A stretch of 64,000 nt of DNA. Source: Deltaproteobacteria bacterium. Its GTDB lineage: Bacteria; Myxococcota_A; Polyangia; Polyangiales; Ga0077539. Location of the stretch: contig JAUXYJ010000103.1 in NCBI GenBank assembly GCA_030694465.1, positions 155,057 through 219,056 of the forward strand, written 5' to 3'. Shown here piece after piece: positions 1 through 64,000 of this stretch (within the stretch, counting starts at the first letter, position 1; each line of letters starts with the position of its first letter). Below the pieces are notes generated by a model. That model did not search any database. It had not been told where the DNA came from and saw only the letters and a list, made by a program, of their open reading frames with translations. Made by a program: the position numbers and the translations under genes.

Positions 1-6
1 GCCACG

Positions 7-450
7 GTGGGCCCCAGCGCGCTCCCTTGGGCGCTCTGTACGTTGGGCGCGTGGATCGCGACCGGCTGGCGCGGCGGAGCGCTTCTTTTGGGCGCCAAAA
101 AGGGACTCATTGCGGGCTTCGCGACGCTCTTGTTGCCGCTGTCTCTCTTGCGCCCATGCTGTCGTCCCGGCGTCGTGATGACCGCGGACTGCTGCACGCG
201 GCCAGAGCTCTGTGTGCTCGCGGGGAGCGCAATCGGTTTTGGACTCGCGGCACTGTTGCCCAAATCTCGCGACGCTTCACGCTGGGAAACTGCTGGTGGA
301 ATGGTCGTAGGCGTCCTGTCCGTCGCCGTGCTCAAGTGCAGCAAACTGTTTGTCGGCGAGGCGATGGGATTGCTCGTGGGGTTGTCCGTGGGCGTGTTGG
401 TCGTGTCGAGCGTCGCGAGCTTGCGAACTGCGCGATCCACAGCAGCGTGA
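7..450 (+). CDS. hypothetical small membrane protein (Gly/Leu/Val-rich, multiple predicted TM segments)
   Basis: GTG-initiated ORF at the window edge. Strongly hydrophobic composition resembling small stress-response membrane proteins. No recognisable catalytic motif. Could be spurious. Confidence 0.25.
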   Translation: MGPSALPWALCTLGAWIATGWRGGALLLGAKKGLIAGFATLLLPLSLLRPCCRPGVVMTADCCTRPELCVLAGSAIGFGLAALLPKSRDASRWETAGGMVVGVLSVAVLKCSKLFVGEAMGLLVGLSVGVLVVSSVASLRTARSTAA

Positions 451-607
451 GCCCTACGCGGATGCGCACGAGCGCCTCGCGGCGGACTCGCGACGCGACG
501 TTTGTGTGAAGATTTCTGCCAGTTCGTCGATTGAGTGAGAGCCGCGTGGTAGGCTCATCCCACTCTTTCGCACATCAGCCTTTTCTACTCTCACGGAGAG
601 AGCACCC

Positions 608-2197
608 ATGGCCGGACAGACCACAGGCGCGCTGCAAGTCTCCATCCCTAGCGGAACCCGCTTGGGACGCTACGAAGTCATCACCGAGATTGCCTCCGGT
701 GGCATGGCGACGGTTTTTCTTGGCCGAGCGCTCGGCGCCGCTGGATTTGCACGTCTTGTAGCCATCAAGTGCCTCCACCCGCACGTCGCCAAAGACGAAG
801 AGTTCGTTGGAATGTTTATGGACGAAGCGCGGCTGGCAGCGCGCATTCGTCACCCCAACGTAGTCGCTACACTTGACCTCGAGAACGGCGACGACGGGCT
901 GTTTCTTGTGATGGAGTTTGTCGAGGGCGAGGGCCTGCTGGGACTTTTGCGTGCGGTCTTTCGCGAACGCAAACGCGTCCCTACTCCGCTCGCCTTACGG
1001 ATCGCGCTTGACGTGCTCGCGGGGCTGCACGCCGCGCACGAGCTCACGGGGCAAAATGGCGAGCCTCTACGGTTGGTCCATCGCGACGTTTCGCCACACA
1101 ATATCCTGGTCGGAAGCGATGGCATCTCGAGAATCACCGACTTCGGGATCGCCCGCGCCGAAGAGCGACTGAGCGTCACGCGCGATGGGCAAATCAAGGG
1201 AAAGCTCAGCTACATGGCGCCCGAGCAGACCTCGGGTACCCCCGTCGATCGCCGCGCAGACCTGTGGTCGGTGGGCGTTGTCGTATGGGAATGCCTCGCC
1301 GGACGACGTCTGTTCTTTGGGCAAAACGACGGCGAAGTCCTGCGAAATCTACTCGTTCATCCGATCCCTCGCCTGCGCGATCTTGTGCAAGATATCCCTG
1401 CTGAGATCGACGCCGTGATCGCCAAAGCGCTCGCGCGAGACCCCGATGATCGCTACGCAACCGCATCACACTTTGCCGAGGCCCTCGAAGAAGCAGGCGG
1501 CGCCATTGGCATCGCCAGCACCCGCGCGGTCGGAGCCTTTTGTCGCGAGCTCGCCAGCGCCCGGATCGAGGCCCTCAACGCCGCAGCACGCGCTGCCGTG
1601 GGCGACAATGGCACCAGCTCTGTGCGCGCCGTCACGCGCTCACGCTTGCCCACCGACCCTGAGCGTACTGCCGTCCGCGACGAGGTCCCTTCGCTCACTG
1701 CGCTGCCCGACGCGCGCACGACCTCGCCCCCCTCGGCCATCACCAGCAGCGTAGTGCCCGTCCAGCCCGCGACGGCGCAGTCGCGCGCAGTGGTGCCGTT
1801 GGTGATCATTGGCAGCGTCTGTGTGGCCCTGCTCGCGGCCCTCGGAGGCATCGGGCTCTATGTCCGGGGACAGCGCGACGGCGCAGCGCGATCACAGCCC
1901 TCGGTCACAGTGACCTCTCCCTCGGTGACTCCCTCGGTGACTCCCACCGCGGCGCCCGTGACAGAGCCCACCGTCCCTGTGGCCGAGTCCACCGCCGACG
2001 CGGGAACCTCGGCCGAACCCGAGACCAACATGGTGATCTCTCCCGAGAGTGTCGCAGCGAACACAGCCCCTGGCGCAGCGCGCAACACGCACTCGCATGC
2101 GCGCACACCCTCTACACCGCGCCCGACAACGACAACGACCGGCACACGTCCTCCCACGACCAGCAACGGGCAGACCTTTAATCCCGAAGCGATGTAA
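608..2197 (+). CDS. Ser/Thr protein kinase (Hanks-type) with C-terminal TM segment and Pro/Thr-rich tail
   Basis: ATG at 608. Has the catalytic loop HRDVSPHNILV, DFG motif (ITDFGIAR), APE motif (YMAPE) and an N-terminal Gly-rich loop with VAIK. This is followed by a hydrophobic segment (VVPLVIIGSVCVALLAALGGIGLYV) and a low-complexity S/T/P tail. Confidence 0.9.
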   Translation: MAGQTTGALQVSIPSGTRLGRYEVITEIASGGMATVFLGRALGAAGFARLVAIKCLHPHVAKDEEFVGMFMDEARLAARIRHPNVVATLDLENGDDGLFLVMEFVEGEGLLGLLRAVFRERKRVPTPLALRIALDVLAGLHAAHELTGQNGEPLRLVHRDVSPHNILVGSDGISRITDFGIARAEERLSVTRDGQIKGKLSYMAPEQTSGTPVDRRADLWSVGVVVWECLAGRRLFFGQNDGEVLRNLLVHPIPRLRDLVQDIPAEIDAVIAKALARDPDDRYATASHFAEALEEAGGAIGIASTRAVGAFCRELASARIEALNAAARAAVGDNGTSSVRAVTRSRLPTDPERTAVRDEVPSLTALPDARTTSPPSAITSSVVPVQPATAQSRAVVPLVIIGSVCVALLAALGGIGLYVRGQRDGAARSQPSVTVTSPSVTPSVTPTAAPVTEPTVPVAESTADAGTSAEPETNMVISPESVAANTAPGAARNTHSHARTPSTPRPTTTTTGTRPPTTSNGQTFNPEAM

Positions 2198-2209
2198 GCC
2201 CCGAGAGCC

Positions 2210-3331
2210 ATGAACCACCGAGTTTCTTCGCGCCGATGTGCAGGCCTCTTGCCCTTCTTGCTCGCCCTAGGAGCTACGACAGCGCACACGACCGTGGCGC
2301 TCGCGCAAGGCCAATCCGCCGGAAGCGAGGCCGCCGCGCTCGTGAGATTTCAACGCGGGAGAGACCTCTACGCGACGCACGAGTACGCCGCCGCGCTCCT
2401 CGAGTTTCGCGCCGCGCACGAGCTGGTCCCCTCGCCCAATTCGCGGCTCTACATGGCGCGCTGTCTCCGTGATCTCAACCGACCGAGTGAGGCTTTTACC
2501 GAGTACTACCGTGCCGCGTCTGAGGCCTCGGATCGCGCCGCCCGTGAGCCGCGCTATGCGCCCACGCGAGACGCCGCGCGGCAAGAGCTCGAGGCCATCC
2601 GCGCACGCGTTGGCTATCTCACGCTCCATGGGCCCGCGACCGAGGTGCCTCAGCTCGAGGTGCGAGTGCGCAATGCTCCCGTCGCTTCAGCCACCTTCGA
2701 GGTGCCTCTGCCCACGGACCCTGGCACGCTCACGGTGACCGCATCGGCGCCCGGAATGCTCGCGTTTTCTCAGGAGATTTCCGTTATCGCAGGGCAGACC
2801 GCGGACGTGCGGATCGTGCTGCGCCCCGACCCCAACGCGCGCACTCAGCCCACCCCTCCGTCCACCCCTCCGCCGGGCTCGAACACGCCCCCCGCGCCCG
2901 TCGTCGTGGCACCGACCGTGCGCATGGTGCCCGTGCGCGAGGGCGGCGGCGCGCGCATCGCAGGCGTGGTCGTCGCGGCCGTGGGCTTGGGCGGACTGGG
3001 CGCGTTTGTCGCGTTCGGGTCGCTCGCACAGAGCCGCTTCAACGACCTGCGGACCGTGTGCGGAGGCATGCCCTGCGGGTCCGAATGGACAGCACAAATT
3101 GACGAGGGCGCGCAGTACCAGACCTTTGCCAATGTAGGGCTCGTCGTGGGAGGTCTCGCGCTCGTCGGCGGCACCGTAATGATCCTCGTCGGCGGAGCCA
3201 CCGAGCGCATGGTCCCCGAGACCGATCTGCCTCGCAGTGCGCGACGCAATCAGACGAATATCCAGGATATTCGCCCCTGGTTTGCCCAGACACCGACGAG
3301 CGTCAGCGCAGGACTCGGCGCCCAGTTTTAG
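2210..3331 (+). CDS. secreted TPR-like / PEGA-domain protein with C-terminal membrane anchor
   Basis: Signal peptide ([20 protein letters not shown]). The TPR-like helical region is followed by a PEGA-like beta segment ([25 protein letters not shown]), a Pro-rich linker and a TM helix. It is adjacent to the Ser/Thr kinase. Confidence 0.5.
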
Positions 3332-3392
3332 CGCCACGCCACCGCGGGTGACGGTTTGCGATGGGCCCGCGCGTGTTAAACCACAGCGGTCC

Positions 3393-3611
3393 ATGAACGC
3401 TCTCACTCGCGCGCCCTGCCCAACGTGTCGCACGCTCACCGTCGCGATTCGCAGTGAAAATCCTACGGCTCCGTTCTGCTCCACGCGCTGCAAGCTCGTC
3501 GATCTCGGACGCTGGCTCGACGAGTCCTACGGCGTCCCTGCCCCGCTCGCCGAGGACGAAGACGAGCTTGAGTCTCTGCCCGTCAGCAACGCGCGACGTG
3601 GTGACACGTGA
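3393..3611 (+). CDS. yacG: DNA gyrase inhibitor YacG (zinc-ribbon)
   Basis: The motif CPTC…(P)FCS.RC.L.DLG.W… followed by an acidic tail matches the E. coli YacG pattern (CPTCGK…[20 protein letters not shown]). ATG at 3393. Confidence 0.85.
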
Positions 3612-4948
3612 GCGCAGTAAACGCCACCGCGCGCTCGCCGCTGCCGACGTTGTTTCTCACGGCGTTTATCGATTTACTTGGATTTGGCCTCACCATTCCG
3701 CTCATGCCCTTCTACGCGCAGCGCTACGGGGCGAGCGCGCTCGAGGTCACCCTCCTCTTCGCCAGCTACTCGCTGATGAACTTCTTGTTCGTCCCACTTT
3801 GGGGAGAGCTCAGCGACCGCGTGGGCCGTCGCCCGGTCTTGCTCATCAGCATCGCCGCGACCGCGTTCTCGATGGTGTTCTTCGCCCTCGCAGACAGCTA
3901 CGGGATGCTTTTGGCCTCGCGGATCTTGCAGGGGATCATGACCGCCAACATCGCCACCCTGCAGGCCTACATCGCCGATGTCACCAAGCCCGCGGACCGC
4001 GGCAGAGCCATGGGGCTCATCGGTGCTGCATTTGGCCTAGGATTTATCGTGGGTCCCGCGGTCGGTGGCATCTTGGCGGCGTGGTCGTTTCGCGCGCCGG
4101 GGTTCGCCGCCGCGGCGCTCGCGACGGTCAACTTTGGCCTCGCCTTGCGCAACCTCCCCGAGTCACTGCACCTGCGCAAAGTGGTCCCGCCCAAAGAGGA
4201 CGCCGCGGGCTACCGCGAGCCCCCCGTAGAGACCAACGCGTTGGCCCCCTTGAGCCTCCGCGTGGTCGCCAACGTGATCTATCGCCAGGTCACCCTGCGA
4301 CCTCTCCGCGAGGCGCTCAAAGAGCGCACCATGGCGATGTTGGTCTTGGTGTTCTTTATCCAGGCGTTCGCGTTTACCAACCTCGAGTCCACCTTCGCGC
4401 TGTTTACTCAGGCGCGCTTCTCGTTTGGAGCCAAAGAGACCGGCTACCTCTTTGGCTGGATCGGCGTGGTCGTCGTGATCGTGCAGGGCGCGTTTTATGG
4501 GCGATTGTCCAAGCGCTTCTCGGATCTGTCACTCGCTCGTGTGGGGCTCTTCATGGTCTCTGTCGCGATGCTGGCGCTCGCGCTCATCCCGCTGCGCCCG
4601 CCCGCCTACGCGCTGCCGCCTGCGAACAGCCTAGAGTTCTTGTTTCGCGCGCGCTGGGTCTTCGCGATCTTGGCGGTGTCCGCGTTTGGCAACGCCCTGA
4701 TCAATCCATCGCTCTCGGCGGCCACGTCCAAGCGCTCAAGCGCAGACAAGCAGGGAGGCTCACTCGGGGTACAACAGAGCGCCGGAGCGCTCGCGCGCGT
4801 GCTAGGTCCTCTCTCGGCAGGGTTGCTCTTTGATCACCTCGGAGCCTCGGCGCCCTTGACCGTCGCCGCCGTCGGGACCGCCCTCGCGGGGATCTTCGTC
4901 GCGTGGGTCCCGCCAAGCCCGGTGGCCGAAGCAGAAGCCGCGGCCTGA
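3608..4948 (+). CDS. MFS transporter (12-TM, drug/H+ antiporter-like)
   Basis: GTG at 3608 overlaps the yacG stop (GTGA). Has MFS signature motifs ([18 protein letters not shown]…AYIAD) and many TM helices. Confidence 0.85.
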
Positions 4949-5050
4949 CCTGCTTTGCGTGGCATTTTGCAACGTTTTGTAGGTCAAGCCAAATGCGACA
5001 CGAAGATGCCTTCGCGAAACATCGCGTGGTACCGTCACCGGATCTACGCA

Positions 5051-6211
5051 ATGAAAAACCTACGTTTTCTACACGCCCTCTCGTTGGTCTGCGCCACCTC
5101 CCTCATGGCCGCTTGCGGTGCATCCACCACCGCGATGATGGGAGACGCTCAACCCGATCAACGCAGCCCCCAGGACGGCGGGATCGACGGCGCGATGCCA
5201 GGCATCGACGCAGGTGGCGGCTCGTTCTGTGCGCGCGCGTTTTGTGGGCCCGGCACCGAGTGCTGCGAGGCCTCGTCGAGCTGCATCCCGATGGGCACCG
5301 TGTGCGGCGCGTCGTCCACCGATGGAGGCCCTGCGCCCATGGACGCGGGCCCCGCCATGTGCGGCTCCGCGGTCTGTGGCGCAGACCAAAACTGCTGCAA
5401 CACCCCCGTCGGCATGGTCTGCCTGCCCAACACGGTGCCGTGCATGGGCACCGGCGGTGACGCCGGCAGCGGCGGAACCTGCGGCGGAATGACCTGCACA
5501 GCCACGCAAGAGTGCTGCAGCGCGTTCGGTCGCACGGGATGTGTTCCGCGTGGCAATTGTCCCGCCCCCGTGGACGCAGGGGCCTCGTGCGGCGGCATGA
5601 TGTGCAACGGCAGCCAAGAGTGCTGCACAGCCGCGGGCCGGCTGTTTTGTGCCCCCATCGGGACCTGCTCACCTCCCCCGGCCGACGCGGGCGCGACCTG
5701 CGGCGGTCGTGTGTGTACGGGCACGCAAATCTGCTGCAGCGCGATGGGCTTTATGACCTGCCTTGAGCCCCGCTTTTGCCCCACAGGCGTTCCGGACGCG
5801 GGCGCGGGGACCTGCAACGGCATGACCTGTGCTCCGAGCCAAGAGTGTTGCACGGCACTGGGTCGCACGGCATGCGTCCCTCGCGGCGTGTGCCCTAACA
5901 GCGGCGACGCGGGCACCGTCGACAGCGGGACCTCGTTTTGCGCGACCGCGCGGTGCTCAGCTGCGACCTTCTGCTGCGAATCGCAGCGCATGTGCATCCC
6001 GAACAACCAGACCTGCCGAAGCACGCCCGTCCCGGTGTGCCGCCCGGGCTGCTCACCCGCACAGACCTGCTGCCAGGGACTCCCCGGAATGGCTGGATTT
6101 TGCCTCGCGAGCTGCCCAATCAGCCCATGCCAAGGTGTCACCTGTGGCGGCGCGAACATGTGCTGTCCCAGCGGTGCCAACGCGGGAACCTGCCAAGCCA
6201 CCTGCCGCTAG
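5051..6211 (+). CDS. secreted lipoprotein built of about 10 Cys-rich repeats (myxobacterial Cys-rich repeat type)
   Basis: ATG at 5051 with a lipoprotein-like signal (LSLVCATSLMAACG). It has tandem ~35-aa modules with the pattern C-x3-C-x5-CC-x5-6-C-x5-C separated by P/DAGA linkers. Example: CGGMTCTATQECCSAFGRTGCVPRGNCPAPVDAGAS. Confidence 0.6.
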   Translation: MKNLRFLHALSLVCATSLMAACGASTTAMMGDAQPDQRSPQDGGIDGAMPGIDAGGGSFCARAFCGPGTECCEASSSCIPMGTVCGASSTDGGPAPMDAGPAMCGSAVCGADQNCCNTPVGMVCLPNTVPCMGTGGDAGSGGTCGGMTCTATQECCSAFGRTGCVPRGNCPAPVDAGASCGGMMCNGSQECCTAAGRLFCAPIGTCSPPPADAGATCGGRVCTGTQICCSAMGFMTCLEPRFCPTGVPDAGAGTCNGMTCAPSQECCTALGRTACVPRGVCPNSGDAGTVDSGTSFCATARCSAATFCCESQRMCIPNNQTCRSTPVPVCRPGCSPAQTCCQGLPGMAGFCLASCPISPCQGVTCGGANMCCPSGANAGTCQATCR

Positions 6212-6271
6212 GACTGCGACACTCCCACCAGGGGGGGAAGTGACCTGTCCAGCCCACCCGTGGCGGACGCG

Positions 6272-9200
6272 CTAGCGCGCAGAACGACGACGGCGTCGCA
6301 GCGTGAGCACCATGGCGCCGAGCGCCCAGAGCCCCATCTCAGTGGCTCGCAGCGGCGTGCGGGTACGCGCTACACGACAGCCGCAACCACCGCCGCCGAC
6401 CTGCACAGGGCCGCCGTCTGCGCTGCCATCCATGCCTCCGTCAGAAATCGATCCGTCTGACAAAACGCTGCCATCCGTCAGTTCTCCTCCATCGCCAACG
6501 CCCGCGTCCGTCACGCGCGGGGCGCACACGATGGTCGGGCTTGAGCTCACGCGACGCTGCCCAAACGGCAGCGGCGTGCGCCAGTTGCCCGTGTTGCTGT
6601 TGTCATGCCGAAACGTGGGCCACTGCACGTTGCCATCGGTGCGGCCCTGCGTGTGCCACGCGTAGAGCCAGCCGTTGCGCGTGGGCACCACCATCTCGAG
6701 TGTGCCGTCGCCATCGAGGTCCCCGAGCGCGGGGGCTGCGATCAGCCACTGGCCTGTGAATTTAGGAAACCCCGGCGCTTGCACACCGCACGCATCGACG
6801 GCGTGAACATAGTAGCCACCTGTGCCGAGAATGACCTCGGGGTACGCGTCCCCCGAGACGTCAGCGACCACGGGATTGACCAAGAACGTGTAGTCCTCGA
6901 TCACCTTCGGAAAGCCCGCGAGGGGGTTGCCTTCGCGCGCGTTCCACGCGCCCACGAGGTGATTGAAGTAGCCGGCTTCGCCACCACTTGCGCCGTTGAG
7001 CAGGTTCGCGTTTGCACCCGAAGCGATGAAGGCCAGCTCCCCAGAGTTTTGCAAATCAGCGAACGTGGGCACACCAAACGCGGGGATAAATGGCGCACGC
7101 ATGCGGTCATCGCTGCGCGATCCGTAGGTGATGTTGTCCATCAAAGCCAAGCGGTTGATTGTCGAAGGCATGCGAGGCTGCACGTTGCGCTGTGTGGGGC
7201 GCACGACCATCAGATCTGGGTTGGCGTTGCCCACGACCGCGAGCTCATCAAGACCGTCTCCGTCGACGTCACCGATCGCCGGAGACATCATGATCCCGGT
7301 GCCCACGATCGGGAGAATATCCACCGAAGTCACAGGGATCGGCCAGCCCGAATGCACAGGTCCGCCCGCGTGTCGCGTGCCATCGCCGTGCACAACGAAG
7401 ATGGGCGAGATGTCTCCGCTGGTGTTCGCGATGCGCTCGTTGGTGACCACCACGAGGTCGGGGATCGCGTCGGCATCCATGCGCGCCACACCGACGCTGC
7501 CAAAGATACGATTTCGCTCGGTGCCAGGCTCCACCGTGTAGTGCATATCCACAGGAAATCCCGGGTGATTTGCAGCCGTAAGCGAGTCGATCGCGTAGAG
7601 GTTTCCGTCAAACGCGCCGAAGACAATCTCGGGACGGCCGTTGCCATCGAGGTCCACGATCACCGGCGACGCCGCGATGCCGCGATCGAGCACACGCGTG
7701 GGCGAAGTGTCCGCGCTCAGCACGTCCGGGAGTGTCCGCGGAAACCCGTGCCCATACGCGCTCCCGTCATGATTAAACACGTACACAGTGCCCGCGTAGC
7801 TCGTCACGATGATCTCTGGCTGGGGGTCATCGTCGATGTTCGCGATCGCCGGTGTACCCAGCACGGCTTCGCGCAAGGTCGCAGGATCGAGGCGCCCCGC
7901 GGTGCCCGCTTGGTAGCCAGGGCTCAACCGATAGTCCACCACGCGGCCGTTGACTTGCTGCACAGCATCGAAGCCACGCTGCACGCCCAAACGCGCCGGA
8001 AACCCTGGGATTTCTGAGCCATTTGCGCTCAACGCGTGGAGCAATCCGTCGCTCGTCGCCACGATCACTTCGCCGCGACCGTCTCCGTTGAGGTCCGCGA
8101 TCCTCGGCGAGCTCTCACCGCTGCCACGCAAATCCACCGGAAATCCCGGCAGCAACGTGCTGTCCCGGTGCACATAAAACGCCTTGCGAAACTCCCCACG
8201 GACGTCCCCAGCGCTGCCGCCGTAGTGCGCCACTGCGCGCACACGCACGGTGATCGTGAAGCGATTTTCGCGCTCACCTGCGTTGTCCACCATGAGCGTA
8301 GACACATCGAGCGTCGCGAGCGATCCATCCACAGGGGCGCTGACGTTGTTGCGTGTGACCAGCGTCTGCCATGCGCTGTCTGCGGGCTCAACCCCTCGCG
8401 CCCACTCCACAACGTAGTCGTAGTTGCTCGCACGGCGCGCGCTGATGTGTCCGTCGATCTGCAGCGTGGGCGTGCGATCGGGGTAGATCACGGTGAACCA
8501 TCGCGGGCTGGTCACGTCGACTTCGGGCGGGATTTTTCCGTCTCGAATCGCTTCGAGCATGTTGCGCGTGTTGGGCCGACCGTAGCCAAATCGTTGATCC
8601 CAGCCTGGCAGCGACGGGTAGTACCGTCGGTTAAACATCGGGTGCGACGCTTGCGATTCGGGGACGTTAATGTCGTCCACCGTGGTGACCATCAGCTGCC
8701 GCGCTTCTTCGGCGCTCAACGCCGGCGTGAGCCCGCGCTGTTGTGCGTACGAGTACACTAGGCCCGCGATCCCTGACGATTGCCCCACGGCTTCGGACGA
8801 GCACGCGTTGCCCGCGACGGACAACATGAGCTGCGCGCCGTAGTTCGTGCAGTTGTTAAACGCCAAAAAAGTGGTCGAGGTCTCAAGCGTCCGGTTGCCT
8901 CGCACCGCGTGCACATAGAGCACGTGGTTGGTCGTCCCGGGCATGTTGTGATGTCGGCTGTTTTCATCCGCGGCACTCGCCACGACGAGCACATTGTTGC
9001 GATACGCGTAGTCCACCGAGTCCATCGCGAACGCGCTGTTGTTAAGCGTCCCGAGAGCCTCTTGAATCACGCGGACCCTGCGATTTTGCCCGTAGTCTAG
9101 GTCCGTCGCGTACACCACGGCTTGGGCAAAGTTGTTCACGTCTGTGACAAACGAGTCGCCCACACGCATGGGGATGTATTGGCACTCGGGGCATGCGCCG

Positions 9201-9946
9201 ATGTTACCGATGCCGTCGTTGGCGGTCGCGGTGCTGTCGTTGGCCTCGCCTGTGCCATGCCCATAGCGCGTGTCGTCGTACGGGTCGTTGTCATCGTGCA
9301 TAAAATCCCAGCCGGAGATGTCATCGACGTGCCCATTGCGGTCGTCATCGACGCCGTCTGAGAACACACGGATCAAGTCTCCTGCGTCGAGGATCCCGTT
9401 GCGGTTAGGGTCGTTGTTTGCGCCCATCGCGTCGCGACACATGCCCACCGGATGAGGCAGCGCGGTCCCGCACGGCACGCGTGGGTCGTTGGCCCAATCG
9501 CGTACGTCAATGCGCCCGTTGCCGTCCGAGTCGTACATCGCAAACGAGGTGCCATCGGCGCGCTGTGGAAGCGGCGTTTCACCCAGGTTAATTGCAGCCT
9601 GAAACTGAATCGAGCGCTCGTCCCACTCGATCCCAGAGTCCAGCACGGCGATCAAGACTCTTGGGTCTCCAAGAGACAATCCCCACGCGCGGTCCACGTT
9701 GTTTCCTGCGCCGATCGCGGTCTCTTCAGTGCGAAACCCCGCAAGCGCTTGGTTGCGTGCGGGCATCCACGACCAGTGGTGATACTGACGCGGATAGTCG
9801 GGATCGTTGGGCCACTGCGTCGGATCTGCTGCTTGTTCTCGCGTCAAATTCGCTGGAAATGGCCAAGCCATCACGCCCATCGGCGTGATCACAAGTGCCG
9901 CCGCGGTCAACGCCGCGAGTCTTCGAGTGCGTGGGATTGCTTTCAT
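6272..9946 (-). CDS. secreted subtilisin-like S8 peptidase fused to FG-GAP/integrin-alpha-like repeats, with MYXO-CTERM sorting signal
   Basis: Signal peptide after ATG at 9946 (an alternative GTG lies at 9958). S8 motifs are present: Asp in VLDSGIEWD, His in YGHGTGEAN, Ser region GQSSGIAG. It has multiple D-x-D/N-G-D-G repeats (DLNGDGRGEVIVATSDG, DLDGNGRPEIVFGAFDGNLYAI, DVDGDGLDELAV). The C-terminus GCGC-RVARTRT…TM…RRRRRSAR matches MYXO-CTERM. Confidence 0.8.
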   Translation of the reverse strand: MKAIPRTRRLAALTAAALVITPMGVMAWPFPANLTREQAADPTQWPNDPDYPRQYHHWSWMPARNQALAGFRTEETAIGAGNNVDRAWGLSLGDPRVLIAVLDSGIEWDERSIQFQAAINLGETPLPQRADGTSFAMYDSDGNGRIDVRDWANDPRVPCGTALPHPVGMCRDAMGANNDPNRNGILDAGDLIRVFSDGVDDDRNGHVDDISGWDFMHDDNDPYDDTRYGHGTGEANDSTATANDGIGNIGACPECQYIPMRVGDSFVTDVNNFAQAVVYATDLDYGQNRRVRVIQEALGTLNNSAFAMDSVDYAYRNNVLVVASAADENSRHHNMPGTTNHVLYVHAVRGNRTLETSTTFLAFNNCTNYGAQLMLSVAGNACSSEAVGQSSGIAGLVYSYAQQRGLTPALSAEEARQLMVTTVDDINVPESQASHPMFNRRYYPSLPGWDQRFGYGRPNTRNMLEAIRDGKIPPEVDVTSPRWFTVIYPDRTPTLQIDGHISARRASNYDYVVEWARGVEPADSAWQTLVTRNNVSAPVDGSLATLDVSTLMVDNAGERENRFTITVRVRAVAHYGGSAGDVRGEFRKAFYVHRDSTLLPGFPVDLRGSGESSPRIADLNGDGRGEVIVATSDGLLHALSANGSEIPGFPARLGVQRGFDAVQQVNGRVVDYRLSPGYQAGTAGRLDPATLREAVLGTPAIANIDDDPQPEIIVTSYAGTVYVFNHDGSAYGHGFPRTLPDVLSADTSPTRVLDRGIAASPVIVDLDGNGRPEIVFGAFDGNLYAIDSLTAANHPGFPVDMHYTVEPGTERNRIFGSVGVARMDADAIPDLVVVTNERIANTSGDISPIFVVHGDGTRHAGGPVHSGWPIPVTSVDILPIVGTGIMMSPAIGDVDGDGLDELAVVGNANPDLMVVRPTQRNVQPRMPSTINRLALMDNITYGSRSDDRMRAPFIPAFGVPTFADLQNSGELAFIASGANANLLNGASGGEAGYFNHLVGAWNAREGNPLAGFPKVIEDYTFLVNPVVADVSGDAYPEVILGTGGYYVHAVDACGVQAPGFPKFTGQWLIAAPALGDLDGDGTLEMVVPTRNGWLYAWHTQGRTDGNVQWPTFRHDNSNTGNWRTPLPFGQRRVSSSPTIVCAPRVTDAGVGDGGELTDGSVLSDGSISDGGMDGSADGGPVQVGGGGCGCRVARTRTPLRATEMGLWALGAMVLTLRRRRRSAR

Positions 9947-10024
9947 CGGTGTTCTCACTTTGCGGGCCTGAGAGCCTACGGCACTCTACACATGGCGCGC
10001 TCGGCGATGTGTAGCGATGATCCG

Positions 10025-10423
10025 CTAGGGTGTATGCGACGCGAGACGCCACGCGTTTCCGATGCGCCGGATACACTGTTCGAGTGCAATTTCGCTCAGT
10101 GATTCTTGCTGAATCAACGGCAGCAGCGCACGCCAAGCCTCGGCCAACGTACGGACCGCTTCCGAGCGTCGCTGAAGACTCACCGGGAGCGAGCTCTCAC
10201 ATCGCCCCGCCCGCACCGCGAACCGCAAGCGATCTCGCACAATCTCTCGACGCAACGCCGCTTCAAAGCGCCGCTGCGCGTCACGCTCGCTGCCCACCGG
10301 GCCATCGTCTACCGCGCACGCAACAAGCGCACGGGCGGCCTCACGAGGGCGCTCAATGGGCTGCAATTCTGCAGGGCTACGCTGACATGCACACAACAGC
10401 ACCGCGAGCGCGACGGCCCTCAC
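10025..10423 (-). CDS. small hypothetical protein (possible secreted/lipoprotein)
   Basis: The GTG at 10423 overlaps the stop of the upstream gene (GTGA), suggesting translational coupling. The N-terminus is hydrophobic (AVALAVLLCAC). No known domain. Confidence 0.3.
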   Translation of the reverse strand: MRAVALAVLLCACQRSPAELQPIERPREAARALVACAVDDGPVGSERDAQRRFEAALRREIVRDRLRFAVRAGRCESSLPVSLQRRSEAVRTLAEAWRALLPLIQQESLSEIALEQCIRRIGNAWRLASHTP

Positions 10424-11808
10424 GGCCCCGCGTCCTCGGGGTGCATCACGCGCTCGGCGAGCTCGGGTCGACGCCCCATCGTGAGCCATCCCGCGAGCTC
10501 TTGTCGCTGAGCCTCTGCGTGTGCAACCACACTCCCCAACGCCGCGGACGCGAGGGCGGCGCGCAGGGGATCTCGGGAGTCTGCGCTCAGCCGTCGCGCG
10601 GCTTCAATGCCGGCCTCGGGGGCGACCGCGGCAGCCGTAGTCATAGCGATTCTGCAGGCCAACAGCGCATCGTCGGTCCACGACTCGCGCGCGTCGATTA
10701 ACGCATCGCAGGGTTGGCCCACGCCGCCGGTCTCAAACGCAAAGCTCGACGCGAGCGCTACGTCGCCCCACGCGCGGGCTCTGAGAAGGGCACGTCGGAC
10801 CGCGTTGCGCGCGAGGCCCGCGTTGCCTTGGGCCACGGCAGCACGCGCCTGCAGCATCAGCACGGCGGGGTCATCACCGCTCGCTGCGACCGCTGCCGCG
10901 AGGTCTTGTACGACGCCCTCGTGTACGCTCCCTCCGAGGCTCGCGCGCTGGAGCTGAGCCCGTGCCGCGAGGGGCACCGCGCCGTCGGGCCACGCGCGCA
11001 CAGCGCTGTCGACAAGGGCGAGCGCCGCAGCGCCATTCGATGCTGGATTTAGTGCGGCCGAAGCGTGCGCGGACTGCACCATCATCGCGCCCGAGATCGC
11101 CTCTGCAGTCATCGCGCGTGGCAGCGCATCGCTCACCGCGACGACGGTCCCATCGACGAGGTCAAGCGCGTGCCCCGCGACGACCACCACATAGCGCCCA
11201 AGCACGCCCGTCGGATCCGGCGGAACATCTCCACGCACGCTCCGCGTTCGCTGCGCAAACGTCACAGCGAGCCCTCGCGAGCGGCAGGCAACCGAGAGGG
11301 CGCGAGCGAGATCGAGCGACGAAAACCGCGCGCCCGCGGATGCAAGCGCGACCCCAAGCGCCTGCGTCTCACGCGAGGGTCCGACCTGGTCTGGGGTGAC
11401 AACGACGTGATGATTTGCAGTACGAATGCGTGACGCGAGCGCATCAAAGATCGCGCGAGCCCGTGCGAGAGAGCCGCTGGGAAGCGTCTGCGGGGCGAGG
11501 GCAGCGAGCGAGGGTGCCTCTGCGAGCGGCGCGGGCACATCGGCCACAGTGCTCGTGCGTCCCTCGTGTGAATCACGCGCGGTTGTGGCCGAGCGACTCG
11601 CGCGGAGCTTGGTCACGCTGAAGACAACCACCGCGGCCGCAGCGATGATCGCGAACGTGATCAGCACCCGCACGCGCTTCTCGCGCTTGCTCAACGGCGT
11701 GCGTTTGCTCTCGCGGACCTCCATAAGCCCGGTCGTTCGTAGGCACGCGGGACAGCGGATGGCCTCGTCGTCGGTCTGGGCTTGGCAATACGAACACTCA
11801 AGGGCCAT
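10420..11808 (-). CDS. zinc-ribbon / single-TM membrane protein with large Ala-rich extracytoplasmic domain
   Basis: N-terminal C-x2-C-x13-C-x2-C (CSYCQAQTDDEAIRCPAC), then a TM helix (VLITFAIIAAAAVVVFSV). There is a possible transglutaminase-like core (…ACRSRGLAVTF… GHALDLVDG), very tentative. Confidence 0.5.
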   Translation of the reverse strand: MALECSYCQAQTDDEAIRCPACLRTTGLMEVRESKRTPLSKREKRVRVLITFAIIAAAAVVVFSVTKLRASRSATTARDSHEGRTSTVADVPAPLAEAPSLAALAPQTLPSGSLARARAIFDALASRIRTANHHVVVTPDQVGPSRETQALGVALASAGARFSSLDLARALSVACRSRGLAVTFAQRTRSVRGDVPPDPTGVLGRYVVVVAGHALDLVDGTVVAVSDALPRAMTAEAISGAMMVQSAHASAALNPASNGAAALALVDSAVRAWPDGAVPLAARAQLQRASLGGSVHEGVVQDLAAAVAASGDDPAVLMLQARAAVAQGNAGLARNAVRRALLRARAWGDVALASSFAFETGGVGQPCDALIDARESWTDDALLACRIAMTTAAAVAPEAGIEAARRLSADSRDPLRAALASAALGSVVAHAEAQRQELAGWLTMGRRPELAERVMHPEDAGP

Positions 11809-11894
11809 AGGATTCTCTAAGGGCGTGTGTATCGCATGACGCCCGCGGGCGCAGCCCTCACCCGAGGGGTCCCAATGATACGATCTTCGGGGTA

Positions 11895-13040
11895 ATGGCT
11901 ACTCTTCGATCGAGCGCACGCGCGAGGCTGCTCTTGGGGGCCACCCTGATGGTGGGCTGCAGCGCAAACCCGTCGATGGACGCGTCTATGCCCGACAGTG
12001 GCAACGCAGAGACCGGCAGCAGCCCCGAAGACGTGAGAGACACTGGGCCTGACGTCACCCCGGCGCGCTGCTCAATACGGCCAGCGCCCATGGCATTTCG
12101 GCGCAATTTACCGTCGATTCAGCCCACGGACGCGACGCTGCGGATGAATCATTTGCAGGCCAAAGCCACACACAACAGCTACCATCTGCGCCCCGCCGTC
12201 GACCTCCCCGAGTGGGACTACGAGCACGCCCCGCTCCGCACACAGCTCATGGAGCAAGGGGTCAGGAGCGTCGAGTTAGACATCCACTACGACAGCGCGT
12301 GCAGGCAATTTGCCGTCTATCACGTCGCATCCCTCGACGAGCGCACCACGTGCAGGACGCTCTTTGAGTGCCTCCTTGCGCTGCGAGATTTCTCACAAGC
12401 CAACCCGGGGCATCACCCGATCTTTGTGCACATCGAGCCCAAAGACCCGCCATTGCTCATGGATGGCACGAGGTTCACTGCGCTCGAGGGCGAGATCACC
12501 GCGGTGTTTTCGCGCGATTGGATCATCACGCCGGACGAAGTGCGCGGGGCCTCTGCGACATTGCGCGAGGCGATTTCGACCCGAGGATGGCCCTCGCTCG
12601 AGACCACGCGCGGTCGCATTCTGTTCTATCTCGACGACCGCGCCGCGCCCAGAGAGACCTACTCGTCCGGGGGGCAACATCTCAACGGCAGGCTCATGTT
12701 TGTCGACAGCGCGCCCACCGATCCGGTCGCAGCCATCGCTGTGCTCAATGACCCGATCGCCGACGCCGAAGCGATCACGCGTGCGCTCGCCGCGGGGATG
12801 ATCGTGCGCACACGCGCCGACTCGGATCCTGCCATGGCCCGTAGCAACGGTGCCCCTCGCCTTGCGCGCGCGTTGGCCTCGGGCGCACAGCTTGTGAGCA
12901 CTGATTTTCCTGCGATGACCATGGGTACAGACTACGTAGCAAACATCCCCGAGGGCACTCCCTCGCGCTGCTCACCGGTCACCGCACCCGCGATGTGCAC
13001 CCCTGGCATGATCGAAGACCCCGCGCGACTCGCCCGCTGA
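11895..13040 (+). CDS. lipoprotein, PLC-like phosphodiesterase (PI-PLC X-domain-like)
   Basis: Lipobox LMVGCSA. It contains an HNSYH motif and a DIHYD…FAVYHV TIM-barrel phosphodiesterase-like region. The assignment is from motif memory only. Confidence 0.55.
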   Translation: MATLRSSARARLLLGATLMVGCSANPSMDASMPDSGNAETGSSPEDVRDTGPDVTPARCSIRPAPMAFRRNLPSIQPTDATLRMNHLQAKATHNSYHLRPAVDLPEWDYEHAPLRTQLMEQGVRSVELDIHYDSACRQFAVYHVASLDERTTCRTLFECLLALRDFSQANPGHHPIFVHIEPKDPPLLMDGTRFTALEGEITAVFSRDWIITPDEVRGASATLREAISTRGWPSLETTRGRILFYLDDRAAPRETYSSGGQHLNGRLMFVDSAPTDPVAAIAVLNDPIADAEAITRALAAGMIVRTRADSDPAMARSNGAPRLARALASGAQLVSTDFPAMTMGTDYVANIPEGTPSRCSPVTAPAMCTPGMIEDPARLAR

Positions 13041-13090
13041 AATCGCAGCCTCGCTTGTGCCACGCGTGCGACGTCTCTTAGTATGTTCGC

Positions 13091-15415
13091 ATGTCGTCTC
13101 GCCCTGCACGGATCCCATGGGCCGCGTTTTTTTCAGGACAAACGCGAGCTCCCCGAGGGCTCTTGCTCTCGCTCGTGATGCTCTCTGCGGGCTGCGCTGC
13201 AGGCGAAGAGGGCGTGGGCCAGCAGGTCGAAGGCATCGCGATCGCGGGTCCGTGGGTGGCGCCCGCGACGACGCGCGACATCGCCCGCACACAGCGCGTC
13301 TCGGTGGTGGATCCACCCACGGTGGCGCCGGCGGGACGCTGCACATCGAGCAACCCGTTTGCGTGCTCGTGCACACACCCAGCGTGCACACCCGCGCACC
13401 CTGGGACCAACGATTTGCGTGCGTATTTGCTGCGTAGATTCACGCGCATTCGCAACGGTGGGTCATACTGTTGCAGACAAAACAGCGCTGCCTTGGGCTC
13501 TCTCTCGGTGCACGCGATCGGTCGCGCGATGGACCTGATGGTGCCCATGACCGGCGGCGACGCAGACAACACGATCGGCGATGAGGTGGCCAACTGGCTC
13601 GTCGAGAACGCGAACTTCATCGGGATTCAGCGCGTCGTCTGGGATCGCGCATACTGGAACGGCGAGCGAGGTTTCGGGCTCTTGAGCTCTTCGTCGCTGC
13701 CCCACACCGACCACCTCCACGTTGAGCTAAGCATCGCGGGTGGGGCACGGCAGACTCCGTTCTTTACCTCGGGCGCCTCGATGGGCTCGGGCACATGCAC
13801 ACCACGCTGCAACGGCACCGATCTTATCGCAGCCAACTGCACCATCACACACTGCGGACTCGTCGGCGCGCCGTGTCTCGCGGGCCCTCCGCCTTCATGC
13901 GGAACCCCGCCTCCCCCAGAGCCCCCCGAGGCGGTCTTGGTCCCCGGCGCAGCGCTCCCCGCGGTCGCGCGATTGGGCGCAGTGGGTCGCGTCCGTTGGC
14001 TCACACCCCAGCGCATGTTTGACACGCGCACCGCTGCCGAGAGCACGCGCTTGACCCGCGGAGGCGGCGCAACGAGCGGCCCCGTCCTCGCAGCTCAAGG
14101 GGCGGTCTATCGCAACTGGACCGGCGCTGGTTTGCCCGCGGACGCGAGCACCGTGTGGATAAACAACACCGCGGTGCCCAGCACCCTGGGCGGGTTCTTG
14201 TCCGTCATCGGCACGGGACAAGCGCGCCCCGAGACCTCGAATCTTAACTGGGCTCCCATGCGCGTGGCTGCCAACGCCGCGGTGGTTTCGCTTGGAGATT
14301 CACAGGGAATCTCTTTCGCTCCCAACACAGACGTCGAGCTCATCAGCGATGTGTACGCCGCGTTTGCTCCCACCGGAGACAACCTCACCGCAGCGGGCCC
14401 CCTCCGTGTGTACGACACACGGTCCGCGTCGATGCCGCTGCTACCCAATACGCCACGCGCCATCGATGTCCGCGCACCCGCGACAGCCACGGGCGTCATC
14501 GCCAACATCGCCGTCATCGCTGGCGCCGCCGACGGGTTTGTCGTGCTTTATCCCTGCGGAATGCCCGTCCCTGGCACAAGCTCCGTGAACTTCACCGCGC
14601 AACGTGTTGTGTCCAACAGCGTGATGGTGCAGCTCGGGACCGATCGGCAAATCTGCGCACGCTCGACCTCCGAAGTGGGGCTCATCGTGGACGTCTCGGG
14701 CTACCTCTCGCCCACTGGGCTGTCCGCGTATCAGCCGCTGCGCCCCGTGCGAATGCTTGACACGCGCTCGGGGACGACCCGCTATCGCAACCGCCTCGCG
14801 GCGCGACAGACTCTTGAACTTCCCATCCAGAGCATGCCCGGAATGCCTGCCAATGTGCACGCCGTGGTCGCCAACATCACCGCGGTCAACACCGCGGACA
14901 ACGGGTTTGTCACTGCGTATCCATGCGGCGGAGGCGCGACGGCCCCAGGCACCTCGTCGCTCAATTACGGCGCGAGCGACGTCGTCAGTGGGCTCGTCGT
15001 CTCGCCAGTTACCAACGGATCACTCTGCCTCTTCTCTTTGGTCCGCACCGATCTGATTGTGGATTTGCAGGGTGTCTGGACCGGCGCAATGCCCGCGCCT
15101 CCCACCATGATGATGATGGGCGAAGACCCCGGAGATCCTCCCGATCTCAGCAATGATGGCGGCCTCGACGATGCCTCTGGGCCCACGCCCATGGACGCTG
15201 CGGGCGCAGACACGGGCACTGCCGAAGACGCATCAAGCCCTCCATTGCGAGACGCCTCGCCCGACGCTCGCCGCGGAAGCGAGCCCCTCGAAGCGCCCTC
15301 TGGCTGTGGCTGCCGCACAGTGAATCACGCGGGCGATCGATCGTGCTCGCTCTTGGCCTTCGGCGCGTTTGCCACGCTGATGGCAGCCCAACGACGCCGG
15401 CGACGTACGCACTAG
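13091..15415 (+). CDS. secreted LAS-superfamily (peptidase M15-like) metallopeptidase-domain protein with three ~110-aa YPCG repeats and MYXO-CTERM
   Basis: Signal peptide. SVHAIGRAMDL fits the S-x-H-x2-G-x-A-x-D zinc-ligand motif of VanY/M15 peptidases, and HTDHLHVEL provides a further His pair. There are three tandem repeats containing V..DTR…ANI(A/T)…GF(V/L)..YPCG…TSS.N(F/Y)…LIVD..GY. The C-terminus GCGC-RTVNHAGDRSCS…TM…RRRRRTH is MYXO-CTERM. Confidence 0.7.
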   Translation: MSSRPARIPWAAFFSGQTRAPRGLLLSLVMLSAGCAAGEEGVGQQVEGIAIAGPWVAPATTRDIARTQRVSVVDPPTVAPAGRCTSSNPFACSCTHPACTPAHPGTNDLRAYLLRRFTRIRNGGSYCCRQNSAALGSLSVHAIGRAMDLMVPMTGGDADNTIGDEVANWLVENANFIGIQRVVWDRAYWNGERGFGLLSSSSLPHTDHLHVELSIAGGARQTPFFTSGASMGSGTCTPRCNGTDLIAANCTITHCGLVGAPCLAGPPPSCGTPPPPEPPEAVLVPGAALPAVARLGAVGRVRWLTPQRMFDTRTAAESTRLTRGGGATSGPVLAAQGAVYRNWTGAGLPADASTVWINNTAVPSTLGGFLSVIGTGQARPETSNLNWAPMRVAANAAVVSLGDSQGISFAPNTDVELISDVYAAFAPTGDNLTAAGPLRVYDTRSASMPLLPNTPRAIDVRAPATATGVIANIAVIAGAADGFVVLYPCGMPVPGTSSVNFTAQRVVSNSVMVQLGTDRQICARSTSEVGLIVDVSGYLSPTGLSAYQPLRPVRMLDTRSGTTRYRNRLAARQTLELPIQSMPGMPANVHAVVANITAVNTADNGFVTAYPCGGGATAPGTSSLNYGASDVVSGLVVSPVTNGSLCLFSLVRTDLIVDLQGVWTGAMPAPPTMMMMGEDPGDPPDLSNDGGLDDASGPTPMDAAGADTGTAEDASSPPLRDASPDARRGSEPLEAPSGCGCRTVNHAGDRSCSLLAFGAFATLMAAQRRRRRTH

Positions 15416-15531
15416 ATCGCGCTTTGCGTGGTCTCGGCAGAGACTCTGATCGCGCGGAGTTCAGCGATTAGAGCGCGTGGACACACTACAACCACGAAGT
15501 TTCTGCGCGTCTGTGTCATGGTGGCGACGTC

Positions 15532-16020
15532 ATGGACGACGACGCACGCAACGAGACGATCCGCCGCGGACTCAGCACGCATGTGCCTGAAATCGCGCAA
15601 GGTATCGTGGTCATTCACAAGATTGTCTCTGGACAAAATCGCAGCAAAATCGCTGTCCGATCGACCAAGCCCACGGTGGATCCGGTCAAGACGTGCGCTG
15701 CCCATGGCGCCGCGGCGATCCACGCTCTCCAGCAGCAGCTCGGTTGCACGATGGACCTCGTCGCCTGGGGTGCCAACTGGTCCGACAACATCCGCAGCTC
15801 ACTTCTTCCGCTCAAATGCACAGGGATTGACCCCGGCGAGTTCGAAGGAGACCCAGTGAAAATCGAGGGGCCCTACATGCAATACGACGAGGGCCACCAG
15901 CTCAGCGAGCGTGAAGCGATGGTCGCGACCATCTTGTCCCTCGCGCGCACACTCACCGGCGAAGAGCTGATCTTCTCGACTCCCGTGCGGTGGCTCCTCG
16001 CGCCTGCCCCAAGAGGCTGA
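15532..16020 (+). CDS. hypothetical protein
   Basis: 162-aa ORF in a locally lower-GC (~55%) stretch. No recognisable domain. A competing antisense ORF (15412..15723) is less plausible. Confidence 0.3.
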   Translation: MDDDARNETIRRGLSTHVPEIAQGIVVIHKIVSGQNRSKIAVRSTKPTVDPVKTCAAHGAAAIHALQQQLGCTMDLVAWGANWSDNIRSSLLPLKCTGIDPGEFEGDPVKIEGPYMQYDEGHQLSEREAMVATILSLARTLTGEELIFSTPVRWLLAPAPRG

Positions 16021-16087
16021 GCGCAATGAGCTCGTACGCTCGCTTTTTTCTCTGCATTTTTGCGCTCTAACCGCGGTCTCGCCTGCA

Positions 16088-18427
16088 GTGTCGTCCCACG
16101 CGCTACCCTCTACGCCGACCTCGTTGGCAGCCCCCCGCAGCCAGCGCCCCTGCCCTGTGTGTCGCGCCCCGGTAGACGTCCTCCGCGCACCCTACGTCGC
16201 GCATCGCGCCGGACACTTTGCCTATTATTGCTCGTTCGCTTGTTTTGAGCAGCGTGCGGACGTGGAGGGATCTCTTCGCGGCTCGACGGCCACAAGCGAT
16301 CCGCTCGCGCGGCCACAGCGCGAGCCCGAGGACCTCGTCGAAGAGCCCCTGGTCCCTGATGATTTGCAGCTCGAAGCACCGAGCCCTGTCGTCGAAGACA
16401 GCGCGCCGTTGCTGTCACAGCCGCTCCCCGTGCTTGTGTCTTTTGTGGGCGAGCCCACGCTCGATGAGCTGCGGATCATGCTCGGAATTCGCAGCGTCGT
16501 AGAGTCGCAGAGCGAAGGCCCCGCGCAGATCCCTGATCTCGTCGAGCGCCGCGCCGAGCCGCTGATCCTCGCGCCCATCACGTGGGTCCCCCTCGGGGCC
16601 GCGGCACTTTGCACGGCGATCACGCTGATCGCGATGCTTAGTTCGTCCGGGATTTCGCTAGCATTTTCGTCAATCGCCGCGCTCGGCGCCCTCACGATCG
16701 CGGGCCGCACGCTCTGGAGTCTGCGCGTGCTGGCACATCCCTTGTGGTGGAGCACTCCCTTCGCCGCCTCGCTGCTCATGATCGCGCGCGCGTCGAGTGT
16801 TCACAGCGCTGGAACATCGCTGGCGCTCGCAGCCCTCTGCGCGAGCGTCTTGCCCCTGCGCGCGTGGTTTGTGCATCGCACAATGCACAGCGCGTTGGGG
16901 GCGCTCGATGCCCAGCAGCGATGGCTTCCGCTGACTGCACGCGTGATCCGCGGCGCCGCGTCTGAGCCGACGATCCTAGAGAGCAAGCAGGTCCGTGCAG
17001 GCGAAGAGGTTCTTGTCGACGCAGGCGAGCGCGTCCCGACCGATGGCGTTGTGCGCGAAGGCGAAGCGACCCTTGAGACGGGCTCTCACGCACGCACCGT
17101 GAGCGTCGGCCATTCGGTCCTCGCCGGAGCGTATGTGCGCACGGGCTCACTGCAATTGCTCGCGACGCGCGCGGGCGAAGACGCAGCCATCATGCGCGCG
17201 CGGGCCATTTTTGATGGGCGCGAAGAGCGTGGTGCGCTCCCGGCGACAGCGCGGAGCCTGCCCACCCTCGCGGTCATAACCGTGGCAATGGCCACCGCGA
17301 TCGCGCTCTTTGTGGCACCGCAAGACCCTCTGGCCACCTTGGCGCTCACGCTCGTCGCGCTGCCCTTGGGGCCACTGCGTGTGCTCTCTCGCGCCCCGTG
17401 GATGCACGCCGCAGCGCAATCTCTCTCGCGCGGAACGGTCTTTCGCGACCTCCCAGCCCTCACCCTCGCCTCGCGCGTCGGGATGCTCGTGCTCTCGGTC
17501 CGCGCCACGCTCACACGCGGAGTGTTCGAGCTGTGCGAGATCGTCTCGATGGGTCATTGGACCGAGAAAGAGCTCCTCGCCCTCGCCGCGGGCGCAGAGC
17601 AACAAGCCCCCGAGCACCCCATCGCGACGGCGATCCTTGACGCCGCGCGGGCCAGACAATTGCGGCCTGATCCTGTGCGCAGACCCATCCCGATGCCAGG
17701 CAAGGGCATCGTGGCGGCGACGTCGCTGGGTGCGCCTCTCGTGGTGGGCTCCCGTGCGCTCTTGATCGCAGAGGGCATCGCGGTGGCGCCAGGCGAAGAG
17801 CTCGCGCGCGCGATCGAAGCCCACGGGCGGCACGCGGTGTTTATCGCGGTGAGCGGTCGCCTCGAGGGGATCTTAGGTCTCGAAGATCGTCCACGTGAAG
17901 ACGCACGAAACACTGTCCAAACGCTGATAGATGCGGGCCTCGCGGTCGCCCTCGTCGGCGGAGAGAGCGCGAACACACTCGACGCCCTGGCCCTCTCGCT
18001 CGACGTCGCGCAGGTCCGCGCCGAGGTGAGTCCCGAGGACCGCCCCGCACAAATTCGCGCATTGGGAGAGCTCTCCGGCTACGTCGCCGTCGCAGGGCAT
18101 CCCGCGCTCGATGACCTCGCGCTCGGCGCCGCCGATGTCTCAATCGGGCTCGCCTCCGCAGGTGGGACCGGCGCAGAGTGCACCATCGCGCTCTCAGGCG
18201 ACGCGCTCCGAGACGCCTCCGACGCGCTCTTGCTCGCGCGGCGTGCACGCAAAGCCAGCCAGTCCATGCTCTGGACCCTGATGATCTCGGGTGTCTTCGG
18301 AGCCCTCGGCCGCACGCTAGGGTTCTCGCTCGCCATCGCCACACTCCTCGCGCTCGTCGTGCCCACCGTGGGCCTGTGGCTGGCCGGAAGATACACACTG
18401 CAAGATCAACCGAGTGAAGGCACCTGA
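16088..18427 (+). CDS. P1B-type (heavy-metal) ATPase homologue with degenerate catalytic motifs and N-terminal TRASH-like Cys motif
   Basis: N-terminal CPVC-x19-C-x3-C metal-binding-like motif. Topology and the conserved HP motif (PEHPIATAIL, cf. SEHPLA) match CopA-like pumps. The other catalytic motifs are degenerate: DKTGTLT is replaced by SVRATLTRG (no phosphorylatable Asp), TM6 CPC by LPL, GDGINDAPAL by AGHPALDDLAL, and TGES by ETGS. GTG start at 16088. Confidence 0.7.
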   Translation: MSSHALPSTPTSLAAPRSQRPCPVCRAPVDVLRAPYVAHRAGHFAYYCSFACFEQRADVEGSLRGSTATSDPLARPQREPEDLVEEPLVPDDLQLEAPSPVVEDSAPLLSQPLPVLVSFVGEPTLDELRIMLGIRSVVESQSEGPAQIPDLVERRAEPLILAPITWVPLGAAALCTAITLIAMLSSSGISLAFSSIAALGALTIAGRTLWSLRVLAHPLWWSTPFAASLLMIARASSVHSAGTSLALAALCASVLPLRAWFVHRTMHSALGALDAQQRWLPLTARVIRGAASEPTILESKQVRAGEEVLVDAGERVPTDGVVREGEATLETGSHARTVSVGHSVLAGAYVRTGSLQLLATRAGEDAAIMRARAIFDGREERGALPATARSLPTLAVITVAMATAIALFVAPQDPLATLALTLVALPLGPLRVLSRAPWMHAAAQSLSRGTVFRDLPALTLASRVGMLVLSVRATLTRGVFELCEIVSMGHWTEKELLALAAGAEQQAPEHPIATAILDAARARQLRPDPVRRPIPMPGKGIVAATSLGAPLVVGSRALLIAEGIAVAPGEELARAIEAHGRHAVFIAVSGRLEGILGLEDRPREDARNTVQTLIDAGLAVALVGGESANTLDALALSLDVAQVRAEVSPEDRPAQIRALGELSGYVAVAGHPALDDLALGAADVSIGLASAGGTGAECTIALSGDALRDASDALLLARRARKASQSMLWTLMISGVFGALGRTLGFSLAIATLLALVVPTVGLWLAGRYTLQDQPSEGT

Positions 18428-18476
18428 GGGCTGCTTAGGGTCGCAGCGATCGATTGGTGCTATACTTCGCCGCGTT

Positions 18477-19034
18477 ATGCTCGACGACGTTCTTCAGGAC
18501 CTGCAATCTTCAATTCACAAAGCCCACGAGTCACTGCGCACGCAGCTTGGGCGCCTTCGCACCGGGCGCGCGACCGCGTCGATGCTTGATTCGGTTCGCG
18601 TGGACTATTACGGCACGCCAACACCGATCAGCCAAATGGCCAACGTCCAGGTGCCCGAGCCGCGCTTAATCACGGTCAAAGCGTGGGAAAAAAACCAGGG
18701 CAAAGCGATCGACAAGGCCATCCGTGAGTCGGGCCTTGGGCTCAACCCACAGCTCGACGGTGACCTCGTCCGGATCCCCATCCCCGCGCTCACCGAAGAG
18801 CGCCGCAAAGACCTCGCCAAGCAAGCGCGCAAGGTCGGCGAAGAGTGCAAGATCGCCGTGCGTGAGGCGCGCCGCAACGCCAAAGAGCTCGTTGACACGC
18901 TTGTCAAGGACGGCGATGTCGGCGAAGACGAAGGCGAGCTCGCCTGGAAAAAGGCTGAAGAGCTCGTCGTGCACGGCAACAAGCAGGTCGACGAGATCGT
19001 CGCCGGCAAAGAGAAAGACATCATGACCGTGTGA
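18477..19034 (+). CDS. frr: ribosome recycling factor
   Basis: Full-length RRF-like sequence (MLDDVLQDLQ…RTGRA..SMLD.V.VDYYGT.TPI.Q.A.V.VPE.R…EIVAGKEKDIM). Confidence 0.95.
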   Translation: MLDDVLQDLQSSIHKAHESLRTQLGRLRTGRATASMLDSVRVDYYGTPTPISQMANVQVPEPRLITVKAWEKNQGKAIDKAIRESGLGLNPQLDGDLVRIPIPALTEERRKDLAKQARKVGEECKIAVREARRNAKELVDTLVKDGDVGEDEGELAWKKAEELVVHGNKQVDEIVAGKEKDIMTV

Positions 19035-19072
19035 AGTGCCTTGAGGACATCACACGGTGATAGCTTCTCTGT

Positions 19073-20290
19073 GTGGCGTCCTTCTCTGCAGCAACACGTG
19101 AGCTCGTCCTTAAGCTCGTCTATTACGGTCCTGGCCTTGGCGGCAAGACGACCTCTCTCAAAGCGCTGCACGCGGCCGTGCGGCCCGAGCACCGCGGGCG
19201 CATGATCTCGCTCGCGACTCCGGTCGATCGCACGCTGTACTTTGACTTCTTGCCGCTGCGCTTGCCCAGCATCGGCGACGTGCAGCTGCGCTTGCAGCTC
19301 TTTACCGTCCCGGGCCAAGTGTACTTTAACGCCACACGCAAGCTCGTCCTCACGGGCGCTGACGGCGTGATCTTTGTCGCAGACTCACAGCGCGCGCGGT
19401 CCGAGGCAAACACCGAAGCGCTAGACAATTTGCGGGACAATCTCCGCGAGCTCAACCGAAACTTCGACGAGCTCCCGTTGGTGTTTTCGTACAACAAGCG
19501 CGACCTGGACGACGTGTTTGACATGGCGCAGCTCGACCAAGCGCTCAACCCCCGCAAGGTGCCCTCGTTTGCTACGTCGGCGACCCGCGGCGAGGGCGTG
19601 TTTGAGCCCCTGGATGCCGTCGTGCGCGAGGCCCTCGCGGATCTCGTGCGTCGCAAGACCCTCCCGCCCGATGTCCTCTTGCCCCAAGACCGCACCGTGG
19701 CCGAGCGGCTCGCGAGCGTCCAGGCAGAGGTCCCCAGCCGCAGCGTAGAGCCTGCCCAGGTCGTCGCTGGGGCAGCGCCACGGACGCCTCCGCCGGTGCC
19801 CATCCCAAGCGAAATCGAGGCCGCGCTGAGCCAAGCTACCGAGACCGTCGAGCGCCTGGTGTCCCCAGGCCAGAGAGCGCATGAGCCTCGCAACACGGTC
19901 ACGATGCCCGCGCTTCAGGTGGGGCCCACGAGCGATCGCAACCGGCGCTCGCTCACGCTGTCCTCGCTGTTTGACACAGACGAGCAAGAGGCTGTCAGGA
20001 CCATCGAAGACGCGCTCGACGAGGGGCTGCATCCACGTGCACTTTTGCTGCTCGAAGCGCTGTTGGTGAGGGTCTTAGATCGCAGCGCACGGATGGTCGG
20101 GCGCACCGAGGGGCACCACGAGGCGACCGCGTGGATGCTCGGGATTTCGCCCGAGCGCTACGCACGCACACGCACCGCCGCACAGCGCGCGCGACGCGGA
20201 ACCGCGGCCACACGACGCGAGGCTCTCGAGGCCTACGTGCTCGCGTGCAGCGCGCAGATCGCCGTCGCCGCGATGAGCGAGCGTGGCTAA
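19073..20290 (+). CDS. MglA-family Ras-like GTPase with ~210-aa C-terminal extension
   Basis: The N-terminal 195 aa are nearly collinear with M. xanthus MglA: LKLVYYGPGLGGKTTSL (P-loop), ISLATPVDRTLYFDFLPL (Arg-finger region conserved), TVPGQVY (catalytic Gln conserved), NKRD. GTG start 38 nt after frr. The extension is Pro/Ala-rich and then helical, with no known domain. Confidence 0.85.
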   Translation: MASFSAATRELVLKLVYYGPGLGGKTTSLKALHAAVRPEHRGRMISLATPVDRTLYFDFLPLRLPSIGDVQLRLQLFTVPGQVYFNATRKLVLTGADGVIFVADSQRARSEANTEALDNLRDNLRELNRNFDELPLVFSYNKRDLDDVFDMAQLDQALNPRKVPSFATSATRGEGVFEPLDAVVREALADLVRRKTLPPDVLLPQDRTVAERLASVQAEVPSRSVEPAQVVAGAAPRTPPPVPIPSEIEAALSQATETVERLVSPGQRAHEPRNTVTMPALQVGPTSDRNRRSLTLSSLFDTDEQEAVRTIEDALDEGLHPRALLLLEALLVRVLDRSARMVGRTEGHHEATAWMLGISPERYARTRTAAQRARRGTAATRREALEAYVLACSAQIAVAAMSERG

Positions 20291-20315
20291 CTCTGTCTGA
20301 AATATTGCAGCACTG

Positions 20316-20846
20316 ATGACACACCCGGCGATCGTATTGCTCCGCGCCATCAACCTCGGATCGCACCACAAGCTCCCCATGGCGCAGCTCGTCGCGCTGC
20401 TTGAGCAAGCCCAGTGCACCGAAGTGCAAACGTACATCCAGAGCGGCAATGTCATCCTGCGCTCGAAACTCCAGGGCGACGCGCTGCGCAAGCACCTTGA
20501 GTCACAGCTGCTCGCAAAGCTCGGCGTTGAGATCCCAGTGGTGGTGTGCTCTCTCGATCACTGGCACACGCTCGCCGCGCGATGTCCTTTTGAGCAGGAC
20601 AATCCCACGCATTTGCATGTGATGTTCTTTGCCCAACCGCTGGCCCCTGTGCCCCTCCTCGAGCCTCTGCGCTATGCGCCCGAGCGCTTCGCCATCGATC
20701 AGCGCGAGATCTTTTTGCACCTCCCCAAGGGCATGGGCGTGTCCAAGCTCGCCCCCGTCATCTCGCGCAAATACCCCGAGGGGACCGCTCGCAACTGGCG
20801 GACGGTCCTCGCGCTCACCGCCCTCGCTGAGAAGCTTACAGCGTAA
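20316..20846 (+). CDS. DUF1697 family protein
   Basis: N-terminus VLLRAINLGSHHKLPMAQLVALLE…VQTYIQSGNVIL matches the DUF1697 signature (LLRGINVGG.NK..MAEL…V.TYIQSGNV.F). Confidence 0.75.
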   Translation: MTHPAIVLLRAINLGSHHKLPMAQLVALLEQAQCTEVQTYIQSGNVILRSKLQGDALRKHLESQLLAKLGVEIPVVVCSLDHWHTLAARCPFEQDNPTHLHVMFFAQPLAPVPLLEPLRYAPERFAIDQREIFLHLPKGMGVSKLAPVISRKYPEGTARNWRTVLALTALAEKLTA

Positions 20847-20849
20847 GTC

Positions 20850-21827
20850 TTAGGCCCCAGGCTCGCGCAGCAAGAAGGGCATCGCCACATCGAGAAAGCG
20901 CTCGGTCGCATCGACGTGTGCAAAGTGGGATGCCTCGTCGAGCCAGACGAGCTCGCTGTCGGGCAAGAGCGCATGCAATCGCGCGCCGACGGACGGGGGC
21001 ACCATGGGATCTCTTCGCGCGTACACGAGCTGCAGCGGTAGTGGGCTCTCTCCGAGGGCTCTCAGGGCACGCTCAAACCGCCGCATCGCGCGGACATCGA
21101 GCGTGTCTTCGAGCGCGCGAGCAAACGCGCTGAAGCCCGACGCGGTCGAGAGCGGGTGACCGTAGACCCTGTGTTCTTCCTGGGATTTGAGCGATTCGTC
21201 GTAGTAGTGCACGTTGCGATGGACCCACTTGAGCGGGTCTCGCTGGACGATGGCGCGTAGCGCACGCTCCCAGATTGGGACGCTCTTGAGCGCACAGCGC
21301 AGCGCGACCATCCGCGCCGTCGCGAGACCCGGCGAGTGGAGGTTGACCAAACGCGAGAACACACTGCGATCTTGCAGCGCGAGATGCATGCAGAGGTAGC
21401 CGCCCATGGAGTTTCCGATGGCGGCACAGCCTCGGAGAGAGAGCGCGGTCACGAAGGCCCCGAGGGTCTCAGCGACGGCCTCGGGCGGATAGCGACGCGC
21501 GGGCTTGTCGCTCTCACCGCAGCCCACAAGATCTGGAATATACACTGTAAATTCGCTAGCCAACTGCGCGACTGCGTAGCGCCACGAGTACCCCGTCGTC
21601 ATGAGCCCATGGACAAGCAACAGGGGCGGCCCCGAGCCCGTCACGCGATAGCGCATCGCGAACGATCCAAACCAGTCGGTGTGCACGCGCACCGAGCGCG
21701 CCGTAAGCGAAAACCACGGGTGGGGCACACGCGGCCGTGCGGGCACATCGGCGTACGCGAGCTGCTCAAAAGGGCGGAGAGACACCCTCGCGAGGGTAGA
21801 GCCTTCGGGCGCGCGATGGGCCTGCAA
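20850..21827 (-). CDS. alpha/beta-fold hydrolase
   Basis: LLLVHGLMTTGYSWR oxyanion region. GNSMGG nucleophile elbow. C-terminal Asp/His region. Confidence 0.8.
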   Translation of the reverse strand: MQAHRAPEGSTLARVSLRPFEQLAYADVPARPRVPHPWFSLTARSVRVHTDWFGSFAMRYRVTGSGPPLLLVHGLMTTGYSWRYAVAQLASEFTVYIPDLVGCGESDKPARRYPPEAVAETLGAFVTALSLRGCAAIGNSMGGYLCMHLALQDRSVFSRLVNLHSPGLATARMVALRCALKSVPIWERALRAIVQRDPLKWVHRNVHYYDESLKSQEEHRVYGHPLSTASGFSAFARALEDTLDVRAMRRFERALRALGESPLPLQLVYARRDPMVPPSVGARLHALLPDSELVWLDEASHFAHVDATERFLDVAMPFLLREPGA

Positions 21828-21939
21828 ATGGGCTTATCGATCGACGATCCCGTCGGACCTCGCGACTGTGCGACAGGGCTCGACAGGGCACATCGAGGAT
21901 TCGCAATCGCGTGGGCTCGCGCTACGATCGCGCAACATC

Positions 21940-22914
21940 ATGACGCGCAATCTTCATACGCTTCTTTTTGCATCGCTGTCGTGCCTCGTCGCATGTGGCG
22001 GTGGTCCAGTGAACAACACCGACGGAGGGGCGGACGGCGACGCCGGGATGACCCTCTCACGGGTGACCGGATCGTTCACGACGATCAGCAGCGGGACCAC
22101 CAGTGAGCTCCGCGGAATCTGGGGAATTTCGCCCACAGATCTCTACGCCGTGGGCACTCAGACGCTGCGAAGATACAACGGAATGAGCTGGGCGGGCGAC
22201 GGTCGCACCGAGACCTTCGCTGCGGTGAGCGGCAGCGCTGCAGTGGGCGCCGTCGCGGTCGGTGGCGAGATGGGGATGTCCGGCGGAAGCGACATGGGGC
22301 GCGGCGTGATCGTGCAGCGCTTGGGCACAAGCTGGACCTCGCGCATGGTCGCGATGACGACGCCTCAGTTGCAGGGGGTGTTCGTCGCCGGAATGGACCT
22401 CTTTGCTGTGGGAAATGGGCTTATTCTGCGGGCTCCAAACAACGGCACCTGGGCGCCGTCGATGACGCCCGAGGCCGCCGGAGATCTCTACGCGCTGCAT
22501 GGCACAGGGCCGAGCGATGTGTGGGCTGTGGGCGAGAAGGTGTGGCACTGGGACGGCACCGCGTGGACCCGGTCCAACACGGGCAGCACGAGCTACGCGC
22601 TCGCGGTCTCGGCGATCGCGCCCAACGACGTGTGGATCGTGGGCGTGAGCGGCAGCGCGCGCCGTTGGGACGGCACGATGTGGGTGAATTTTCCCACGGG
22701 AATCAACGAGAGCCTGTACGGAATCTGGTCGCGCGCGGGCAACGACGTCTGGGCTGTGGGCGAGCGCGGCGCGGTCGTGCACTTTAACGGCGCCATGTGG
22801 GAGCGTGTGATGTCAGGCACCACCCAGACCCTGCGCGCGGTGCATGGATTTGCAGACACCGGGCAGCTCTTCGCGGTGGGCGAGAACGGCACCGCAGTGA
22901 CCTACACTCCCTGA
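21940..22914 (+). CDS. lipoprotein with beta-propeller repeats (Ycf48/BNR-like)
   Basis: Lipobox LSCLVACGGG at ATG 21940. It has repeated ~45-aa units containing DVWAVG(E)…W.WDGT.WT. Confidence 0.5.
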   Translation: MTRNLHTLLFASLSCLVACGGGPVNNTDGGADGDAGMTLSRVTGSFTTISSGTTSELRGIWGISPTDLYAVGTQTLRRYNGMSWAGDGRTETFAAVSGSAAVGAVAVGGEMGMSGGSDMGRGVIVQRLGTSWTSRMVAMTTPQLQGVFVAGMDLFAVGNGLILRAPNNGTWAPSMTPEAAGDLYALHGTGPSDVWAVGEKVWHWDGTAWTRSNTGSTSYALAVSAIAPNDVWIVGVSGSARRWDGTMWVNFPTGINESLYGIWSRAGNDVWAVGERGAVVHFNGAMWERVMSGTTQTLRAVHGFADTGQLFAVGENGTAVTYTP

Positions 22915-22918
22915 GTTT

Positions 22919-23446
22919 TTACAGGGATCCGAGGGGATCGTCTTCGAGCTTGGCGTTGTCTAACCCGCCGCATTTGCGCAGGGCTTCGTAGACGACAATG
23001 GCCGCGGCGCTGGCGAGGTTGATCGACCGGACGGCGCCGGCGGTGGGGATTCCGTAGCAGCGATCGCTAAATCGTTCGAGCAGGTCGCGCGGGAGCCCAG
23101 CGGACTCTTTGCCAAACACAAGCGCGTCGCCCGGAGCGATGTCCATGTCGAGATAGCTCTTGGCGCCTGTGGCTGAGAATACGTGGATTTTTGCACTAGG
23201 TTTGCGCAACTCGAAGGACCTAAAATCCGGGTGTGTCTCGAGCTTTACGAGGTGCCAGTAGTCCAAGCCCGCGCGCCGCACGGCCTTCTCATCGATCTGA
23301 AAGCCGAGGCGCCCGACGAGGTGCAGTGGGCACTGCGTTGCGGCACACAATCGCGCGATGTTGCCTGTATTCTGCGGGATTTCTGGCTCGACCAGCACCA
23401 CCTCAAGGGGCGACGCGAGGGGCGAAACGCGGAGCTTGCGTGTCAT
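22919..23446 (-). CDS. trmL: tRNA (cytidine/uridine-2'-O)-methyltransferase TrmL (SpoU family)
   Basis: VVLVEPEIPQNTGNIARLCAAT…LVFGKESAGLP. TrmL-sized, single SPOUT domain. Confidence 0.85.
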   Translation of the reverse strand: MTRKLRVSPLASPLEVVLVEPEIPQNTGNIARLCAATQCPLHLVGRLGFQIDEKAVRRAGLDYWHLVKLETHPDFRSFELRKPSAKIHVFSATGAKSYLDMDIAPGDALVFGKESAGLPRDLLERFSDRCYGIPTAGAVRSINLASAAAIVVYEALRKCGGLDNAKLEDDPLGSL

Positions 23447-23477
23447 GTGCGCGGGACGATACCGTCACACTCGCCGT

Positions 23478-24717
23478 GATGTCCGAGACTTTTTGCCCAC
23501 CCGCCCGTCGATCGCACTCTCATCCACGCAGCGCCCTGCGTGCGTTGCGCTGCGTCGCCGCTGTCGCGATGAGCGCTGCACCCCAGATCGCCCACGCGGA
23601 CACGAACGATTTAGCGCTCAATCGCCTGACTTTCTTCGATGGCGCCGCGGTCGGTGCGCCCGAACCCGCGTTTCAGTTTCGTGGCGGATGCGGCACGATG
23701 GCCGCGAACTATGCGCAGTGCTTTGCAGACAACACAGCGTTTGCAAACCTCGCCAATGAGCTTGGCGGAGCGCTCGCTCCCGGGCTCCTCGCGCCTGCCG
23801 CGACCATTGGCTACAACCGCGTGTACATCGCGTACGAGCACTCGATCACCAACATCAACGCGGGCTCCTCGCTGCGCCACTGGCAGCGTGGAACCGAGGG
23901 CATCGCGGCCTCGTCGCAGGGCAACGGCACCGAGCGCTCACGCACCCGCGTCCCCGAGGTTCTCTTCGCCTCGCGTTTGCACATGCGCCACGGGCTGCCC
24001 TACGGCTTTGAGCTCGGCGCGCAAGGGACCTACCTCCACGACTCGGGCCTGGTCGCCATGGGCGTGGACATCAAGTGGGCTCCCTTCGAGGGATTTCGCA
24101 CGGGTGTGGGCTACATCCCCGACATCGCCATCCGCGGCGCGGTCAACACGCTCGTGGGCAATCAGCAGCTCTATCTCACGGTCGTGAGCATCGACGCGCT
24201 GATCTCAAAGGCCATCACCGTCGCGGGCTCGTTCTCGATTACGCCCTACGCGGGGCTGCAATCGCTCTTGGTCTTTGGGGACTCTACGGTGATCGACGGG
24301 ACGCCGACGCGCTCAAGCTCGCAAGAGTGCTCACGACGCGACACGGTCTACAGCACAGACCCCATGACCGGACAGACCACGTCCTCGCTCGTCTGCGTCG
24401 CCGGAACAGGCACCCCCGCCGGCGCCTCCAGCGACTCTTTTAACGACGTAGTCTTTTTGCCCACGAGGCTCCTGCGCTGGCGGCCATTTGGCGGATTTCG
24501 CATCAAATACGGGGTCTTTACCTTCACGTCCGAGTTCATCATGGACGCGACCTCTCCCACGGCGCTCGCGGGCGGCTGCGGTGGCAGCGGCTCAGTCCCC
24601 GCGTATTGCGTCTCGGGGCGCCCTCGCGCGTCCAACGACGCCACACGGGACGCAGTGCAAATCGACCCGAATTTTCGCCAGTTCTCCGTGAACTTCGGCG
24701 TCGGCGTGACCTTCTAG
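23478..24717 (+). CDS. outer-membrane beta-barrel protein (hypothetical porin-like)
   Basis: Signal peptide …AAVAMSAAPQIAHA/DT. Alternating amphipathic beta-strand pattern. C-terminal VNFGVGVTF ends in an aromatic residue, typical of OMPs. The start codon is uncertain. Confidence 0.5.
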
Positions 24718-24721
24718 CGCT

Positions 24722-24741
24722 GACCCGGCGACGTCGCCGGA
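24722..24741. repeat. GC palindrome copy 1 (GACCCGGCGACGTCGCCGGA; perfect 16-nt core CCGGCGACGTCGCCGG), 8 nt after OMP stop codon
   Basis: Direct reading. The palindrome is centred on GACGTC. The 20-mer is identical to the copy at 33187–33206. Confidence 0.8.
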
Positions 24742-24787
24742 GTCATTCGCTTGCCACCGACCACCCCTCGCGTCCATCGTCACGCGC

Positions 24788-25519
24788 ATGACCGAGCGCG
24801 CCCCTGTGCAAGAGCCCTCTTCGCGATGGATCTATCACCTCGTGACCCCCTCGCGGTGGGCCCTCGGAGATGACCCGTACACGCCCGACTCGATCGCGCA
24901 TGAGGGCTACATCCATGGCTCTTTTCGCAGTGAATTACGCGAGAGCGCCAGGCTCTACTTTGCCCCCGAGAGCGCTCCCATTGTGCTGCAGCTCGACCCT
25001 GCCGTGCTGGCCGCGCATGGGATCGAGATCGTGTACGCCGACACCCCCCGCGGACCGATGCCACACCTGCACGCGCCGCTGCCACGCGCTGCGGTTCATC
25101 GCACGCTCACGCTCGACGAGAGTGACCAGAGCGACGACACACGCTCTGCGCTGGACACACTCTTGGCCAAGGTCCACGCGTTTAATCTCGCGCGCGATTG
25201 GCAGCAGTTTCACTCACCCAAGAACCTCGCGATGGCGCTGACCATCGAGGCCAGCGAGCTCGCCGAGCCCTACCGCTGGGACACCGACGCGCAGGCCTGG
25301 GAGCGCGCCCTGAGCGAGGCTGGACGCGCGCACCTGCAAGACGAAATGGCTGATATTTTGCTGCTATTACTCTCTCTCGCGGACTACAACAAGCTGGACC
25401 TGCTCGGCGCGACCGAGGGCAAGCTCGCGCGCAATGAGTCGCGCTATCCCGCTGCGCAATCCCGAGGACGCGCGGACAAGTACACCGCGTACCAAGCGCG
25501 CAAACCCGACGAGCCCTAA
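24788..25519 (+). CDS. DUF952 – MazG-like nucleotide pyrophosphohydrolase fusion protein
   Basis: The N-terminus WIYHLVTPSRW…PDSIAHEGYIHGSF is DUF952-like. The C-terminus is MazG/dCTPase-like (…EASELAEPYRW…ADILLLLLSLADYNKLDLLGATEGKLARNESRYP). Confidence 0.7.
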   Translation: MTERAPVQEPSSRWIYHLVTPSRWALGDDPYTPDSIAHEGYIHGSFRSELRESARLYFAPESAPIVLQLDPAVLAAHGIEIVYADTPRGPMPHLHAPLPRAAVHRTLTLDESDQSDDTRSALDTLLAKVHAFNLARDWQQFHSPKNLAMALTIEASELAEPYRWDTDAQAWERALSEAGRAHLQDEMADILLLLLSLADYNKLDLLGATEGKLARNESRYPAAQSRGRADKYTAYQARKPDEP

Positions 25520-25580
25520 GCGCTTGCCCCACGAACCGCGTCAGAGCTGTTGCACGCGAGTGCTGTTGCGCTACCCTCGC

Positions 25581-26387
25581 GACCCTCATATGGCAATCGA
25601 AGCGATCGCACTGCTCAAGTTTACGCCCGCACAAATCGAAGCCGCTTTTCCGGCCCAAGGGAGCACGCGCCCAGGCGCAGACGGCCAGCCGCTCAAGCTC
25701 TCGGCGCTCGAAGACGCGGTGTTGCTCACGCTCAACGTGAGCTTTGACCTCGAGCCCGACGAAGCCGGCGCGCTCTTGCGCAAGCGTCTTGGGTCGCTCC
25801 TCGATTCGCACACAGACAGCCGCGGAGTGCTCGTGCTCCCCGACCGCGCCAAGCCCCGCAGCAAGACCTACGACGACGCCATCGACGAGGTCGGCGAGCT
25901 GGGTTTCTGGGCCAAAAAAGTCGACAAAGACTACAAGCCGGCTGCACGTACCCCACGCGCGCAGCTCGACGAAGACCTGAGCAAGACCCTCAGCGATGAC
26001 AACACCCTCGGCGCACAGATGCAGGCCATGATGGGCGGGTTCTCGCCCGACATGATGGCGCAGGCGCAAGCCATGTTGGGCTCTCCCCAGGGCGCAGATC
26101 TCTTCGCCATGGCACAGCAACAGCTCCAAGCCATGATGTCTCAGCCCGGCGGAATGGACGCCCTCGCCAAAGGACTCAGCGAGGTCATGGGCGCTCAAAA
26201 CATCGACGCAGGCCAGCTCAAAGCCATGCTCCCCGAGAAGATGCCCACCCCCGAAGAGATGAAAGCCCTCTTTGAGCAAGGCAGCAAAGACTTCGAAAAC
26301 ATCGCCCGCGAAGACCCCAGCAAGGTCAAAGAGCTCACCGACAAGTTTGGCTCACTGCTCGACTCTAAAGAGCCCAAAAAGAGCTGA
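25581..26387 (+). CDS. hypothetical Met/Gln-rich protein
   Basis: ATG at 25581. It has a central low-complexity region (MQAMMGGFSPDMMAQAQAMLG…MAQQQLQAMMSQPGGMD). The antisense 365-aa ORF is His/Arg-rich and unlikely to be real. Confidence 0.45.
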   Translation, partial: DPHMAIEAIALLKFTPAQIEAAFPAQGSTRPGADGQPLKLSALEDAVLLTLNVSFDLEPDEAGALLRKRLGSLLDSHTDSRGVLVLPDRAKPRSKTYDDAIDEVGELGFWAKKVDKDYKPAARTPRAQLDEDLSKTLSDDNTLGAQMQAMMGGFSPDMMAQAQAMLGSPQGADLFAMAQQQLQAMMSQPGGMDALAKGLSEVMGAQNIDAGQLKAMLPEKMPTPEEMKALFEQGSKDFENIAREDPSKVKELTDKFGSLLDSKEPKKS

Positions 26388-26422
26388 GCCCCGCGCAACC
26401 GTCCGTCGTTGCCGCTCTGCCT

Positions 26423-27883
26423 TTGATCACCAATCTGCCGCTCTCACGCGCCGCCAAGCGCGCACTTTGGCTCTGCCTCACCGCGCAGGGTCTGTCAGCG
26501 ATTTTGGCGGCCCTCATGATCCTCGCGGGTCCCGAACTAGACACCGACGCGTTCGGCCACTTTATCGTCGCGCGCCGCATGATCGAGCACCCCAGCATGG
26601 TGTCTGTGCACTGGGTGTGGCTCCCGCTTTGGCACATGGTGTTGGCCGCGATCGAGCTGCTGGGGGGCGGGCTCACCAGCGCGCGCTGGCTCTCGTGGAC
26701 CCTCGGCGGGGTGACCTCTGCCGTTGTATTTGCAGCGCTCTCGCAAGAGAGCCCAGAGCTCGACCGCTCACATCGCGTGATCGAGGCCTCGCTCGCCGCG
26801 GGCCTGTGGGCGCTGTGTCCCCTCGCCCTGCTCGCGCGCAGCTCGGCCGAACCTGAGGCGCTGTTCACATTATTGATCAGCGTCTCTGCGTGGCAGTGGG
26901 CACGCCATCACCCCTGGCGCGCCGGGACAGCGCTGGCCCTCGCGGCGCTCTGTCGCTACGAAGTGTGGCCCGTCCTCGGGGCGGTCGCGCTGTGGCCTTG
27001 GATCAATCCATCCGCCAAATCCCTCGGACAACGCGCGATCGATGCACGCAAAGATCTCGGCACGTGGCTGTTGCCCGCCCTCGCGGTGCTCGCGTGGTGT
27101 GCGGTTCACCGCGTGCAGCACGGCGAGTGGCTCTGGTTTGTCCGCGAGAACCGCGCGTTTGCGCTGCGAGCCGTGGCGCGTTTGTTTGTCTCGCTGCCCT
27201 CGGTGCCGCGTCGCGCGGCTTGGTATGCGCTCACGTTGCCCTGGCTCGTGTGGGGCCCCGCGGTGCTCTTGGCGCCATGGGGAATGTGGCACCTGCATCG
27301 CAGGCGACACCATCGCTGGCTGCTCATGCCCTGCGTGATTGTCACGTTCTTGAGCTACGCGTGGCTGCGAGGACAGCACCTTGGGCTGGTCCGACACGCG
27401 ATCGCGACCAGCCCGTTTTATGCGGGCGCGATTGCGCTCGCGCTGACGGCGTGCGCTCGCTGGGCCCAGGGCGATCCGCGACGACGTGCTGCGTTTGTGT
27501 TGTGCATTGGCGTGTCATTTTGCTGGTTTATGTTCAACGTTGGGGCCCATGTGCGTGGGCATGTGCTGCAGGCCCAAGGCGCCCAGCGCGAGGTCCGCGC
27601 CGCGGCCGCGCTGCTCGCGCGCGAAGCCCACGACGACGCGATGGTGTTTTGCGATGACGCGATGGTCGAGCTGCACGCCGAGCTCGACCGCACGCATGTG
27701 CGTCGCTGGGCCGGGCGCGATGTGCGCCGCGCCAACGTGTGCGAAGCCCAGCTCGCGACAGGTCAGCCGACCTGGGTCGTGAGCACCCCGCGCTCGCTAC
27801 GCGCGCTGCAGGGCCTGTGCGAGCCGAGATTCAGCGCGCGCTCGGTGCTGGTACTGCGCTGTGATTGTCAGCTATTTCGCTGA
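26423..27883 (+). CDS. polytopic membrane protein, GT-C superfamily glycosyltransferase-like (PMT/ArnT-like)
   Basis: About 11 predicted TM helices. The first loop carries D-x-D..FGHF (LDTDAFGHFIV), resembling the DE.HFG motif of GT39/GT83 enzymes. The start (TTG 26423) is uncertain. Confidence 0.45.
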   Translation: MITNLPLSRAAKRALWLCLTAQGLSAILAALMILAGPELDTDAFGHFIVARRMIEHPSMVSVHWVWLPLWHMVLAAIELLGGGLTSARWLSWTLGGVTSAVVFAALSQESPELDRSHRVIEASLAAGLWALCPLALLARSSAEPEALFTLLISVSAWQWARHHPWRAGTALALAALCRYEVWPVLGAVALWPWINPSAKSLGQRAIDARKDLGTWLLPALAVLAWCAVHRVQHGEWLWFVRENRAFALRAVARLFVSLPSVPRRAAWYALTLPWLVWGPAVLLAPWGMWHLHRRRHHRWLLMPCVIVTFLSYAWLRGQHLGLVRHAIATSPFYAGAIALALTACARWAQGDPRRRAAFVLCIGVSFCWFMFNVGAHVRGHVLQAQGAQREVRAAAALLAREAHDDAMVFCDDAMVELHAELDRTHVRRWAGRDVRRANVCEAQLATGQPTWVVSTPRSLRALQGLCEPRFSARSVLVLRCDCQLFR

Positions 27884-28815
27884 TCCAAGTGAGCACGCGC
27901 CTGCGCGATCGCCTCGCGCACGACCTCGGCCGAGTGAGCGAGCTCGCTGCGCTCACGCGCGCTGCATTCAGGCAGTCCCAGCGACGTGGCGCCGTGCGAG
28001 CCCACAATGGCGGGGAGCCCAAGAGTGCACGAGAGCTCTTTGCTGTAGGTCGACACCGTGAGCACCGTGCGCTCGTCGCGTGCGATGGCCCGTGCGATGC
28101 GCGCGGTGACCGCTCCGATCGCGTGAGAGGTAGCGCCCTTGCGCGCGATGATCTCTTGCGCAGCGCCACGCACTTCGCGCGTGAGGGCGTCCCGCCAAGC
28201 ATCATCGAAGGGCACGCCGTTGCGCGCGCAAAACTCGCGCAAGGGCACACCCGCCACGCGCGCGCTGTCGAGCATCGAGACCGACGAGTCACCGTGCTCG
28301 CCCAGCACCCAGGCGTGGACACTCGACGGATGAATCGCGAATTTTTCTGAAATAAAGCTGCGCAAACGCGTGGTGTCGAGCACCGTCCCGGTCCCCAATA
28401 CCGCGACGCCGAGGGGCTCCCATCGGGCACGCAACAGCTCGGTCATCACGTCCACCGGGTTGCTCACGACCACAACGACCCTGGGCAACCCGCCACGCTC
28501 GATGGCCTCAGCGATCTCGCGCATCGCGTGGGCGTTGCGTGCCAAGAGCTCGAGCCTCGTCTCGCCAGGGTGCTGCTTTGCGCCCGCGGTGATCACGCAC
28601 AGGTCCACAGGGACGAGCGCGTCCATCGGCAGCGCCTCGACCTGCGGGGCGCCCATCAAAGGGGCCGCGTGTGCGAGGTCCAGGGCCTCACCCTGGGCCT
28701 TGTCCATCTTAATGTCCGTTAAGATTAAATGACTAGCGATTTGGCTGTACATCATGGACATCGCGCACGCGACTCCGACGGCCCCGGCGCCCACGATCAA
28801 CACACGATATTTCAT
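27868..28815 (-). CDS. ldh: L-lactate dehydrogenase
   Basis: Rossmann motif VLIVGAGAVG. The substrate loop ITAGAKQHPGETRLEL has Gln rather than the Arg of LDH-like MDHs. Catalytic motif GEHGDS. Confidence 0.85.
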   Translation of the reverse strand: MKYRVLIVGAGAVGVACAMSMMYSQIASHLILTDIKMDKAQGEALDLAHAAPLMGAPQVEALPMDALVPVDLCVITAGAKQHPGETRLELLARNAHAMREIAEAIERGGLPRVVVVVSNPVDVMTELLRARWEPLGVAVLGTGTVLDTTRLRSFISEKFAIHPSSVHAWVLGEHGDSSVSMLDSARVAGVPLREFCARNGVPFDDAWRDALTREVRGAAQEIIARKGATSHAIGAVTARIARAIARDERTVLTVSTYSKELSCTLGLPAIVGSHGATSLGLPECSARERSELAHSAEVVREAIAQARAHLDQRNS

Positions 28816-28820
28816 ACCCG

Positions 28821-29333
28821 CTAGCGCCCCATGCGGCCGGTGAGCTCAAGGAGCACGGTGTTGGTCGCCTCGCTTGGAGGCGGCAGCCTCGTCGAGGCGA
28901 TCCCGCGAAAGGTCAGGACGCCCGCGGTGACGCTCATCGTGACCATGCGAAAGGTCAGCGTGGTCTGCGTCCCGCCCGCGGTCACAGTGCACATCGCGCC
29001 ATCGGCGAACACAGCCGAATTACCACGCCGTTGCGCAGAGATGGTGCACAGCGACGCGCTCGACGTGTCCGAAAAGGTCACGCTCATCGAGGGCATCGGG
29101 CTGTTCTCGATGCGCACAATGACGTTGCTCGGCGACGCGGTCCCTGGGCCCGAAGGGGTCTGCTCGGTGGCGGTCCCGCTCATGGCCCAGGTGCCCAAGA
29201 AGGGCCCCGCGCCGGCCTCGACCACCTCGCCTGGCACAACGATCAACGGAGAGCCCGCGCCGCACGCCGTAGCGCTCAGGGCCATGCCAATCACCAACGC
29301 AGCCGAGAGCCGCGACCATCGAGGGGTATTCAC
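28821..29333 (-). CDS. lipoprotein, cassette component A (paralogue of 31077..31682)
   Basis: Lipobox LSATACG. It shares GTWAMSGTAT, …DGAMCTV… and GVLTFRGIAS blocks with the upstream paralogue. Confidence 0.5.
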   Translation of the reverse strand: MNTPRWSRLSAALVIGMALSATACGAGSPLIVVPGEVVEAGAGPFLGTWAMSGTATEQTPSGPGTASPSNVIVRIENSPMPSMSVTFSDTSSASLCTISAQRRGNSAVFADGAMCTVTAGGTQTTLTFRMVTMSVTAGVLTFRGIASTRLPPPSEATNTVLLELTGRMGR

Positions 29334-29381
29334 GGGGCGAGATCTTACGCAAGGTCGCGCGCAGAAGACAGCCGCGAGCGC

Positions 29382-30014
29382 TCAGCAGTGCGCGACGTTT
29401 GCCGCACGAATCATCATCGCGCGCACCACCCTGAGCACCACCGCGTTGTTGAGCCCTACGCGCTCGGTCGCGCCGATGCCCGACTGCACGGTGGTCACAT
29501 AGCGCCGCCGCGAGATGCTCCCTGGCGTCGCCACGTAGCCCGAGACCGCGGCCGCCTCGACCAAGACCTCGATGGTGGCCCCACGAGGGCTCGTCCAGCG
29601 GATCCTCGACATCCGCCGCGCCAAGATCCCGCTGAGGTCCTCGGCGAGGTCCTGCGCCCTAAACGCGGTCTGCTGCGAGGTCACTGGGGCGAGCCTCCGC
29701 AATCGTCTCGCCATCGCCCGCTCACCGATGCGCTCAAGGGCCATCGGCGCGAGCTCGCGCACCATCATGTCCGCGATCACGTAGCCCACTTCGCGCTCGG
29801 AAAACGCGGCAGTGCTCACGCCGGATGAGTTGTCAATTTGCACGTCGCTGAGCCCGCCCGCGACCGCGCGGAGCTGTCGCATGGCGTCGTTGCGCAAGAG
29901 ATTGAGCGTGGGGCTCGGCGAGAGACACCGCGGCTGCGCGCTCGCTCGCGACGGTCCCACGGTGATCGCACTCACACACACGGCCAACGCACACACCCAG
30001 GTCGTCCAACGCAT
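29382..30014 (-). CDS. secreted protein, cassette component B (paralogue of 31654..32277)
   Basis: Signal peptide MRWTTWVCALAVCVSAITVGPSRASA. It aligns along its whole length with the B' copy (QPRC.SPSPTL…AAFSEREVGYVIADMMVRELAP…ANVAHC). The start is set at ATG 30014 to avoid overlap with glk. Confidence 0.5.
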   Translation of the reverse strand: MRWTTWVCALAVCVSAITVGPSRASAQPRCLSPSPTLNLLRNDAMRQLRAVAGGLSDVQIDNSSGVSTAAFSEREVGYVIADMMVRELAPMALERIGERAMARRLRRLAPVTSQQTAFRAQDLAEDLSGILARRMSRIRWTSPRGATIEVLVEAAAVSGYVATPGSISRRRYVTTVQSGIGATERVGLNNAVVLRVVRAMMIRAANVAHC

Positions 30015-30027
30015 GGGCGCCAGTGTC

Positions 30028-31020
30028 TCATGCCAGCAGGGCTGACGCTCGCGCGGCGCCCCACAATGGCAAGCGCTCGTCGGTGATGAGCCAGATGGGC
30101 ATGGCCGCGAGGGTCTGCGCAAAGCGCCCCTTGTCGCTAAATCCCCTGCAAAAGTCCCCGAGTTCGAGCACTTTTGCGAGCTTGGCGCTCACGCCCCCTG
30201 CGACGTACACTCCGCCGCGAGACAGCACGCTCAGCGCGAGGTTGCCTGCCTCGGCGCCATACAGCTCGCAGAAGCGTCGGGCTGCGCGCATGCACAACAC
30301 ATCTCGGCCCTGGACCGCTTCGTCACCGATGACCGCCGAGGGGTCTTCGTGGGCCATGCGCTCTCGGACACGTGGGCTCTCGGCGCCTGGTTCGCGCTGG
30401 GCCATTGAGGCATAGACCCACGCGAGACCTGGGCCAGAGACAATTCGCTCGACCGAAACGTGAGGGTTTTCGCCGCCCAATCGCGCTTGGGTAAATCGCA
30501 ACAGGGCGACGTCTTCGTCGGTCCGTGGCGCGAAGCTCTTGTGTCCACCCTCGGTCGCGATCGCGAAGTGTTGTCCCTGGTGTGCGATCAACGCGCTCTC
30601 GCCCAAGCCCGTCCCTGCGGCGATCACGGCGATGTTGGCGTTGCGATCCGCGGTGCCTTCTTGCAAGCACACACACTGCGAAGGGTCGACCGCGAGCACC
30701 CCGTACGCGGTCGCTTGGAGGTCATTGAGCAAGAGCACCCGCGAGGGCGCGACCCCCAGCGTATGCGCGAGCGCGCGGCCGTCGATGACCCAGCGCAGGT
30801 GCGTGGTCTCACAGCGCTGATCGCTGACCACTCCGGGGAGCCCAAAGCATGCCGAGGTCACGCGCGAATCCGAGAGAAATTGCACACAGAGCGCATCCAG
30901 AGAGTCCCACGATGCGCTGTCAAAGACAGCCTCGCGCACGAGGCTAGGCGTGGGCCCTTGGGTCTCGAAGAGGCCGAGTCGAACTTTGGTTCCACCGATG
31001 TCACCTGCGAGGATTGTCAC
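30028..31020 (-). CDS. glk: glucokinase
   Basis: ILAGDIGGTKVRLGLF N-terminal ATP-binding motif typical of Glk. LLNDLQATAYG. GTG start at 31020 assumed. Confidence 0.85.
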   Translation of the reverse strand: MTILAGDIGGTKVRLGLFETQGPTPSLVREAVFDSASWDSLDALCVQFLSDSRVTSACFGLPGVVSDQRCETTHLRWVIDGRALAHTLGVAPSRVLLLNDLQATAYGVLAVDPSQCVCLQEGTADRNANIAVIAAGTGLGESALIAHQGQHFAIATEGGHKSFAPRTDEDVALLRFTQARLGGENPHVSVERIVSGPGLAWVYASMAQREPGAESPRVRERMAHEDPSAVIGDEAVQGRDVLCMRAARRFCELYGAEAGNLALSVLSRGGVYVAGGVSAKLAKVLELGDFCRGFSDKGRFAQTLAAMPIWLITDERLPLWGAARASALLA

Positions 31021-31048
31021 GGGGGCAAAGTTAGCAGAGCAGCCCCGT

Positions 31049-31068
31049 ACCCGGCTACGTCGCCGGGT
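31049..31068. repeat. GC palindrome variant copy (ACCCGGCTACGTCGCCGGGT), between cassette gene A' stop and glk start
   Basis: One mismatch relative to the perfect palindrome. It lies 9 nt downstream of the TAG at 31077–31079 (minus strand) and ~28 nt upstream of the putative glk GTG. Confidence 0.6.
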
Positions 31069-31076
31069 GGCTCGCG

Positions 31077-31682
31077 CTAGCGACGCCCAGAGAGCTCCGA
31101 GCGGGTGATCCTGGGCTCTTGGTCGCGGCCAAAGCCAGGCAACCACATTCGCGCAGAGATCACCCCGCGAAAACTCAGCACGCCGTGCTGCACCGAGAGC
31201 GAGGCTTGAGAGAACACAAGATCAACGAACACCGGTGAACTTCCAGTCCGACAGGGCGTCCCCTCGGCGATCACGGCGGTGTTGCGAGTCCGCGCGAGGG
31301 GCACAACGCACAACACCTCGGCAGGCTCAAAGACGGTGAGCTGCAGGCCCCTCCCTGGGATGTCTTCGATCCGCATCGTGAGCGTCACGGGTCTCACCAG
31401 AGGCAGAGGCTCGCCAGGTCCCGACAGATGGGTCGCCGTCCCGGTCATGGTCCACACCCCCACCATGGACTCGAGGGGTGCCTCTTCGAGCCTCGTGAGG
31501 GGGTCATCGAGGGGCGTGCTCGCGCCGCACGAGAGCGCGCAAAGCGCCTGCCCCATCGCGAGCGCGATCCCCAGAGTCCGCGTCGCCCGTCTGTCCCCCA
31601 TGGTCTTCACCTTGGGGGTGACTGTAGCAAACCTCGGGCAAGATGGGTAGTGGTCACTCACATCGCGCCACGCTCGCAGCAC
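31077..31682 (-). CDS. lipoprotein, cassette component A' (paralogue of 28821..29333)
   Basis: Lipobox ALSCGAS. It has GVWTMTGTAT, …EGTPCRT…, GVLSFRGVIS. Confidence 0.5.
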   Translation of the reverse strand: MLRAWRDVSDHYPSCPRFATVTPKVKTMGDRRATRTLGIALAMGQALCALSCGASTPLDDPLTRLEEAPLESMVGVWTMTGTATHLSGPGEPLPLVRPVTLTMRIEDIPGRGLQLTVFEPAEVLCVVPLARTRNTAVIAEGTPCRTGSSPVFVDLVFSQASLSVQHGVLSFRGVISARMWLPGFGRDQEPRITRSELSGRR

Positions 31683-32277
31683 GGATCAACATCGCCCTCA
31701 TGATTTGCAGTACCGCTTCACTCTGTAAGCCTACGCGCTCGGTGGCTCCGACCCCTGACTGGATCGTGGTGACATAGCGCACGCGGTGCATGCTGCCGGG
31801 GGTCGCGACATAGCCCGAGACCGCAGCCGCCTCGACCAGAACCTCGAGGGTCGCACCACGCGGAGTTCTCCAACGGACACGCCCCATCCGTCGCGCGAGC
31901 GTGTTGGCGAGGTCTTCGGCAAGGTCCTGCGCCCGAAATGCGGTCTGCTGGGAGGTCACCGGCGCGAGCCTCCGCAGACGCCTGGCCATCGCGCGCTCTC
32001 CGATGCGCTCGAGCGCGAGGGGCGCGAGCTCACGGACCATCGTGTCTGCGATCACATAGCCAACTTCGCGCTCTGAAAACGCAGCCAAGTCCACACCCGA
32101 TGAGTTGACGATAGGGACATCTCGGAGACCCGTCGCCACGTGATGAAGCTGCCGCATCCCGGCGTCACGGACCATCGCCAACGTGGGACTAGGCGACACA
32201 CACCGAGGCTGTGCAGAGGCACTCACCGACGCGCTGCCAAGCACAAGGACACACAGACTCGCAGGGATCCATCGCAC
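31654..32277 (-). CDS. secreted protein, cassette component B' (paralogue of 29382..30014)
   Basis: Signal peptide MRWIPASLCVLVLGSASVSASA. About 75% nucleotide identity with the B copy over its length. Confidence 0.5.
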   Translation of the reverse strand: MRWIPASLCVLVLGSASVSASAQPRCVSPSPTLAMVRDAGMRQLHHVATGLRDVPIVNSSGVDLAAFSEREVGYVIADTMVRELAPLALERIGERAMARRLRRLAPVTSQQTAFRAQDLAEDLANTLARRMGRVRWRTPRGATLEVLVEAAAVSGYVATPGSMHRVRYVTTIQSGVGATERVGLQSEAVLQIMRAMLIRAASVARCE

Positions 32278-32393
32278 CCTGGCAGTGTGTCACATCGCGC
32301 GCGCAACCTGGGCCGCGACGCGCTGGGCGTTTGCAGCAGAGCGTGCTCTCAATCCAAACCACAACAGCGGACGCGATGCTCCCCCGTTTGGCG

Positions 32394-32897
32394 CTAACCC
32401 GGCGACGTCGCCGGGTTACTCACTGCCATGGCGTCTACCCGCGCGACGAGCGCATCGAGCCGGTCCACCAGCGCACGTTGCGTGTCAATTTGCTGCTGTG
32501 CGAGCGCTTGCGCGGTGTCTTCTCGGGCTCGCTGCGCTGCGCTCGGGGGCTCGAGCGCGCGCGCGGCCATCGCGGGCCCGAGGGTCATCAATGCGCTCGC
32601 GATGGCCTTGCCCGCGGTGGTCACCGCGAACACCCGCGCATAGCCCACCGAGAGACACGTGGTGGTGAACACCAAGGCGTCCCAGAACGAGTTGACCTCG
32701 GGGTTTGCGTCGCGCTCGGCGACATAGAACAGCCACGCGCTCCCGAGGCTCGTCGCGATCACCGCGTCCAACGGATCTTGGGCGATCACTGCGCGAAGCT
32801 CATCGCGCGCCGCGCCGTACGCGCCGCCTAGGTCTTGCGACCCAAGCACGCGGCCAAGCGCTGAGAGCGCGAGGGTCTCGGCGGCGTTTGTGCTCAT
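32394..32897 (-). CDS. 2-TM ion-channel-like protein with K+-channel-type pore loop (non-canonical filter)
   Basis: TM1 (LDAVIATSLGSAWLFYVA), then NSFWDALVFTTTCLSVGYA (cf. K+-channel sfwWavvTmTTVGYGD), then TM2 (VFAVTTAGKAIASALMTLGPAMAA), then a helical C-terminal tail. Its ATG overlaps the flotillin stop (ATGA). Confidence 0.55.
   Translation of the reverse strand: MSTNAAETLALSALGRVLGSQDLGGAYGAARDELRAVIAQDPLDAVIATSLGSAWLFYVAERDANPEVNSFWDALVFTTTCLSVGYARVFAVTTAGKAIASALMTLGPAMAARALEPPSAAQRAREDTAQALAQQQIDTQRALVDRLDALVARVDAMAVSNPATSPG
32396..32417. repeat. GC palindrome copy 2 (AACCCGGCGACGTCGCCGGGTT, perfect 22-nt palindrome) forming the last 7 codons of the channel-like gene
   Basis: Direct reading. 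On the minus strand it encodes …NPATSPG followed immediately by TAG. Confidence 0.8.
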
Positions 32898-35083
32898 GCG
32901 CCCTCGGCCTCGCGTGCGGTGTCACTCGCTGCGCGCACACCGATGGTGCCCGTGGCGTTGGCGTCCATCGCGGCGAGTTTGGCTGCGAGCTCGGGGTCTT
33001 CGTTGGCGACCTTGCGCAGCTCTTCGGGGAGCGCGCCCAGCATTTTGCGCGCCGAATCGGTCAGGCGGTCCGTGTCAACCTGTGCAAACTGCATGAGCTC
33101 ACGCAAGAGCGGAAACGCCGCGCCCGCCTCGAGGATCGTGCGCAACACAGGCGACGCCGCGCCGAACGCGCCCTGTCCGTTGCCCGACCCGGCGACGTCG
33201 CCGGATGAGCCACCCTGGCCATTGTTCATCTGCAAGACCTTGATCTCGCGGATGGCGTGCGCCGGGGCCATGAGCTCTTTGGTCACGTCGGGCAGCACGG
33301 TGAGCGCCTTGAGCACGATGTCACGCAGCAAGAACTTGCTGGCCACTTGGTTCTCGGCGTCGACCAACGCTTTGCGTGCGTCGGCCTCGGCGGCGCCCTT
33401 TTGCCGCGTCGCTTCAGCGAGCGCGATGAGCGCTTCGGCCTCGAGCTGCGCAGCTTTTGCCCGCGCCTCTGCAGTGATTCTCACGCGGTCTGCGTCTGCT
33501 TGGGCCTCGGCACGGACCACATTGGCCGCCGAGTCCGCGGCGACCATGAGCGCGCGCGCAGAGCCCTCTGCCTCGGCGATGTGGCCCTCGGCTTGGGCAC
33601 GCTTCGCCGCTGCAGCGCCGTCGGCTTCGGCTTTGACGGCAGCCGCGCTGGTCTCTGCGCCAAGCTTGCGTACAAAGGCTTCGCGCTCGGCCGCGATACG
33701 CGCTTGCTGAGCGCTCTCTTCGGATTTAATCACCGCGATCTCTTTCTCGCGGCGGGCCTGTGCGGTGGCTTCGACCGTGAGAATTCCCTGGGTTGCCTGC
33801 GTTCGGTCCGCTTCGGCTTGGAGCTTGAGCGCCTCGGCGCGGGCCTCGACCTCGAGCGCCTGGGTCACCGCGATTTGCTTGGACACACGCGCGGTCTCGA
33901 TCACGCGCTGCTTCTCGATTTCGGCAGCCTCGATGGTCTTGACCTTCTCGATCTCGGCGGTCTCGATGGTCTTGCGCTTCTCGACCTCGGCGTTCTCGAC
34001 GGTGCGCTGCTTCTCGATCATCGCGGCCTCGACCTCGCGCTCTTTGGCGATCACCGCGACCTGCTGCTGCTTCTCGGACGAAATCTGCGCCTCGCGGGTC
34101 GCAGCGACGCGCTGAGCCTCTGCGATTTGCAGTGCTTTTTGCTGCTCGATCTTCGCGTTCTGCACAGCCTGCTCTTTCGAGAGCGCGGCCATCTCTTGGT
34201 CGCGCTGCTGCTCGTACACGGCCTTGGCGGTCGCGGTCGATTGCGTCGCGGTGTACTCTTGCACACGGCGTGTCTGGTCACTCTCGTTGCGGTTGTCCGC
34301 TTCGATCAGCTCAAGCGCGCGACGATGCGCGGTGACGTTTTGCTCTTGGATCGCGACGTCGGCTTCGCGCTCGATCAAGTTGGTCTTGCGCGCGTTGGCC
34401 TTCACCTGCTCGGTGATGGTCATCAGGCCCTCGGAGTCAAAGAAGTCCGACGCGTTGAGCTCGGCGATCGACACCATTGCGAGGGCCGTGATTGACACGT
34501 TCTCGAGGGTAAGACCGTTCTTTTTGAGCTCTTCAGAGAGGGCCTTCTGGATGCTCTCGGCGAAGTCTTTGCGGTTGGTGTGCAGCTCCATAAACGAGCT
34601 GTTGGCCGCGACAGAGCGCAGGGCGTCCGTGAGCTTTCCCTCGATGAGATCGCCGATCGCGCCTTCGTCGAGGTTGCGCTCACCAAACGAGCGCGCCGCG
34701 GTGAGCACGTCGTCTTCGAGCGGCTCGACCTTGATGTAGAGCTCGGTCGTGACGGTCGCGCGGATCTTGTCGCGCGTCACCAGGGCCATGTTGCCCGAGC
34801 GATCGACCGTGAGTTTATGCGAGCGAAGTGAGACTCGCATGAGCTGATGCAAGATCGGAAACACGGTGACACCGCCGCCGATCACCACTTTGTTTCCGCC
34901 TGCGCCCGTACGCACCAGCGCCTCGTCAGCGCCACAGCGACGATAAAACCGCGCGATGGTGACGAGCAACAGCGTGAACACAAAGATCACCGCCGAAGCG
35001 ATCAACGCCGAGACAATAAACTGCGGCTGCTCCCAAAAGCGAAGCGCCGAACCCTGTGCGACAAAGACCTCTAGCTGATTCAT
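32894..35083 (-). CDS. flotillin-like SPFH/band-7 protein (YqiK-type) with long EA-rich coiled coil
   Basis: N-terminal TM, PHB domain (…KLTVDRSGNMALVTRDKIRATVTTELYIKV…) and an extended EA/Q-rich repeat region typical of flotillins. Confidence 0.85.
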   Translation of the reverse strand: MNQLEVFVAQGSALRFWEQPQFIVSALIASAVIFVFTLLLVTIARFYRRCGADEALVRTGAGGNKVVIGGGVTVFPILHQLMRVSLRSHKLTVDRSGNMALVTRDKIRATVTTELYIKVEPLEDDVLTAARSFGERNLDEGAIGDLIEGKLTDALRSVAANSSFMELHTNRKDFAESIQKALSEELKKNGLTLENVSITALAMVSIAELNASDFFDSEGLMTITEQVKANARKTNLIEREADVAIQEQNVTAHRRALELIEADNRNESDQTRRVQEYTATQSTATAKAVYEQQRDQEMAALSKEQAVQNAKIEQQKALQIAEAQRVAATREAQISSEKQQQVAVIAKEREVEAAMIEKQRTVENAEVEKRKTIETAEIEKVKTIEAAEIEKQRVIETARVSKQIAVTQALEVEARAEALKLQAEADRTQATQGILTVEATAQARREKEIAVIKSEESAQQARIAAEREAFVRKLGAETSAAAVKAEADGAAAAKRAQAEGHIAEAEGSARALMVAADSAANVVRAEAQADADRVRITAEARAKAAQLEAEALIALAEATRQKGAAEADARKALVDAENQVASKFLLRDIVLKALTVLPDVTKELMAPAHAIREIKVLQMNNGQGGSSGDVAGSGNGQGAFGAASPVLRTILEAGAAFPLLRELMQFAQVDTDRLTDSARKMLGALPEELRKVANEDPELAAKLAAMDANATGTIGVRAASDTAREAEGA
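33187..33206. repeat. GC palindrome copy 3 (GACCCGGCGACGTCGCCGGA) inside flotillin CDS
   Basis: Identical 20-mer to copy 1. It encodes SGDVAGSG in the Gly-rich C-terminal region of the flotillin. Confidence 0.8.
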
Positions 35084-35200
35084 GGTGTCCCGACCTCCCG
35101 ATGTTTGTGACCAAGTTGTGCTGTGAATTTGCTGACCAACGCGACCATCGCGCGGACACCAGAGACACAGCTACAGGCTCGGCACAGACTGCGATACTTG

Positions 35201-35941
35201 CTATGTGCGACGACGACCGGGCAGCACGCTGTCGAGCGCGCTGACGACCAGTCGACCTTGCTCTTGCTCGACCACAACGACCTCGCGTCCCTCTTCAATG
35301 GGCACGCTGTCATGGGTCACGCACACCACACGGACGACGTGCCCGATGCGGTCTTTGATCCGAACCTCGCCAAACTCGCGGTCGACCCTGCTTGAGATCA
35401 CCACGCCGCTGCTTCCCACGAGCCCCTCGCGCGAGGTCGCCTCTTGGCCCTCGGTCGAGAACACTTTGCCGGCGATCGCCGCCATCGCGCGGGTACACAG
35501 CGCACCGATCACCAGCGCGATCGGGATCACCCAGACCATGGACCACAGCGGCGGCCGCGCGAACCCATAGACCAGCGTGTTGACCGAGAGCCCCGCGACG
35601 GCAAACGCCACCGCGAAGGTCTGCAGCAAGAAGGTCATCGGCGCGCGACCAAAGCCCAACAAGCCCACGAGCGAGACCGTGGCTTCGCCCTGCACGCTCA
35701 CGGCGTGGTGCCCTTCGCTCTCGCTCTCACCGTCCGCGTCTCCATCGCCGTCGGCGTCGGTGTCCACGCTGTCCGGGACTCCGTCGCCATCGCTGTCGTG
35801 GCCGTCGGCGTCGCCATGGTCACCGCCCGCGAGCAAGCCCAGGACGCCTGAGACCTGCAAGAGAGCTACACCTACCGCGATCGCGACCGCGGTGAGATAA
35901 GGCACGTTTGCCCAAGCGAGCCATGCAGACAAAACGGTCAT
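35201..35941 (-). CDS. NfeD-like (YqiJ-type) membrane protein with C-terminal OB-fold
   Basis: N-terminal TM helices, an acidic/His-rich loop (DHGDADGHDSDGDG), and a C-terminal beta-rich segment (GEVRIKDRIGHVVRVVCV…VVVVEQEQGRLVV) typical of NfeD partners of flotillins. Confidence 0.7.
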   Translation of the reverse strand: MTVLSAWLAWANVPYLTAVAIAVGVALLQVSGVLGLLAGGDHGDADGHDSDGDGVPDSVDTDADGDGDADGESESEGHHAVSVQGEATVSLVGLLGFGRAPMTFLLQTFAVAFAVAGLSVNTLVYGFARPPLWSMVWVIPIALVIGALCTRAMAAIAGKVFSTEGQEATSREGLVGSSGVVISSRVDREFGEVRIKDRIGHVVRVVCVTHDSVPIEEGREVVVVEQEQGRLVVSALDSVLPGRRRT

Positions 35942-36291
35942 CAAGAACGGCCCTTGCGTGCCACACGCTCTCGCCCAAAAAGACGAGATGCGCGGCCGCG
36001 AAGTGAGAGAATGCGGGTGGGAAACCTCCGCAAAAAAGTGAGCGCCACGATGGGTGCAGATCCGCGTTGGCTCCGTCAACGGCAGATCGGTCACGCATCA
36101 TCCGATTTTGCGCGGCTGTCACCGAAGGCTTTCTGGCGAAAAGTTGCCTTGGAGCGCGGTTCTGTAGCTTAGCTCGGCCAGATTCGGTCACCTGGACGCG
36201 CCCCACGCGGCGCCGCGGGTGTCCCCCTCTGCCACGAGAGCGGGTTGTTTTGTAGTCCAACACAGCCGCCTCGTGTCATCCGACGGAGCGA

Positions 36292-38163
36292 GTGATGGGC
36301 ATGAACGAGCACGCGATTTCGGCGCAAACAACCCTGCTGACCATGGCACCCGCGTGCGAGACCTCGGACGAGAGCCTCGACGCCACCGAGACCATGATGG
36401 AAGAGACGGAGCTCTCGGGCAGCCCTGCGCTGATCGCGTTTGCGCAGCGCGCGGCGGCAGAGCGAGACGGGCTGCGGAGCGAGATTCATCGCATCCGCGA
36501 GGCGTTTGCGAGGCTCGAGTCCCAGTCGCGTATGGGCAAGACCCCGTCGCGCGAGACCGCTGAGCTGCGAGAGACCCTTGAGCTCCGTGACCGCGAAGTG
36601 CGACGGCTGAAAGACGCCAACATCGCCCGCGAGAGGCTGTTGACCGACGCGCGCAATCGACTGGACGAAGCGCTGCATCAGCGCGCCGCCGCGGTCGCCA
36701 AGCTCGACCTCCGTGAGCGTGGTGTAAGCGCGATCGAGAGCGCTCTTGAAGAGCACAAGCACGAGCTCTTGCACACGCGACGGCGTGTAGCGCAGCTTGA
36801 GATCGAGCTTCATCGGGCGGTCCAGAGCGAGCGTGGTCTCTCTGCGATGCTCGAGGACACGCGCGGGCAGCTCTCTGAGGCGAGGCAGTCGCTTGAGACG
36901 CTACACAGCGAGCTCAGCGACACCCGTGAAGCGCTCACGATGTCCAACGACGCCGCGGTCTCACGCGAAGAGGCCCTGCGCGCAGAGCGTGCTCGGCTCG
37001 ACGCACAACGCGCTGAAGAAATCCTCGTCGAAATGGAGCGGCGCGAAGAGCTCTCAGCAGAGCTTGAGGCGTTGAGTGTGCGGCACGTGCACGAGCTCGC
37101 GCTGAGCGAATCGCGCGCTGAAGAGAGCCTCGAAGTCACACGCAAAGAAGCGAACGAGCGACTCGCAGCCCTCTGCGCACACGCTAAAGAGGACCTCGCT
37201 GCGGCGCATGTGGGGTACTCACGCGGGCTGCAGTTTGCGCTTCATGAGCAGACCGAGTCCGCGCTCGCCGCGCGCGAGGCGCTCTGTGCGTGGCACGCCG
37301 GCGAGCTCTTGGGGCAGCGATTTGCCCTGCAAGAGCGCGTCGTGAGCGAACGCGATCAGCACACTGCGACCCGCGCGCGGTTTATGCTTGAGCTCAACGC
37401 GATGACGCAAGACTGCGATCGCATGGTCGAAGAGCACGCGCTCACGCGCAGCGAGCTCACCGCGACGCTTGAGGGCACCACCCGTGGGCTCGCCTTTGTG
37501 CGCGCCGAGACGCAGTCCGAAGTGGCCTCCGAGCGCGCCCTCCGCATGGCCGAGGCCACACGTCACGGTCAAGCCATGAACGCGCTGCGTGAGGCCCACG
37601 AGCGGAGCCTCTGCGACCAGGACGAATCGAGCGAGTTTGCAGCGACAGCGCTTCGCACACGGATCGCTCGCGAGACCGAGCGCGCGCGCAAGCTCGAGGG
37701 CGAGCTTGAGGCGAGCGCACAGCACCGAGACCAGTGCGCCGAGCTGGTCGCCGCGTGGCTCACTGCACGGGACGAATCGATTGCATATTTGCAGGCAGAT
37801 CGCGCGGAGCTGCGTGCCCTCTACGAAGAAGCCGACGCGGTCCGAGAGCGACTCGCGCAGGCGAGCGTGGATGCAGCGAAGCAAGCGCGTGGCGCACGCG
37901 AGCGCGCAGAGTCGGCCGAACGACAGCTGCTTGAGCGCACGCAGGCGATCTCGGCGACCGTGGGGATCCTCACGCGAGTGACCGTCGAGCAGCACGCGGT
38001 CGCAGGAGCGCTACGGCACAAGCGCGCGCTGCCCACCATGGCCGACGTCGACGCTGCCATCGCGGCGGTGACCCAGCGCGTGCCCGAAGAGATCGGCGAA
38101 GAGCTCTGGCTCGCGCGCGACGCGATCGCCGCAGCGATCTTCGCGGGCCCCTCGATTGATTGA
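36292..38163 (+). CDS. large coiled-coil protein (SMC/myosin-tail-like, E/R/L/A-rich)
   Basis: 623 aa of near-continuous heptad-like charged sequence. No antisense competitor of comparable length. It is divergent from the nfeD–flotillin operon. Confidence 0.5.
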   Translation: MMGMNEHAISAQTTLLTMAPACETSDESLDATETMMEETELSGSPALIAFAQRAAAERDGLRSEIHRIREAFARLESQSRMGKTPSRETAELRETLELRDREVRRLKDANIARERLLTDARNRLDEALHQRAAAVAKLDLRERGVSAIESALEEHKHELLHTRRRVAQLEIELHRAVQSERGLSAMLEDTRGQLSEARQSLETLHSELSDTREALTMSNDAAVSREEALRAERARLDAQRAEEILVEMERREELSAELEALSVRHVHELALSESRAEESLEVTRKEANERLAALCAHAKEDLAAAHVGYSRGLQFALHEQTESALAAREALCAWHAGELLGQRFALQERVVSERDQHTATRARFMLELNAMTQDCDRMVEEHALTRSELTATLEGTTRGLAFVRAETQSEVASERALRMAEATRHGQAMNALREAHERSLCDQDESSEFAATALRTRIARETERARKLEGELEASAQHRDQCAELVAAWLTARDESIAYLQADRAELRALYEEADAVRERLAQASVDAAKQARGARERAESAERQLLERTQAISATVGILTRVTVEQHAVAGALRHKRALPTMADVDAAIAAVTQRVPEEIGEELWLARDAIAAAIFAGPSID

Positions 38164-38174
38164 TTGATTGATAG
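38154..38174. repeat. (GATT)4-GATAG tetranucleotide repeat providing stop codons in all three forward frames
   Basis: gattgattgattgattgatag. It overlaps the TGA stop of the coiled-coil gene (38161–38163). It is AT-rich in a ~70% GC context. Confidence 0.7.
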
Positions 38175-38204
38175 CCACAGAGGGCCATTGGGGTCTCGGG
38201 AGGG

Positions 38205-38468
38205 TCAGCGTTTTTGCCAGTGCGGCATGGCTTCGACGGCACGACGAGCGTGCTCGAGGGCGCCAGCGCGGGGCATCTTGTTGACCTTCATAAAGCGCTC
38301 GGTGGCCATGTTCTCGATCACGGCGTCGAGGGACAAGAGCGCTCCGTGTTTGTCGGTGCAGCAGGCACAGTAGGCGTTGTCTGCGCGGCCGCCGCCGTGT
38401 TCTTTTGCGGTCATCATGGGCGCCCCGCAGGACTGACAAGCCGGACCGCCTTGGACAAAGAGTGTCAT
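38205..38468 (-). CDS. small zinc-ribbon protein
   Basis: An 87-aa ORF from internal ATG 38468 with two CxxC pairs (CQSCGAP… CACCTDKH). Confidence 0.5.
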   Translation of the reverse strand: MTLFVQGGPACQSCGAPMMTAKEHGGGRADNAYCACCTDKHGALLSLDAVIENMATERFMKVNKMPRAGALEHARRAVEAMPHWQKR

Positions 38469-38568
38469 CGCTAACTCGCTCGGTCTTTCTGCGCGCACAT
38501 CGGTTGTGCAAACGCGACCGAGAGCGTGACACGTGCGACCGACAAACGCACGGGGGGACAAACGCCGG

Positions 38569-39141
38569 CTATTTCTTCTTCTTCGCGGCGAGTCGCGCTG
38601 CGCGTTGGGCGGCGACGTCGCGCGTCTGTGCTGCGATTCCGCGGGTAATAATCCGCTCGGTCTCGGCGAGCCCACGCCAGCCAAGCAGCTCGTGCTGAGT
38701 GCCCTCGACGTCGAGAATCCAGTGAAAGAACTGCTCGATTTCGCGCAACAGTCGGCGCGGCAGATCGCTCAGGGCGCCGTGGGCAGACCAGGTCTTGTCC
38801 TCGGTCGAGATGGCGATGAGCCGGTGGTTTTCTTTTCCGTCTTTTTTGGCGCGCAGCACGCCGATGGGGCGCGCATACACCAAGCACCCCGGAAACGCCG
38901 GAGCGTCCATCAAGACCAGCACATCCAGCGGGTCGCCATCGCCCGCTTTTGTCTGTGGAACAAACCCAAAATCAAACGGAAACGACGCCCCCGCAAAGAG
39001 CACGCGGTTGAGCCGAAAGAGCCCAAGTTCTTCGTCGTATTTGTACTTGTTGCGCGACCCGCGTGGGGTCTCGACGACGACGTTAAGAATCCCCGGCGCG
39101 GCGTACGCCGGCAGTCGATCCCACGGTGTTTGCTTGGCCAC
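38569..39141 (-). CDS. ppa: inorganic pyrophosphatase (family I) with basic C-terminal tail
   Basis: YKYDEELGLFRLNRVL…DGDPLDVLVLMDAP…PGCLVYARPIGVL — canonical PPase I motifs. Followed by a KKKK tail. Confidence 0.9.
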   Translation of the reverse strand: MAKQTPWDRLPAYAAPGILNVVVETPRGSRNKYKYDEELGLFRLNRVLFAGASFPFDFGFVPQTKAGDGDPLDVLVLMDAPAFPGCLVYARPIGVLRAKKDGKENHRLIAISTEDKTWSAHGALSDLPRRLLREIEQFFHWILDVEGTQHELLGWRGLAETERIITRGIAAQTRDVAAQRAARLAAKKKK

Positions 39142-39165
39142 GTATGAGTCTTTCGCGCAGTGTGA

Positions 39166-40377
39166 CTACAGCCCACGGTCGCGCAGAAAATGCTCGCGCC
39201 AGTGTGTGGGCAAATCGAGAAAGCCCTCAGTGTACAGATAGTCGTAGATGGCGTCGCACACGACCGTGCAGATGGCAGAAAAGATCTGCGGGTCTGCAAC
39301 AAACTCAAGGGTCTCTTCGCGAAACGTCGCGCGCATTTCGCTCGTCCGCTGCACGAGAGGGCCCTGCACGTTCATCACTAAGCGCTCGATAAAATGCTTA
39401 TCAAATGCAGCTCGAAACGCAGAGAAGACCTCGGGCGCGAGCTTGTACCCATGAGGCCGCCCTTCGCCCACGCGAGACTGCGTGATCACGGCCCAGCAGA
39501 AGTCTCCGAGCGAGGGTCTAAACTCTTCGTAGAAGAACTTAAGCAGCACCTCACGGTAGATCGCCAAGAGCGCTTCGAGCTCGGGGGTCGTGCGCGAGAG
39601 GTACTCCATGCGGAGGTCTTTCTCGATGACGTCAAACCGCGCGAGCGCGTCCGTGAGCACCTTGGGGTCGGCGTACCGCTGCGCGCGCAGCGTCGCCACA
39701 ATGGCGTCTCGATGCATGCGCATCGCGATGTAGAGCGCCTGGTCTGGGTAGGTCACCGAGAGCGACTGCCGCACCTGCGTAGTGATCTTGGTGTAGAGCG
39801 CAGAGTTAAAGAATTGCGCGGTAATCTTGCGCTGAATGTCTTCGAGCTTGCGCGCCATAAAGCCCTCGCGGCGCGGCGAGAAGAGCTTCTCAAGGAGGTC
39901 ACGCATCGTGGCGATGAGCTGAATGGAGAGGTCCACCGTGGGCTCGGGCGCTTGGTGCACAATGCGCACACCTGCCAACTGGAGCGCTTGCAGCTCGGCC
40001 ACGACAGCCTCGGTGATCGCATCGAGGTCTTTGTTGGTCTCTTGGGGAGCGCCGTAATAGACCACTTTTGCCTGGATCTGCTCTTCGCGCAGGCGGCTGG
40101 CGGTCGCGGCGACGTCTACGAGCGCGCGGGTCGTCGTCGGGTGCAACAGCGAGCTCTTGTCGCGGGTCGCGCTCTCGCTCACCGGCGGTGGTGCGACGAG
40201 CTTTGGGGCGGGAGCCGCCACGGGAGTTGCTCCAGGGGGAGTCGCCGGCTTGGGGAGCGGGTGCGCGGGTGTCCCTGGGCTCGCGAGAGGGCGTGGGGGC
40301 GGAGGCGGAGGACGCGGCGGTCCCTTAGGAGCATCTGTCACAGCGGGGGGATGGTGCCCCTTCGTGCCCCGACTCAC
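39166..40377 (-). CDS. hypothetical protein with Pro-rich N-terminus
   Basis: N-terminal 90 aa are Pro-rich (PPRPPPPPPRPLASPGTP…) followed by a ~300-aa helical domain with no known motif. It sits between the TerB-like gene and ppa on the same strand. Confidence 0.45.
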   Translation of the reverse strand: MSRGTKGHHPPAVTDAPKGPPRPPPPPPRPLASPGTPAHPLPKPATPPGATPVAAPAPKLVAPPPVSESATRDKSSLLHPTTTRALVDVAATASRLREEQIQAKVVYYGAPQETNKDLDAITEAVVAELQALQLAGVRIVHQAPEPTVDLSIQLIATMRDLLEKLFSPRREGFMARKLEDIQRKITAQFFNSALYTKITTQVRQSLSVTYPDQALYIAMRMHRDAIVATLRAQRYADPKVLTDALARFDVIEKDLRMEYLSRTTPELEALLAIYREVLLKFFYEEFRPSLGDFCWAVITQSRVGEGRPHGYKLAPEVFSAFRAAFDKHFIERLVMNVQGPLVQRTSEMRATFREETLEFVADPQIFSAICTVVCDAIYDYLYTEGFLDLPTHWREHFLRDRGL

Positions 40378-40395
40378 AACCCAGCGCTGCGTCCC

Positions 40396-40893
40396 TCAGC
40401 CCGGAATCGATCGGCGCGAGAGCTCATCGCGGACTTGCGACGCGATGGCGGCGACGGATGCGATGGACTGCCCTGCGTGAACCGCAATCTTTTCAAGCAC
40501 TTTTAGCTCATTTGCGTCCAAGCCGTTGCTCGCGTACGCGATGGCTGCGGCCAAGCTCAGGCCCTCTTCGGCGGCATGGTGGCTCTGCAATACTCGCCCA
40601 ACAACTCGGCAGCGGTCGTCTTCGCCGAGGGTCTTTCGGAGGTCGACGAAGTCTGCGACGAGCTCATCGAGTTCTGAGACGGAGACATCGTCTTCGGTCA
40701 GCACAAGGACCGCGCGCTTGAGTGTCGTGAGCTCATGGGCATCCACGGTCCCGTCAGCGGCCGCGACGAGGTAGCCAGCCTCTACGATGGTGTTAAACAA
40801 CAACGAGGGGTCCCCGCCGTCTTCGCTCACTTTGTCATTGCGAAGCGCGCGCGCGAGTGGAAGCAAATGGTCAAGCACGGTCCCGAGCGACAT
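40396..40893 (-). CDS. TerB-like (tellurite-resistance TerB/DUF533 fold) protein
   Basis: Tandem helical repeat with the conserved …AADG.V…E…L… pattern (LVAAADGTVDAHELTTL; AIAYASNGLDANELKVLEKIA). Confidence 0.5.
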   Translation of the reverse strand: MSLGTVLDHLLPLARALRNDKVSEDGGDPSLLFNTIVEAGYLVAAADGTVDAHELTTLKRAVLVLTEDDVSVSELDELVADFVDLRKTLGEDDRCRVVGRVLQSHHAAEEGLSLAAAIAYASNGLDANELKVLEKIAVHAGQSIASVAAIASQVRDELSRRSIPG

Positions 40894-41022
40894 GGTCGTA
40901 AAAACCTCTCTTCGTAGGAAAAACGCTTGTCAACCAAGCGCCCCCTGCAGAGTGCCACACTCTGTCACCGAGCGTCTGTGCTCTTGTGCATCACCGTCTG
41001 ATTTTGCTCAGAAGGGTTCACG

Positions 41023-43812
41023 CTAGGGCGCGCCGCTGTCTGCTGTCTCGCTGGGGGCTTCGTTCGGGAGGCTCGGGGCTGCCGCCGCGCTCGGGATCGA
41101 TGCGTCGCGCTCGGGCGCTCCGGCGTCATCATCGTCGTCACTGAGCGCTTCAAGAGGGATGCCTCCCTCGCCCATCGTGAAGAAACTCGACAGCGCGCTT
41201 GGGCCCGCATCACTCTGCGGAACCCCGACCTCTCGCGGCTCTGTTCCACTGAGAAAATACTCGTCGATTGCGTCAGACTGCCCCGGCCGCGCCAGCATCC
41301 CCGTGACCGGATCGATCCTCGCGGTGACAATCCCTTCGGGGCGCACAAAGTCCACCGCCGCTGGGCGCCGCGCGCGCACGTAGTCTCCAAAGAACCGCAC
41401 CCACATGGGCAGCGCCGAGCGCGCGCCCTCTTCGCCAGACCCGAGCCTCTGCCGGTCATCGAAGCCTACCCACACCCCCGCGACGAGATCGGGCGTGTAG
41501 CCCACAAACCACGCATCGCGCGAACCGTTGGTAGTCCCCGTCTTGCCAGCGACTGGGCGGCCCAAGGACTGCGCACGCTGTGCGGTCCCGCGCTGGACCA
41601 CCGAGGTCATCATCGAGGTCACCAAGAAGCTCTCTGCGGGCGAGATCACCACGCGCGGCGCCTCGCGTGTGGGCAACGGAATGTCGCGCCCATCGGGTCC
41701 CACAATCCTGGTGATCATTCGAGGCGCTTCGTAGCGTCCGCCCGAGGCCCAGACGGCGTACGCGTTGGTCATTTCGAGGGGGCTCAGCGAGGCGACGCCG
41801 AGCGCGAGAGCCGGCACCGGATCCATGGGCGCAGAGAGCCCAAAACTGCGCGCGTGGGCGACCAGCGAAGGCGCAGTGAGATCGGTCACCACCTGCGCGG
41901 CCACAATGTTGCGCGATTGCGCGAGAGCCTCACGCAGGCTCATCAAGGGCTCGGCCGGAGCGTTGGGCCGGTGATGCGATTCGCTAGGACACCAGGTGCC
42001 AAAACAGCGCGGGTTTGGGTCAACCATGCTCGCGAGGTTCATCCGACGTGACGACAGCGCGAGCGAGTACAAGAAGGGCTTAAACGCGCTGCCCGGCTGA
42101 CGCATCGCGCGGCTCGCGCGGTCAAAGCCACCGGCGACGCCCTCGTAGCTGCCCACGAGCGCGCGGACCTCACGCGTCACGGGGTCGATGGCCACGAGCG
42201 CCGCCTGCGGGCCCATTTCGATTCGCATAGGGCCAGGGCTTTCAGGCGTAATCGTACGGTCAACGCTCACGCGCAGCGCGCTGCCGATGGGGGCAAACGC
42301 TGTGGGCGTGGGCTCAGAGCGGACATAGCGCGCGACAGAGTTCCACGGGATGACTCCGCTGCTGGGACCCACGCGGACGGTGATCTCACCCGGCGTGTGG
42401 GTCCCTGGGTCTGCGTCGCGCACAGACTCGACCGTGCCGCGGTAAATCCGCCCCGGAATCAATCGCCCATCCGCTGGCGCAGCCTCTGCAGGCTGAACGT
42501 TGCCCGAGCCTCCGCGCGCACGTCGCACGCCAGGGGCGAGCAACGGGCCGCGGTAGCCCTGCCGATCGTCGAGCTCGCGCAGACCCACTTGCACGGCCTC
42601 ACGCGCGGCACGCTGCAGCACTGGATCAATGCTCGTATAGACGGTGTATCCGCCATCGCGAAGCGCTGTATCTCCAGCGATTTGCCTAAGATAACTGCGT
42701 GCTTGCTCGACCACTTCGGGCGCGTTTCCCTCGTCGTCGTCGCCCTCACGAATGCGCATGGGCTCGGCGTCCGCGGCGTCGGCCTCGGCGCGCGAGATAA
42801 ACTCTTTGTCCACCATCTGGTTGAGGATCCAGCGACGTCGCCGCCTCGCCGCCTCGGGGTGATTGCGCGGAGAATATTGCACCGGAGATTTTGGGATCCC
42901 CGCGAGCAAGACGCACTCACCCAGAGTGAGCTCTCGCGCGTGTTTTCCGAAGTAAAACCGCGCGGCTTCTTCGACCCCGTTGCGCCCATGACCAAACGCG
43001 ATGTGGTTGAGATAGAGATACAAGATCTCGTTTTTGCCCAGCTCCGCTTCGATCCGGCGCGCGAGCACAACCTCACGCACCTTGCGCGCGAGCGAGCGCT
43101 CGGGCGTAAGAAACACGTTCTTCACCACCTGCTGCGTGATCGTGCTCGCCCCCTGCGCGGTCGTCCCTTTGCGCACGTTGATCCAGAGCGCGCGCAACAT
43201 GCCCGGATAGTCCAAGCCCGTGTGCCGATAAAAGTCCGCGTCTTCGGCAGCCAACACAGCACGCACAAGATTAATCGGCACCTGCTCAATCGGGATCACC
43301 GTGCGGCGCTCGATAAAGAGCTCTGCCAACACCGTGCCATCCCGCGCGAGCACACGGGTCGTCTGCGGAGGCCGCCAGTGCGCCCTGAGGTTGTGCACGT
43401 CGGGCAGGTCTCGGCCGTAGTACACAAAGAGCCCCACGACGCCCGCGAGCCCTAAAAACCCTAGCGAAATCACCGCAAGCACGCTGCGAATCACCCACGT
43501 GCGGGCGCTGCTCTCTTCGCGCTTTGTGTGCACACTCTTGCGTGACATCGCGGCTCTCTTGCTCTCTTCGGGCGGTGGACGCGAGGGCTCGCTCGCCGCA
43601 TTGGACAGCGCGTAGTCCCCCATGGACCAGGGCTTTTGCTCGGATGGCATCTGCGAAGCGCGCGTCTCCGGGGGCCTCTGCGGGCCCACTGGGACGCGAG
43701 GTTTTTGGCCCATTCCGCCGCTCGATCGCGTGGCAGAGCCTGGGTCTTCTACGGTAGCCGCCTGCTCCAGTGTGGGCGCAGTACCATCGATCTCGTCGTT
43801 GTCGTCAGTCAT
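41023..43812 (-). CDS. mrcA: class A penicillin-binding protein 1A (transglycosylase/transpeptidase)
   Basis: GT51 motifs (EDADFYRHTGLD, …TITQQVVKN), transpeptidase SAFKPF, SRN, KTGTTN. N-terminal cytoplasmic tail plus TM. Confidence 0.95.
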   Translation of the reverse strand: MTDDNDEIDGTAPTLEQAATVEDPGSATRSSGGMGQKPRVPVGPQRPPETRASQMPSEQKPWSMGDYALSNAASEPSRPPPEESKRAAMSRKSVHTKREESSARTWVIRSVLAVISLGFLGLAGVVGLFVYYGRDLPDVHNLRAHWRPPQTTRVLARDGTVLAELFIERRTVIPIEQVPINLVRAVLAAEDADFYRHTGLDYPGMLRALWINVRKGTTAQGASTITQQVVKNVFLTPERSLARKVREVVLARRIEAELGKNEILYLYLNHIAFGHGRNGVEEAARFYFGKHARELTLGECVLLAGIPKSPVQYSPRNHPEAARRRRRWILNQMVDKEFISRAEADAADAEPMRIREGDDDEGNAPEVVEQARSYLRQIAGDTALRDGGYTVYTSIDPVLQRAAREAVQVGLRELDDRQGYRGPLLAPGVRRARGGSGNVQPAEAAPADGRLIPGRIYRGTVESVRDADPGTHTPGEITVRVGPSSGVIPWNSVARYVRSEPTPTAFAPIGSALRVSVDRTITPESPGPMRIEMGPQAALVAIDPVTREVRALVGSYEGVAGGFDRASRAMRQPGSAFKPFLYSLALSSRRMNLASMVDPNPRCFGTWCPSESHHRPNAPAEPLMSLREALAQSRNIVAAQVVTDLTAPSLVAHARSFGLSAPMDPVPALALGVASLSPLEMTNAYAVWASGGRYEAPRMITRIVGPDGRDIPLPTREAPRVVISPAESFLVTSMMTSVVQRGTAQRAQSLGRPVAGKTGTTNGSRDAWFVGYTPDLVAGVWVGFDDRQRLGSGEEGARSALPMWVRFFGDYVRARRPAAVDFVRPEGIVTARIDPVTGMLARPGQSDAIDEYFLSGTEPREVGVPQSDAGPSALSSFFTMGEGGIPLEALSDDDDDAGAPERDASIPSAAAAPSLPNEAPSETADSGAP

Positions 43813-44075
43813 AGGGGATGCAGGCTTGGTGAGATGCGTTGCGCAGAGTGTACGCGTGGGGCCTTCACTTCACTGCACGACGTGTGGGTTCTCACACGAT
43901 CTGTCACGCACATGCGAACGTCGCATACCGCACTCAACCGCGGATGTCTGGTAGCGTCTAACAACATCTACGCTTGTTTTCGCACGAGTCGCTAAGACGC
44001 TGCATTCTGCTGCGCTGAGCACTCGTTCGAGCCAAAGTTTCTATTTTGCTTGTCCACTCTCGCCAGGAGCGATCC

Positions 44076-46739
44076 ATGACGCCTACTCCATTCCTCAAGA
44101 AACCCCTGCGCTGGGGGCTGACTTTTTCGATCCTCGCGCTGGCCACAGTTGCAGGCTGTAGCGCCGAACCAGAGCCCATGGGCGGCGACGGCGGAGGTGA
44201 CAGCGGCCTCGGCAACGACGTGTCTTCGATGGACATCGTGAGCCCCACAGACATCGTGGTTGCGCCCGACGAAGGGCAGGACAGCGGAAGCAGCAACGAC
44301 GCCGCCGCCGATGGGGCCGCGGACGGTGCAGCCGATGTGGTCGTCGATGCGCCCCCGCCGCGATGCGCACCCGGTGTGGACAGCGACATGGACGGCATCC
44401 CCAACGACGAAGAGTGTCGCTTGGGGCTCGACCCCTTCAACCCTGACTCGGACATGGACGGCATCCCCGATGGGATCGAAGCGCGCTACCCACGGATCTG
44501 CGTCGCCACGATGCCAAGCGCGCAACGCAGACCCCCACAGCGCTGCAACGTCGACGACGAGTGCCGCACCGGCGAGCGCTGCAACGGGCTCAACCCGTTG
44601 TCACCGGACTCGGACGGCGACGGCGTCCCCGACCGCGAAGAAGACACGAACTTCGACGGTGTAATCGACCCCATGCGCGGCGAGAGCGACCCGCGCTTGG
44701 GAGACACCGACGGAGACGGCACCGGAGATGCCATGGCGGGCATCGCGATCTGTCGCCCCTCGGGCTTGGCGACCGTGGTGCAAAACGGCATCCCGGCCAG
44801 CCCTGTGCAGGTGGGCTATGCGCCGACGTGGACCAACGCAGGGCGCGTCACAGGGACGCTCATGCGTGGCGCGATCGTGCTCAACGACATGACCGCCGGC
44901 GTCGCGGCGGTGACCATGACCATGCCCTCGATGGGCGATGTGCGCACAGAGTCCACGCGGCTTGAGGCACAAATGGTCGCAGCCCTCGGCGCAGGGACAA
45001 CGGGCGTTCTCGTGGGCCGCGCGCTCACGACGCACGAAATGAACCCTGCGATCACCTCGACCTACCGTGTCGCGCGGGCGACCACCGCGAGCGCTCTCCG
45101 TGACGCGCTGATCATGCCCATGGTCGGCGCGGCCGCGCCGGTGCCCGCCGCAGCGATTGGCATGTCCACGCAGTTCTACGTAGACGTCACCGTGGTGCGT
45201 CGCACGATGGGCACGGCGGCAAACTTCAACGACGTGCTCATCGCGGTCTCGCCGAGCGCTTCGTACGACAACCCGATGCTCACCACGGCCATTCGGTCCA
45301 TCGATTTGGTCAACAGCACGGCGACCGCGCAGAGCGATCGCGGCCTTGGCTTTAAGTGCCAGACCTTCGTCGCAGCGGCAGCTCCCTCGGTGGACTTCTT
45401 GTGGACCGTGGACACCTCGGGCTCGATGGGTCCGCATCAGACGCGCTTGGGCAACACGGCCACCGCTTTCTTCTCACGCATGGCCGCGGCCGGAATCGAC
45501 TTTCGCGTCGGTGTGATCCAAGCCGGCTCAGCCGTCGCAGGCCCTAACCTCGCGACCTTCAACTGGATCGCGGGCTCGGACGCCATGGGCGCCAGGCGCT
45601 TGTGCGAAGAGGTCACCTCGGCGGGCCTCGGCCGCTGCCCGACGTCTCCGACCGACACGCTCAGCCCGTTTCCGTTTGCGGGTGGCCAAGAAGAGCCCAC
45701 CGCGGCGGCGATCTTGACCCACCGCGCGTTTACGCAGCTCGCCCCGGCGACCAACCCACGGCGCATCCGTGCGGGCGCGCAGTTTGTCACATTTCACGTG
45801 ACCGACGAGCCAGGGTCTAACGACTTTACCCGCTATTTCTCTGCCAATCGTGATCCACAGAACATGATGCCTTGGGGCGCGCTCTACAACTCGACGTCGC
45901 TCAACAACATCATCGATTACTTTCGGCGAAATTCAATCCTGACCTTTGGTCTTTTACCCGTCAACGCCAACCGCTGCGACATCTACAGCGTCGCCGATTT
46001 GCCCCGCTGCGTGGTCGAAGGAAACCGCGGCGCGGTCATCCCGATCGCCACCGCGACAGACCCCGAAATCGCCGCAGCGATGTCTCGCATCGTCGACGCG
46101 ATCGCGGGCGCTTCGAGCCAGTTTCGGCTCACCTCGACGCCCATCACCAGCACGCTCAAAGTGCGCGTCCGCGGGATGGATGTTCCGCGCTCGCGCTCAG
46201 AGGGCTTTGACTACGACTCGGTGTCCAACGCGGTCGTGTTCTACGGTGCGCGCTTTCGTCCTGCGCGTGGCAACGAGGTCGTGCTCTCGTACCGCGTCTG
46301 GCAGCCCTGCCCGAGCGCTGGTGGCATGTGCGTAACCGACTCCGAGTGCTGCCAGCCTCACGTCTGCACCGGCGGCCGTTGTCTGCCGCCCTGCACCACC
46401 CTGGGCGCAATGTGCATGCGCAACGAAGACTGCTGCTCGCCCAACATCTGCACCAGCGGACGCTGCGCCCCGCCCACCACGTGTCGCCCTGTCGGCGAGA
46501 TGTGCATGCGCAACGAAGACTGCTGCTCGCCCAACTCGTGCACCGGCGGCGTGTGCACCCCTCCGCCGCCCTGCATGCCCATCGCAGGCATGTGCCGCAC
46601 CAACGCGGACTGCTGCGACAACAACTGCGTCGGTGGCCGCTGCGCGCCTCCTCCGTGCCGCATGGTCGGTGACAGCTGCCGCTCGGCCGCGGACTGCTGC
46701 GACCGTAGCTGCATCGGCAACGTCTGCGCGCCAGGCTGA
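44076..46739 (+). CDS. lipoprotein with thrombospondin type-3 Ca-binding repeats, VWA domain and six C-terminal Cys-rich repeats
   Basis: Lipobox LALATVAGCS after ATG 44076. It has D-x-D-x-DG-x-x-D repeats (DSDMDGIPNDEE, DSDGDGVPDREED, DTDGDGTGD). The MIDAS motif DTSGSM lies in a VWA-like region. The C-terminus has 6× C-x5-CC-x3-C-x3-C modules (MCMRNEDCCSPNICTSGRCAPP). Confidence 0.75.
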   Translation: MTPTPFLKKPLRWGLTFSILALATVAGCSAEPEPMGGDGGGDSGLGNDVSSMDIVSPTDIVVAPDEGQDSGSSNDAAADGAADGAADVVVDAPPPRCAPGVDSDMDGIPNDEECRLGLDPFNPDSDMDGIPDGIEARYPRICVATMPSAQRRPPQRCNVDDECRTGERCNGLNPLSPDSDGDGVPDREEDTNFDGVIDPMRGESDPRLGDTDGDGTGDAMAGIAICRPSGLATVVQNGIPASPVQVGYAPTWTNAGRVTGTLMRGAIVLNDMTAGVAAVTMTMPSMGDVRTESTRLEAQMVAALGAGTTGVLVGRALTTHEMNPAITSTYRVARATTASALRDALIMPMVGAAAPVPAAAIGMSTQFYVDVTVVRRTMGTAANFNDVLIAVSPSASYDNPMLTTAIRSIDLVNSTATAQSDRGLGFKCQTFVAAAAPSVDFLWTVDTSGSMGPHQTRLGNTATAFFSRMAAAGIDFRVGVIQAGSAVAGPNLATFNWIAGSDAMGARRLCEEVTSAGLGRCPTSPTDTLSPFPFAGGQEEPTAAAILTHRAFTQLAPATNPRRIRAGAQFVTFHVTDEPGSNDFTRYFSANRDPQNMMPWGALYNSTSLNNIIDYFRRNSILTFGLLPVNANRCDIYSVADLPRCVVEGNRGAVIPIATATDPEIAAAMSRIVDAIAGASSQFRLTSTPITSTLKVRVRGMDVPRSRSEGFDYDSVSNAVVFYGARFRPARGNEVVLSYRVWQPCPSAGGMCVTDSECCQPHVCTGGRCLPPCTTLGAMCMRNEDCCSPNICTSGRCAPPTTCRPVGEMCMRNEDCCSPNSCTGGVCTPPPPCMPIAGMCRTNADCCDNNCVGGRCAPPPCRMVGDSCRSAADCCDRSCIGNVCAPG

Positions 46740-47182
46740 GCCGCTCGCTGCGCACCTAAGGGGGGACTGATTCGTTCAGCGGGGGCTGTGCGCGACCGCG
46801 CCTCGTGCGAGGGGTTGCGCAGGAGAAATCACCGAATCGCCTGACCGATGGACCGGACGAGAAAAGTGCGCTTCGAGCTCGCGAGAAACCTCGACCGTGA
46901 CCACTCTCCGCGTCTCTTTGCTGCTGTGCAGTTCGCTCTCGCTGCGGTGCTCACGCGGATCCGGCAGCGCTCTGAACTCCTGCTTGAATGACTCACGGAT
47001 GCCTGCTCGAAACGTCCTGGATCTCTAGGATCTCAGTGGTCGGTGTAGGCCCAGAGTTCCTCACGGAGTCCAAGGGTCGCCCGATGCGCTAACCCCGCGT
47101 GCAGACCTCGTCCAAGAGCGCGATGGATCGGGAGCGTCCAGCGCAGCACCGTTGCCACGCGCGAGGTGGGTCGGTCGGCTCT

Positions 47183-48148
47183 CTAGGACAGAGGGCTCTG
47201 ACCGGCTTCGCCCGCGAGGAGATAGAGCACAGCCATGCGCACAGCGACGCCAGCTTCGACTTGGTCGAGGACCACGCTCTGGGGGCCGTCAGCGATCTCG
47301 GGGTCGATCTCGACGCCCCGGTTCATCGGGCCGGGGTGCATCACGATCGCGTCGGGTTGGGCGAGCTTTAAGATCTTGTGGTTGAGCCCAAAGTGTCGCG
47401 AATACTCTCGCGCAGTCGGAAACAACACCTCGCCCATTCGCTCGCGCTGGATCCGCAACATCATCAGGACATCGGCGCCTTCAGCTGCACGCGCGAAGTT
47501 GTCAAACACTTCGACCCCCAGGCGCTCGATGCCCGGCGGGATCATCGTGCGCGGGCCGCACACACGCACGGTCGCTCCCAAGCGCGTGAGCAAGTGCGCG
47601 TTGCTGCGCGCGACGCGCGAGTGCGTGAGATCGCCCGTGATGGTCACGACAAGCCCGGCGAGCCTGCCCTTGGCGCGGCGGATGGTGAAAGCGTCCAAGA
47701 GCGCCTGGGTGGGGTGCTCGTGCGTTCCGTCGCCTGCGTTGACAACCGAGGCGCGGGTGCGCTTGGCGATAAAGTGCGGCGCGCCGCTTGAGCCATGGCG
47801 CATCACGATCACGTCGGGCTGCATGGCCTCGAGGTTCTTGACCGTATCTAAGAGCGTCTCGCCCTTGGACACACTCGAGCCCGACGAGGACACGTTGACC
47901 ACGTCGGCGCTGAGGCGTTTTCCGGCGATTTCAAACGAGGTGCGCGTCCGGGTGCTGGCCTCAAAGAACAGGTTGATCACGGTCTTGCCACGCAGCGTTG
48001 GGACCTTGCGGATCTTGCGACGCGAGACATCAAAGAAGACCTCGGCGGTGTCCAAAAACTGCACAATCCGCTGGGTCTCGAGCTTCTCGATGTCGAGCAA
48101 ATGCCGGTGCGTAGCGCTCATGGCAGCAACACTCTCTCGTGTGATCAC
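47183..48148 (-). CDS. pyrB: aspartate carbamoyltransferase catalytic subunit
   Basis: STRTR carbamoyl-phosphate motif, HPTQALLD, and HP.P motif. Full length. Confidence 0.95.
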
Positions 48149-48717
48149 GCGCCGTCATCCGCATCGGATTCGATCACCAACGCGCAGTCCGCGCGGTCGT
48201 CCGAGTCAAGCACGACGTCTACGCGGTCGTCGTACGCGGTGTGTACTTCGCGCCCGACGTACTGGGCCGCGATGGGGAGCTCACGATGGCCGCGATCGAT
48301 CAGGCAACAGAGCTGAATGCTCCGTGGGCGGCCATAGTCCATCAGCGCGTCGATGGCTGCGCGCACGGTTCGCCCGGTAAAGAGCACATCGTCGATGAGC
48401 AACACGACCCGATCGTCCAACGGAAAGTGCAGGTCACTTCGGCCCACAATCGGCGCCGCAAGAGATGTCCCGACGTCGTCCCGGTAGAGATTAATGTCCA
48501 CGCTTCCTACCGGGACATCCAAGCCCTCGAGCTCGCGCAACAGCACCCGGAGGCGGTACGCGAGGGGCACGCCTCCGCGGCGAATGCCGACGAGACACAG
48601 GGCCTTGGCCCCACGGTTTTGCTCGGTGATTTCACCGGCCATTCGACGGAGGGCGCGAGAGATCTCGTCCGCATCCATCACTACGCGCTCTGCCATGGGC
48701 TTCATTCGGTGCGACAC
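48145..48717 (-). CDS. pyrR: bifunctional pyrimidine operon regulator / uracil phosphoribosyltransferase PyrR
   Basis: PRPP-binding motif [17 protein letters not shown]. The size and ATGA overlap with pyrB indicate a pyrR–pyrB operon. Confidence 0.9.
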
Positions 48718-48900
48718 AAGAGACTAGTCGCTTCGGATCACAGCGTCGAGAACCGTGCAAACCTCGGGCGCCGTGACTCGCGTCCACATCGTTCGGGGTT
48801 GTGTGCTTCTGCGCAGAACAGCATGCGAGTTGTTCACTTGTTTGTTGACCCCGAGCCTAAGGTCTACTCATGCTTTCGCCGAAAGTGAGGGTGCGACGGG

Positions 48901-50523
48901 ATGTCTGCCCGCGTCCTAGTCGTCGATGACAGCGCAACCATCCGAAGGCTCGTTCGGACGGTGCTCGAAGAATCTGGCTACGAAGTCAGCACCGCGCTCG
49001 ATGGGCAAATGGCGCTGGATCTTCTGCGCCGTGAGTCTTTTGACCTGCTGCTCATCGACTTTGTCATGCCCAGACTCAATGGCTATCAGCTCGCGATGGC
49101 CGTGCGCGCCATGCCCTCGATCGCGTCCATCCCGATCATCCTGATGAGCGCAAAGGCCGACACCATCGGCGCCAAATTTTTGCAGCAGACGCGCTCGTCC
49201 CAGCGCATCTCAAAGCCCTTCGAGCCCAACGCGCTGTTGACCGTGATCGAAGAGACCCTGCGCCAGCGCACTTCGCAGCCGCAGAGGCCCCAGACGCTCG
49301 TGAGCCATGAGCTAGGCGTCGGTCAGTCCATCGCGCCGCCACCAGCGTTTGCGCCCGAGCGCAGCGCACGCACGCAGGCGCCCATCGCGGCCAACGCGCC
49401 CTCTCCGTTTGCGAGCGCGACCTCGGCGAGCGCGACCCCCAACCGCACCGCCGACACGCTCTTTGTGCGCCCACGGACCGACACGGTTCTTGAGAGCCTG
49501 CCGAGCTTCGCCGCACCCACCTCTGCGCTCGACGACCAAGAGAACACGTTTGTAGGTCAGCTGCCGTTTGGGTTTGAAATGGACCCGTCGCTCGACGACG
49601 ACCCGGTCGAGAACACCGACCTGCGCGCGGTGATTCAAGACGAGTCTCCGCCGCGCTTGTTGGTCCGCAAGCTCCTCTCGATGATCGCAGGGCAAGGCTA
49701 CGACGCGCTCGATCACCTCGAAGATCCGCTGGTCGATTCGCTCACTGACGACGAACTCAGAGACCTCTTGGGCTTGGTCCGCGAGGCCCTCGGAGACCGC
49801 GAGCTCGTCGCAGGACTCCAAGGCCGCATCGACTCTGTTCCGCTCGCTGAGGTGATGCAGTTGCTGCGATTTCAGCAGCAGTCGGGCGTGCTGGTCGTGC
49901 GCCGTGGGGGCGCCATCGTCGACCTCTGTTTTCACCGCGGGGCCATTGATCTGGCGCTGGCCCGCAACGTTTCGTCTGAGTTTTTGCTGGGTCGATACGC
50001 GGTCGCCGGCGGAGTGATCTCGCGCGAAGAGCTCGACGAGATTCTCAACAATGGCCTCGACGAGCGGCTCGGCGCGTACCTCTTGCGCTCAGGGCGGCTC
50101 GACGCCGAAGGGCTCGAGCGACTGCTCACCCGACAAGCGTCCGAGATTCTCTACGAGGTGTGCCGCTGGCGCGACGGGAGCTTTGAGTTCTTCGCGGGGC
50201 TGAGGCCCACCGAGGCCCAAGAAGCTGCGCTCGGTCTGCCTGTCGAAATGCTCGTGCTTGAGGGCTTTCGGCGCGTCGATGAGTGGAGTCAAATCGAGCA
50301 AGAGCTTCACTCGTTCGATGATGTATTTACGCCCGACTACTCGGTCATCGAGAACGTCGGGCTCGCGAGGCTCTCCCCAAGTGAGCGGCGCGTGCTGGAT
50401 GCCCTCGACGGAGCGCGCACCGTCAACGACCTCATCGCCGCCACCGCGATGAACAGCTTCGACGCATGCAAGACACTCTTTCAGCTCCGCCGCGCGCGCC
50501 TGATCCGCCGGAGAAACGCGTGA
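48901..50523 (+). CDS. response regulator: N-terminal receiver domain, long disordered P/A/S linker, C-terminal DUF4388 (PATAN-like) domain
   Basis: REC motifs VLVVDDS…D(L)LLIDFVMP…(phospho-acceptor Asp)…KP. The central ~180 aa are low complexity. The C-terminus PLAEVMQLLRFQQQSGVLVVRRGG…LCFHRGAIDLA fits the DUF4388 pattern. Confidence 0.8.
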   Translation: MSARVLVVDDSATIRRLVRTVLEESGYEVSTALDGQMALDLLRRESFDLLLIDFVMPRLNGYQLAMAVRAMPSIASIPIILMSAKADTIGAKFLQQTRSSQRISKPFEPNALLTVIEETLRQRTSQPQRPQTLVSHELGVGQSIAPPPAFAPERSARTQAPIAANAPSPFASATSASATPNRTADTLFVRPRTDTVLESLPSFAAPTSALDDQENTFVGQLPFGFEMDPSLDDDPVENTDLRAVIQDESPPRLLVRKLLSMIAGQGYDALDHLEDPLVDSLTDDELRDLLGLVREALGDRELVAGLQGRIDSVPLAEVMQLLRFQQQSGVLVVRRGGAIVDLCFHRGAIDLALARNVSSEFLLGRYAVAGGVISREELDEILNNGLDERLGAYLLRSGRLDAEGLERLLTRQASEILYEVCRWRDGSFEFFAGLRPTEAQEAALGLPVEMLVLEGFRRVDEWSQIEQELHSFDDVFTPDYSVIENVGLARLSPSERRVLDALDGARTVNDLIAATAMNSFDACKTLFQLRRARLIRRRNA

Positions 50524-50906
50524 ACGACGCGACCCCACGCTGGTTTGTCTTCACCCGCGCGCAAACACAATTTGCCCTCTCCGCGCACGCCGTTCGCTGT
50601 GTGCTCCCCTCGATCCGCAGCACGCCGTATCCCACGCCGCTGCCGCTGATGCTCTCGCTCTTTGCCTACGACGGCCGCATCGTCTCGCTTGTCGACCCGC
50701 AGTCAGACTCAAGCGAGTCCATCACGGACGTGCACGTCTGCCACGCTGTCCTCGTGCACAGCGAGCTCGGGGATGTCGCGTTTGCGCTCGACCACACCGA
50801 GGGCTTTGCGAACACGCTCACCACCGAGCAGCGCCTCGAACCCGAGGCCATCTTGCGCATGCTCCGCTGGTCGATTCGCCGCGGAGAGCGCATCTCCGCC
50901 CCCTAA
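50520..50906 (+). CDS. CheW-like coupling protein (divergent)
   Basis: The GTG at 50520 overlaps the upstream stop (GTGA). The segment WFVFTRAQTQFALSAHAVRCVLP…LFAYDGRIVSLVD resembles CheW beta-strands. Confidence 0.55.
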   Translation: MNDATPRWFVFTRAQTQFALSAHAVRCVLPSIRSTPYPTPLPLMLSLFAYDGRIVSLVDPQSDSSESITDVHVCHAVLVHSELGDVAFALDHTEGFANTLTTEQRLEPEAILRMLRWSIRRGERISAP

Positions 50907-50981
50907 CGATCCCCCAAAGGGCCGGCACGTCCCACGTGGCCCCACCCACCTCTTTTGCACCCCCCCCATTGAGCACGCATC

Positions 50982-51911
50982 ATGGACGACCTTCGACTGC
51001 TCTTGCACCAACTTGCAGACCGCCTCGCCGATCGCGCATCGGTCGCTTTGCCCGCAATCGAGCCCGTCCCCGAAGCTCTGCCGAGCGCGGCGGAGCTGAG
51101 CGAAGAGCACGTGTTCTTGAGAGCGTTCTTCGACGCGGTGGTCGAGGGCGACCTCTCGGCTCGCTTGCCCGCCGCCAGCGACCCACTGGTCCAACGCGGC
51201 GAAGAGACCCTCGAGCGACTGCGCACGCTCTTGCGCAGCGCGCGCGAGTCAACCGAAGGCGTCGGGCTCCGCGCAGACACCATCGTCGACGCGATTGAGC
51301 ATGCAGCTTCGGCTGGAAATCAACAGCGAATCATCCTCGATCACGCCATGGACGAGATGCGCCCGCTCTTGGTGAGGCTCAACGATTTGCAGCACGAGAC
51401 CGCGGAGATCACGACGAGCTGCGACCGCATCGCGCTGCTCGCGCTCAACACCGGGATTGAGGGGCTGCGTGTAGGCGGCGAGGTTGCTCGCGCGCTCTCG
51501 ACGCTCGGAGACGAAATCCGCCGACTTGCCGTGCGCTCTTCGCTCACCGCGCGAGAGCTGGGCGAGGCGCTCAAGAGCACAGGCGAGTCGGCCAAACGCG
51601 GATCGACGAACATCGAAGAGGCCCGCGCAATGCTCAGGCATATCGCAGACGAAGTGACCCGCGCGGCCTCATCTGCCGAGTCGGTTCGCATCGCAGACGA
51701 GACCCTCCGCGACGCGACCGCGGGCTTTCGCGTGCTCGACATCGAGAGCGAAGAGCTGCTCCTTCGGCTGGATGACACAGCCACGCGGTTGGCCGACGAG
51801 CTCGTGCGGGCCGGCAAGCTCGCGCAGCGCAATGTGGCGGGCAGCGAAGACGTACGCGCCGCCGTCGCACGCATTCAGAAGCTCGTCGCTGGGGAGCACA
51901 ACGCGCGGTGA
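50982..51911 (+). CDS. soluble methyl-accepting chemotaxis protein (signalling domain only, no TM/sensor)
   Basis: The highly conserved MCP hairpin tip region (IALLALNTGIEGLRVGGEVARALSTLGDEIRRLAVRS) sits within a ~300-aa coiled coil. No hydrophobic segments. Confidence 0.75.
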   Translation: MDDLRLLLHQLADRLADRASVALPAIEPVPEALPSAAELSEEHVFLRAFFDAVVEGDLSARLPAASDPLVQRGEETLERLRTLLRSARESTEGVGLRADTIVDAIEHAASAGNQQRIILDHAMDEMRPLLVRLNDLQHETAEITTSCDRIALLALNTGIEGLRVGGEVARALSTLGDEIRRLAVRSSLTARELGEALKSTGESAKRGSTNIEEARAMLRHIADEVTRAASSAESVRIADETLRDATAGFRVLDIESEELLLRLDDTATRLADELVRAGKLAQRNVAGSEDVRAAVARIQKLVAGEHNAR

Positions 51912-54004
51912 GCGGCGACTCGTTGCCGCTTGACCCAGAGCTCCAAGAGCTCTTTCGCGCAGAGCTCGAGCGTCGCGCCAGCGCCGTCTTGGCCATCGAG
52001 CATGACCCCCGCAGCGCCCTGCGCAATTTGCACGCGCTCCGGGGCGCCGCGGCCATGATGGGCGCAGCGAGTCTGGCTGCCTATTTGCTGCAACTCGAGA
52101 AGAGCATCCAGCGCGGCGAGAGCCTGAGCGCCGAAGAGATCCGCCACAGCCTCATCAGCGCGATCACGCAGACTGGGCTCGACGCCAGCCCGCTACGCGA
52201 CGCGCAGCCGTCACGCGAGCTCACGAGCAGCACTCCCCCAGCGCGCATGCGCGGCTCGGACCCGCCCGAGCGCGGCATCACTGACAGCGCAGCGTCGTGG
52301 CAACAACAGGGCGTCAAACTAGAGATTCGCCAGTTCTTTTTGTCTGAGTCACGACAACGCGTAGAGCAGTTTTCGCGTGCGATCGCGCGCATCTCGCGCG
52401 ATGAGAGCGCAGAGAGCTTTACCGAGCCTCTGCGCGAGGCGTTTAGGCACGTCCATGCGATCAAGGGCAGCGCGTCGACGGTGGGCTTTGATGCCATCGC
52501 CTCGGCCACACACGCGCTCGAGAGCGCCCTCGCGAAGCTGCTCAAAGAGCTGGTCGTGCCGAGCACACAACAGCTCGCAGCGCTCTCGGATTGCGCCACG
52601 CTCTTGGGCGCGATGCTGACCTCACCCGAGCGCTCAGACAGCAGCGTGACCGAGCTCCGCGCTGTGCTTCGCCAAGCACATTTGCTCACTGAGACCGCGG
52701 CAGCGTATGCGCTTGGACACACGGCCCCTGCGGTCGAGCGTGCGCCCGACGCGGTGCGCGTCCCGTCGGCCGCCCTGCACGGGCTCGAAGCACGCATGAA
52801 CGACGTCTCCACGGTGACCGATCGGCTCGAGGCGGTCTTGAGCCGCAGCAGCGAGCACGCGCGGGCCCTCGACGACCTCTCCAGCGGGCTGGACGAAGGC
52901 ATCCGGCGCCTAGGGCCTGCTCGCCCTTGGGGCGTCCCTGCCGAGGTCCTCGAACGATTTCACAGCATGGCCAGGATCCTTCGTGAGTCCGCGATCTCGC
53001 TTGACACCGAGACCCTCGCGGCGACCAAAGAGGTCGAATCCCTCACGTCCATGACCTCGGAGCTACGGCAAGAGCTGCAACGGATCAGCATGACCACCGT
53101 GCAGTGGCTCTACGAGCGTGTTGCCCCCGTCGCGCGCGCAGCAGCGACCACTGTGGGCGTCGAGCTGCGCATCGAGCGCACGGGCGAAGACGTCGAGCTC
53201 GCGCGCAACATCGCCGAGCGCTTGGTCGAACCCATGGCGCAGCTCGTGCGCAACGCGGTGGTCCATGGCATCGAAGCGCCGACGCGCCGCATGGCCCTCG
53301 GAAAACCCGTCCGCGGTCGCATCGCGCTCAGAGCCGTGCGGCTGGGCGAAGTGCTGCGGCTTACCATCGAAGACGACGGCAGCGGCGTGGACACCGACGC
53401 AGTCCGGCGCGCCGGCGAACGCGACGGTCTCATTGACCGCTCGGCCTCGCACGACGAGCTGTTATCCCTTCTGTTTCATGCGGGATTCTCAACGCGCAGC
53501 CGCGCGGACACCAGCGCAGGGCGAGGCGTTGGGCTCGACATCGTGCAACGTGAGCTCATCGAGCTCGGAGGCAGCGTCTCGATCCACTCGACGAAGGGAC
53601 GCGGCACCGAGTTTGTACTGGAGCTCCCTGCACGCGCGGGGATGCAGCGCGTCCTGGTCGTGGGAGCCGGCAACCGGCGATTTGCGATCCCGATTGACAA
53701 CGTGATCGAAGTTCGCCTGGCAAAAACCGACGAAAACTGCATCTCGCTCCTCGCCTGGCTCGGACTGGACGACACCTACGGGTCGTCGAACAGCGTCGTA
53801 GAGCTCTCGATCCGCAGCCACCGTATCTCGCGCAGCGTCGATTGGGTCGAGCGCGCACGAGAGGTCATTGTGCGCCCGCTCCCTGCGTGGATCGCGGGCA
53901 TTGATTCGTGGTCTGGCGCGATCGTTGAACCCGACGGGGGGATCTTGCTTGTGCTGGACACCGACCGACTCGCGGCCCAGCACGAAGGCAACTTTATCGG
54001 GTAA
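51908..54004 (+). CDS. cheA: chemotaxis histidine kinase CheA with two Hpt domains and C-terminal CheW-like domain
   Basis: The GTG at 51908 overlaps the MCP stop (GTGA). The Hpt domains are marked by NLHALRGAAAMMG and FRHVHAIKGSASTVGFD. HATPase_c motifs (N-box NAVVHGIE, G1 EDDGSGVD, G2 GRGVGLD.V) follow, then the CheW-like domain VLVVGAGNRRFAIPIDNVIEV. No receiver domain. Confidence 0.9.
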   Translation: MSGDSLPLDPELQELFRAELERRASAVLAIEHDPRSALRNLHALRGAAAMMGAASLAAYLLQLEKSIQRGESLSAEEIRHSLISAITQTGLDASPLRDAQPSRELTSSTPPARMRGSDPPERGITDSAASWQQQGVKLEIRQFFLSESRQRVEQFSRAIARISRDESAESFTEPLREAFRHVHAIKGSASTVGFDAIASATHALESALAKLLKELVVPSTQQLAALSDCATLLGAMLTSPERSDSSVTELRAVLRQAHLLTETAAAYALGHTAPAVERAPDAVRVPSAALHGLEARMNDVSTVTDRLEAVLSRSSEHARALDDLSSGLDEGIRRLGPARPWGVPAEVLERFHSMARILRESAISLDTETLAATKEVESLTSMTSELRQELQRISMTTVQWLYERVAPVARAAATTVGVELRIERTGEDVELARNIAERLVEPMAQLVRNAVVHGIEAPTRRMALGKPVRGRIALRAVRLGEVLRLTIEDDGSGVDTDAVRRAGERDGLIDRSASHDELLSLLFHAGFSTRSRADTSAGRGVGLDIVQRELIELGGSVSIHSTKGRGTEFVLELPARAGMQRVLVVGAGNRRFAIPIDNVIEVRLAKTDENCISLLAWLGLDDTYGSSNSVVELSIRSHRISRSVDWVERAREVIVRPLPAWIAGIDSWSGAIVEPDGGILLVLDTDRLAAQHEGNFIG

Positions 54005-54016
54005 TTCACTGGGGAT

Positions 54017-56362
54017 TTAGCGTCTGGGGCAATGGGACGTCGCCGGCCGCAAGAGCTCACTCATGCGCGAGCGGAGCTGCTCGGCGACCGCGGACTCTTG
54101 GCTGTACACATTGCGCCGCTCGGCCGCGTCGCGATCGAGCTGAAACAGCTCCCAGCTGTTGCGTGTCGCGTCGTGGAGGAGCTTCCACGGGGGCGCTACG
54201 AGCGCGAGGCTCGTCGGACGGAGATCTCCACCGGGGGACACATCTGCCGCGAGGGCACCACGCCACGGGATCTGCGCTTCGGGTGCGCTCTGAAGCAGCG
54301 GGACCAGCGACCTCGCGGGCGAGCGCAGCGTGGGCGTGCGGCCTACGTACGCGAGCGCGGTGGGATACAAATCCATCAACGAGACGAGGCTGCGACGCGG
54401 CCCCGGACGAATCCCCGGACCCCGCACTACGAGCACCACCCGCAGCGCCTCTTCGTGCGCGTCAAACGCGTGGTAATTTACACCGTGTTCGTTAAACGCT
54501 TCGCCGTGATCGCTGAACACCACGACGATGAGCGGGCGAGCCTCTGCGATGCGGTTGGCCGTGCGAAACAAGCGAGGCAAGAGCGAGTCTACGTGGGCGA
54601 TCTCTTCGTCGTAACGGTCGATCGGTTCGTGGCCGAAATCCCGAGGCTCTGTGCGATCGGTGTAGGGCTCGTGCGGATCGACCATGTGCACCCACAAGAA
54701 GAAGGGCCGCGCCTGACGACCCGCGTTGAGGAGCCAATCGCGCGCGTGGTCTACGGTCACGTACGCGGCATCTTTGAACCCGTTGCCCTGCTCGACCGTG
54801 TCAAATCCCTGAAAAAATCCAGCCGTTAGCGCGAAGTAGCTCGTGTTGGTGTAGGCCCCTGTCGCGTAGTTTTCTACGCGGAGCACCTCGGCGAGCATCT
54901 CGTTCGCGTCACGCAATGGCGGAAACTGCGGGTCGCGTCCCCAGCACAGGCTCGCCGGAGGGCGCCCTGAGAACGCGCTCGCGAACGCGCGGATGGTCTG
55001 CGGCGCCGTGGTGTACGCCTGATCAAATCGCGCGGCGTTCTGTGCGAATTCTCTGAGATTGGGCGTGGTGTCACGCGCGTATCCGTAGAGCGATGTGTGA
55101 TCCGGGCGCATCGTGTCGATCGAGATAAACAGCACCGAGGGGTGGTTGCTCGCGGGAGCGACGAAGGGCGCAGGGCGATCCTCGGGCGCGGGCACAGCGT
55201 CGAGCCCTGTGCAGTTTTCGTCCCGTCCATTGCCTGGAATATCTCGCGCGAGTGGGTTGATCCGAGGATCGCGGTCGTTGCAATCGCCCCCGCCAAAGTA
55301 CCGGCCGTAGCCATCATGGTCCGCGTCAGTCCAGCGCTGTAGCGTCGGAAAAATCTTTGAAGCGAGCAGCGACCGCTGAGTGATCGCGTCGGTAATCCAT
55401 GGGTTTTTTCCGAGCGTCATCGCGCTCAACCCAAACGCGACGACCACTGTGCTCGCCAGCACCCACGTCACCGAACGCGCGATCGTGGGTCGAGCTCTCT
55501 GCACCCACCGCAGCGCGAGCCCATAGCCCACCAAGCCCATCAGCGACAACCCGAGCGGGCGGAGGTCCAGACGACTTAGAACGTTTCGTCCTGCAAAAAC
55601 AGTGACCAATAGAGACAAGCCTGCGAGCGCTGCCACCACCAATCCCACTGCGCCTGGGCTCGCCCAGCGACGTCGCCGGGACAACGGGAGCTCGAGCATC
55701 ATGGCCGCGACCATGGCCGCGATCACCCCAAGCCCGAGCGACGCCACGCCCGCCGAGACGATCAGAATCGCAGCCAGCATGGGCGTCCGCACGCTCTGCA
55801 CGATGAGCACAGTGGCCCGCAGCGCGATGACTGCCGCAGTGAGCGTGCCAATCGAGGCCATCACCACACGCAGGGCGCCACGTTGGTCCTCGGCGAACCA
55901 TCGCGCGGGGCCCTCAAGAAAATAGGCACGCGCGCGCTGCACCGAGCCTCGACGAAGCGAAGAGAAAACCGCAATGGCGTGCAAAATCCCTAGCATAGAG
56001 CCCAAGGGGGCGATCGCACCGAGGGCATACGCGAGCAGCCACCCCAGCCCACTCGCGCGACGCTCAAACGCCGAGGTCCGCGCAAAGGCAACGAGTGTGT
56101 CTGTAAGCGCGAGCGCGCACGAGACGCCAAGCGCGGCGCTCACATGGGCCAAGAGCAACACGCGCAGGGTGGGCGGCTCGATCGCAGTGGGCGTCTCGGA
56201 CGACGCGGTCGTGGGAGCAGATGTCACGGTAAATCGCTGGATCGCAGAGAGCTGCGCAGACGCGTTCGACACTAGCGCGAATCGACAGCGCGATGCGTAG
56301 TCATTTGTCGCATCGGTGGGTGCTCTGCGCGGCAACGCGAGTACACTGCCTGCACCTTTCAT
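54017..56362 (-). CDS. membrane-anchored sulfatase-like (alkaline-phosphatase superfamily) hydrolase/transferase
   Basis: At least 8 N-terminal TM helices. C-terminal domain with SIDTMRPDH metal-binding motif and a TTAPQT putative Thr nucleophile region (LtaS/EptA/arylsulfatase-like). The exact start is uncertain. Confidence 0.75.
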   Translation of the reverse strand: MKGAGSVLALPRRAPTDATNDYASRCRFALVSNASAQLSAIQRFTVTSAPTTASSETPTAIEPPTLRVLLLAHVSAALGVSCALALTDTLVAFARTSAFERRASGLGWLLAYALGAIAPLGSMLGILHAIAVFSSLRRGSVQRARAYFLEGPARWFAEDQRGALRVVMASIGTLTAAVIALRATVLIVQSVRTPMLAAILIVSAGVASLGLGVIAAMVAAMMLELPLSRRRRWASPGAVGLVVAALAGLSLLVTVFAGRNVLSRLDLRPLGLSLMGLVGYGLALRWVQRARPTIARSVTWVLASTVVVAFGLSAMTLGKNPWITDAITQRSLLASKIFPTLQRWTDADHDGYGRYFGGGDCNDRDPRINPLARDIPGNGRDENCTGLDAVPAPEDRPAPFVAPASNHPSVLFISIDTMRPDHTSLYGYARDTTPNLREFAQNAARFDQAYTTAPQTIRAFASAFSGRPPASLCWGRDPQFPPLRDANEMLAEVLRVENYATGAYTNTSYFALTAGFFQGFDTVEQGNGFKDAAYVTVDHARDWLLNAGRQARPFFLWVHMVDPHEPYTDRTEPRDFGHEPIDRYDEEIAHVDSLLPRLFRTANRIAEARPLIVVVFSDHGEAFNEHGVNYHAFDAHEEALRVVLVVRGPGIRPGPRRSLVSLMDLYPTALAYVGRTPTLRSPARSLVPLLQSAPEAQIPWRGALAADVSPGGDLRPTSLALVAPPWKLLHDATRNSWELFQLDRDAAERRNVYSQESAVAEQLRSRMSELLRPATSHCPRR

Positions 56363-56364
56363 TC

Positions 56365-57285
56365 ATGAAACGATTTCGCAATCTCGATGATCTCGAGCAC
56401 GAGCGTTCGATCCAAGGTGTGTTGCGCTGGCAGCTTGAGCGTGCGCAACAAAAGCGACTGATCGGGACACCCGCTTCGGTCGTCGACAACGACGGATCAC
56501 TGCTCAAGGGCGCGCCTAAGGCCAGCCTCACTTGGCTCGGTCACGCGAGCTGGCTCGTCCAGATCGCGCAGACCAGCGTGATGATTGACCCGGTACTCTT
56601 TGCGAGGATCGCGCTGACGGTGCAGCGGCACGCAGGACCCGGGCTCACGCTCGCGCAGCTCCCGACGATCGACGCGGTGCTCATCACGCACAACCACATG
56701 GATCACATGGACGCGCCCTCTGTGATGGCCCTCGCCAAGCAGTGTCCGTGGGCGACTTTTGTGGTGCCCGAGGGGCTGCGTCCCTGGTTTGTGCGCCACG
56801 GGATCGAGCGCTCGGTCGAGCTGCCGTGGTGGTCTTCGACCAAGGTGGGGGGCGTAAAGATCCAAGCGGTCCCATCGCAGCACTGGTCTCGCCGAGGGCT
56901 GCTCGACGAAGACCGCACGCACTGGTGTGGCTACGTGATCGAGGGGGACGGAAGGCGCGTGTATCACACCGGAGATACCGCTTATTTCACTGGATTTTCA
57001 CAGATCGCCGCGCGGGTGGGTGCGATCGACGCTGCGATGCTCCCGATTGGCGCGTACGAGCCACGCTGGTTTATGCGATCGCAACACATGAACCCCGACG
57101 ACGCTGTGCGCGCCTTCGAAGACCTCCGCGCGACGCGCTTTGTCGCGATGCACTGGGGCACGTTTATGCTCACCGACGAGCCCCTCGACGAGCCCCCGAA
57201 AGCACTGGCTCGCGCGTGGAAATCCCATGGAATTACCCAAGCCAATCCCGAGATTCCCGCCATCGGAGAGACGCTGTGGCTCTGA
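56365..57285 (+). CDS. MBL-fold metallo-hydrolase (NAPE-PLD-like)
   Basis: TWLGHASWLVQ… and ITHNHMDHMD (the H-x-H-x-D-H motif), plus a downstream His/Asp. Confidence 0.8.
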   Translation: MKRFRNLDDLEHERSIQGVLRWQLERAQQKRLIGTPASVVDNDGSLLKGAPKASLTWLGHASWLVQIAQTSVMIDPVLFARIALTVQRHAGPGLTLAQLPTIDAVLITHNHMDHMDAPSVMALAKQCPWATFVVPEGLRPWFVRHGIERSVELPWWSSTKVGGVKIQAVPSQHWSRRGLLDEDRTHWCGYVIEGDGRRVYHTGDTAYFTGFSQIAARVGAIDAAMLPIGAYEPRWFMRSQHMNPDDAVRAFEDLRATRFVAMHWGTFMLTDEPLDEPPKALARAWKSHGITQANPEIPAIGETLWL

Positions 57286-57938
57286 TCTTTGACACGGGCT
57301 CTGAGACTCTCAACCAGAGACTCAGGGCCCTCACGCCGAGTGTCCACGCGGCCTGCGAGGGCGCAGACAGCGCGCATGACCTCGCCCACGTCGAGCGCGT
57401 CACACGCAACGCGCAGAGGCTCTCGCGCGCGACCGGCGCACGGACAGAGATCTCGGTGACCGCGGCGCTGTTGCACGAGCTGTTTAACTACCCCAAAGGG
57501 CACCCAGACTCGCGCAATTCGGGACACGTGTGCGCGCAGCACGCGAGCGCACTTTTGACCCAGCACGCGTGGGATCAAGAGACCATCACGCAGGTGCATT
57601 ACGCCATCGCAGTGCACCCGTTCTCGCTCGGCGTGGTGCCAACAACGCTTGAGGCCCAGGTGCTCCAGGACGCCGACCGACTCGACGCCATCGGAGCCAT
57701 CGGGATCGCGCGATGCTTTGCCACCTGCGCCGCGATGGGCCGACCCTTTTATGACCCAGACGACCCGTGGAGCGAGCACCGCGCGCTCGATGACAAGCTC
57801 TGGGGCGTCGATCACTTTGCGCTGAAGTTAGACAAACTCGCGGGCTCCATGCACACCGAAGCGGCGCGCGAGATGGCACACGCGAAGAGCGCTTTTATGA
57901 GTGAATTCCTGGCGCAAATGCGCGCAGAAGTTGGGTAG
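57272..57938 (+). CDS. HD-domain phosphohydrolase
   Basis: HD-domain motif pattern (H…HD…H…D: AHDLAHVERV, LHELFNYPKGH, LQDADRLDAIGAIG). The start is assigned to the GTG at 57272, overlapping the upstream stop. This is uncertain. Confidence 0.65.
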
Positions 57939-57986
57939 CGAGCCCGCACAATCGGGCGGTCTCAGATGCAAGCGCGAAAGCAGTGA

Positions 57987-58014
57987 TTGACAAGCGGGGG
58001 ATGTTTGTTAGTTT
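57987..58014 (+). promoter_or_regulatory. putative sigma-70-like promoter for tRNA-Ser (TTGACA-16-TAGTTT)
   Basis: TTGACA at 57987–57992 and TAGTTT at 58009–58014 with a 16-nt spacer, 16 nt upstream of the tRNA 5' end. Only a sequence match. Confidence 0.4.
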
Positions 58015-58030
58015 CCGCGGCCCCTTCGTT

Positions 58031-58120
58031 GGAGAGCTGTCCGAGTGGTTGAAGGAGCCTGACTCGAAATCAGGTGTACCGGTAACGGTATCGGGGGTTC
58101 GAATCCCTCGCTCTCCGCCA
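58031..58120 (+). tRNA. tRNA-Ser (anticodon CGA), CCA encoded
   Basis: GGAGAGC acceptor stem, long variable arm, anticodon loop CUCGAAA, T-arm GGTTCGAATCC, 3' GCTCTCC-G-CCA. Confidence 0.85.
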
Positions 58121-58243
58121 ACGAAGTGTTTGTCGCTCGCGGCACGCGCTTTGTTTGCACGTTTTCTGTCCTGGGTTGTCCTTCTGCGCGCCAAAGCCCT
58201 CGTTTGCTCGCGCTGGACCCACACAGAGTCTCAAAAGTTCTCT

Positions 58244-58330
58244 GGAGAGCTGGCCGAGTGGTCTAAGGCGCAGCACTGGAAATGCTGTGTACGGGGAACC
58301 GTACCGAGGGTTCGAATCCCTCGCTCTCCG
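58244..58330 (+). tRNA. tRNA-Ser (anticodon GGA)
   Basis: Same acceptor/T-arm as the first copy, anticodon loop CUGGAAA, long variable arm. No encoded CCA. Confidence 0.85.
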
Positions 58331-58530
58331 CCCAATATCCCCTCCTTTTGCCTCACCCCCGCTTCACCACGGGCCCTGAGCGCGCTGGGATCCCACCACA
58401 GACCGTGGTAGGCACTCTCCCCTATTGGCCTCGTAGCCCTGAATCCCACGCCGCCGTGGCCCTCACGGGCGCACTTCGCCGCAGGATTCTCCTACGCATC
58501 TCACTTTTGCCCCGAGGACCTCCCCTCCCT

Positions 58531-59055
58531 GTGCGAACCATCCCACTCTCGACCCTCGCGCTCACCCTCTTGGCCGCATGCAACCGCGCTCCCCCCGAGC
58601 CCCCGGTTGTATGGCCTGCAGAGACCCCAGCGCCCCCCGGAGCGCCCGGACCGGGCACGCAGACCCGGAGTGGCACCCCGCCCACGACGCCGCCCACTGT
58701 GACCGTCCCCTCGGGCGACAAGCCCACGACCCTCCGCACGCGAGACCTCATCGTGGGCACCGGCGCCGAGGCCACCAACGGGCGCACCATCCGCGTGCAA
58801 TACACCGGCGTGGCTTGGTCGACCCGGCGCAAGTTCGACTCGTCGTGGGACCGCGGCGGCGACCCCTTCTCGTTTACGCTCGGCGCCGGCGGAGTCATCC
58901 CAGGCTGGGACCGCGGCGTGCTCGGCATGCGCGTTGGCGGCCGTCGTGAGCTCGTAATCCCGCCCGATCTTGGCTACGGCGAGCGCGGCGCAGGCGCAGA
59001 CATCGGCCCCAACGAGACGCTCGTCTTTGTGGTCGACCTCGTCTCGGTGCAATAG
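58531..59055 (+). CDS. FKBP-type peptidyl-prolyl cis-trans isomerase, lipoprotein
   Basis: GTG 58531. Lipobox LTLLAACN. Canonical FKBP domain (V.Y.G…G..FDSS…PF.F.LG.G.VI.GWD.G..GM.VGG.R.L.IPP.LGYG). Confidence 0.9.
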   Translation: MRTIPLSTLALTLLAACNRAPPEPPVVWPAETPAPPGAPGPGTQTRSGTPPTTPPTVTVPSGDKPTTLRTRDLIVGTGAEATNGRTIRVQYTGVAWSTRRKFDSSWDRGGDPFSFTLGAGGVIPGWDRGVLGMRVGGRRELVIPPDLGYGERGAGADIGPNETLVFVVDLVSVQ

Positions 59056-59057
59056 CC

Positions 59058-59576
59058 TCAACCCGGCGCGAGCTCACCCGGGATCAACATCATTTCGAGC
59101 ATCGTGACGCGAAACCCAAGCCTCGCGAACAACGCCTGCCCTCCTGCGTTTTGTGCGGCCGTGTGCAAAAGCACCCGCGTCGCGCCCCGCGCACGCATCC
59201 TCTCGACAAACGCCCGCACCAGCGCCTCTCCGACGCCCGCTCGTCGCGCGCGCTCGTCCACAAAGAGGTCGTGCAACACCGCGCTCTCGTCGAGCAACAG
59301 CTCCCAATTGCGCGGCTCACGGCGCCCGAACGCGTAGCCCATCAACGCACTCTGCCCTGCAATTTCGGCCACCAACACGACACTCGCGTCGTTGGCCATC
59401 TCGCCCTGCAGGTAGCGCGCATACCCCTGCTCGATGGACTCTCCCGCGCGCAAAAACCGCGCAGCGTCCCACGCGTGATGGAGCCTCACGAGCTGCGCCG
59501 CGAGCACGCCAAGCTCCGCAAGATCCCCCGCTGTCGCAGGCCGCACACGCACGCTTGTTTCGGTTTGCTCAGTCAT
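59058..59576 (-). CDS. GNAT family N-acetyltransferase
   Basis: Acetyl-CoA-binding motif …RRAGVGEALVRAF…ARGATRVLLHT…. Confidence 0.75.
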   Translation of the reverse strand: MTEQTETSVRVRPATAGDLAELGVLAAQLVRLHHAWDAARFLRAGESIEQGYARYLQGEMANDASVVLVAEIAGQSALMGYAFGRREPRNWELLLDESAVLHDLFVDERARRAGVGEALVRAFVERMRARGATRVLLHTAAQNAGGQALFARLGFRVTMLEMMLIPGELAPG

Positions 59577-59666
59577 GGTTGTCCGCGCACAAAGTAGCAA
59601 CCCCCAGCGTTCGTCGCATTCGAGTGCACAGAGACTCTGCACAATTGCGCTACTCTGCGAGGCGCC

Positions 59667-60464
59667 ATGGCCCGCTTACCGAATGCAGCTCACGATCGCT
59701 CACGCCTGACCTTTTGGCGCGATGACCAAGGCCTCTCGACCACCGAATACATTATTATTCTCGCGCTCATCGCGATCGGTGCCGTCGCAGCGTGGCGTGG
59801 CTTTGGCGCCCGCGTCCGCACCCGCGTCGCGCAAGGGAGCGCCGCGGTAGACACGCTCCAAGCCGGCATGGGCGGCGCAGGCGCGGGCAACGCCAACGGC
59901 AGTGGTGGCGGATCAGCCAACGGAAACGGCGCGGGCGGTGCCAACGGAAGCGGTGGGGACCCCGGCAATGGCGCGGGTGGCGCTGGCAACGCGGGTGGCG
60001 CGGGTGGCGCTGCGGCAGGCGCAAACGGCGCAGCAGGTGCAGGCGCAAACGGAGCAAACGGTGCAAACGGTGCAAACGGTGCAAACGGCACAAACGGCGG
60101 GGGCGCTGCGACCCAAACCGAGCACAGCAACGTCACCACGGGCGGAGCCAATGACGGCGACGCAGGCATCGCGGCGCTCGAGGCCCAAGAGGCCGAGAAG
60201 CTCCGCACGCGGAGGCTGATGGCGTTTGGCGTCGCGGCGCTCTGCATGCTGATCTTGATCGGCATCGCCGTGCGCAACGCCTACGTAGCCAAAAAGATCC
60301 GCGAAGACGCCGAGCGCGAGCGCAACGAGGCGCACGACGCGGGCACGTACAACCTGCAAGGCGCCGCGGGTGGCGGAGGCGGTGGCCCTCCGGTCCATGG
60401 CGCGGGCGGCGACGACGGTGGCTCACGCATGAGCCTCGCGGATATCACGATCCCCCCTCCGTGA
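59667..60464 (+). CDS. Flp/Fap-type pilin-like protein with long Gly/Ala/Asn-rich C-terminal extension and second TM segment
   Basis: The N-terminus ends in …DQG/LSTTEYIIILALIAIGAV, fitting the Flp prepilin cleavage consensus G/XXXXEY followed by a hydrophobic helix. The 265-aa length is far above typical Flp (50–80 aa). It contains a (GAN)n repeat and a C-proximal TM (LMAFGVAALCMLILIGIAV). Confidence 0.5.
   Translation: MARLPNAAHDRSRLTFWRDDQGLSTTEYIIILALIAIGAVAAWRGFGARVRTRVAQGSAAVDTLQAGMGGAGAGNANGSGGGSANGNGAGGANGSGGDPGNGAGGAGNAGGAGGAAAGANGAAGAGANGANGANGANGANGTNGGGAATQTEHSNVTTGGANDGDAGIAALEAQEAEKLRTRRLMAFGVAALCMLILIGIAVRNAYVAKKIREDAERERNEAHDAGTYNLQGAAGGGGGGPPVHGAGGDDGGSRMSLADITIPPP
60045..60098 (+). 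repeat. tandem 9-bp repeat (GCAAACGGN)×6, in-frame (Gly-Ala-Asn)n
   Basis: Direct reading of six consecutive units: gcaaacgga, gcaaacggt ×3, gcaaacggc, acaaacggc. It lies within the Flp-like CDS. Confidence 0.8.
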
Positions 60465-60483
60465 GCGACGCCACAATACGTGG

Positions 60484-61905
60484 TTATTCGCTGCGCTTGA
60501 CGTACTCGAACTCGATCGGGCGGCCCTTGATTCCGTGCTTGGGGGGCGCAATCCAGTTGGCCATTTTGCCCGGCTCGAAGACGGGCTTGGTCATCAGACT
60601 CTTCACGTAGGCTTCGTCCTCGGGGCTCGGGAGCCACTCGTTTTTGTGCGCGTTAAACTCAGCCTCGGTGATGATCTTGCCTGCGGGATCGAAGTGAATC
60701 CCTGCATAAATCCCGGACTGACGGTGAAAGCGTGAGCTCGGCAACGTGAGCGCAAAGTTCACGCCACGCTCAGCGAGCAGGCGGTTCCACTTGTCCACGC
60801 CGCGCTGGCTGTCTTCGATGTACTCGCCGCGCAAGACCTCGTTCATGGCGTTGCGCATCGGGACCGCTTCGTCGACAAGACGACCGTCTTTGACCATCGT
60901 GAGGGTCATGGTCTGATCGAGCGCGATGTGGTCCTCGTAGCGGTCTTCTTTGGCGCGGCCCTTGAGTCCACCTGCGAAGAAATTCGCAGCGTTTGAGCTG
61001 ACTTCACCACCGAAGAGATCCAACGAGACGCTGTACCAACGGTTGAGATATCTCTGGATCGTCGGGAGATCAATCCCGCCCTGCGCACGCGCATCTTGGT
61101 TGGGGTCCTGCGCCATCAGCTCGCACGTGCGATCCAGCACACGGAGCACGCCGGTCTCGCCCACAAACATGTGATGCGCTTCTTCGGTGAGCATAAACCG
61201 CGTGGTGCGCGCGAGCGGATCAAACGAGCTCTCGCTGAGCGCGAGCAGCTGATACTTGCCATCGCGGTCGGTGAAATACGTAAACATAAAGAAGCTCAGC
61301 CAGTCTTGGCAGGGCTCGTTAAAAGCCCCGAGAATCCTGGGCTTATCGTCTGCGCCCGAGCGCCGATCCAAGAGCCCGTCTGCCTCTTCGCGGCCATCAC
61401 GACCAAAGTACGTGTGGAGCAAATAGACCATGGCCCACAGGTGCCGCCCCTCTTCGACGTTGACCTGAAACAGGTTGCGAAGATCGTAGAGCGACGGGCA
61501 CGTGAGCCCAAGCAATCGCTGCTGTTCAACGCTCGCGGGCTCGGTGTCTCCCTGGGTCACAATCAACCGCCTGAGCGCGTTGCGGTGCTCGCCCGGAATC
61601 TGTTGCCACACGGGCTTGCCGTAGTGATCTCCGAAGCCAATCGTGCGGTCCTTGATGGGATCGGTCAGAAAGATTCCCCAGCGATAATCCGGCATTTTGA
61701 CGTAGTCAAAGTGCGCCCACCCGTCGGGGCTCACGCTGACCGCCGTGCGAAGATAAATCTGGTCTTCTTGAAAGCCCTCGGGGCCCATTTCTTTCCACCA
61801 GTCGACAAAGCGCGGCTGCCACTCTTCGAGCGCGCGCTGCAAGCGCTTGTCACTGGTGAGATCCACGTTGTTAGGGATCTTCTCGTTGGTCGCGATTGAG
61901 CTCAT
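60484..61905 (-). CDS. boxB: benzoyl-CoA 2,3-epoxidase (oxygenase) subunit B
   Basis: Near-collinear with BoxB as I recall it (…EKIPNNV.L…LQRALE.WQP…YLRTAVSV.P.GWA.F.YVKM.DYRWGIFL…VTQGDTEPASVEQQR.LGLT.PSLYDLRNLFQVNVEEGRHLWAMVYLLH…). A di-iron enzyme of correct size (473 aa). Confidence 0.85.
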   Translation of the reverse strand: MSSIATNEKIPNNVDLTSDKRLQRALEEWQPRFVDWWKEMGPEGFQEDQIYLRTAVSVSPDGWAHFDYVKMPDYRWGIFLTDPIKDRTIGFGDHYGKPVWQQIPGEHRNALRRLIVTQGDTEPASVEQQRLLGLTCPSLYDLRNLFQVNVEEGRHLWAMVYLLHTYFGRDGREEADGLLDRRSGADDKPRILGAFNEPCQDWLSFFMFTYFTDRDGKYQLLALSESSFDPLARTTRFMLTEEAHHMFVGETGVLRVLDRTCELMAQDPNQDARAQGGIDLPTIQRYLNRWYSVSLDLFGGEVSSNAANFFAGGLKGRAKEDRYEDHIALDQTMTLTMVKDGRLVDEAVPMRNAMNEVLRGEYIEDSQRGVDKWNRLLAERGVNFALTLPSSRFHRQSGIYAGIHFDPAGKIITEAEFNAHKNEWLPSPEDEAYVKSLMTKPVFEPGKMANWIAPPKHGIKGRPIEFEYVKRSE

Positions 61906-62034
61906 CGATGCTCTCCTCGAAAGGGTTCAGTGCAATGTTACAGGGCTGCATCACCGTGCCTACGCGCCGCGCAGGCCCCACGCTCTACGATGCCGTCGGC
62001 ACACGCTGCGTGTCACAAGAAGCAGCAAAAATGC

Positions 62035-63705
62035 TCACGTACGGCGCCAGTCAAACTCGGGTCGCTCGGGCTGTCCGTACATGGTCAGCGCGCCGCGAGG
62101 GCCCGTCGAGTTCGGTCGCGTAAAGATCCAGTTTTGCCACGCCGACAGGCGCCCAAAGATCTTGGTCTCTAGGGTCTCAGGGCCGGCGTAGCGTAGCGAA
62201 GCTTCCATCCCAGTGAGCGCGTCGGGGCTGATCGAAGCGCGCTCTTCAATGGCCAACCGCACCTCGTCGTCCCAGTCAATCGCGTCGGGCGCCAGCGTGA
62301 CGAGCCCGACCTTCTCGGCCGCACGTGCGTCGTAGATCGAGCACTCTGCGAGCAATTTTGCAGGTCTTTCGGGATCATGCAGAAATCGTGTCTGCAGACG
62401 GCTCAGCCCGTTGGACATCAAGAACGCGCCCCCGTTGAGCGCAGAGAGCTGCACCGTCGCAGGCGACTCAGCGTCGGGATCATCGCGGTGATACGTACGA
62501 TCCGCAGCGAGGCTCAGCTCGAAGAGCGAGCCCACAAAGCACGAGCCCTCGCGCACAAACGCGAAGATCGACCGCGCGCTCTGGTCCAAACGCTTGAGCA
62601 CGCGACGCTGAAACAACAGCACCTCGTGCACAAATCCGTCGTCGCGCGAGGCAAACATCGCCGCGTCCGAGCTGAGCACTTTCGCAGGGTCGCCCTCGGT
62701 TTCGAGCAGCAAGAGCCCAATGGTCTCGTGGTTGAACCGAAGATTCAGGAGCGCGTCGTCGAGCTCGCGAAAGGCACGCAGCGCCCACAGCGCGTTGCCC
62801 TGCTCGCGGAGCGCCGTGGCTCCCGTGGGCGTGTCCGTCGTGGGCGCACGCACAGTGATCCGAGCGACATGTGCGGCCTGATCGATCTGCAACGTGACAT
62901 GACGATAGTCTGCTCCGTCGCTGCGATACGTCGCACCCAAGGGCTCGAGGACGAGCCCCTCCCAGTCACTTACACGCGTCGATTGGGCCACCAGGGTCTG
63001 CACATGCGCGTCCACTGTCGCGACAAACTTCGACCGCGGGACCACCTTGTCGACGAGGTTCCATTGCGCGGCGCGCGGCCCGCGGATTCCCTCGGCGAGC
63101 GTGCAAAACACGTCCGCCAAATCACGACGCACCTTGCGCTTGTCCACCAGCCGCGTGAGCCCGCCGGTCCCCGGCAACACCGCTAACAACGGCACCTCGG
63201 GCAGAGACACCGCGCTCGACCCATCATCGCTCAGATAGATCTCATCGCACGCGAGCGCGAGCTCGTAGCCCCCACCCGCACAGGGACCATTGACCGCGCA
63301 CAGGGTCTTTACGCCACCCTCGGCGCTGAGCTCTTCGAGACCCAAGCGCGTCTCGTTGGTGTACTTGCAGAAGTTCACCTTAAAGGGATGCGTCGACATG
63401 CCCAGCATGTAGATGTTGGCACCCGAGCAAAACACCCGGTCTTTGCCGCTCTGCACCACCAGGGTCTTCACCGCGGGGTGCTCAAATCGCAGGCGCTGGA
63501 TCGCGTCGGCGAGCTCAATGTCCACGCCCAGATCGTACGAGTTGAGCTTTAACGGATAGCCAGGCCGCAGCCCGCCGTCTTCGTCAATGTCCATGCTCAA
63601 TCGTGCGACCGCGCCGTCTACGGCAAGCTTCCAGTGCTTGTATCGGCTGGGGTGCGTCTCGAATCGAATGGGCTCTTGCCCGTGCGGGGTCACTGTGTCG
63701 GCCAT
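62035..63705 (-). CDS. boxC: 2,3-epoxybenzoyl-CoA dihydrolase (crotonase superfamily, double-domain)
   Basis: 556 aa, matching the BoxC size. The N-terminus …YKHWKL…ARL.MDIDEDGGLRPGY.LKLNSYDLGVD.EL.DA… and two enoyl-CoA hydratase-like halves. It lies directly upstream of boxB. Confidence 0.85.
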   Translation of the reverse strand: MADTVTPHGQEPIRFETHPSRYKHWKLAVDGAVARLSMDIDEDGGLRPGYPLKLNSYDLGVDIELADAIQRLRFEHPAVKTLVVQSGKDRVFCSGANIYMLGMSTHPFKVNFCKYTNETRLGLEELSAEGGVKTLCAVNGPCAGGGYELALACDEIYLSDDGSSAVSLPEVPLLAVLPGTGGLTRLVDKRKVRRDLADVFCTLAEGIRGPRAAQWNLVDKVVPRSKFVATVDAHVQTLVAQSTRVSDWEGLVLEPLGATYRSDGADYRHVTLQIDQAAHVARITVRAPTTDTPTGATALREQGNALWALRAFRELDDALLNLRFNHETIGLLLLETEGDPAKVLSSDAAMFASRDDGFVHEVLLFQRRVLKRLDQSARSIFAFVREGSCFVGSLFELSLAADRTYHRDDPDAESPATVQLSALNGGAFLMSNGLSRLQTRFLHDPERPAKLLAECSIYDARAAEKVGLVTLAPDAIDWDDEVRLAIEERASISPDALTGMEASLRYAGPETLETKIFGRLSAWQNWIFTRPNSTGPRGALTMYGQPERPEFDWRRT

Positions 63706-63744
63706 CTCACCTCTAGGGCTAGCACCCAGATCGCTCGCAGCGCA

Positions 63745-63780
63745 AGCAGTATACTGCTAGCGTCTGCAACGAGACATGCA
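63745..63780. promoter_or_regulatory. candidate operator region in boxC–regulator divergent intergenic (AGCAGTATACTGCT palindrome; TGCA-N8-TGCA)
   Basis: There is a 14-nt perfect palindrome at 63745–63758 and TGCAACGAGACATGCA at 63765–63780. This low-GC region sits between divergent start codons. Confidence 0.35.
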
Positions 63781-63816
63781 GTTTACTTCCTATGGGCTCT
63801 CTTCTGAGGGCGCACC

Positions 63817-64000
63817 GTGAGCGCGCTTGAGTCAAGCCACGACGGGCTGCTCAACGACCTCGGACGAGCCGTGCGCACCCGACGCGAAGCGCAGTCTCTG
63901 ACCCGCAAAGCGCTCGCGCTGCGGGCCAGCGTGAGCGAGCGTTTTTTGGCCGAGCTCGAGGCAGGTCGCGGCAACGTGAGCGTCACGCGATTGCAAGACA
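63817..64000 (+). CDS. XRE-family HTH transcriptional regulator (BoxR/BzdR-like), 5' part only
   Basis: GTG at 63817. LGRAVRTRREAQSLTRKALALRASVSERFLAELEAGRGNVSV is an HTH_XRE motif. It is divergent from boxC and the CDS runs off the window end. Confidence 0.6.
   Translation, partial: MSALESSHDGLLNDLGRAVRTRREAQSLTRKALALRASVSERFLAELEAGRGNVSVTRLQD

Follow-up and report, generated by a model that had tools for sequence, protein, structure and literature searches.

The function of bacterial flotillins and the identity of their clients are unsettled, and the clients proposed so far stem mostly from co-fractionation or microscopy. SPFH cages enclose clients, as in the HflK/C-FtsH complex, and flotillin (flotillin-1/2) forms a membrane-attached cage (PMC11260169). 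In Escherichia coli, the SPFH-NfeD pair of YbbK (QmcA) and YbbJ (NfeD) forms a cytoplasmic cage, as stated in a passage of PMC13086221 that cites this work. Partnerships of SPFH proteins with ion channels are cited for eukaryotes in the reference list of PMC11260169 and in PMC6426602 and PMC8794807 (stomatin-ASIC, MEC-2-MEC-4/10, podocin-TRPC6 and STOML3-Piezo), as is the bacterial pair FliL-MotAB. In addition, the gene of the flotillin-associated rhodopsin (FArhodopsin) adjoins and is co-transcribed with a flotillin gene, with 93% collocation in long reads (PMC10308929), and a short NfeD of the YqiJ_N type is encoded upstream of flotillin in E. coli yqiJ-yqiK and Bacillus subtilis yuaF-floT (PMC2636767).

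The locus described here was found in the window, i.e., the whole 64,000-nucleotide stretch of contig JAUXYJ010000103.1 that was analyzed. According to the ORF list, it consists of three minus-strand genes at 32394-35941 for an NfeD/YqiJ-like protein, a flotillin and a 167-aa protein (Table 1). It has the same two scaffold components (SPFH and NfeD) as YbbK-YbbJ and, like yqiJ-yqiK and yuaF-floT, a short NfeD upstream of flotillin. However, E. coli yqiJ-yqiK has no channel gene downstream, and the flotillin found here is about 180-220 aa longer than its E. coli and B. subtilis counterparts. As in the stomatin-ASIC-type pairs and FliL-MotAB, an SPFH-domain scaffold would be functionally tied to an ion-conducting membrane complex. 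Unlike the present module, these pairs are not encoded in an operon with a flotillin-type SPFH protein, and their channels are unrelated to two-transmembrane (2TM) K+-type pores. HflK/C has a protease as client, whereas this module would have an ion channel, and its flotillin is presumed to form a cage. No description of flotillin/NfeD with a potassium or other ion channel, or of this module, was found in the searchable literature, in line with the preliminary description, which was aware of no bacterial flotillin operon with a dedicated pore-loop subunit.

Table 1. Features of the nfeD-flotillin-channel locus, with positions in the window.
Feature	Position	Strand	Basis or remark
nfeD/yqiJ-type gene, 246 aa from ATG	35201..35941	-	ORF stays open to GTG at 36094
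Asp/His/Gly-rich low-complexity loop of NfeD, residues 41-79, DHGDADGHDSDGDGVPDSVDTDADGDGDADGESESEGHH	35705..35821	-	sequence
nfeD-flotillin spacer, 117 nt	35084..35200	-	sequence
GGGAGG, 10 nt before flotillin ATG	35094-35099	-	sequence
Flotillin gene, 729 aa	32894..35083	-	Pfam Band_7 and Flot
ATGA, overlap of flotillin TGA and channel ATG	32894..32897	-	sequence; translational-coupling arrangement
Gene for 2TM pore-loop protein (K+-channel superfamily), 167 aa	32394..32897	-	Pfam Ion_trans_2, profile, AF2, Foldseek
TM1, residues 42-61	32715..32774	-	AF2 helix; aligns with KcsA/KvAP outer helix
Pore helix, residues 71-83, and filter S83-V84-G85-Y86-A87-R88	32634..32687	-	AF2 helix 71-83; HMMER register
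TM2, residues 94-114	32556..32618	-	AF2 helix; profile alignment
C-terminal cytoplasmic helix, residues 119-160	32418..32543	-	AF2, pLDDT 88-98
Perfect 22-nt palindrome AACCCGGCGACGTCGCCGGGTT	32396..32417	-	sequence

The tight coupling of the three genes and the ATGA stop/start overlap claimed in the preliminary description were both seen in the sequence, with a GAGG just upstream of the channel ATG; the gap between nfeD and flotillin is one nucleotide shorter than the 118 nt given there. By this arrangement, the channel appears to be translationally coupled to flotillin, and we infer co-transcription of the two from the ATGA overlap and the small gaps. A sigma-70 promoter scan found nothing, and terminator-like matches did not exceed those in shuffled sequences. 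The palindrome, which covers the last codons of the channel gene and the first base of its stop codon, was not called by the terminator scan because it lacks a T-run; it may form a 3' hairpin at the end of the operon. The neighbors in the window (31654-32277, 36169-36813 and 36292-38163) gave no Pfam match, and none of the three proteins matched the PADLOC defence-system models at E<=0.01.

The flotillin contains the SPFH and flotillin C-terminal domains (Pfam Band_7, 70.7 bits; Flot, 74.4 bits); its score of 66 bits against NCBIfam FloT lies well below the equivalog cut-off. An N-terminal hydrophobic anchor is followed by the SPFH domain, a long Ala/Glu-rich coiled coil and the Flot C-terminal domain. 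The NfeD-like protein matched YqiJ_N with 39 bits (cut-off 23), and the NfeD C-terminal domain PF01957 reached 18.2 bits, i.e., below its cut-off of 29.1; the alignment, located C-terminally as expected, covers 54 of the 57 positions of the profile. Judged by the YqiJ_N match and by the gene position immediately upstream of flotillin on the same strand, which nfeD homologues share in most related loci, this protein is the membrane-anchored partner of flotillin. Its Asp/His/Gly-rich loop comes after the first hydrophobic segment. In contrast, E. coli YqiJ carries only a short DAHLDHYD without the expanded loop. An equivalent (D-x)n or DH-rich loop was found in nearly all module-linked NfeD proteins from three phyla; going by this distribution, the expanded Asp/His-rich loop travels with the module.

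The Ion_trans_2 search proposed in the preliminary description placed the 167-aa protein above the Pfam cut-off (31.7 versus 22.5 bits; E 1.4e-7). The profile of the channel family aligned with KvAP and KcsA (E 4e-9 to 1e-7), extending over KcsA residues 36-158 and including the KcsA C-terminal helix. An AF2 monomer model (pLDDT 83) showed the expected helices, and its top Foldseek matches in the PDB were all K+ channel pores, with TM-scores of 0.61-0.68 and an rmsd of about 3.7 Å over about 91 columns for KcsA chains. Thus, Pfam match, profile alignment, AF2 and Foldseek agreed on the architecture proposed earlier (TM1, pore helix, filter, TM2 and cytoplasmic helix), which is also that of KcsA; in the family profile alignment, the long C-terminal helix matched the bundle helix at the C-terminus of full-length KcsA (3pjs, 1f6g, 3eff). 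Compared with KcsA, about 40 N-terminal helical residues are added, V-F replaces the W-W cuff, and the short TM2 contains a Gly-Pro hinge and, after it, a Pro-Pro break; in addition, the gene has a fixed place in a flotillin operon. G107-P108 is invariant at the hinge position and L115 nearly invariant. In the HMMER alignment, the pore helix is one residue shorter than in KvAP and KcsA. A word-indexed search yielded 322 homologues, and 214 representative clusters were obtained at E<=1e-10. These sequence and fold comparisons place the protein in a small and distinct clade of KcsA-like 2TM pore-loop proteins within the K+ channel superfamily. A homotetrameric cation pore is its most likely form, with the N-terminal helices and the long C-terminal helix presumably facing the cytoplasm.

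The string NSFWDALVFTTTCLSVGYA, noted in the preliminary description, is present at residues 69-87, and the change of GYG to GYA is real in both the sequence and the HMMER alignment. A 3-residue filter insertion, also claimed there, is absent, as the family TCLSVGYAD aligned with TATTVGYGD of KvAP/KcsA with no residues inserted, the T-C-L-S-V-G-Y-A-R of the window protein standing opposite T-A-T-T-V-G-Y-G-D. The supposed insertion arose from matching the pore-helix TTT to the threonines of the filter; in the correct register, L-S-V-G-Y-A faces T-T-V-G-Y-G. With S-V-G-Y-A, the window protein departs from the canonical T-[VI]-G-[YF]-G signature, and the KcsA filter TTVGYGD corresponds to LSVGYA(D/N/R) in the family. 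T80, S83, V84, G85, Y86, G107 and P108 were invariant in 27 homologues, and all of the 120 close homologues carried SVGY, with A, D, C, S or H as the next residue. For the family, the signature reads SVGY[A/S/D/C/H/T]. GYG is rare, canonical SVGYGD being present in only 8-9 of 150 representatives, and the filter is clearly degenerate in a few distant members (LTSTSSD, ASGGSGG, LSTQACS). After the filter, the window protein has Arg, nearly all relatives Asp or Asn. In the genomic loci, conservation of the filter holds by construction, since the peptide pattern used for their retrieval contained the filter motif.

Altered filters are also found in the pore-loop channels NaK (TVGDG), CNG/HCN and hERG (SVGFG). 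These and the channel described here are all superfamily members that depart from TVGYG, and hERG shares the Ser-Val-Gly start of the filter. The altered filter was taken in the preliminary description to argue against simple K+ selectivity and for a possibly microdomain-gated conductance, which may or may not apply. Channels of the hERG type with SVGFG have Ser in place of the filter Thr and can be K+-selective; truly atypical is the third position alone, where Gly gives way to Ala or, in the family, to other residues. To our knowledge, none of NaK, CNG/HCN and hERG retains G-Y and swaps only the last Gly for Ala, Ser, Asp, His or Cys, and nothing on GYA filters was found in the literature. 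The filter keeps the inner K+ signature, namely the Ser hydroxyl and the backbone positions of Val, Gly and Tyr; in place of the last Gly, the window protein has Ala, and the clade as a whole has Ala, Ser, Asp, Cys, His or Thr. With this replacement, the outermost ion sites, and hence selectivity and inactivation, should differ from those of canonical K+ channels. The variable third position and the degenerate distant filters could also reflect relaxed constraint on conduction.

Flotillin was adjacent in 63 of 69 assessable genomic loci found via the channel, and the channel was present in 65 of 66 assessable metagenomic loci found via flotillin, both surveys sampling mainly close relatives. 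Co-occurrence with SPFH/NfeD genes in other genomes, suggested earlier as a check, was thus strongly positive both ways. In this respect, the module resembles FArhodopsin, where a gene for a polytopic membrane protein also consistently lies next to a flotillin gene; that partner differs in being a seven-TM rhodopsin, in occurring in Pelagibacterales, HIMB59 and Pseudothioglobus, and in having other genes in the cluster. The flotillin-adjacent channel loci span Myxococcota, Chloroflexota and Planctomycetota, and synteny was kept in 128 loci. Three arrangements were observed: nfeD-flotillin-channel, channel-nfeD-flotillin (L040, L064, L067) and a divergent order (L038, L046, L050). In 99 of 120 same-strand related loci, a candidate channel start lay -30 to +12 nt from the flotillin stop, a count biased to small gaps because the nearest in-frame start was chosen. 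Pairwise identities co-varied (Spearman 0.66 for channel-flotillin and 0.70 for channel-NfeD), which is given little weight because any vertically co-inherited neighbors would show the same. No other flanking gene family was conserved across the loci. Judged from this linkage, the channel gene is a fixed component of a three-gene module with nfeD and flotillin.

Six channel loci lacked a flotillin nearby (L030, L041, L045, L047, L054, L058), mostly belonging to a GYDD...FPKT subclade; therefore, the pore can exist without flotillin. In the Chloroflexota modules, a gene for a PspA/IM30-like membrane-stress protein is inserted. One locus (L071), in which a flotillin with truncated N-terminus is joined in frame to a channel without TM1, was considered as a flotillin-channel gene fusion (Rosetta stone) and rejected; from its sequence it is a decayed locus and no evidence of interaction.

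The module is best explained by a tetrameric KcsA-like cation pore with an altered outer filter that acts as a dedicated client of the flotillin-NfeD assembly, a reading to which we assign a probability of roughly 60%. Flotillin and NfeD would assemble on the cytoplasmic membrane face as an SPFH-NfeD ring or cage, and the channel, as dedicated client, would be confined under or next to it. The assembly would control clustering, lipid surroundings or gating of the channel, and in this way the module would couple cation flux to membrane state or stress. The analysis shows the fold family, the register of the filter, and the conservation and boundaries of the module; tetramerization, topology, conduction and selectivity of the channel, its contact with flotillin/NfeD and this physiological role are inferred. 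More tentatively, the module may be the first bacterial SPFH-ion channel machine, in which a flotillin-NfeD cage encloses its dedicated KcsA-like pore with non-K+-canonical filter, so that ions would flow into a semi-sealed sub-membrane compartment with the Asp/His-rich loops of NfeD as its lining, or the pore would be gated by the cage according to membrane state.

An ordinary K+-selective channel, sharing an operon and hence a regulon with flotillin/NfeD for the same stress response without a physical or gating tie, would account for the generic Ion_trans_2 membership, the few representatives with canonical SVGYGD, the K+-compatible Ser of the filter and the members without flotillin. This is considered unlikely, as the final glycine of GYG is missing from the great majority of members, and the near-obligate linkage in both survey directions survives gene-order rearrangement and spans three phyla; moreover, the stop/start looks translationally coupled, and such tight pairing is typical of the subunits of one complex. 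The non-canonical filter with its variable third position, the few degenerate members, the short TM helices (about 20 residues in AF2) and the Arg in place of the conserved Asp/Asn would also suit a channel-derived subunit that has lost its pore function and serves as a tetrameric membrane plug or anchor nucleating or positioning flotillin-NfeD. However, most of the family shows little or no variation in S-V-G-Y, in the Thr of the pore helix and in the Gly-Pro hinge, which is hard to explain without a functional pore and renders such a subunit quite improbable. High-GC DNA has many spurious ORFs, but the number of homologues and clusters, the significant domain match and fold, and the conserved synteny effectively refute both a fortuitous adjacency and a small ORF that is not a real gene.

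A client candidate fixed in a flotillin operon in three phyla represents a defined, minimal and genetically tractable three-gene system that parallels the SPFH-ion channel partnerships known in animals. If the proposal of a caged channel were true, channel regulation of the stomatin/MEC-2/podocin type would have a hard-wired counterpart in prokaryotes and perhaps an evolutionary precedent. The family also provides a natural experiment on the K+ selectivity filter, in which S-V-G-Y stays invariant and the final glycine of GYG is systematically exchanged. Minicystis rosea DSM 24000, which is in culture, has the module, with a channel orthologue scoring 36.6 bits against Ion_trans_2. The three-gene system could be used to study the action of an SPFH/NfeD assembly on a membrane protein.

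The minus strand of the window carries three ORFs in tandem (see the table), in line with the tightly coupled three-gene set of the preliminary description, and the flotillin stop and the channel start overlap in ATGA, with GAGG shortly upstream. The spacer between nfeD and the flotillin gene, given there as 118 nt, measured 117 nt and contains GGGAGG 10 nt ahead of the flotillin ATG. In Pfam, the flotillin matched Band_7 (70.7 bits) and Flot (74.4 bits). The nfeD-like product matched YqiJ_N (39 bits; cut-off 23) and, below threshold, the NfeD C-terminal domain (18.2 bits), while the K+-channel-like character of the small protein was borne out by Ion_trans_2 (31.7 bits; cut-off 22.5; E 1.4e-7). 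Thus, the observation of the operon was confirmed by the Pfam assignments and by the layout with its overlap. None of the three proteins has a specific model in NCBIfam, and PADLOC returned no match for them. A perfect 22-nt palindrome (AACCCGGCGACGTCGCCGGGTT, 32396-32417) overlaps the final codons of the channel gene and its stop; judged by sequence, it may act at the operon 3' end as a terminator that lacks a T-run or as a hairpin that lends stability.

Features of the module genes, the channel protein and the inserted PspA/IM30-family genes
Feature	Position	Strand	Basis
yqiJ/nfeD-like gene	35201..35941 (from ATG)	minus	ORF; Pfam YqiJ_N
Flotillin, 729 aa	32894..35083	minus	ORF; Pfam Band_7 + Flot
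Channel ORF, 167 aa	32394..32897	minus	ORF; Pfam Ion_trans_2
NfeD loop, DHGDADGHDSDGDGVPDSVD... / DHGDADGHDSDGDGVPDSVDTDADGDGDADGE...	residues 41-79 = 35705-35821	minus	
Channel N-terminal helices	residues 3-19, 23-40		AlphaFold2
Channel TM1	residues 42-61		AlphaFold2
Channel pore helix	residues 71-83		AlphaFold2
Channel TM2	residues 94-114		AlphaFold2
Channel C-terminal helix	residues 119-160		AlphaFold2
Short PspA/IM30-family gene, L042	4986-5465		
Short PspA/IM30-family gene, L048	9413-9908		
Short PspA/IM30-family gene, L049	9122-9827		
Short PspA/IM30-family gene, L051	9370-9908		
Short PspA/IM30-family gene, L053	6605-7109		

The small protein has the K+ channel fold and belongs to a small, well-separated clade within this superfamily. 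A word-indexed search returned 322 homologues, almost all of 130-180 aa and bearing only generic, automatic names ('ion channel', 'voltage-gated potassium channel'). When 1.84 billion cluster representatives were searched exhaustively with HMMER, 73 clusters matched at E<=1e-30, with the number rising to 214 at E<=1e-10 and to 845 at E<=1e-3. The 27-member family profile matched KvAP (E 4e-9) and full-length KcsA (E about 1e-7), the latter alignment extending through the KcsA C-terminal bundle helix. The AlphaFold2 monomer model, with the 27-sequence alignment as input (pLDDT 83), contained the TM1, pore helix, TM2 and helical tail proposed earlier. With this model as the query, all top Foldseek matches in the PDB were K+ channel pores; KcsA chains aligned over about 91 columns with a target-normalised TM of 0.61-0.68 and an rmsd of about 3.7 A, at modest E-values of 2e-3 to 2e-2.

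HMMER paired the family filter T-C-L-S-V-G-Y-A-D gap-free with T-A-T-T-V-G-Y-G-D of KvAP/KcsA, so the 3-residue insertion reported before is absent; a one-residue gap in the alignment makes the family pore helix slightly shorter than that of KvAP/KcsA. In this register, the window filter is S83-V84-G85-Y86-A87, and the reported change of GYG to GYA stands, with Ala at A87. T80, S83, V84, G85, Y86, G107 and P108 were invariant in the 27-sequence alignment. All 120 close homologues carried SVGY, followed by A (96), D (18) or else C, S or H, and by Gly in none. In a more divergent set of 150 cluster representatives, this position was A, S, D, C, H, T or G, with canonical SVGYG in eight or nine and degenerate filters in a handful. 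The window protein is atypical in its Arg after the filter (GYAR), where relatives have Asp or Asn. Filters of the hERG type (SVGFG) are K+-selective with Ser at the first position, and the last filter Gly, which shapes the outer sites, has a backbone conformation disfavoured by other L-residues. Since Ser is tolerated in hERG-type filters and the last Gly is conformationally special, the filter has probably kept its inner ion sites and changed at its outer mouth.

The module is conserved beyond the window. A scan of one genome per GTDB species returned 72 channel loci, three of which were unassessable because of contig ends; since the peptide patterns contained the filter motif, filter conservation in these loci is by construction. 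With HMMs built from the loci themselves in two rounds, flotillin was detected next to the channel in 63 of the remaining 69. Most of the 63 had the order nfeD-flotillin-channel, with channel-nfeD-flotillin in three loci (L040, L064, L067) and divergent transcription in three others (L038, L046, L050). The loci came from Myxococcota (Polyangia, including the cultured Minicystis rosea DSM 24000 and Byssovorax cruenta), Chloroflexota (Anaerolineae, Caldilineaceae, Thermoflexales) and Planctomycetota (Phycisphaerae, Tepidisphaerales); at the Minicystis locus, all three domains were confirmed by Pfam. The six flotillin-less loci were mostly of a GYDD...FPKT subclade (filter region ATSLSVGYDDVFPKT; L054, L058, L045, L047, L055, L038), itself mostly not flotillin-linked. 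Two of its channel genes (L054 8473-9018; L058 5922-6473) lie directly 3' of a class I/II aminotransferase gene (PF00155, 139 bits).

From the flotillin side, a 13-flotillin profile yielded 80 metagenomic loci, the best 80 of 510 matches, so the sample covers relatives close to the flotillin, with identities as low as about 32%. Among these best 80, the channel was present in 65 of the 66 loci with enough flanking DNA, one of them channel-first (L136), and absent only from L148. Co-occurrence with flotillin and NfeD in other genomes, on which the preliminary description hinged, was thus found in genomic loci of three phyla and in metagenomic loci. In 120 of the 128 loci with both genes, the channel followed the flotillin on one strand; a candidate channel start lay -30 to +12 nt from the flotillin stop in 99 of these, a count biased by picking the nearest in-frame start. 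Across the 128 loci, pairwise identities co-varied (Spearman 0.66 for channel-flotillin, 0.70 for channel-NfeD and 0.91 for the remaining pair). No further flanking gene family was common to more than about 13 loci, so the conserved unit is exactly these three genes. Unlike the window module, E. coli yqiJ-yqiK is without a third, channel gene. At L071 (9047-10234), a single ORF joins an N-truncated flotillin (mid-SPFH through coiled coil) in frame with a channel part that begins at the pore helix, without TM1; with both partners truncated, it looks like a deletion-derived, decayed locus more than a functional fusion.

As a member of a known superfamily that is already auto-annotated as 'ion channel', the protein is not categorically new. 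The clade-wide replacement of the last filter Gly and the near-obligate module with flotillin and NfeD appear to be undescribed: full-text literature searches, whose scope mostly excluded subscription journals and which are thus not proof, found no description of either, and a whole-word search for GYA filters returned nothing. The SPFH evolution paper defining flotillin-NfeD operons makes no mention of channels.

The flotillin N-terminus has a hydrophobic anchor followed by basic residues (FIVSALIASAVIFVFTLLLVTIARFYRR), from which the SPFH domain and the coiled coil are predicted to lie in the cytoplasm; by K+-channel topology, the N- and C-terminal helices of the channel are predicted to be cytoplasmic too. 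SPFH proteins build membrane-attached cages able to enclose clients, e.g., HflK/C-FtsH, and the flotillin-1/2 cage is a 44-mer, 32 nm wide at the membrane (PMC11260169). For an E. coli SPFH-NfeD pair, a cytoplasmic cage of 26 heterodimers has been described (cited in PMC13086221), and in flotillin-associated rhodopsin a membrane protein gene is hard-wired to a flotillin gene (PMC10308929). Given the cage and rhodopsin precedents and the cytoplasmic placement, the channel is proposed to lie under or beside the flotillin/NfeD assembly. In the favoured reading (probability about 0.6), it would be a homotetrameric KcsA-like cation pore and dedicated partner of this assembly, which would control its clustering, lipid environment or gating, and its outer-filter chemistry would differ from that of canonical K+ pores. 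Tetramerisation, conduction, selectivity, contact with the assembly and physiology are parts of it that we infer.

A conventional K+ channel merely co-regulated with flotillin/NfeD is an unlikely alternative to such a dedicated pore. Still more doubtful is a non-conducting, channel-derived structural subunit, with which the variable third filter position and the rare degenerate filters would agree, but against which the invariance of S-V-G-Y and of the Gly-Pro hinge argues. Chance adjacency or a spurious ORF is effectively excluded.

Two features accompany the module. After the first hydrophobic segment, nearly every module-linked NfeD in the three phyla carries an expanded, Asp/His/Gly-rich low-complexity loop, with variants such as HDVDHDVDHD or DADADVDAD at other loci; in contrast, E. 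coli YqiJ has only a short DAHLDHYD at this position. In L148, the flotillin locus without a channel, VEKDLA repeats replace the loop. If YqiJ-type proteins span the membrane three times and have their C-terminal OB domain in the cytoplasm, the loop would be cytoplasmic, like the flotillin and the channel termini. It may form a cation-, metal- or pH-binding surface beside the pore. In five Chloroflexota loci, a PspA/IM30-family gene is inserted between flotillin and channel (PF04012 scores of 83, 47 and 28 bits for three of the five). At the level of gene order, this insertion ties the module to machinery for membrane stress and remodelling; in B. subtilis, SPFH proteins had been connected with PspA before (PMC8581546). 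Two of these loci (L048, L051) lie on one contig of an Anaerolineae MAG (JBGLNJ010000001.1), where about 3.4 Mb separates the two copies of the flotillin-PspA-channel module; an NfeD gene was detected in the L051 copy only.

Beside the operon, a 623-aa Glu/Ala/Arg-rich, apparently coiled-coil protein (36292-38163, plus strand) is encoded divergently from the nfeD promoter region; it had no Pfam match and was not kept beside the module at other loci. Two paralogous predicted secreted proteins (29382-30122, 246 aa; 31654-32277, 207 aa; both minus strand), likewise without a Pfam match, resemble each other closely along most of the sequence (…CLSPSPTL…REVGYVIADMMVRELAP…). Their genes stand on either side of a glucokinase gene and a 201-aa ORF, a short way downstream of the operon.

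Follow-up and report, generated by a model that had tools for sequence, protein, structure and literature searches.

What is a gene that begins like a Tad/Flp pilin, the smallest type of pilin known, and then runs on through a long spacer into a second membrane helix? Gene X (59667..60464, + strand; ATG start, 265 aa plus stop) lies in the 64-kb stretch of DNA analysed here, which we refer to as the window. A preliminary description had called it a giant Flp-type gene, and X is indeed unusually long for the family: Flp/Fap pilins measure about 50-90 aa (about 45 when mature) and have no further membrane segment, whereas X has 265 aa and a second transmembrane helix (TM2). X is a real gene, with ten full-length homologues of 241-301 aa (~50% identity) in MAGs of Myxococcales/Polyangiales; conservation was scored on an alignment of 11 sequences, the window protein and these ten. 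The starting Met-Ala is invariant among the aligned members and the N- and C-terminal blocks are kept across all ten homologues, with a variable spacer between them. X represents a rare chromosomal gene family confined to a few myxobacterial lineages; besides the source of the window, X is carried by JAEUKI01, JAXLYJ01, JAAFIF01 and LNEO01. A scan for promoters and terminators gave no signal above shuffles.

The pilin signature is contained in the first 68 residues. Residues 1-22 (59667..59732, +) form a basic leader ending in D-D-Q-G, after which the N terminus continues as ...RDDQG|LSTTEYIIILALIAIGAVAAW; the register of the leader agrees with that of Flp pilins, and a prepilin peptidase is predicted to cleave after Gly22. 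Residues 23-68 (59733..59870, +) correspond by alignment, hhalign and AF2 to the mature Flp-like helix, with the motif LSTTEY, a hydrophobic first transmembrane segment (TM1) and an amphipathic C-half; AF2 models a helix at residues 25-68. In the leader, for which the family consensus is D-E-x-G, D19 and G22 are invariant in all 11 sequences and position 20 is nearly so (E in 10 of 10 homologues, D in the window protein), and T25, E27 and Y28 of the mature helix are likewise invariant. Positions of the G22, T25, E27, Y28 and D19 type are required in Flp pilins for prepilin cleavage and assembly. X provides the sole match in the window to a G-x4-E-Y/F motif followed by a hydrophobic helix (1,162 six-frame ORFs, 112,524 aa), and a search for a second Flp-like ORF in the window found none.

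Profile searches connected this domain to pilins of tad loci. The N-terminal profile of X matched 307 short proteins, mostly of 56-90 aa, many of which carry a precomputed PF04964 annotation or are named 'Flp family type IVb pilin' at their source; the median length of the best 120 N-terminal homologues is ~69 aa. The names of cluster members gave no link between short Flp pilins and the X-bearing MAGs. The closest relatives, P0015 and P0012, are encoded directly upstream of a Peptidase_A24 gene, with RcpC, secretin, FHA domain and T2SSE ATPase genes further downstream and, at the P0015 locus, TadE and T2SSF genes in addition. When X was compared with P0015 using hhalign, the probability was 99.3% (E 9.5e-21) and the match covered 52 of the 58 P0015 residues, and Caulobacter PilA (PDB 8u1k) aligned in register with X (PilA residues 3-44 of 45, E 0.1). 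These Tad (type IVc) pilins share with X the Gly-ended leader, the x4-E-Y motif, the hydrophobic helix and the amphipathic C-half, and the whole 45-residue mature pilin can be aligned. The profile, hhalign and the invariant motif show that the prepilin consensus noticed in the preliminary description belongs to a genuine Flp-type domain, homologous end to end over residues 1-68 with the small Flp pilins that head related Polyangiales tad loci.

X nevertheless lies below every curated Flp HMM threshold. PF04964 (gathering threshold 32.2 bits) gave no match at E<=1, only DUF4244 appearing (E 0.02), and Pfam and NCBIfam scans of X, of its first 68 residues and of three homologues returned no Flp model. 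The preliminary description had held that the N-terminal similarity would be spurious if no Flp HMM matched. Such a match is indeed missing from both collections, but this says little about homology because P0015, a genuine Polyangiales tad-locus Flp used as a control, also falls below the PF04964 cut-off (20.0 versus 32.2 bits). After this control we dropped HMM silence as evidence against Flp homology; the Flp clade of Polyangiales escapes the Flp model of Pfam.

The pilin domain is followed by a Gly/Ala/Asn/Ser low-complexity spacer at residues 69-152 (59871..60122, +; 92% G/A/S/N over 84 residues), which is predicted to be disordered and periplasmic (AF2 pLDDT <50, with disorder predicted at residues 69-160). 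Low complexity had been thought to extend over some 200 residues; it occupies about 84, and residues 153-265 are conserved, ordinary in composition and include TM2. Within the spacer, a 9-bp in-frame tandem array (60045..60098, +) encodes (Ala-Asn-Gly)5-Thr-Asn-Gly. Its units are, in order, GCAAACGGA, three copies of GCAAACGGT, GCAAACGGC and ACAAACGGC; what had been described as six perfect repeats are therefore three identical units and three variants (TRF, 5.9 copies, 93% matches). Each orthologue bears its own, differing in-frame spacer repeats, and one relative (L002) has a comparable (Gly-Ala-Asn)n array in the same place (period 9, 7.2 copies, 78%). Copy number among strains could be compared with the sole other copy of the window locus (L001), which is 100% identical, array included; between species the spacer does differ in length (60-108 residues in the homologues). 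The 9-bp array is best regarded as one among many lineage-specific in-frame repeats of the spacer rather than a special switch, and frame switching by the array is impossible because the unit length is divisible by three. A collagen-like reading of (G-A-N)n was rejected, as Gly does not stand at every third residue throughout the spacer.

Beyond the spacer, conservation resumes. Residues 153-181 (60123..60209, +) form a conserved juxtamembrane segment (HSNV..GG..D.D....L..QEAE.LR) in which a long AF2 helix, spanning residues 161-235, opens. Residues 182-205 (60210..60281, +) comprise Arg-Arg and then the second hydrophobic helix (LMAFGVAALCMLILIGIAV). This helix had already been noticed in the preliminary description; alignment, hydrophobicity and AF2 (pLDDT 76-87 in this region) place it at about residues 184-204, and all family members have two hydrophobic segments. 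R182, R183, A186, F187, V189, A190, C193, L197, I198 and N204 are invariant, and the protein has one Cys. Residues 206-265 (60282..60461, +) consist of a charged helix (AKKIRED...), in which A208, K209, K210, R212 and E213 are invariant, and a Gly-rich stretch. This tail is predicted to be cytoplasmic from the established topology of Flp pilins and the basic cluster after TM2, although TM2 has basic residues on either side, so that sequence by itself does not fix the topology. The C terminus is the motif S-L-A-D-I-T-I-P-P-P (residues 256-265; 60432..60461, +), with S256, L257, D259, I260, T261, I262, P263, P264 and P265 invariant; a distant member, P0134, terminates in ...DTIPPPPPR.

SLADITIPPP served as a family-specific search pattern. 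The C-terminal module was found in five clusters, all of the X family, in an exhaustive search of 1.84 billion representatives, and in 4 of 185,579 species genomes. Searched for as an independent domain with a word-indexed method, it gave three matches only (84-112 aa), which cover just the C-terminal part of full-length members; because one of these begins 117 nt from a contig end, we read them as truncated gene calls. Across all sequences recovered, the module occurs only in fusion with the Flp domain. The alignment and predictions define an architecture composed of a Flp domain, a spacer of variable length and predicted disorder, a juxtamembrane segment, TM2 and a tail ending in SLADITIPPP.

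Gene order in relatives gave X a different neighbourhood from that in the window. In four species genomes, and in the metagenome contigs with enough flank, X is flanked by pyrB and the gene for the RseP protease; the full order is pyrR-pyrB-X-fn3 protein-RseP, with the fn3 protein gene present in most relatives. In the window, pyrB and pyrR (47186..48678, -; 88.7% and 82.6% identity by tblastn to the L002 genes; Pfam OTCace), which in relatives stand directly upstream of X, lie 11 kb from it. The block running from pyrB to HD is present but inverted, which has left X beside a GNAT gene and boxB; the relatives' fn3 partner, RseP, 4HBT and OPT were sought in the window and none was found, only pyrR and pyrB being present. 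The comparison indicates that X is syntenic with pyrB and RseP and unrelated to box genes or tRNAs, and its position near the box genes and two tRNA genes of the window is probably an accident of rearrangement. X had been called an orphan, and this holds more widely: a Pfam scan of the large ORFs in the 64-kb window found no tad/cpa gene, and there is no tad gene within +/-10 kb of X at the relatives' loci inspected.

Which known proteins does X resemble in this arrangement? The genes of Flp/Fap pilins belong to or adjoin a tad/cpa locus that has a TadV/CpaA prepilin peptidase, whereas X is unlinked to tad genes and adds ~197 residues of spacer, second TM helix and predicted cytoplasmic tail. 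TadE/TadF/TadG pseudopilins (PF07811) are, like X, larger proteins with a prepilin-like N terminus, and they serve Tad machines as non-bulk subunits. Their periplasmic domain is folded and they lack a second TM helix; X differs in its E-Y motif and full Flp domain, and it gave no match to the TadE model at E<=1. Eight shorter proteins (118-132 aa; P0095, P0098-P0100, P0116, P0118, P0124, P0125) occur in other Myxococcota MAGs, so the combination of Flp domain, linker and TM2 recurs. They share with X a G|LST(V/T)EY pilin domain, a low-complexity linker and a TM2 with a basic stop-transfer, but their linker is much shorter, they lack the juxtamembrane block and the SLADITIPPP tail, and no C-terminal homology to X was detectable. 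A VWA_2 gene follows both of the short genes inspected. In the same phylum, the Tad-like Kil system of Myxococcus xanthus uses Flp-type proteins as its major pilin, KilP, and as adapter pilins, KilK and KilO; the major pilin had to be searched for, three of the four minor-pilin Tip complexes have separate gene clusters, and fibre components with specialised roles other than that of bulk subunit are on record (PMC12075869). Our likening of Kil pilins to X follows the descriptions in the sections of that article used here, not sequence; those sections mention neither a second TM helix nor a membrane tether for them, and the word 'transmembrane' is absent from the article. Kil pilins have their place at the tip, but a tethered X could act only at the base.

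Our leading interpretation, to which we give about even credence, is that X is a chromosomal, lineage-restricted gene whose product is a Flp (type IVc/Tad) pilin tethered to the membrane. Its most likely function would be that of a peptidase-processed pilin that is kept in the inner membrane and engages a Tad machine without being released. X would insert with its leader in the cytoplasm, like Flp prepilins, and a putative TadV/CpaA-type prepilin peptidase encoded elsewhere would cut after Gly22. The mature helix could then dock via Glu27 (+5) into the Tad platform or the fibre base. TM2 would anchor the protein in the inner membrane, so that the 60-108-residue periplasmic spacer would act as a leash, its 9-bp array representing ordinary slippage-driven variation in leash length, and the cytoplasmic polyproline C terminus may bind a putative partner. 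Its place of action would be the machine's base, where X would serve as an anchor, terminator or assembly reporter and not as a bulk fibre subunit. The invariant motif, Flp homology, restriction of the C-terminal module, AF2 helices, synteny and recurring architecture support a tethered pilin; the distance from any tad gene (none within 64 kb in the window or 10 kb in relatives) and the failure of full-length X to match a Pfam or NCBIfam Flp model count against it.

A broader proposal, which we consider rather unlikely, is that X and the shorter Flp+TM2 proteins of Myxococcota form an undescribed class of leashed pilins. Here, a processed Flp domain at the base of a Tad/Kil fibre would stay attached to the inner membrane through a disordered leash (~30 nm at maximum extension) and would anchor or terminate the fibre, or pass pilus extension or tension across the membrane to a cytoplasmic partner of SLADITIPPP; in this second role it would be a built-in mechanical reporter of contact with surfaces or prey. 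To our knowledge, Tad/Flp pilins are thought to work solely as freely extractable subunits, and a search of the available literature turned up no relevant case of a pilin that has a second TM helix or is extended by Gly-rich sequence. A conserved pilin permanently fixed in the inner membrane would matter for how Tad fibres are anchored, terminated and sensed, which are open questions for which Caulobacter and the Myxococcus Kil system are relevant models, and X offers a simple genetic handle, being a single gene with clear motifs to mutate.

The same second TM helix suggests another use of the domain. TM2 is incompatible with extraction of X into a fibre, so the pilin domain may have been co-opted (exapted) simply to anchor the protein in the membrane; the Flp-derived helix would then serve only as a signal-anchor that is never cleaved, and X would span the inner membrane twice and have a job unrelated to pili, for example as a periplasmic spacer or scaffold or as a partner of the secreted fn3 / C25-like protein encoded downstream in relatives. 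X is an orphan at every locus seen, a co-directional gene for a 650-667 aa fn3 protein starts 3-170 nt after it in most relatives, and the shorter two-TM Flp-like proteins precede VWA genes and not tad genes in the two cases inspected. However, invariant G-1, E+5 and Y+6 together with the D-E-x-G leader (D20 in the window protein) would be unexpected in a mere hydrophobic anchor, the pilin remains alignable with tad-locus pilins over all 45 residues and thus beyond its membrane part, and X is intact in the window and on the P0010 contig, both of which are missing the fn3 partner. We regard exaptation as a serious but less than probable explanation.

We find it improbable that X is instead a regulated-proteolysis substrate of RseP, the site-2 protease encoded nearby in relatives, or that its terminal IPPP(P) stalls ribosomes to sense TM2 insertion and control the downstream gene. 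Both ideas draw on the relatives, in all of which an RseP-type M50 protease gene lies convergent with X, one or two genes downstream, and most of which have a co-directional downstream gene, and on an invariant polyproline at the extreme C terminus, ~60 residues past TM2. Yet the window copy has neither RseP nearby nor a co-directional downstream gene and keeps all motifs, the synteny could be mere conserved gene order, and in the Pfam and NCBIfam scans X resembled no known arrest peptide or anti-sigma factor.

The preliminary description had instead read X from its neighbours in the window, as cargo acquired horizontally at a tRNA-Ser insertion hotspot and filling the slot of boxA, with the 9-bp array as a contingency device that expands and contracts. 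The neighbours themselves are as described: a GNAT gene, then boxB and boxC (60484..63705, -; TIGR03225, 773 bits, and TIGR03222, 793 bits, both above cut-off), convergent with X with 19 bp between stop codons, and two tRNA-Ser genes (58031-58120 and 58243-58334) 1.3-1.6 kb upstream of X, the only RNA features in an Rfam scan. No boxA adjoins boxB, and a search of the window for BoxA by ferredoxin and FNR motifs found no Fer4/FNR-type ORF and no CxxCxxCxxxCP motif. An exact look-up of BoxC, aimed at sequence past the end of the window, matched no record. X itself contains none of the domains of BoxA (TIGR03224), that is, neither two [4Fe-4S] ferredoxin motifs nor an FNR-type FAD/NAD(P) domain, and box clusters without BoxA have been reported elsewhere (PMC10803450). 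In relatives X keeps company with pyrB and RseP and never with box genes, and five fetched X loci were scanned without finding a tRNA. The 24-nt tRNA 3' end is not seen outside the two tRNAs even when three mismatches are allowed, so no repeat of it bounds an island; the window holds no other bounding direct repeats, and no integrase domain was found among its scanned ORFs. The GC content of X is similar to that of its neighbours except in the Gly/Ala-rich spacer, and it is the box genes that are lower (0.59-0.635). The unit length, the presence of only three identical units and the unchanged array in L001 also speak against a contingency device. The island reading is largely refuted and retains very little probability, boxB and boxC are context with no functional link to X, and the account built on the box cluster and a tRNA island can be set aside.

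That X is a chance motif or spurious ORF, as low-complexity sequence, silent curated HMMs and the long ORFs that high-GC DNA gives on both strands might suggest, is already refuted by the homologue alignment with its conserved terminal blocks and deserves next to no credence, given also N-terminal profile E-values down to 2.4e-16 (5.8 billion proteins searched), a Flp-type motif unique within the window and a GC3 of 0.83 in the C-terminal third of the gene.

The open reading frame at 59667–60464 (+; ATG start, 265 aa), referred to here as X, encodes a protein with the N-terminus MARLPNAAHDRSRLTFWRDDQG/LSTTEYIIILALIAIGAVAAWRGFGARVR. X is the only one of the window's 1,162 six-frame ORFs in which a hydrophobic helix comes after a G-x4-E-Y/F motif, and the window holds no second Flp-like ORF. 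Gly, Ala, Ser and Asn make up 92% of residues 69–152; residues 153–265 are ordinary sequence, including a second hydrophobic helix at ~184–204 (TM2), and GC3 in the C-terminal third is 0.83. AlphaFold2, run on the family alignment, predicted a helix at 25–68, disorder at 69–160, a single long helix at 161–235 and a disordered tail (mean pLDDT of 55; 76–87 around TM2).

X has no Flp match in NCBIfam and no Flp_Fap match in Pfam, where DUF4244 (E 0.02) is its sole match. We regard this as uninformative because P0015, a 58-aa pilin (L012 10001–10177) encoded immediately before a Peptidase_A24 gene in the tad locus of a Polyangiales MAG, also falls below the Pfam Flp_Fap cut-off (20.0 bits against 32.2 bits). 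That locus further encodes TadE, RcpC, a secretin, an FHA protein, a T2SSE ATPase and two T2SSF proteins. The curated Flp_Fap model under-detects the Polyangiales-type Flp clade. We then used a profile of the family N-termini (A2), which matched 307 proteins with E-values as low as 2.4e-16. These are mostly 56–90 aa long, many come from Polyangiales or Myxococcota, and many carry a precomputed PF04964 assignment or the name 'Flp family type IVb pilin'. The precomputed PF04964 assignment is absent from most of the top Polyangiales-type matches. Profile alignment of A2 with P0015 (hhalign) gave a probability of 99.3% and an E-value of 9.5e-21 over residues 5–56 of 58, and P0012, a second close relative, also stands at the head of a tad locus. 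Compared with the PDB, A2 matched the mature PilA of Caulobacter in the same register (8u1k, residues 3–44 of 45; E 0.1). On sequence criteria, residues 1–68 of X are a whole Flp pilin. The preliminary description is largely right. Its Flp-like assignment is supported by the homologues, the A2 matches and the alignment to P0015, and the orphan status of X by Pfam scans of the large ORFs, which found no tad or cpa component in the 64 kb.

X has ten full-length homologues (241–301 aa) among the 5.8 billion proteins searched. All come from MAGs or metagenomes of Myxococcales type, and JGI names six of them 'Flp pilus assembly pilin Flp'. The family aligns at ~50% identity, with an invariant Met-Ala start, a D-E-x-G leader, and L-S-T-T-E-Y and the helix conserved through AAWRGFGASVR. 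The spacer that follows (60–108 residues) differs in length and sequence in each member. Beyond it, conservation resumes with HSNV..GGATDVDRAN..LDQQEAEALR, an invariant Arg-Arg, TM2, AKKIREEA and an invariant C-terminal SLADITIPPP. By this conservation, X is a real gene. A word-indexed search with a profile of residues 149–265 (A3) added only three proteins of 84–112 aa; none of these matches full-length members beyond their C-terminal part, and in the one examined 117 nt separate the gene start from a contig end; we therefore read them as truncated calls. An exhaustive HMMER search of 1.84 billion representatives with A3 returned five clusters, among them P0134, a distant 227-aa member with the same layout (G/LATIEY, spacer, RR-TM2, ...DTIPPPPPR). 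A scan of 185,579 species, with one genome each, found the family in four genomes, all Myxococcales, Polyangiales or 'Deltaproteobacteria' MAGs. As judged by these searches, the C-terminal module is unique to the X fusion and the family is very narrow. X is a membrane-tethered Flp pilin paralogue confined to a few myxobacterial lineages.

X thus comprises a complete Flp prepilin, a spacer, TM2 and a conserved tail. The tethered layout recurs in eight shorter proteins from other Myxococcota (118–132 aa), with a Flp prepilin N-terminus, a short linker and TM2. In both long contigs that carry such genes (L006 10001–11357 and L007 10001–11566), a VWA_2 gene comes next and tssF/tssG/clpV-like T6SS genes lie ~2.5–4.5 kb farther downstream. 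The literature searched, the coverage of which is incomplete, yielded no account of a pilin that has a second TM helix.

In Flp prepilins, Gly-1 is needed for cleavage, and Glu+5 and Tyr+6 for assembly. The main rival explanation is that the pilin helix is now a plain anchor and X is unrelated to pili. The orphan position of the gene favours this reading, but Gly-1, Glu+5 and Tyr+6 are invariant in a family of ~50% identity, which argues against it. In the reading we consider most likely, that of a tethered pilin, the established Flp prepilin topology would place the leader in the cytoplasm, the spacer in the periplasm and the tail in the cytoplasm. A prepilin peptidase encoded elsewhere would remove 22 residues; the pilin helix could then dock onto the Tad platform or the base of the fibre, with TM2 keeping the protein in the membrane. 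If extended, a spacer of 60–108 residues would reach ~20–35 nm (our estimate, at ~0.35 nm per residue), a span similar to the thickness of the cell envelope. The invariant SLADITIPPP terminus is a candidate docking motif for a cytoplasmic partner. A base-of-pilus role in Tad or Kil systems, if shown, would raise the interest of this gene. Myxococcus shows that the genes of Flp-type pilins can lie apart from those of the machine and that such pilins can take on specialised, non-bulk roles (PMC12075869).

The genomic context of X in relatives refutes two further proposals, that X occupies the boxA slot and that it is cargo of a tRNA-Ser island: relatives carry X between pyrB and fn3/RseP with no box or tad genes within 10 kb, the five X loci scanned (L002, L003, L008, L010 and L011) are free of tRNA genes, and we found neither a repeat of the tRNA 3' end in the window nor an integrase domain among its scanned ORFs. 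In the window, boxB and boxC (60484–63705, −; TIGR03225, 773 bits, and TIGR03222, 793 bits, respectively) converge on X without an adjoining boxA, and no ferredoxin/FNR-type BoxA candidate occurs in the 64 kb; box clusters without BoxA are on record (PMC10803450). Within the neighbourhood, GC is lowest in the two box genes (0.59 and 0.635; others 0.65–0.66), a compositional hint that they, and not X, are the newcomers. Upstream of X lie tRNA-Ser(cga) (58031–58120), tRNA-Ser(gga) (58243–58334), an FKBP gene (58282–59055, +) and a GNAT gene divergent from X (59058–59576/59642). Both in the ORF list and in the gene call on a Logan contig, the FKBP ORF overlaps tRNA-Ser(gga); its true start is probably farther downstream, ahead of the lipoprotein-like segment LSTLALTLLAAC.

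In relatives the genes are arranged as (MBL)-sulfatase-CheA-MCP-CheW-response regulator(PatA_N)-pyrR-pyrB-X-fn3 protein-RseP(M50)-4HBT-cytidine deaminase-OPT. The arrangement is complete in the species genomes L008, L010 and L011; in the fourth (L002/L009), other genes replace MBL and sulfatase, and metagenome contigs show it in parts, one without the fn3 gene. The window also has this block (pyrB at 47186–48112, −; pyrR, chemosensory genes, sulfatase, MBL and HD), but turned round with respect to X, which fits an inversion of the pyrB...GNAT segment. We infer one breakpoint just upstream of X; the far one is undocumented in relatives. No fn3 or RseP gene was found in the window, where boxB and boxC stand downstream of X instead. 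An 897-aa ORF (44046–46739, +), convergent with pyrB, fills the place of X, the fn3 protein and RseP in relatives and has weak similarity to CglD, a gliding-motility lipoprotein (NF033765, 81.6 bits; cut-off 400 bits). The chemosensory cluster (48901–54004, +; PatA_N/DUF4388 response regulator, CheW-like gene, MCP and CheA) is syntenic with pyrR-pyrB in most inspected relatives, L003 excepted, and its proteins are 47–56% identical to those of relatives, against ~89% for PyrB. In relatives, X is usually followed by the gene for the fn3 protein (L002 10909–12912; also L003, L005, L008, L010 and L011), a secreted protein of 650–667 aa. Besides an fn3 domain (E 3.8e-7), this protein shows a weak match to Peptidase_C25 (E 0.0065), and its Cys-rich/TM/Arg-rich C-terminal tail resembles the MYXO-CTERM sorting signal.

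The preliminary description reported six perfect 9-bp repeats at 60045–60098. The in-frame tandem array stands, but only three copies are identical: it reads GCAAACGGA, three GCAAACGGT, GCAAACGGC and ACAAACGGC (TRF, 5.9 copies, 93% matches). Its 9-nt unit, of which just three copies are identical, rules out a switch of reading frame. In each orthologue the spacer consists of short in-frame tandem repeats peculiar to it, their periods (6–48 nt) being nearly all multiples of three, and the L002 spacer has a 9-bp array encoding (Gly-Ala-Asn) at the same position (7.2 copies); the array in X is therefore a normal slippage product in a length-tolerant spacer. Window positions 50484–63376 recur with 100% identity in the Logan contig L001, which is therefore uninformative on strain variation. 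Elsewhere in the window (32894–36094, −), a flotillin/SPFH protein (729 aa) adjoins a YqiJ/NfeD-like membrane protein, a typical pair.
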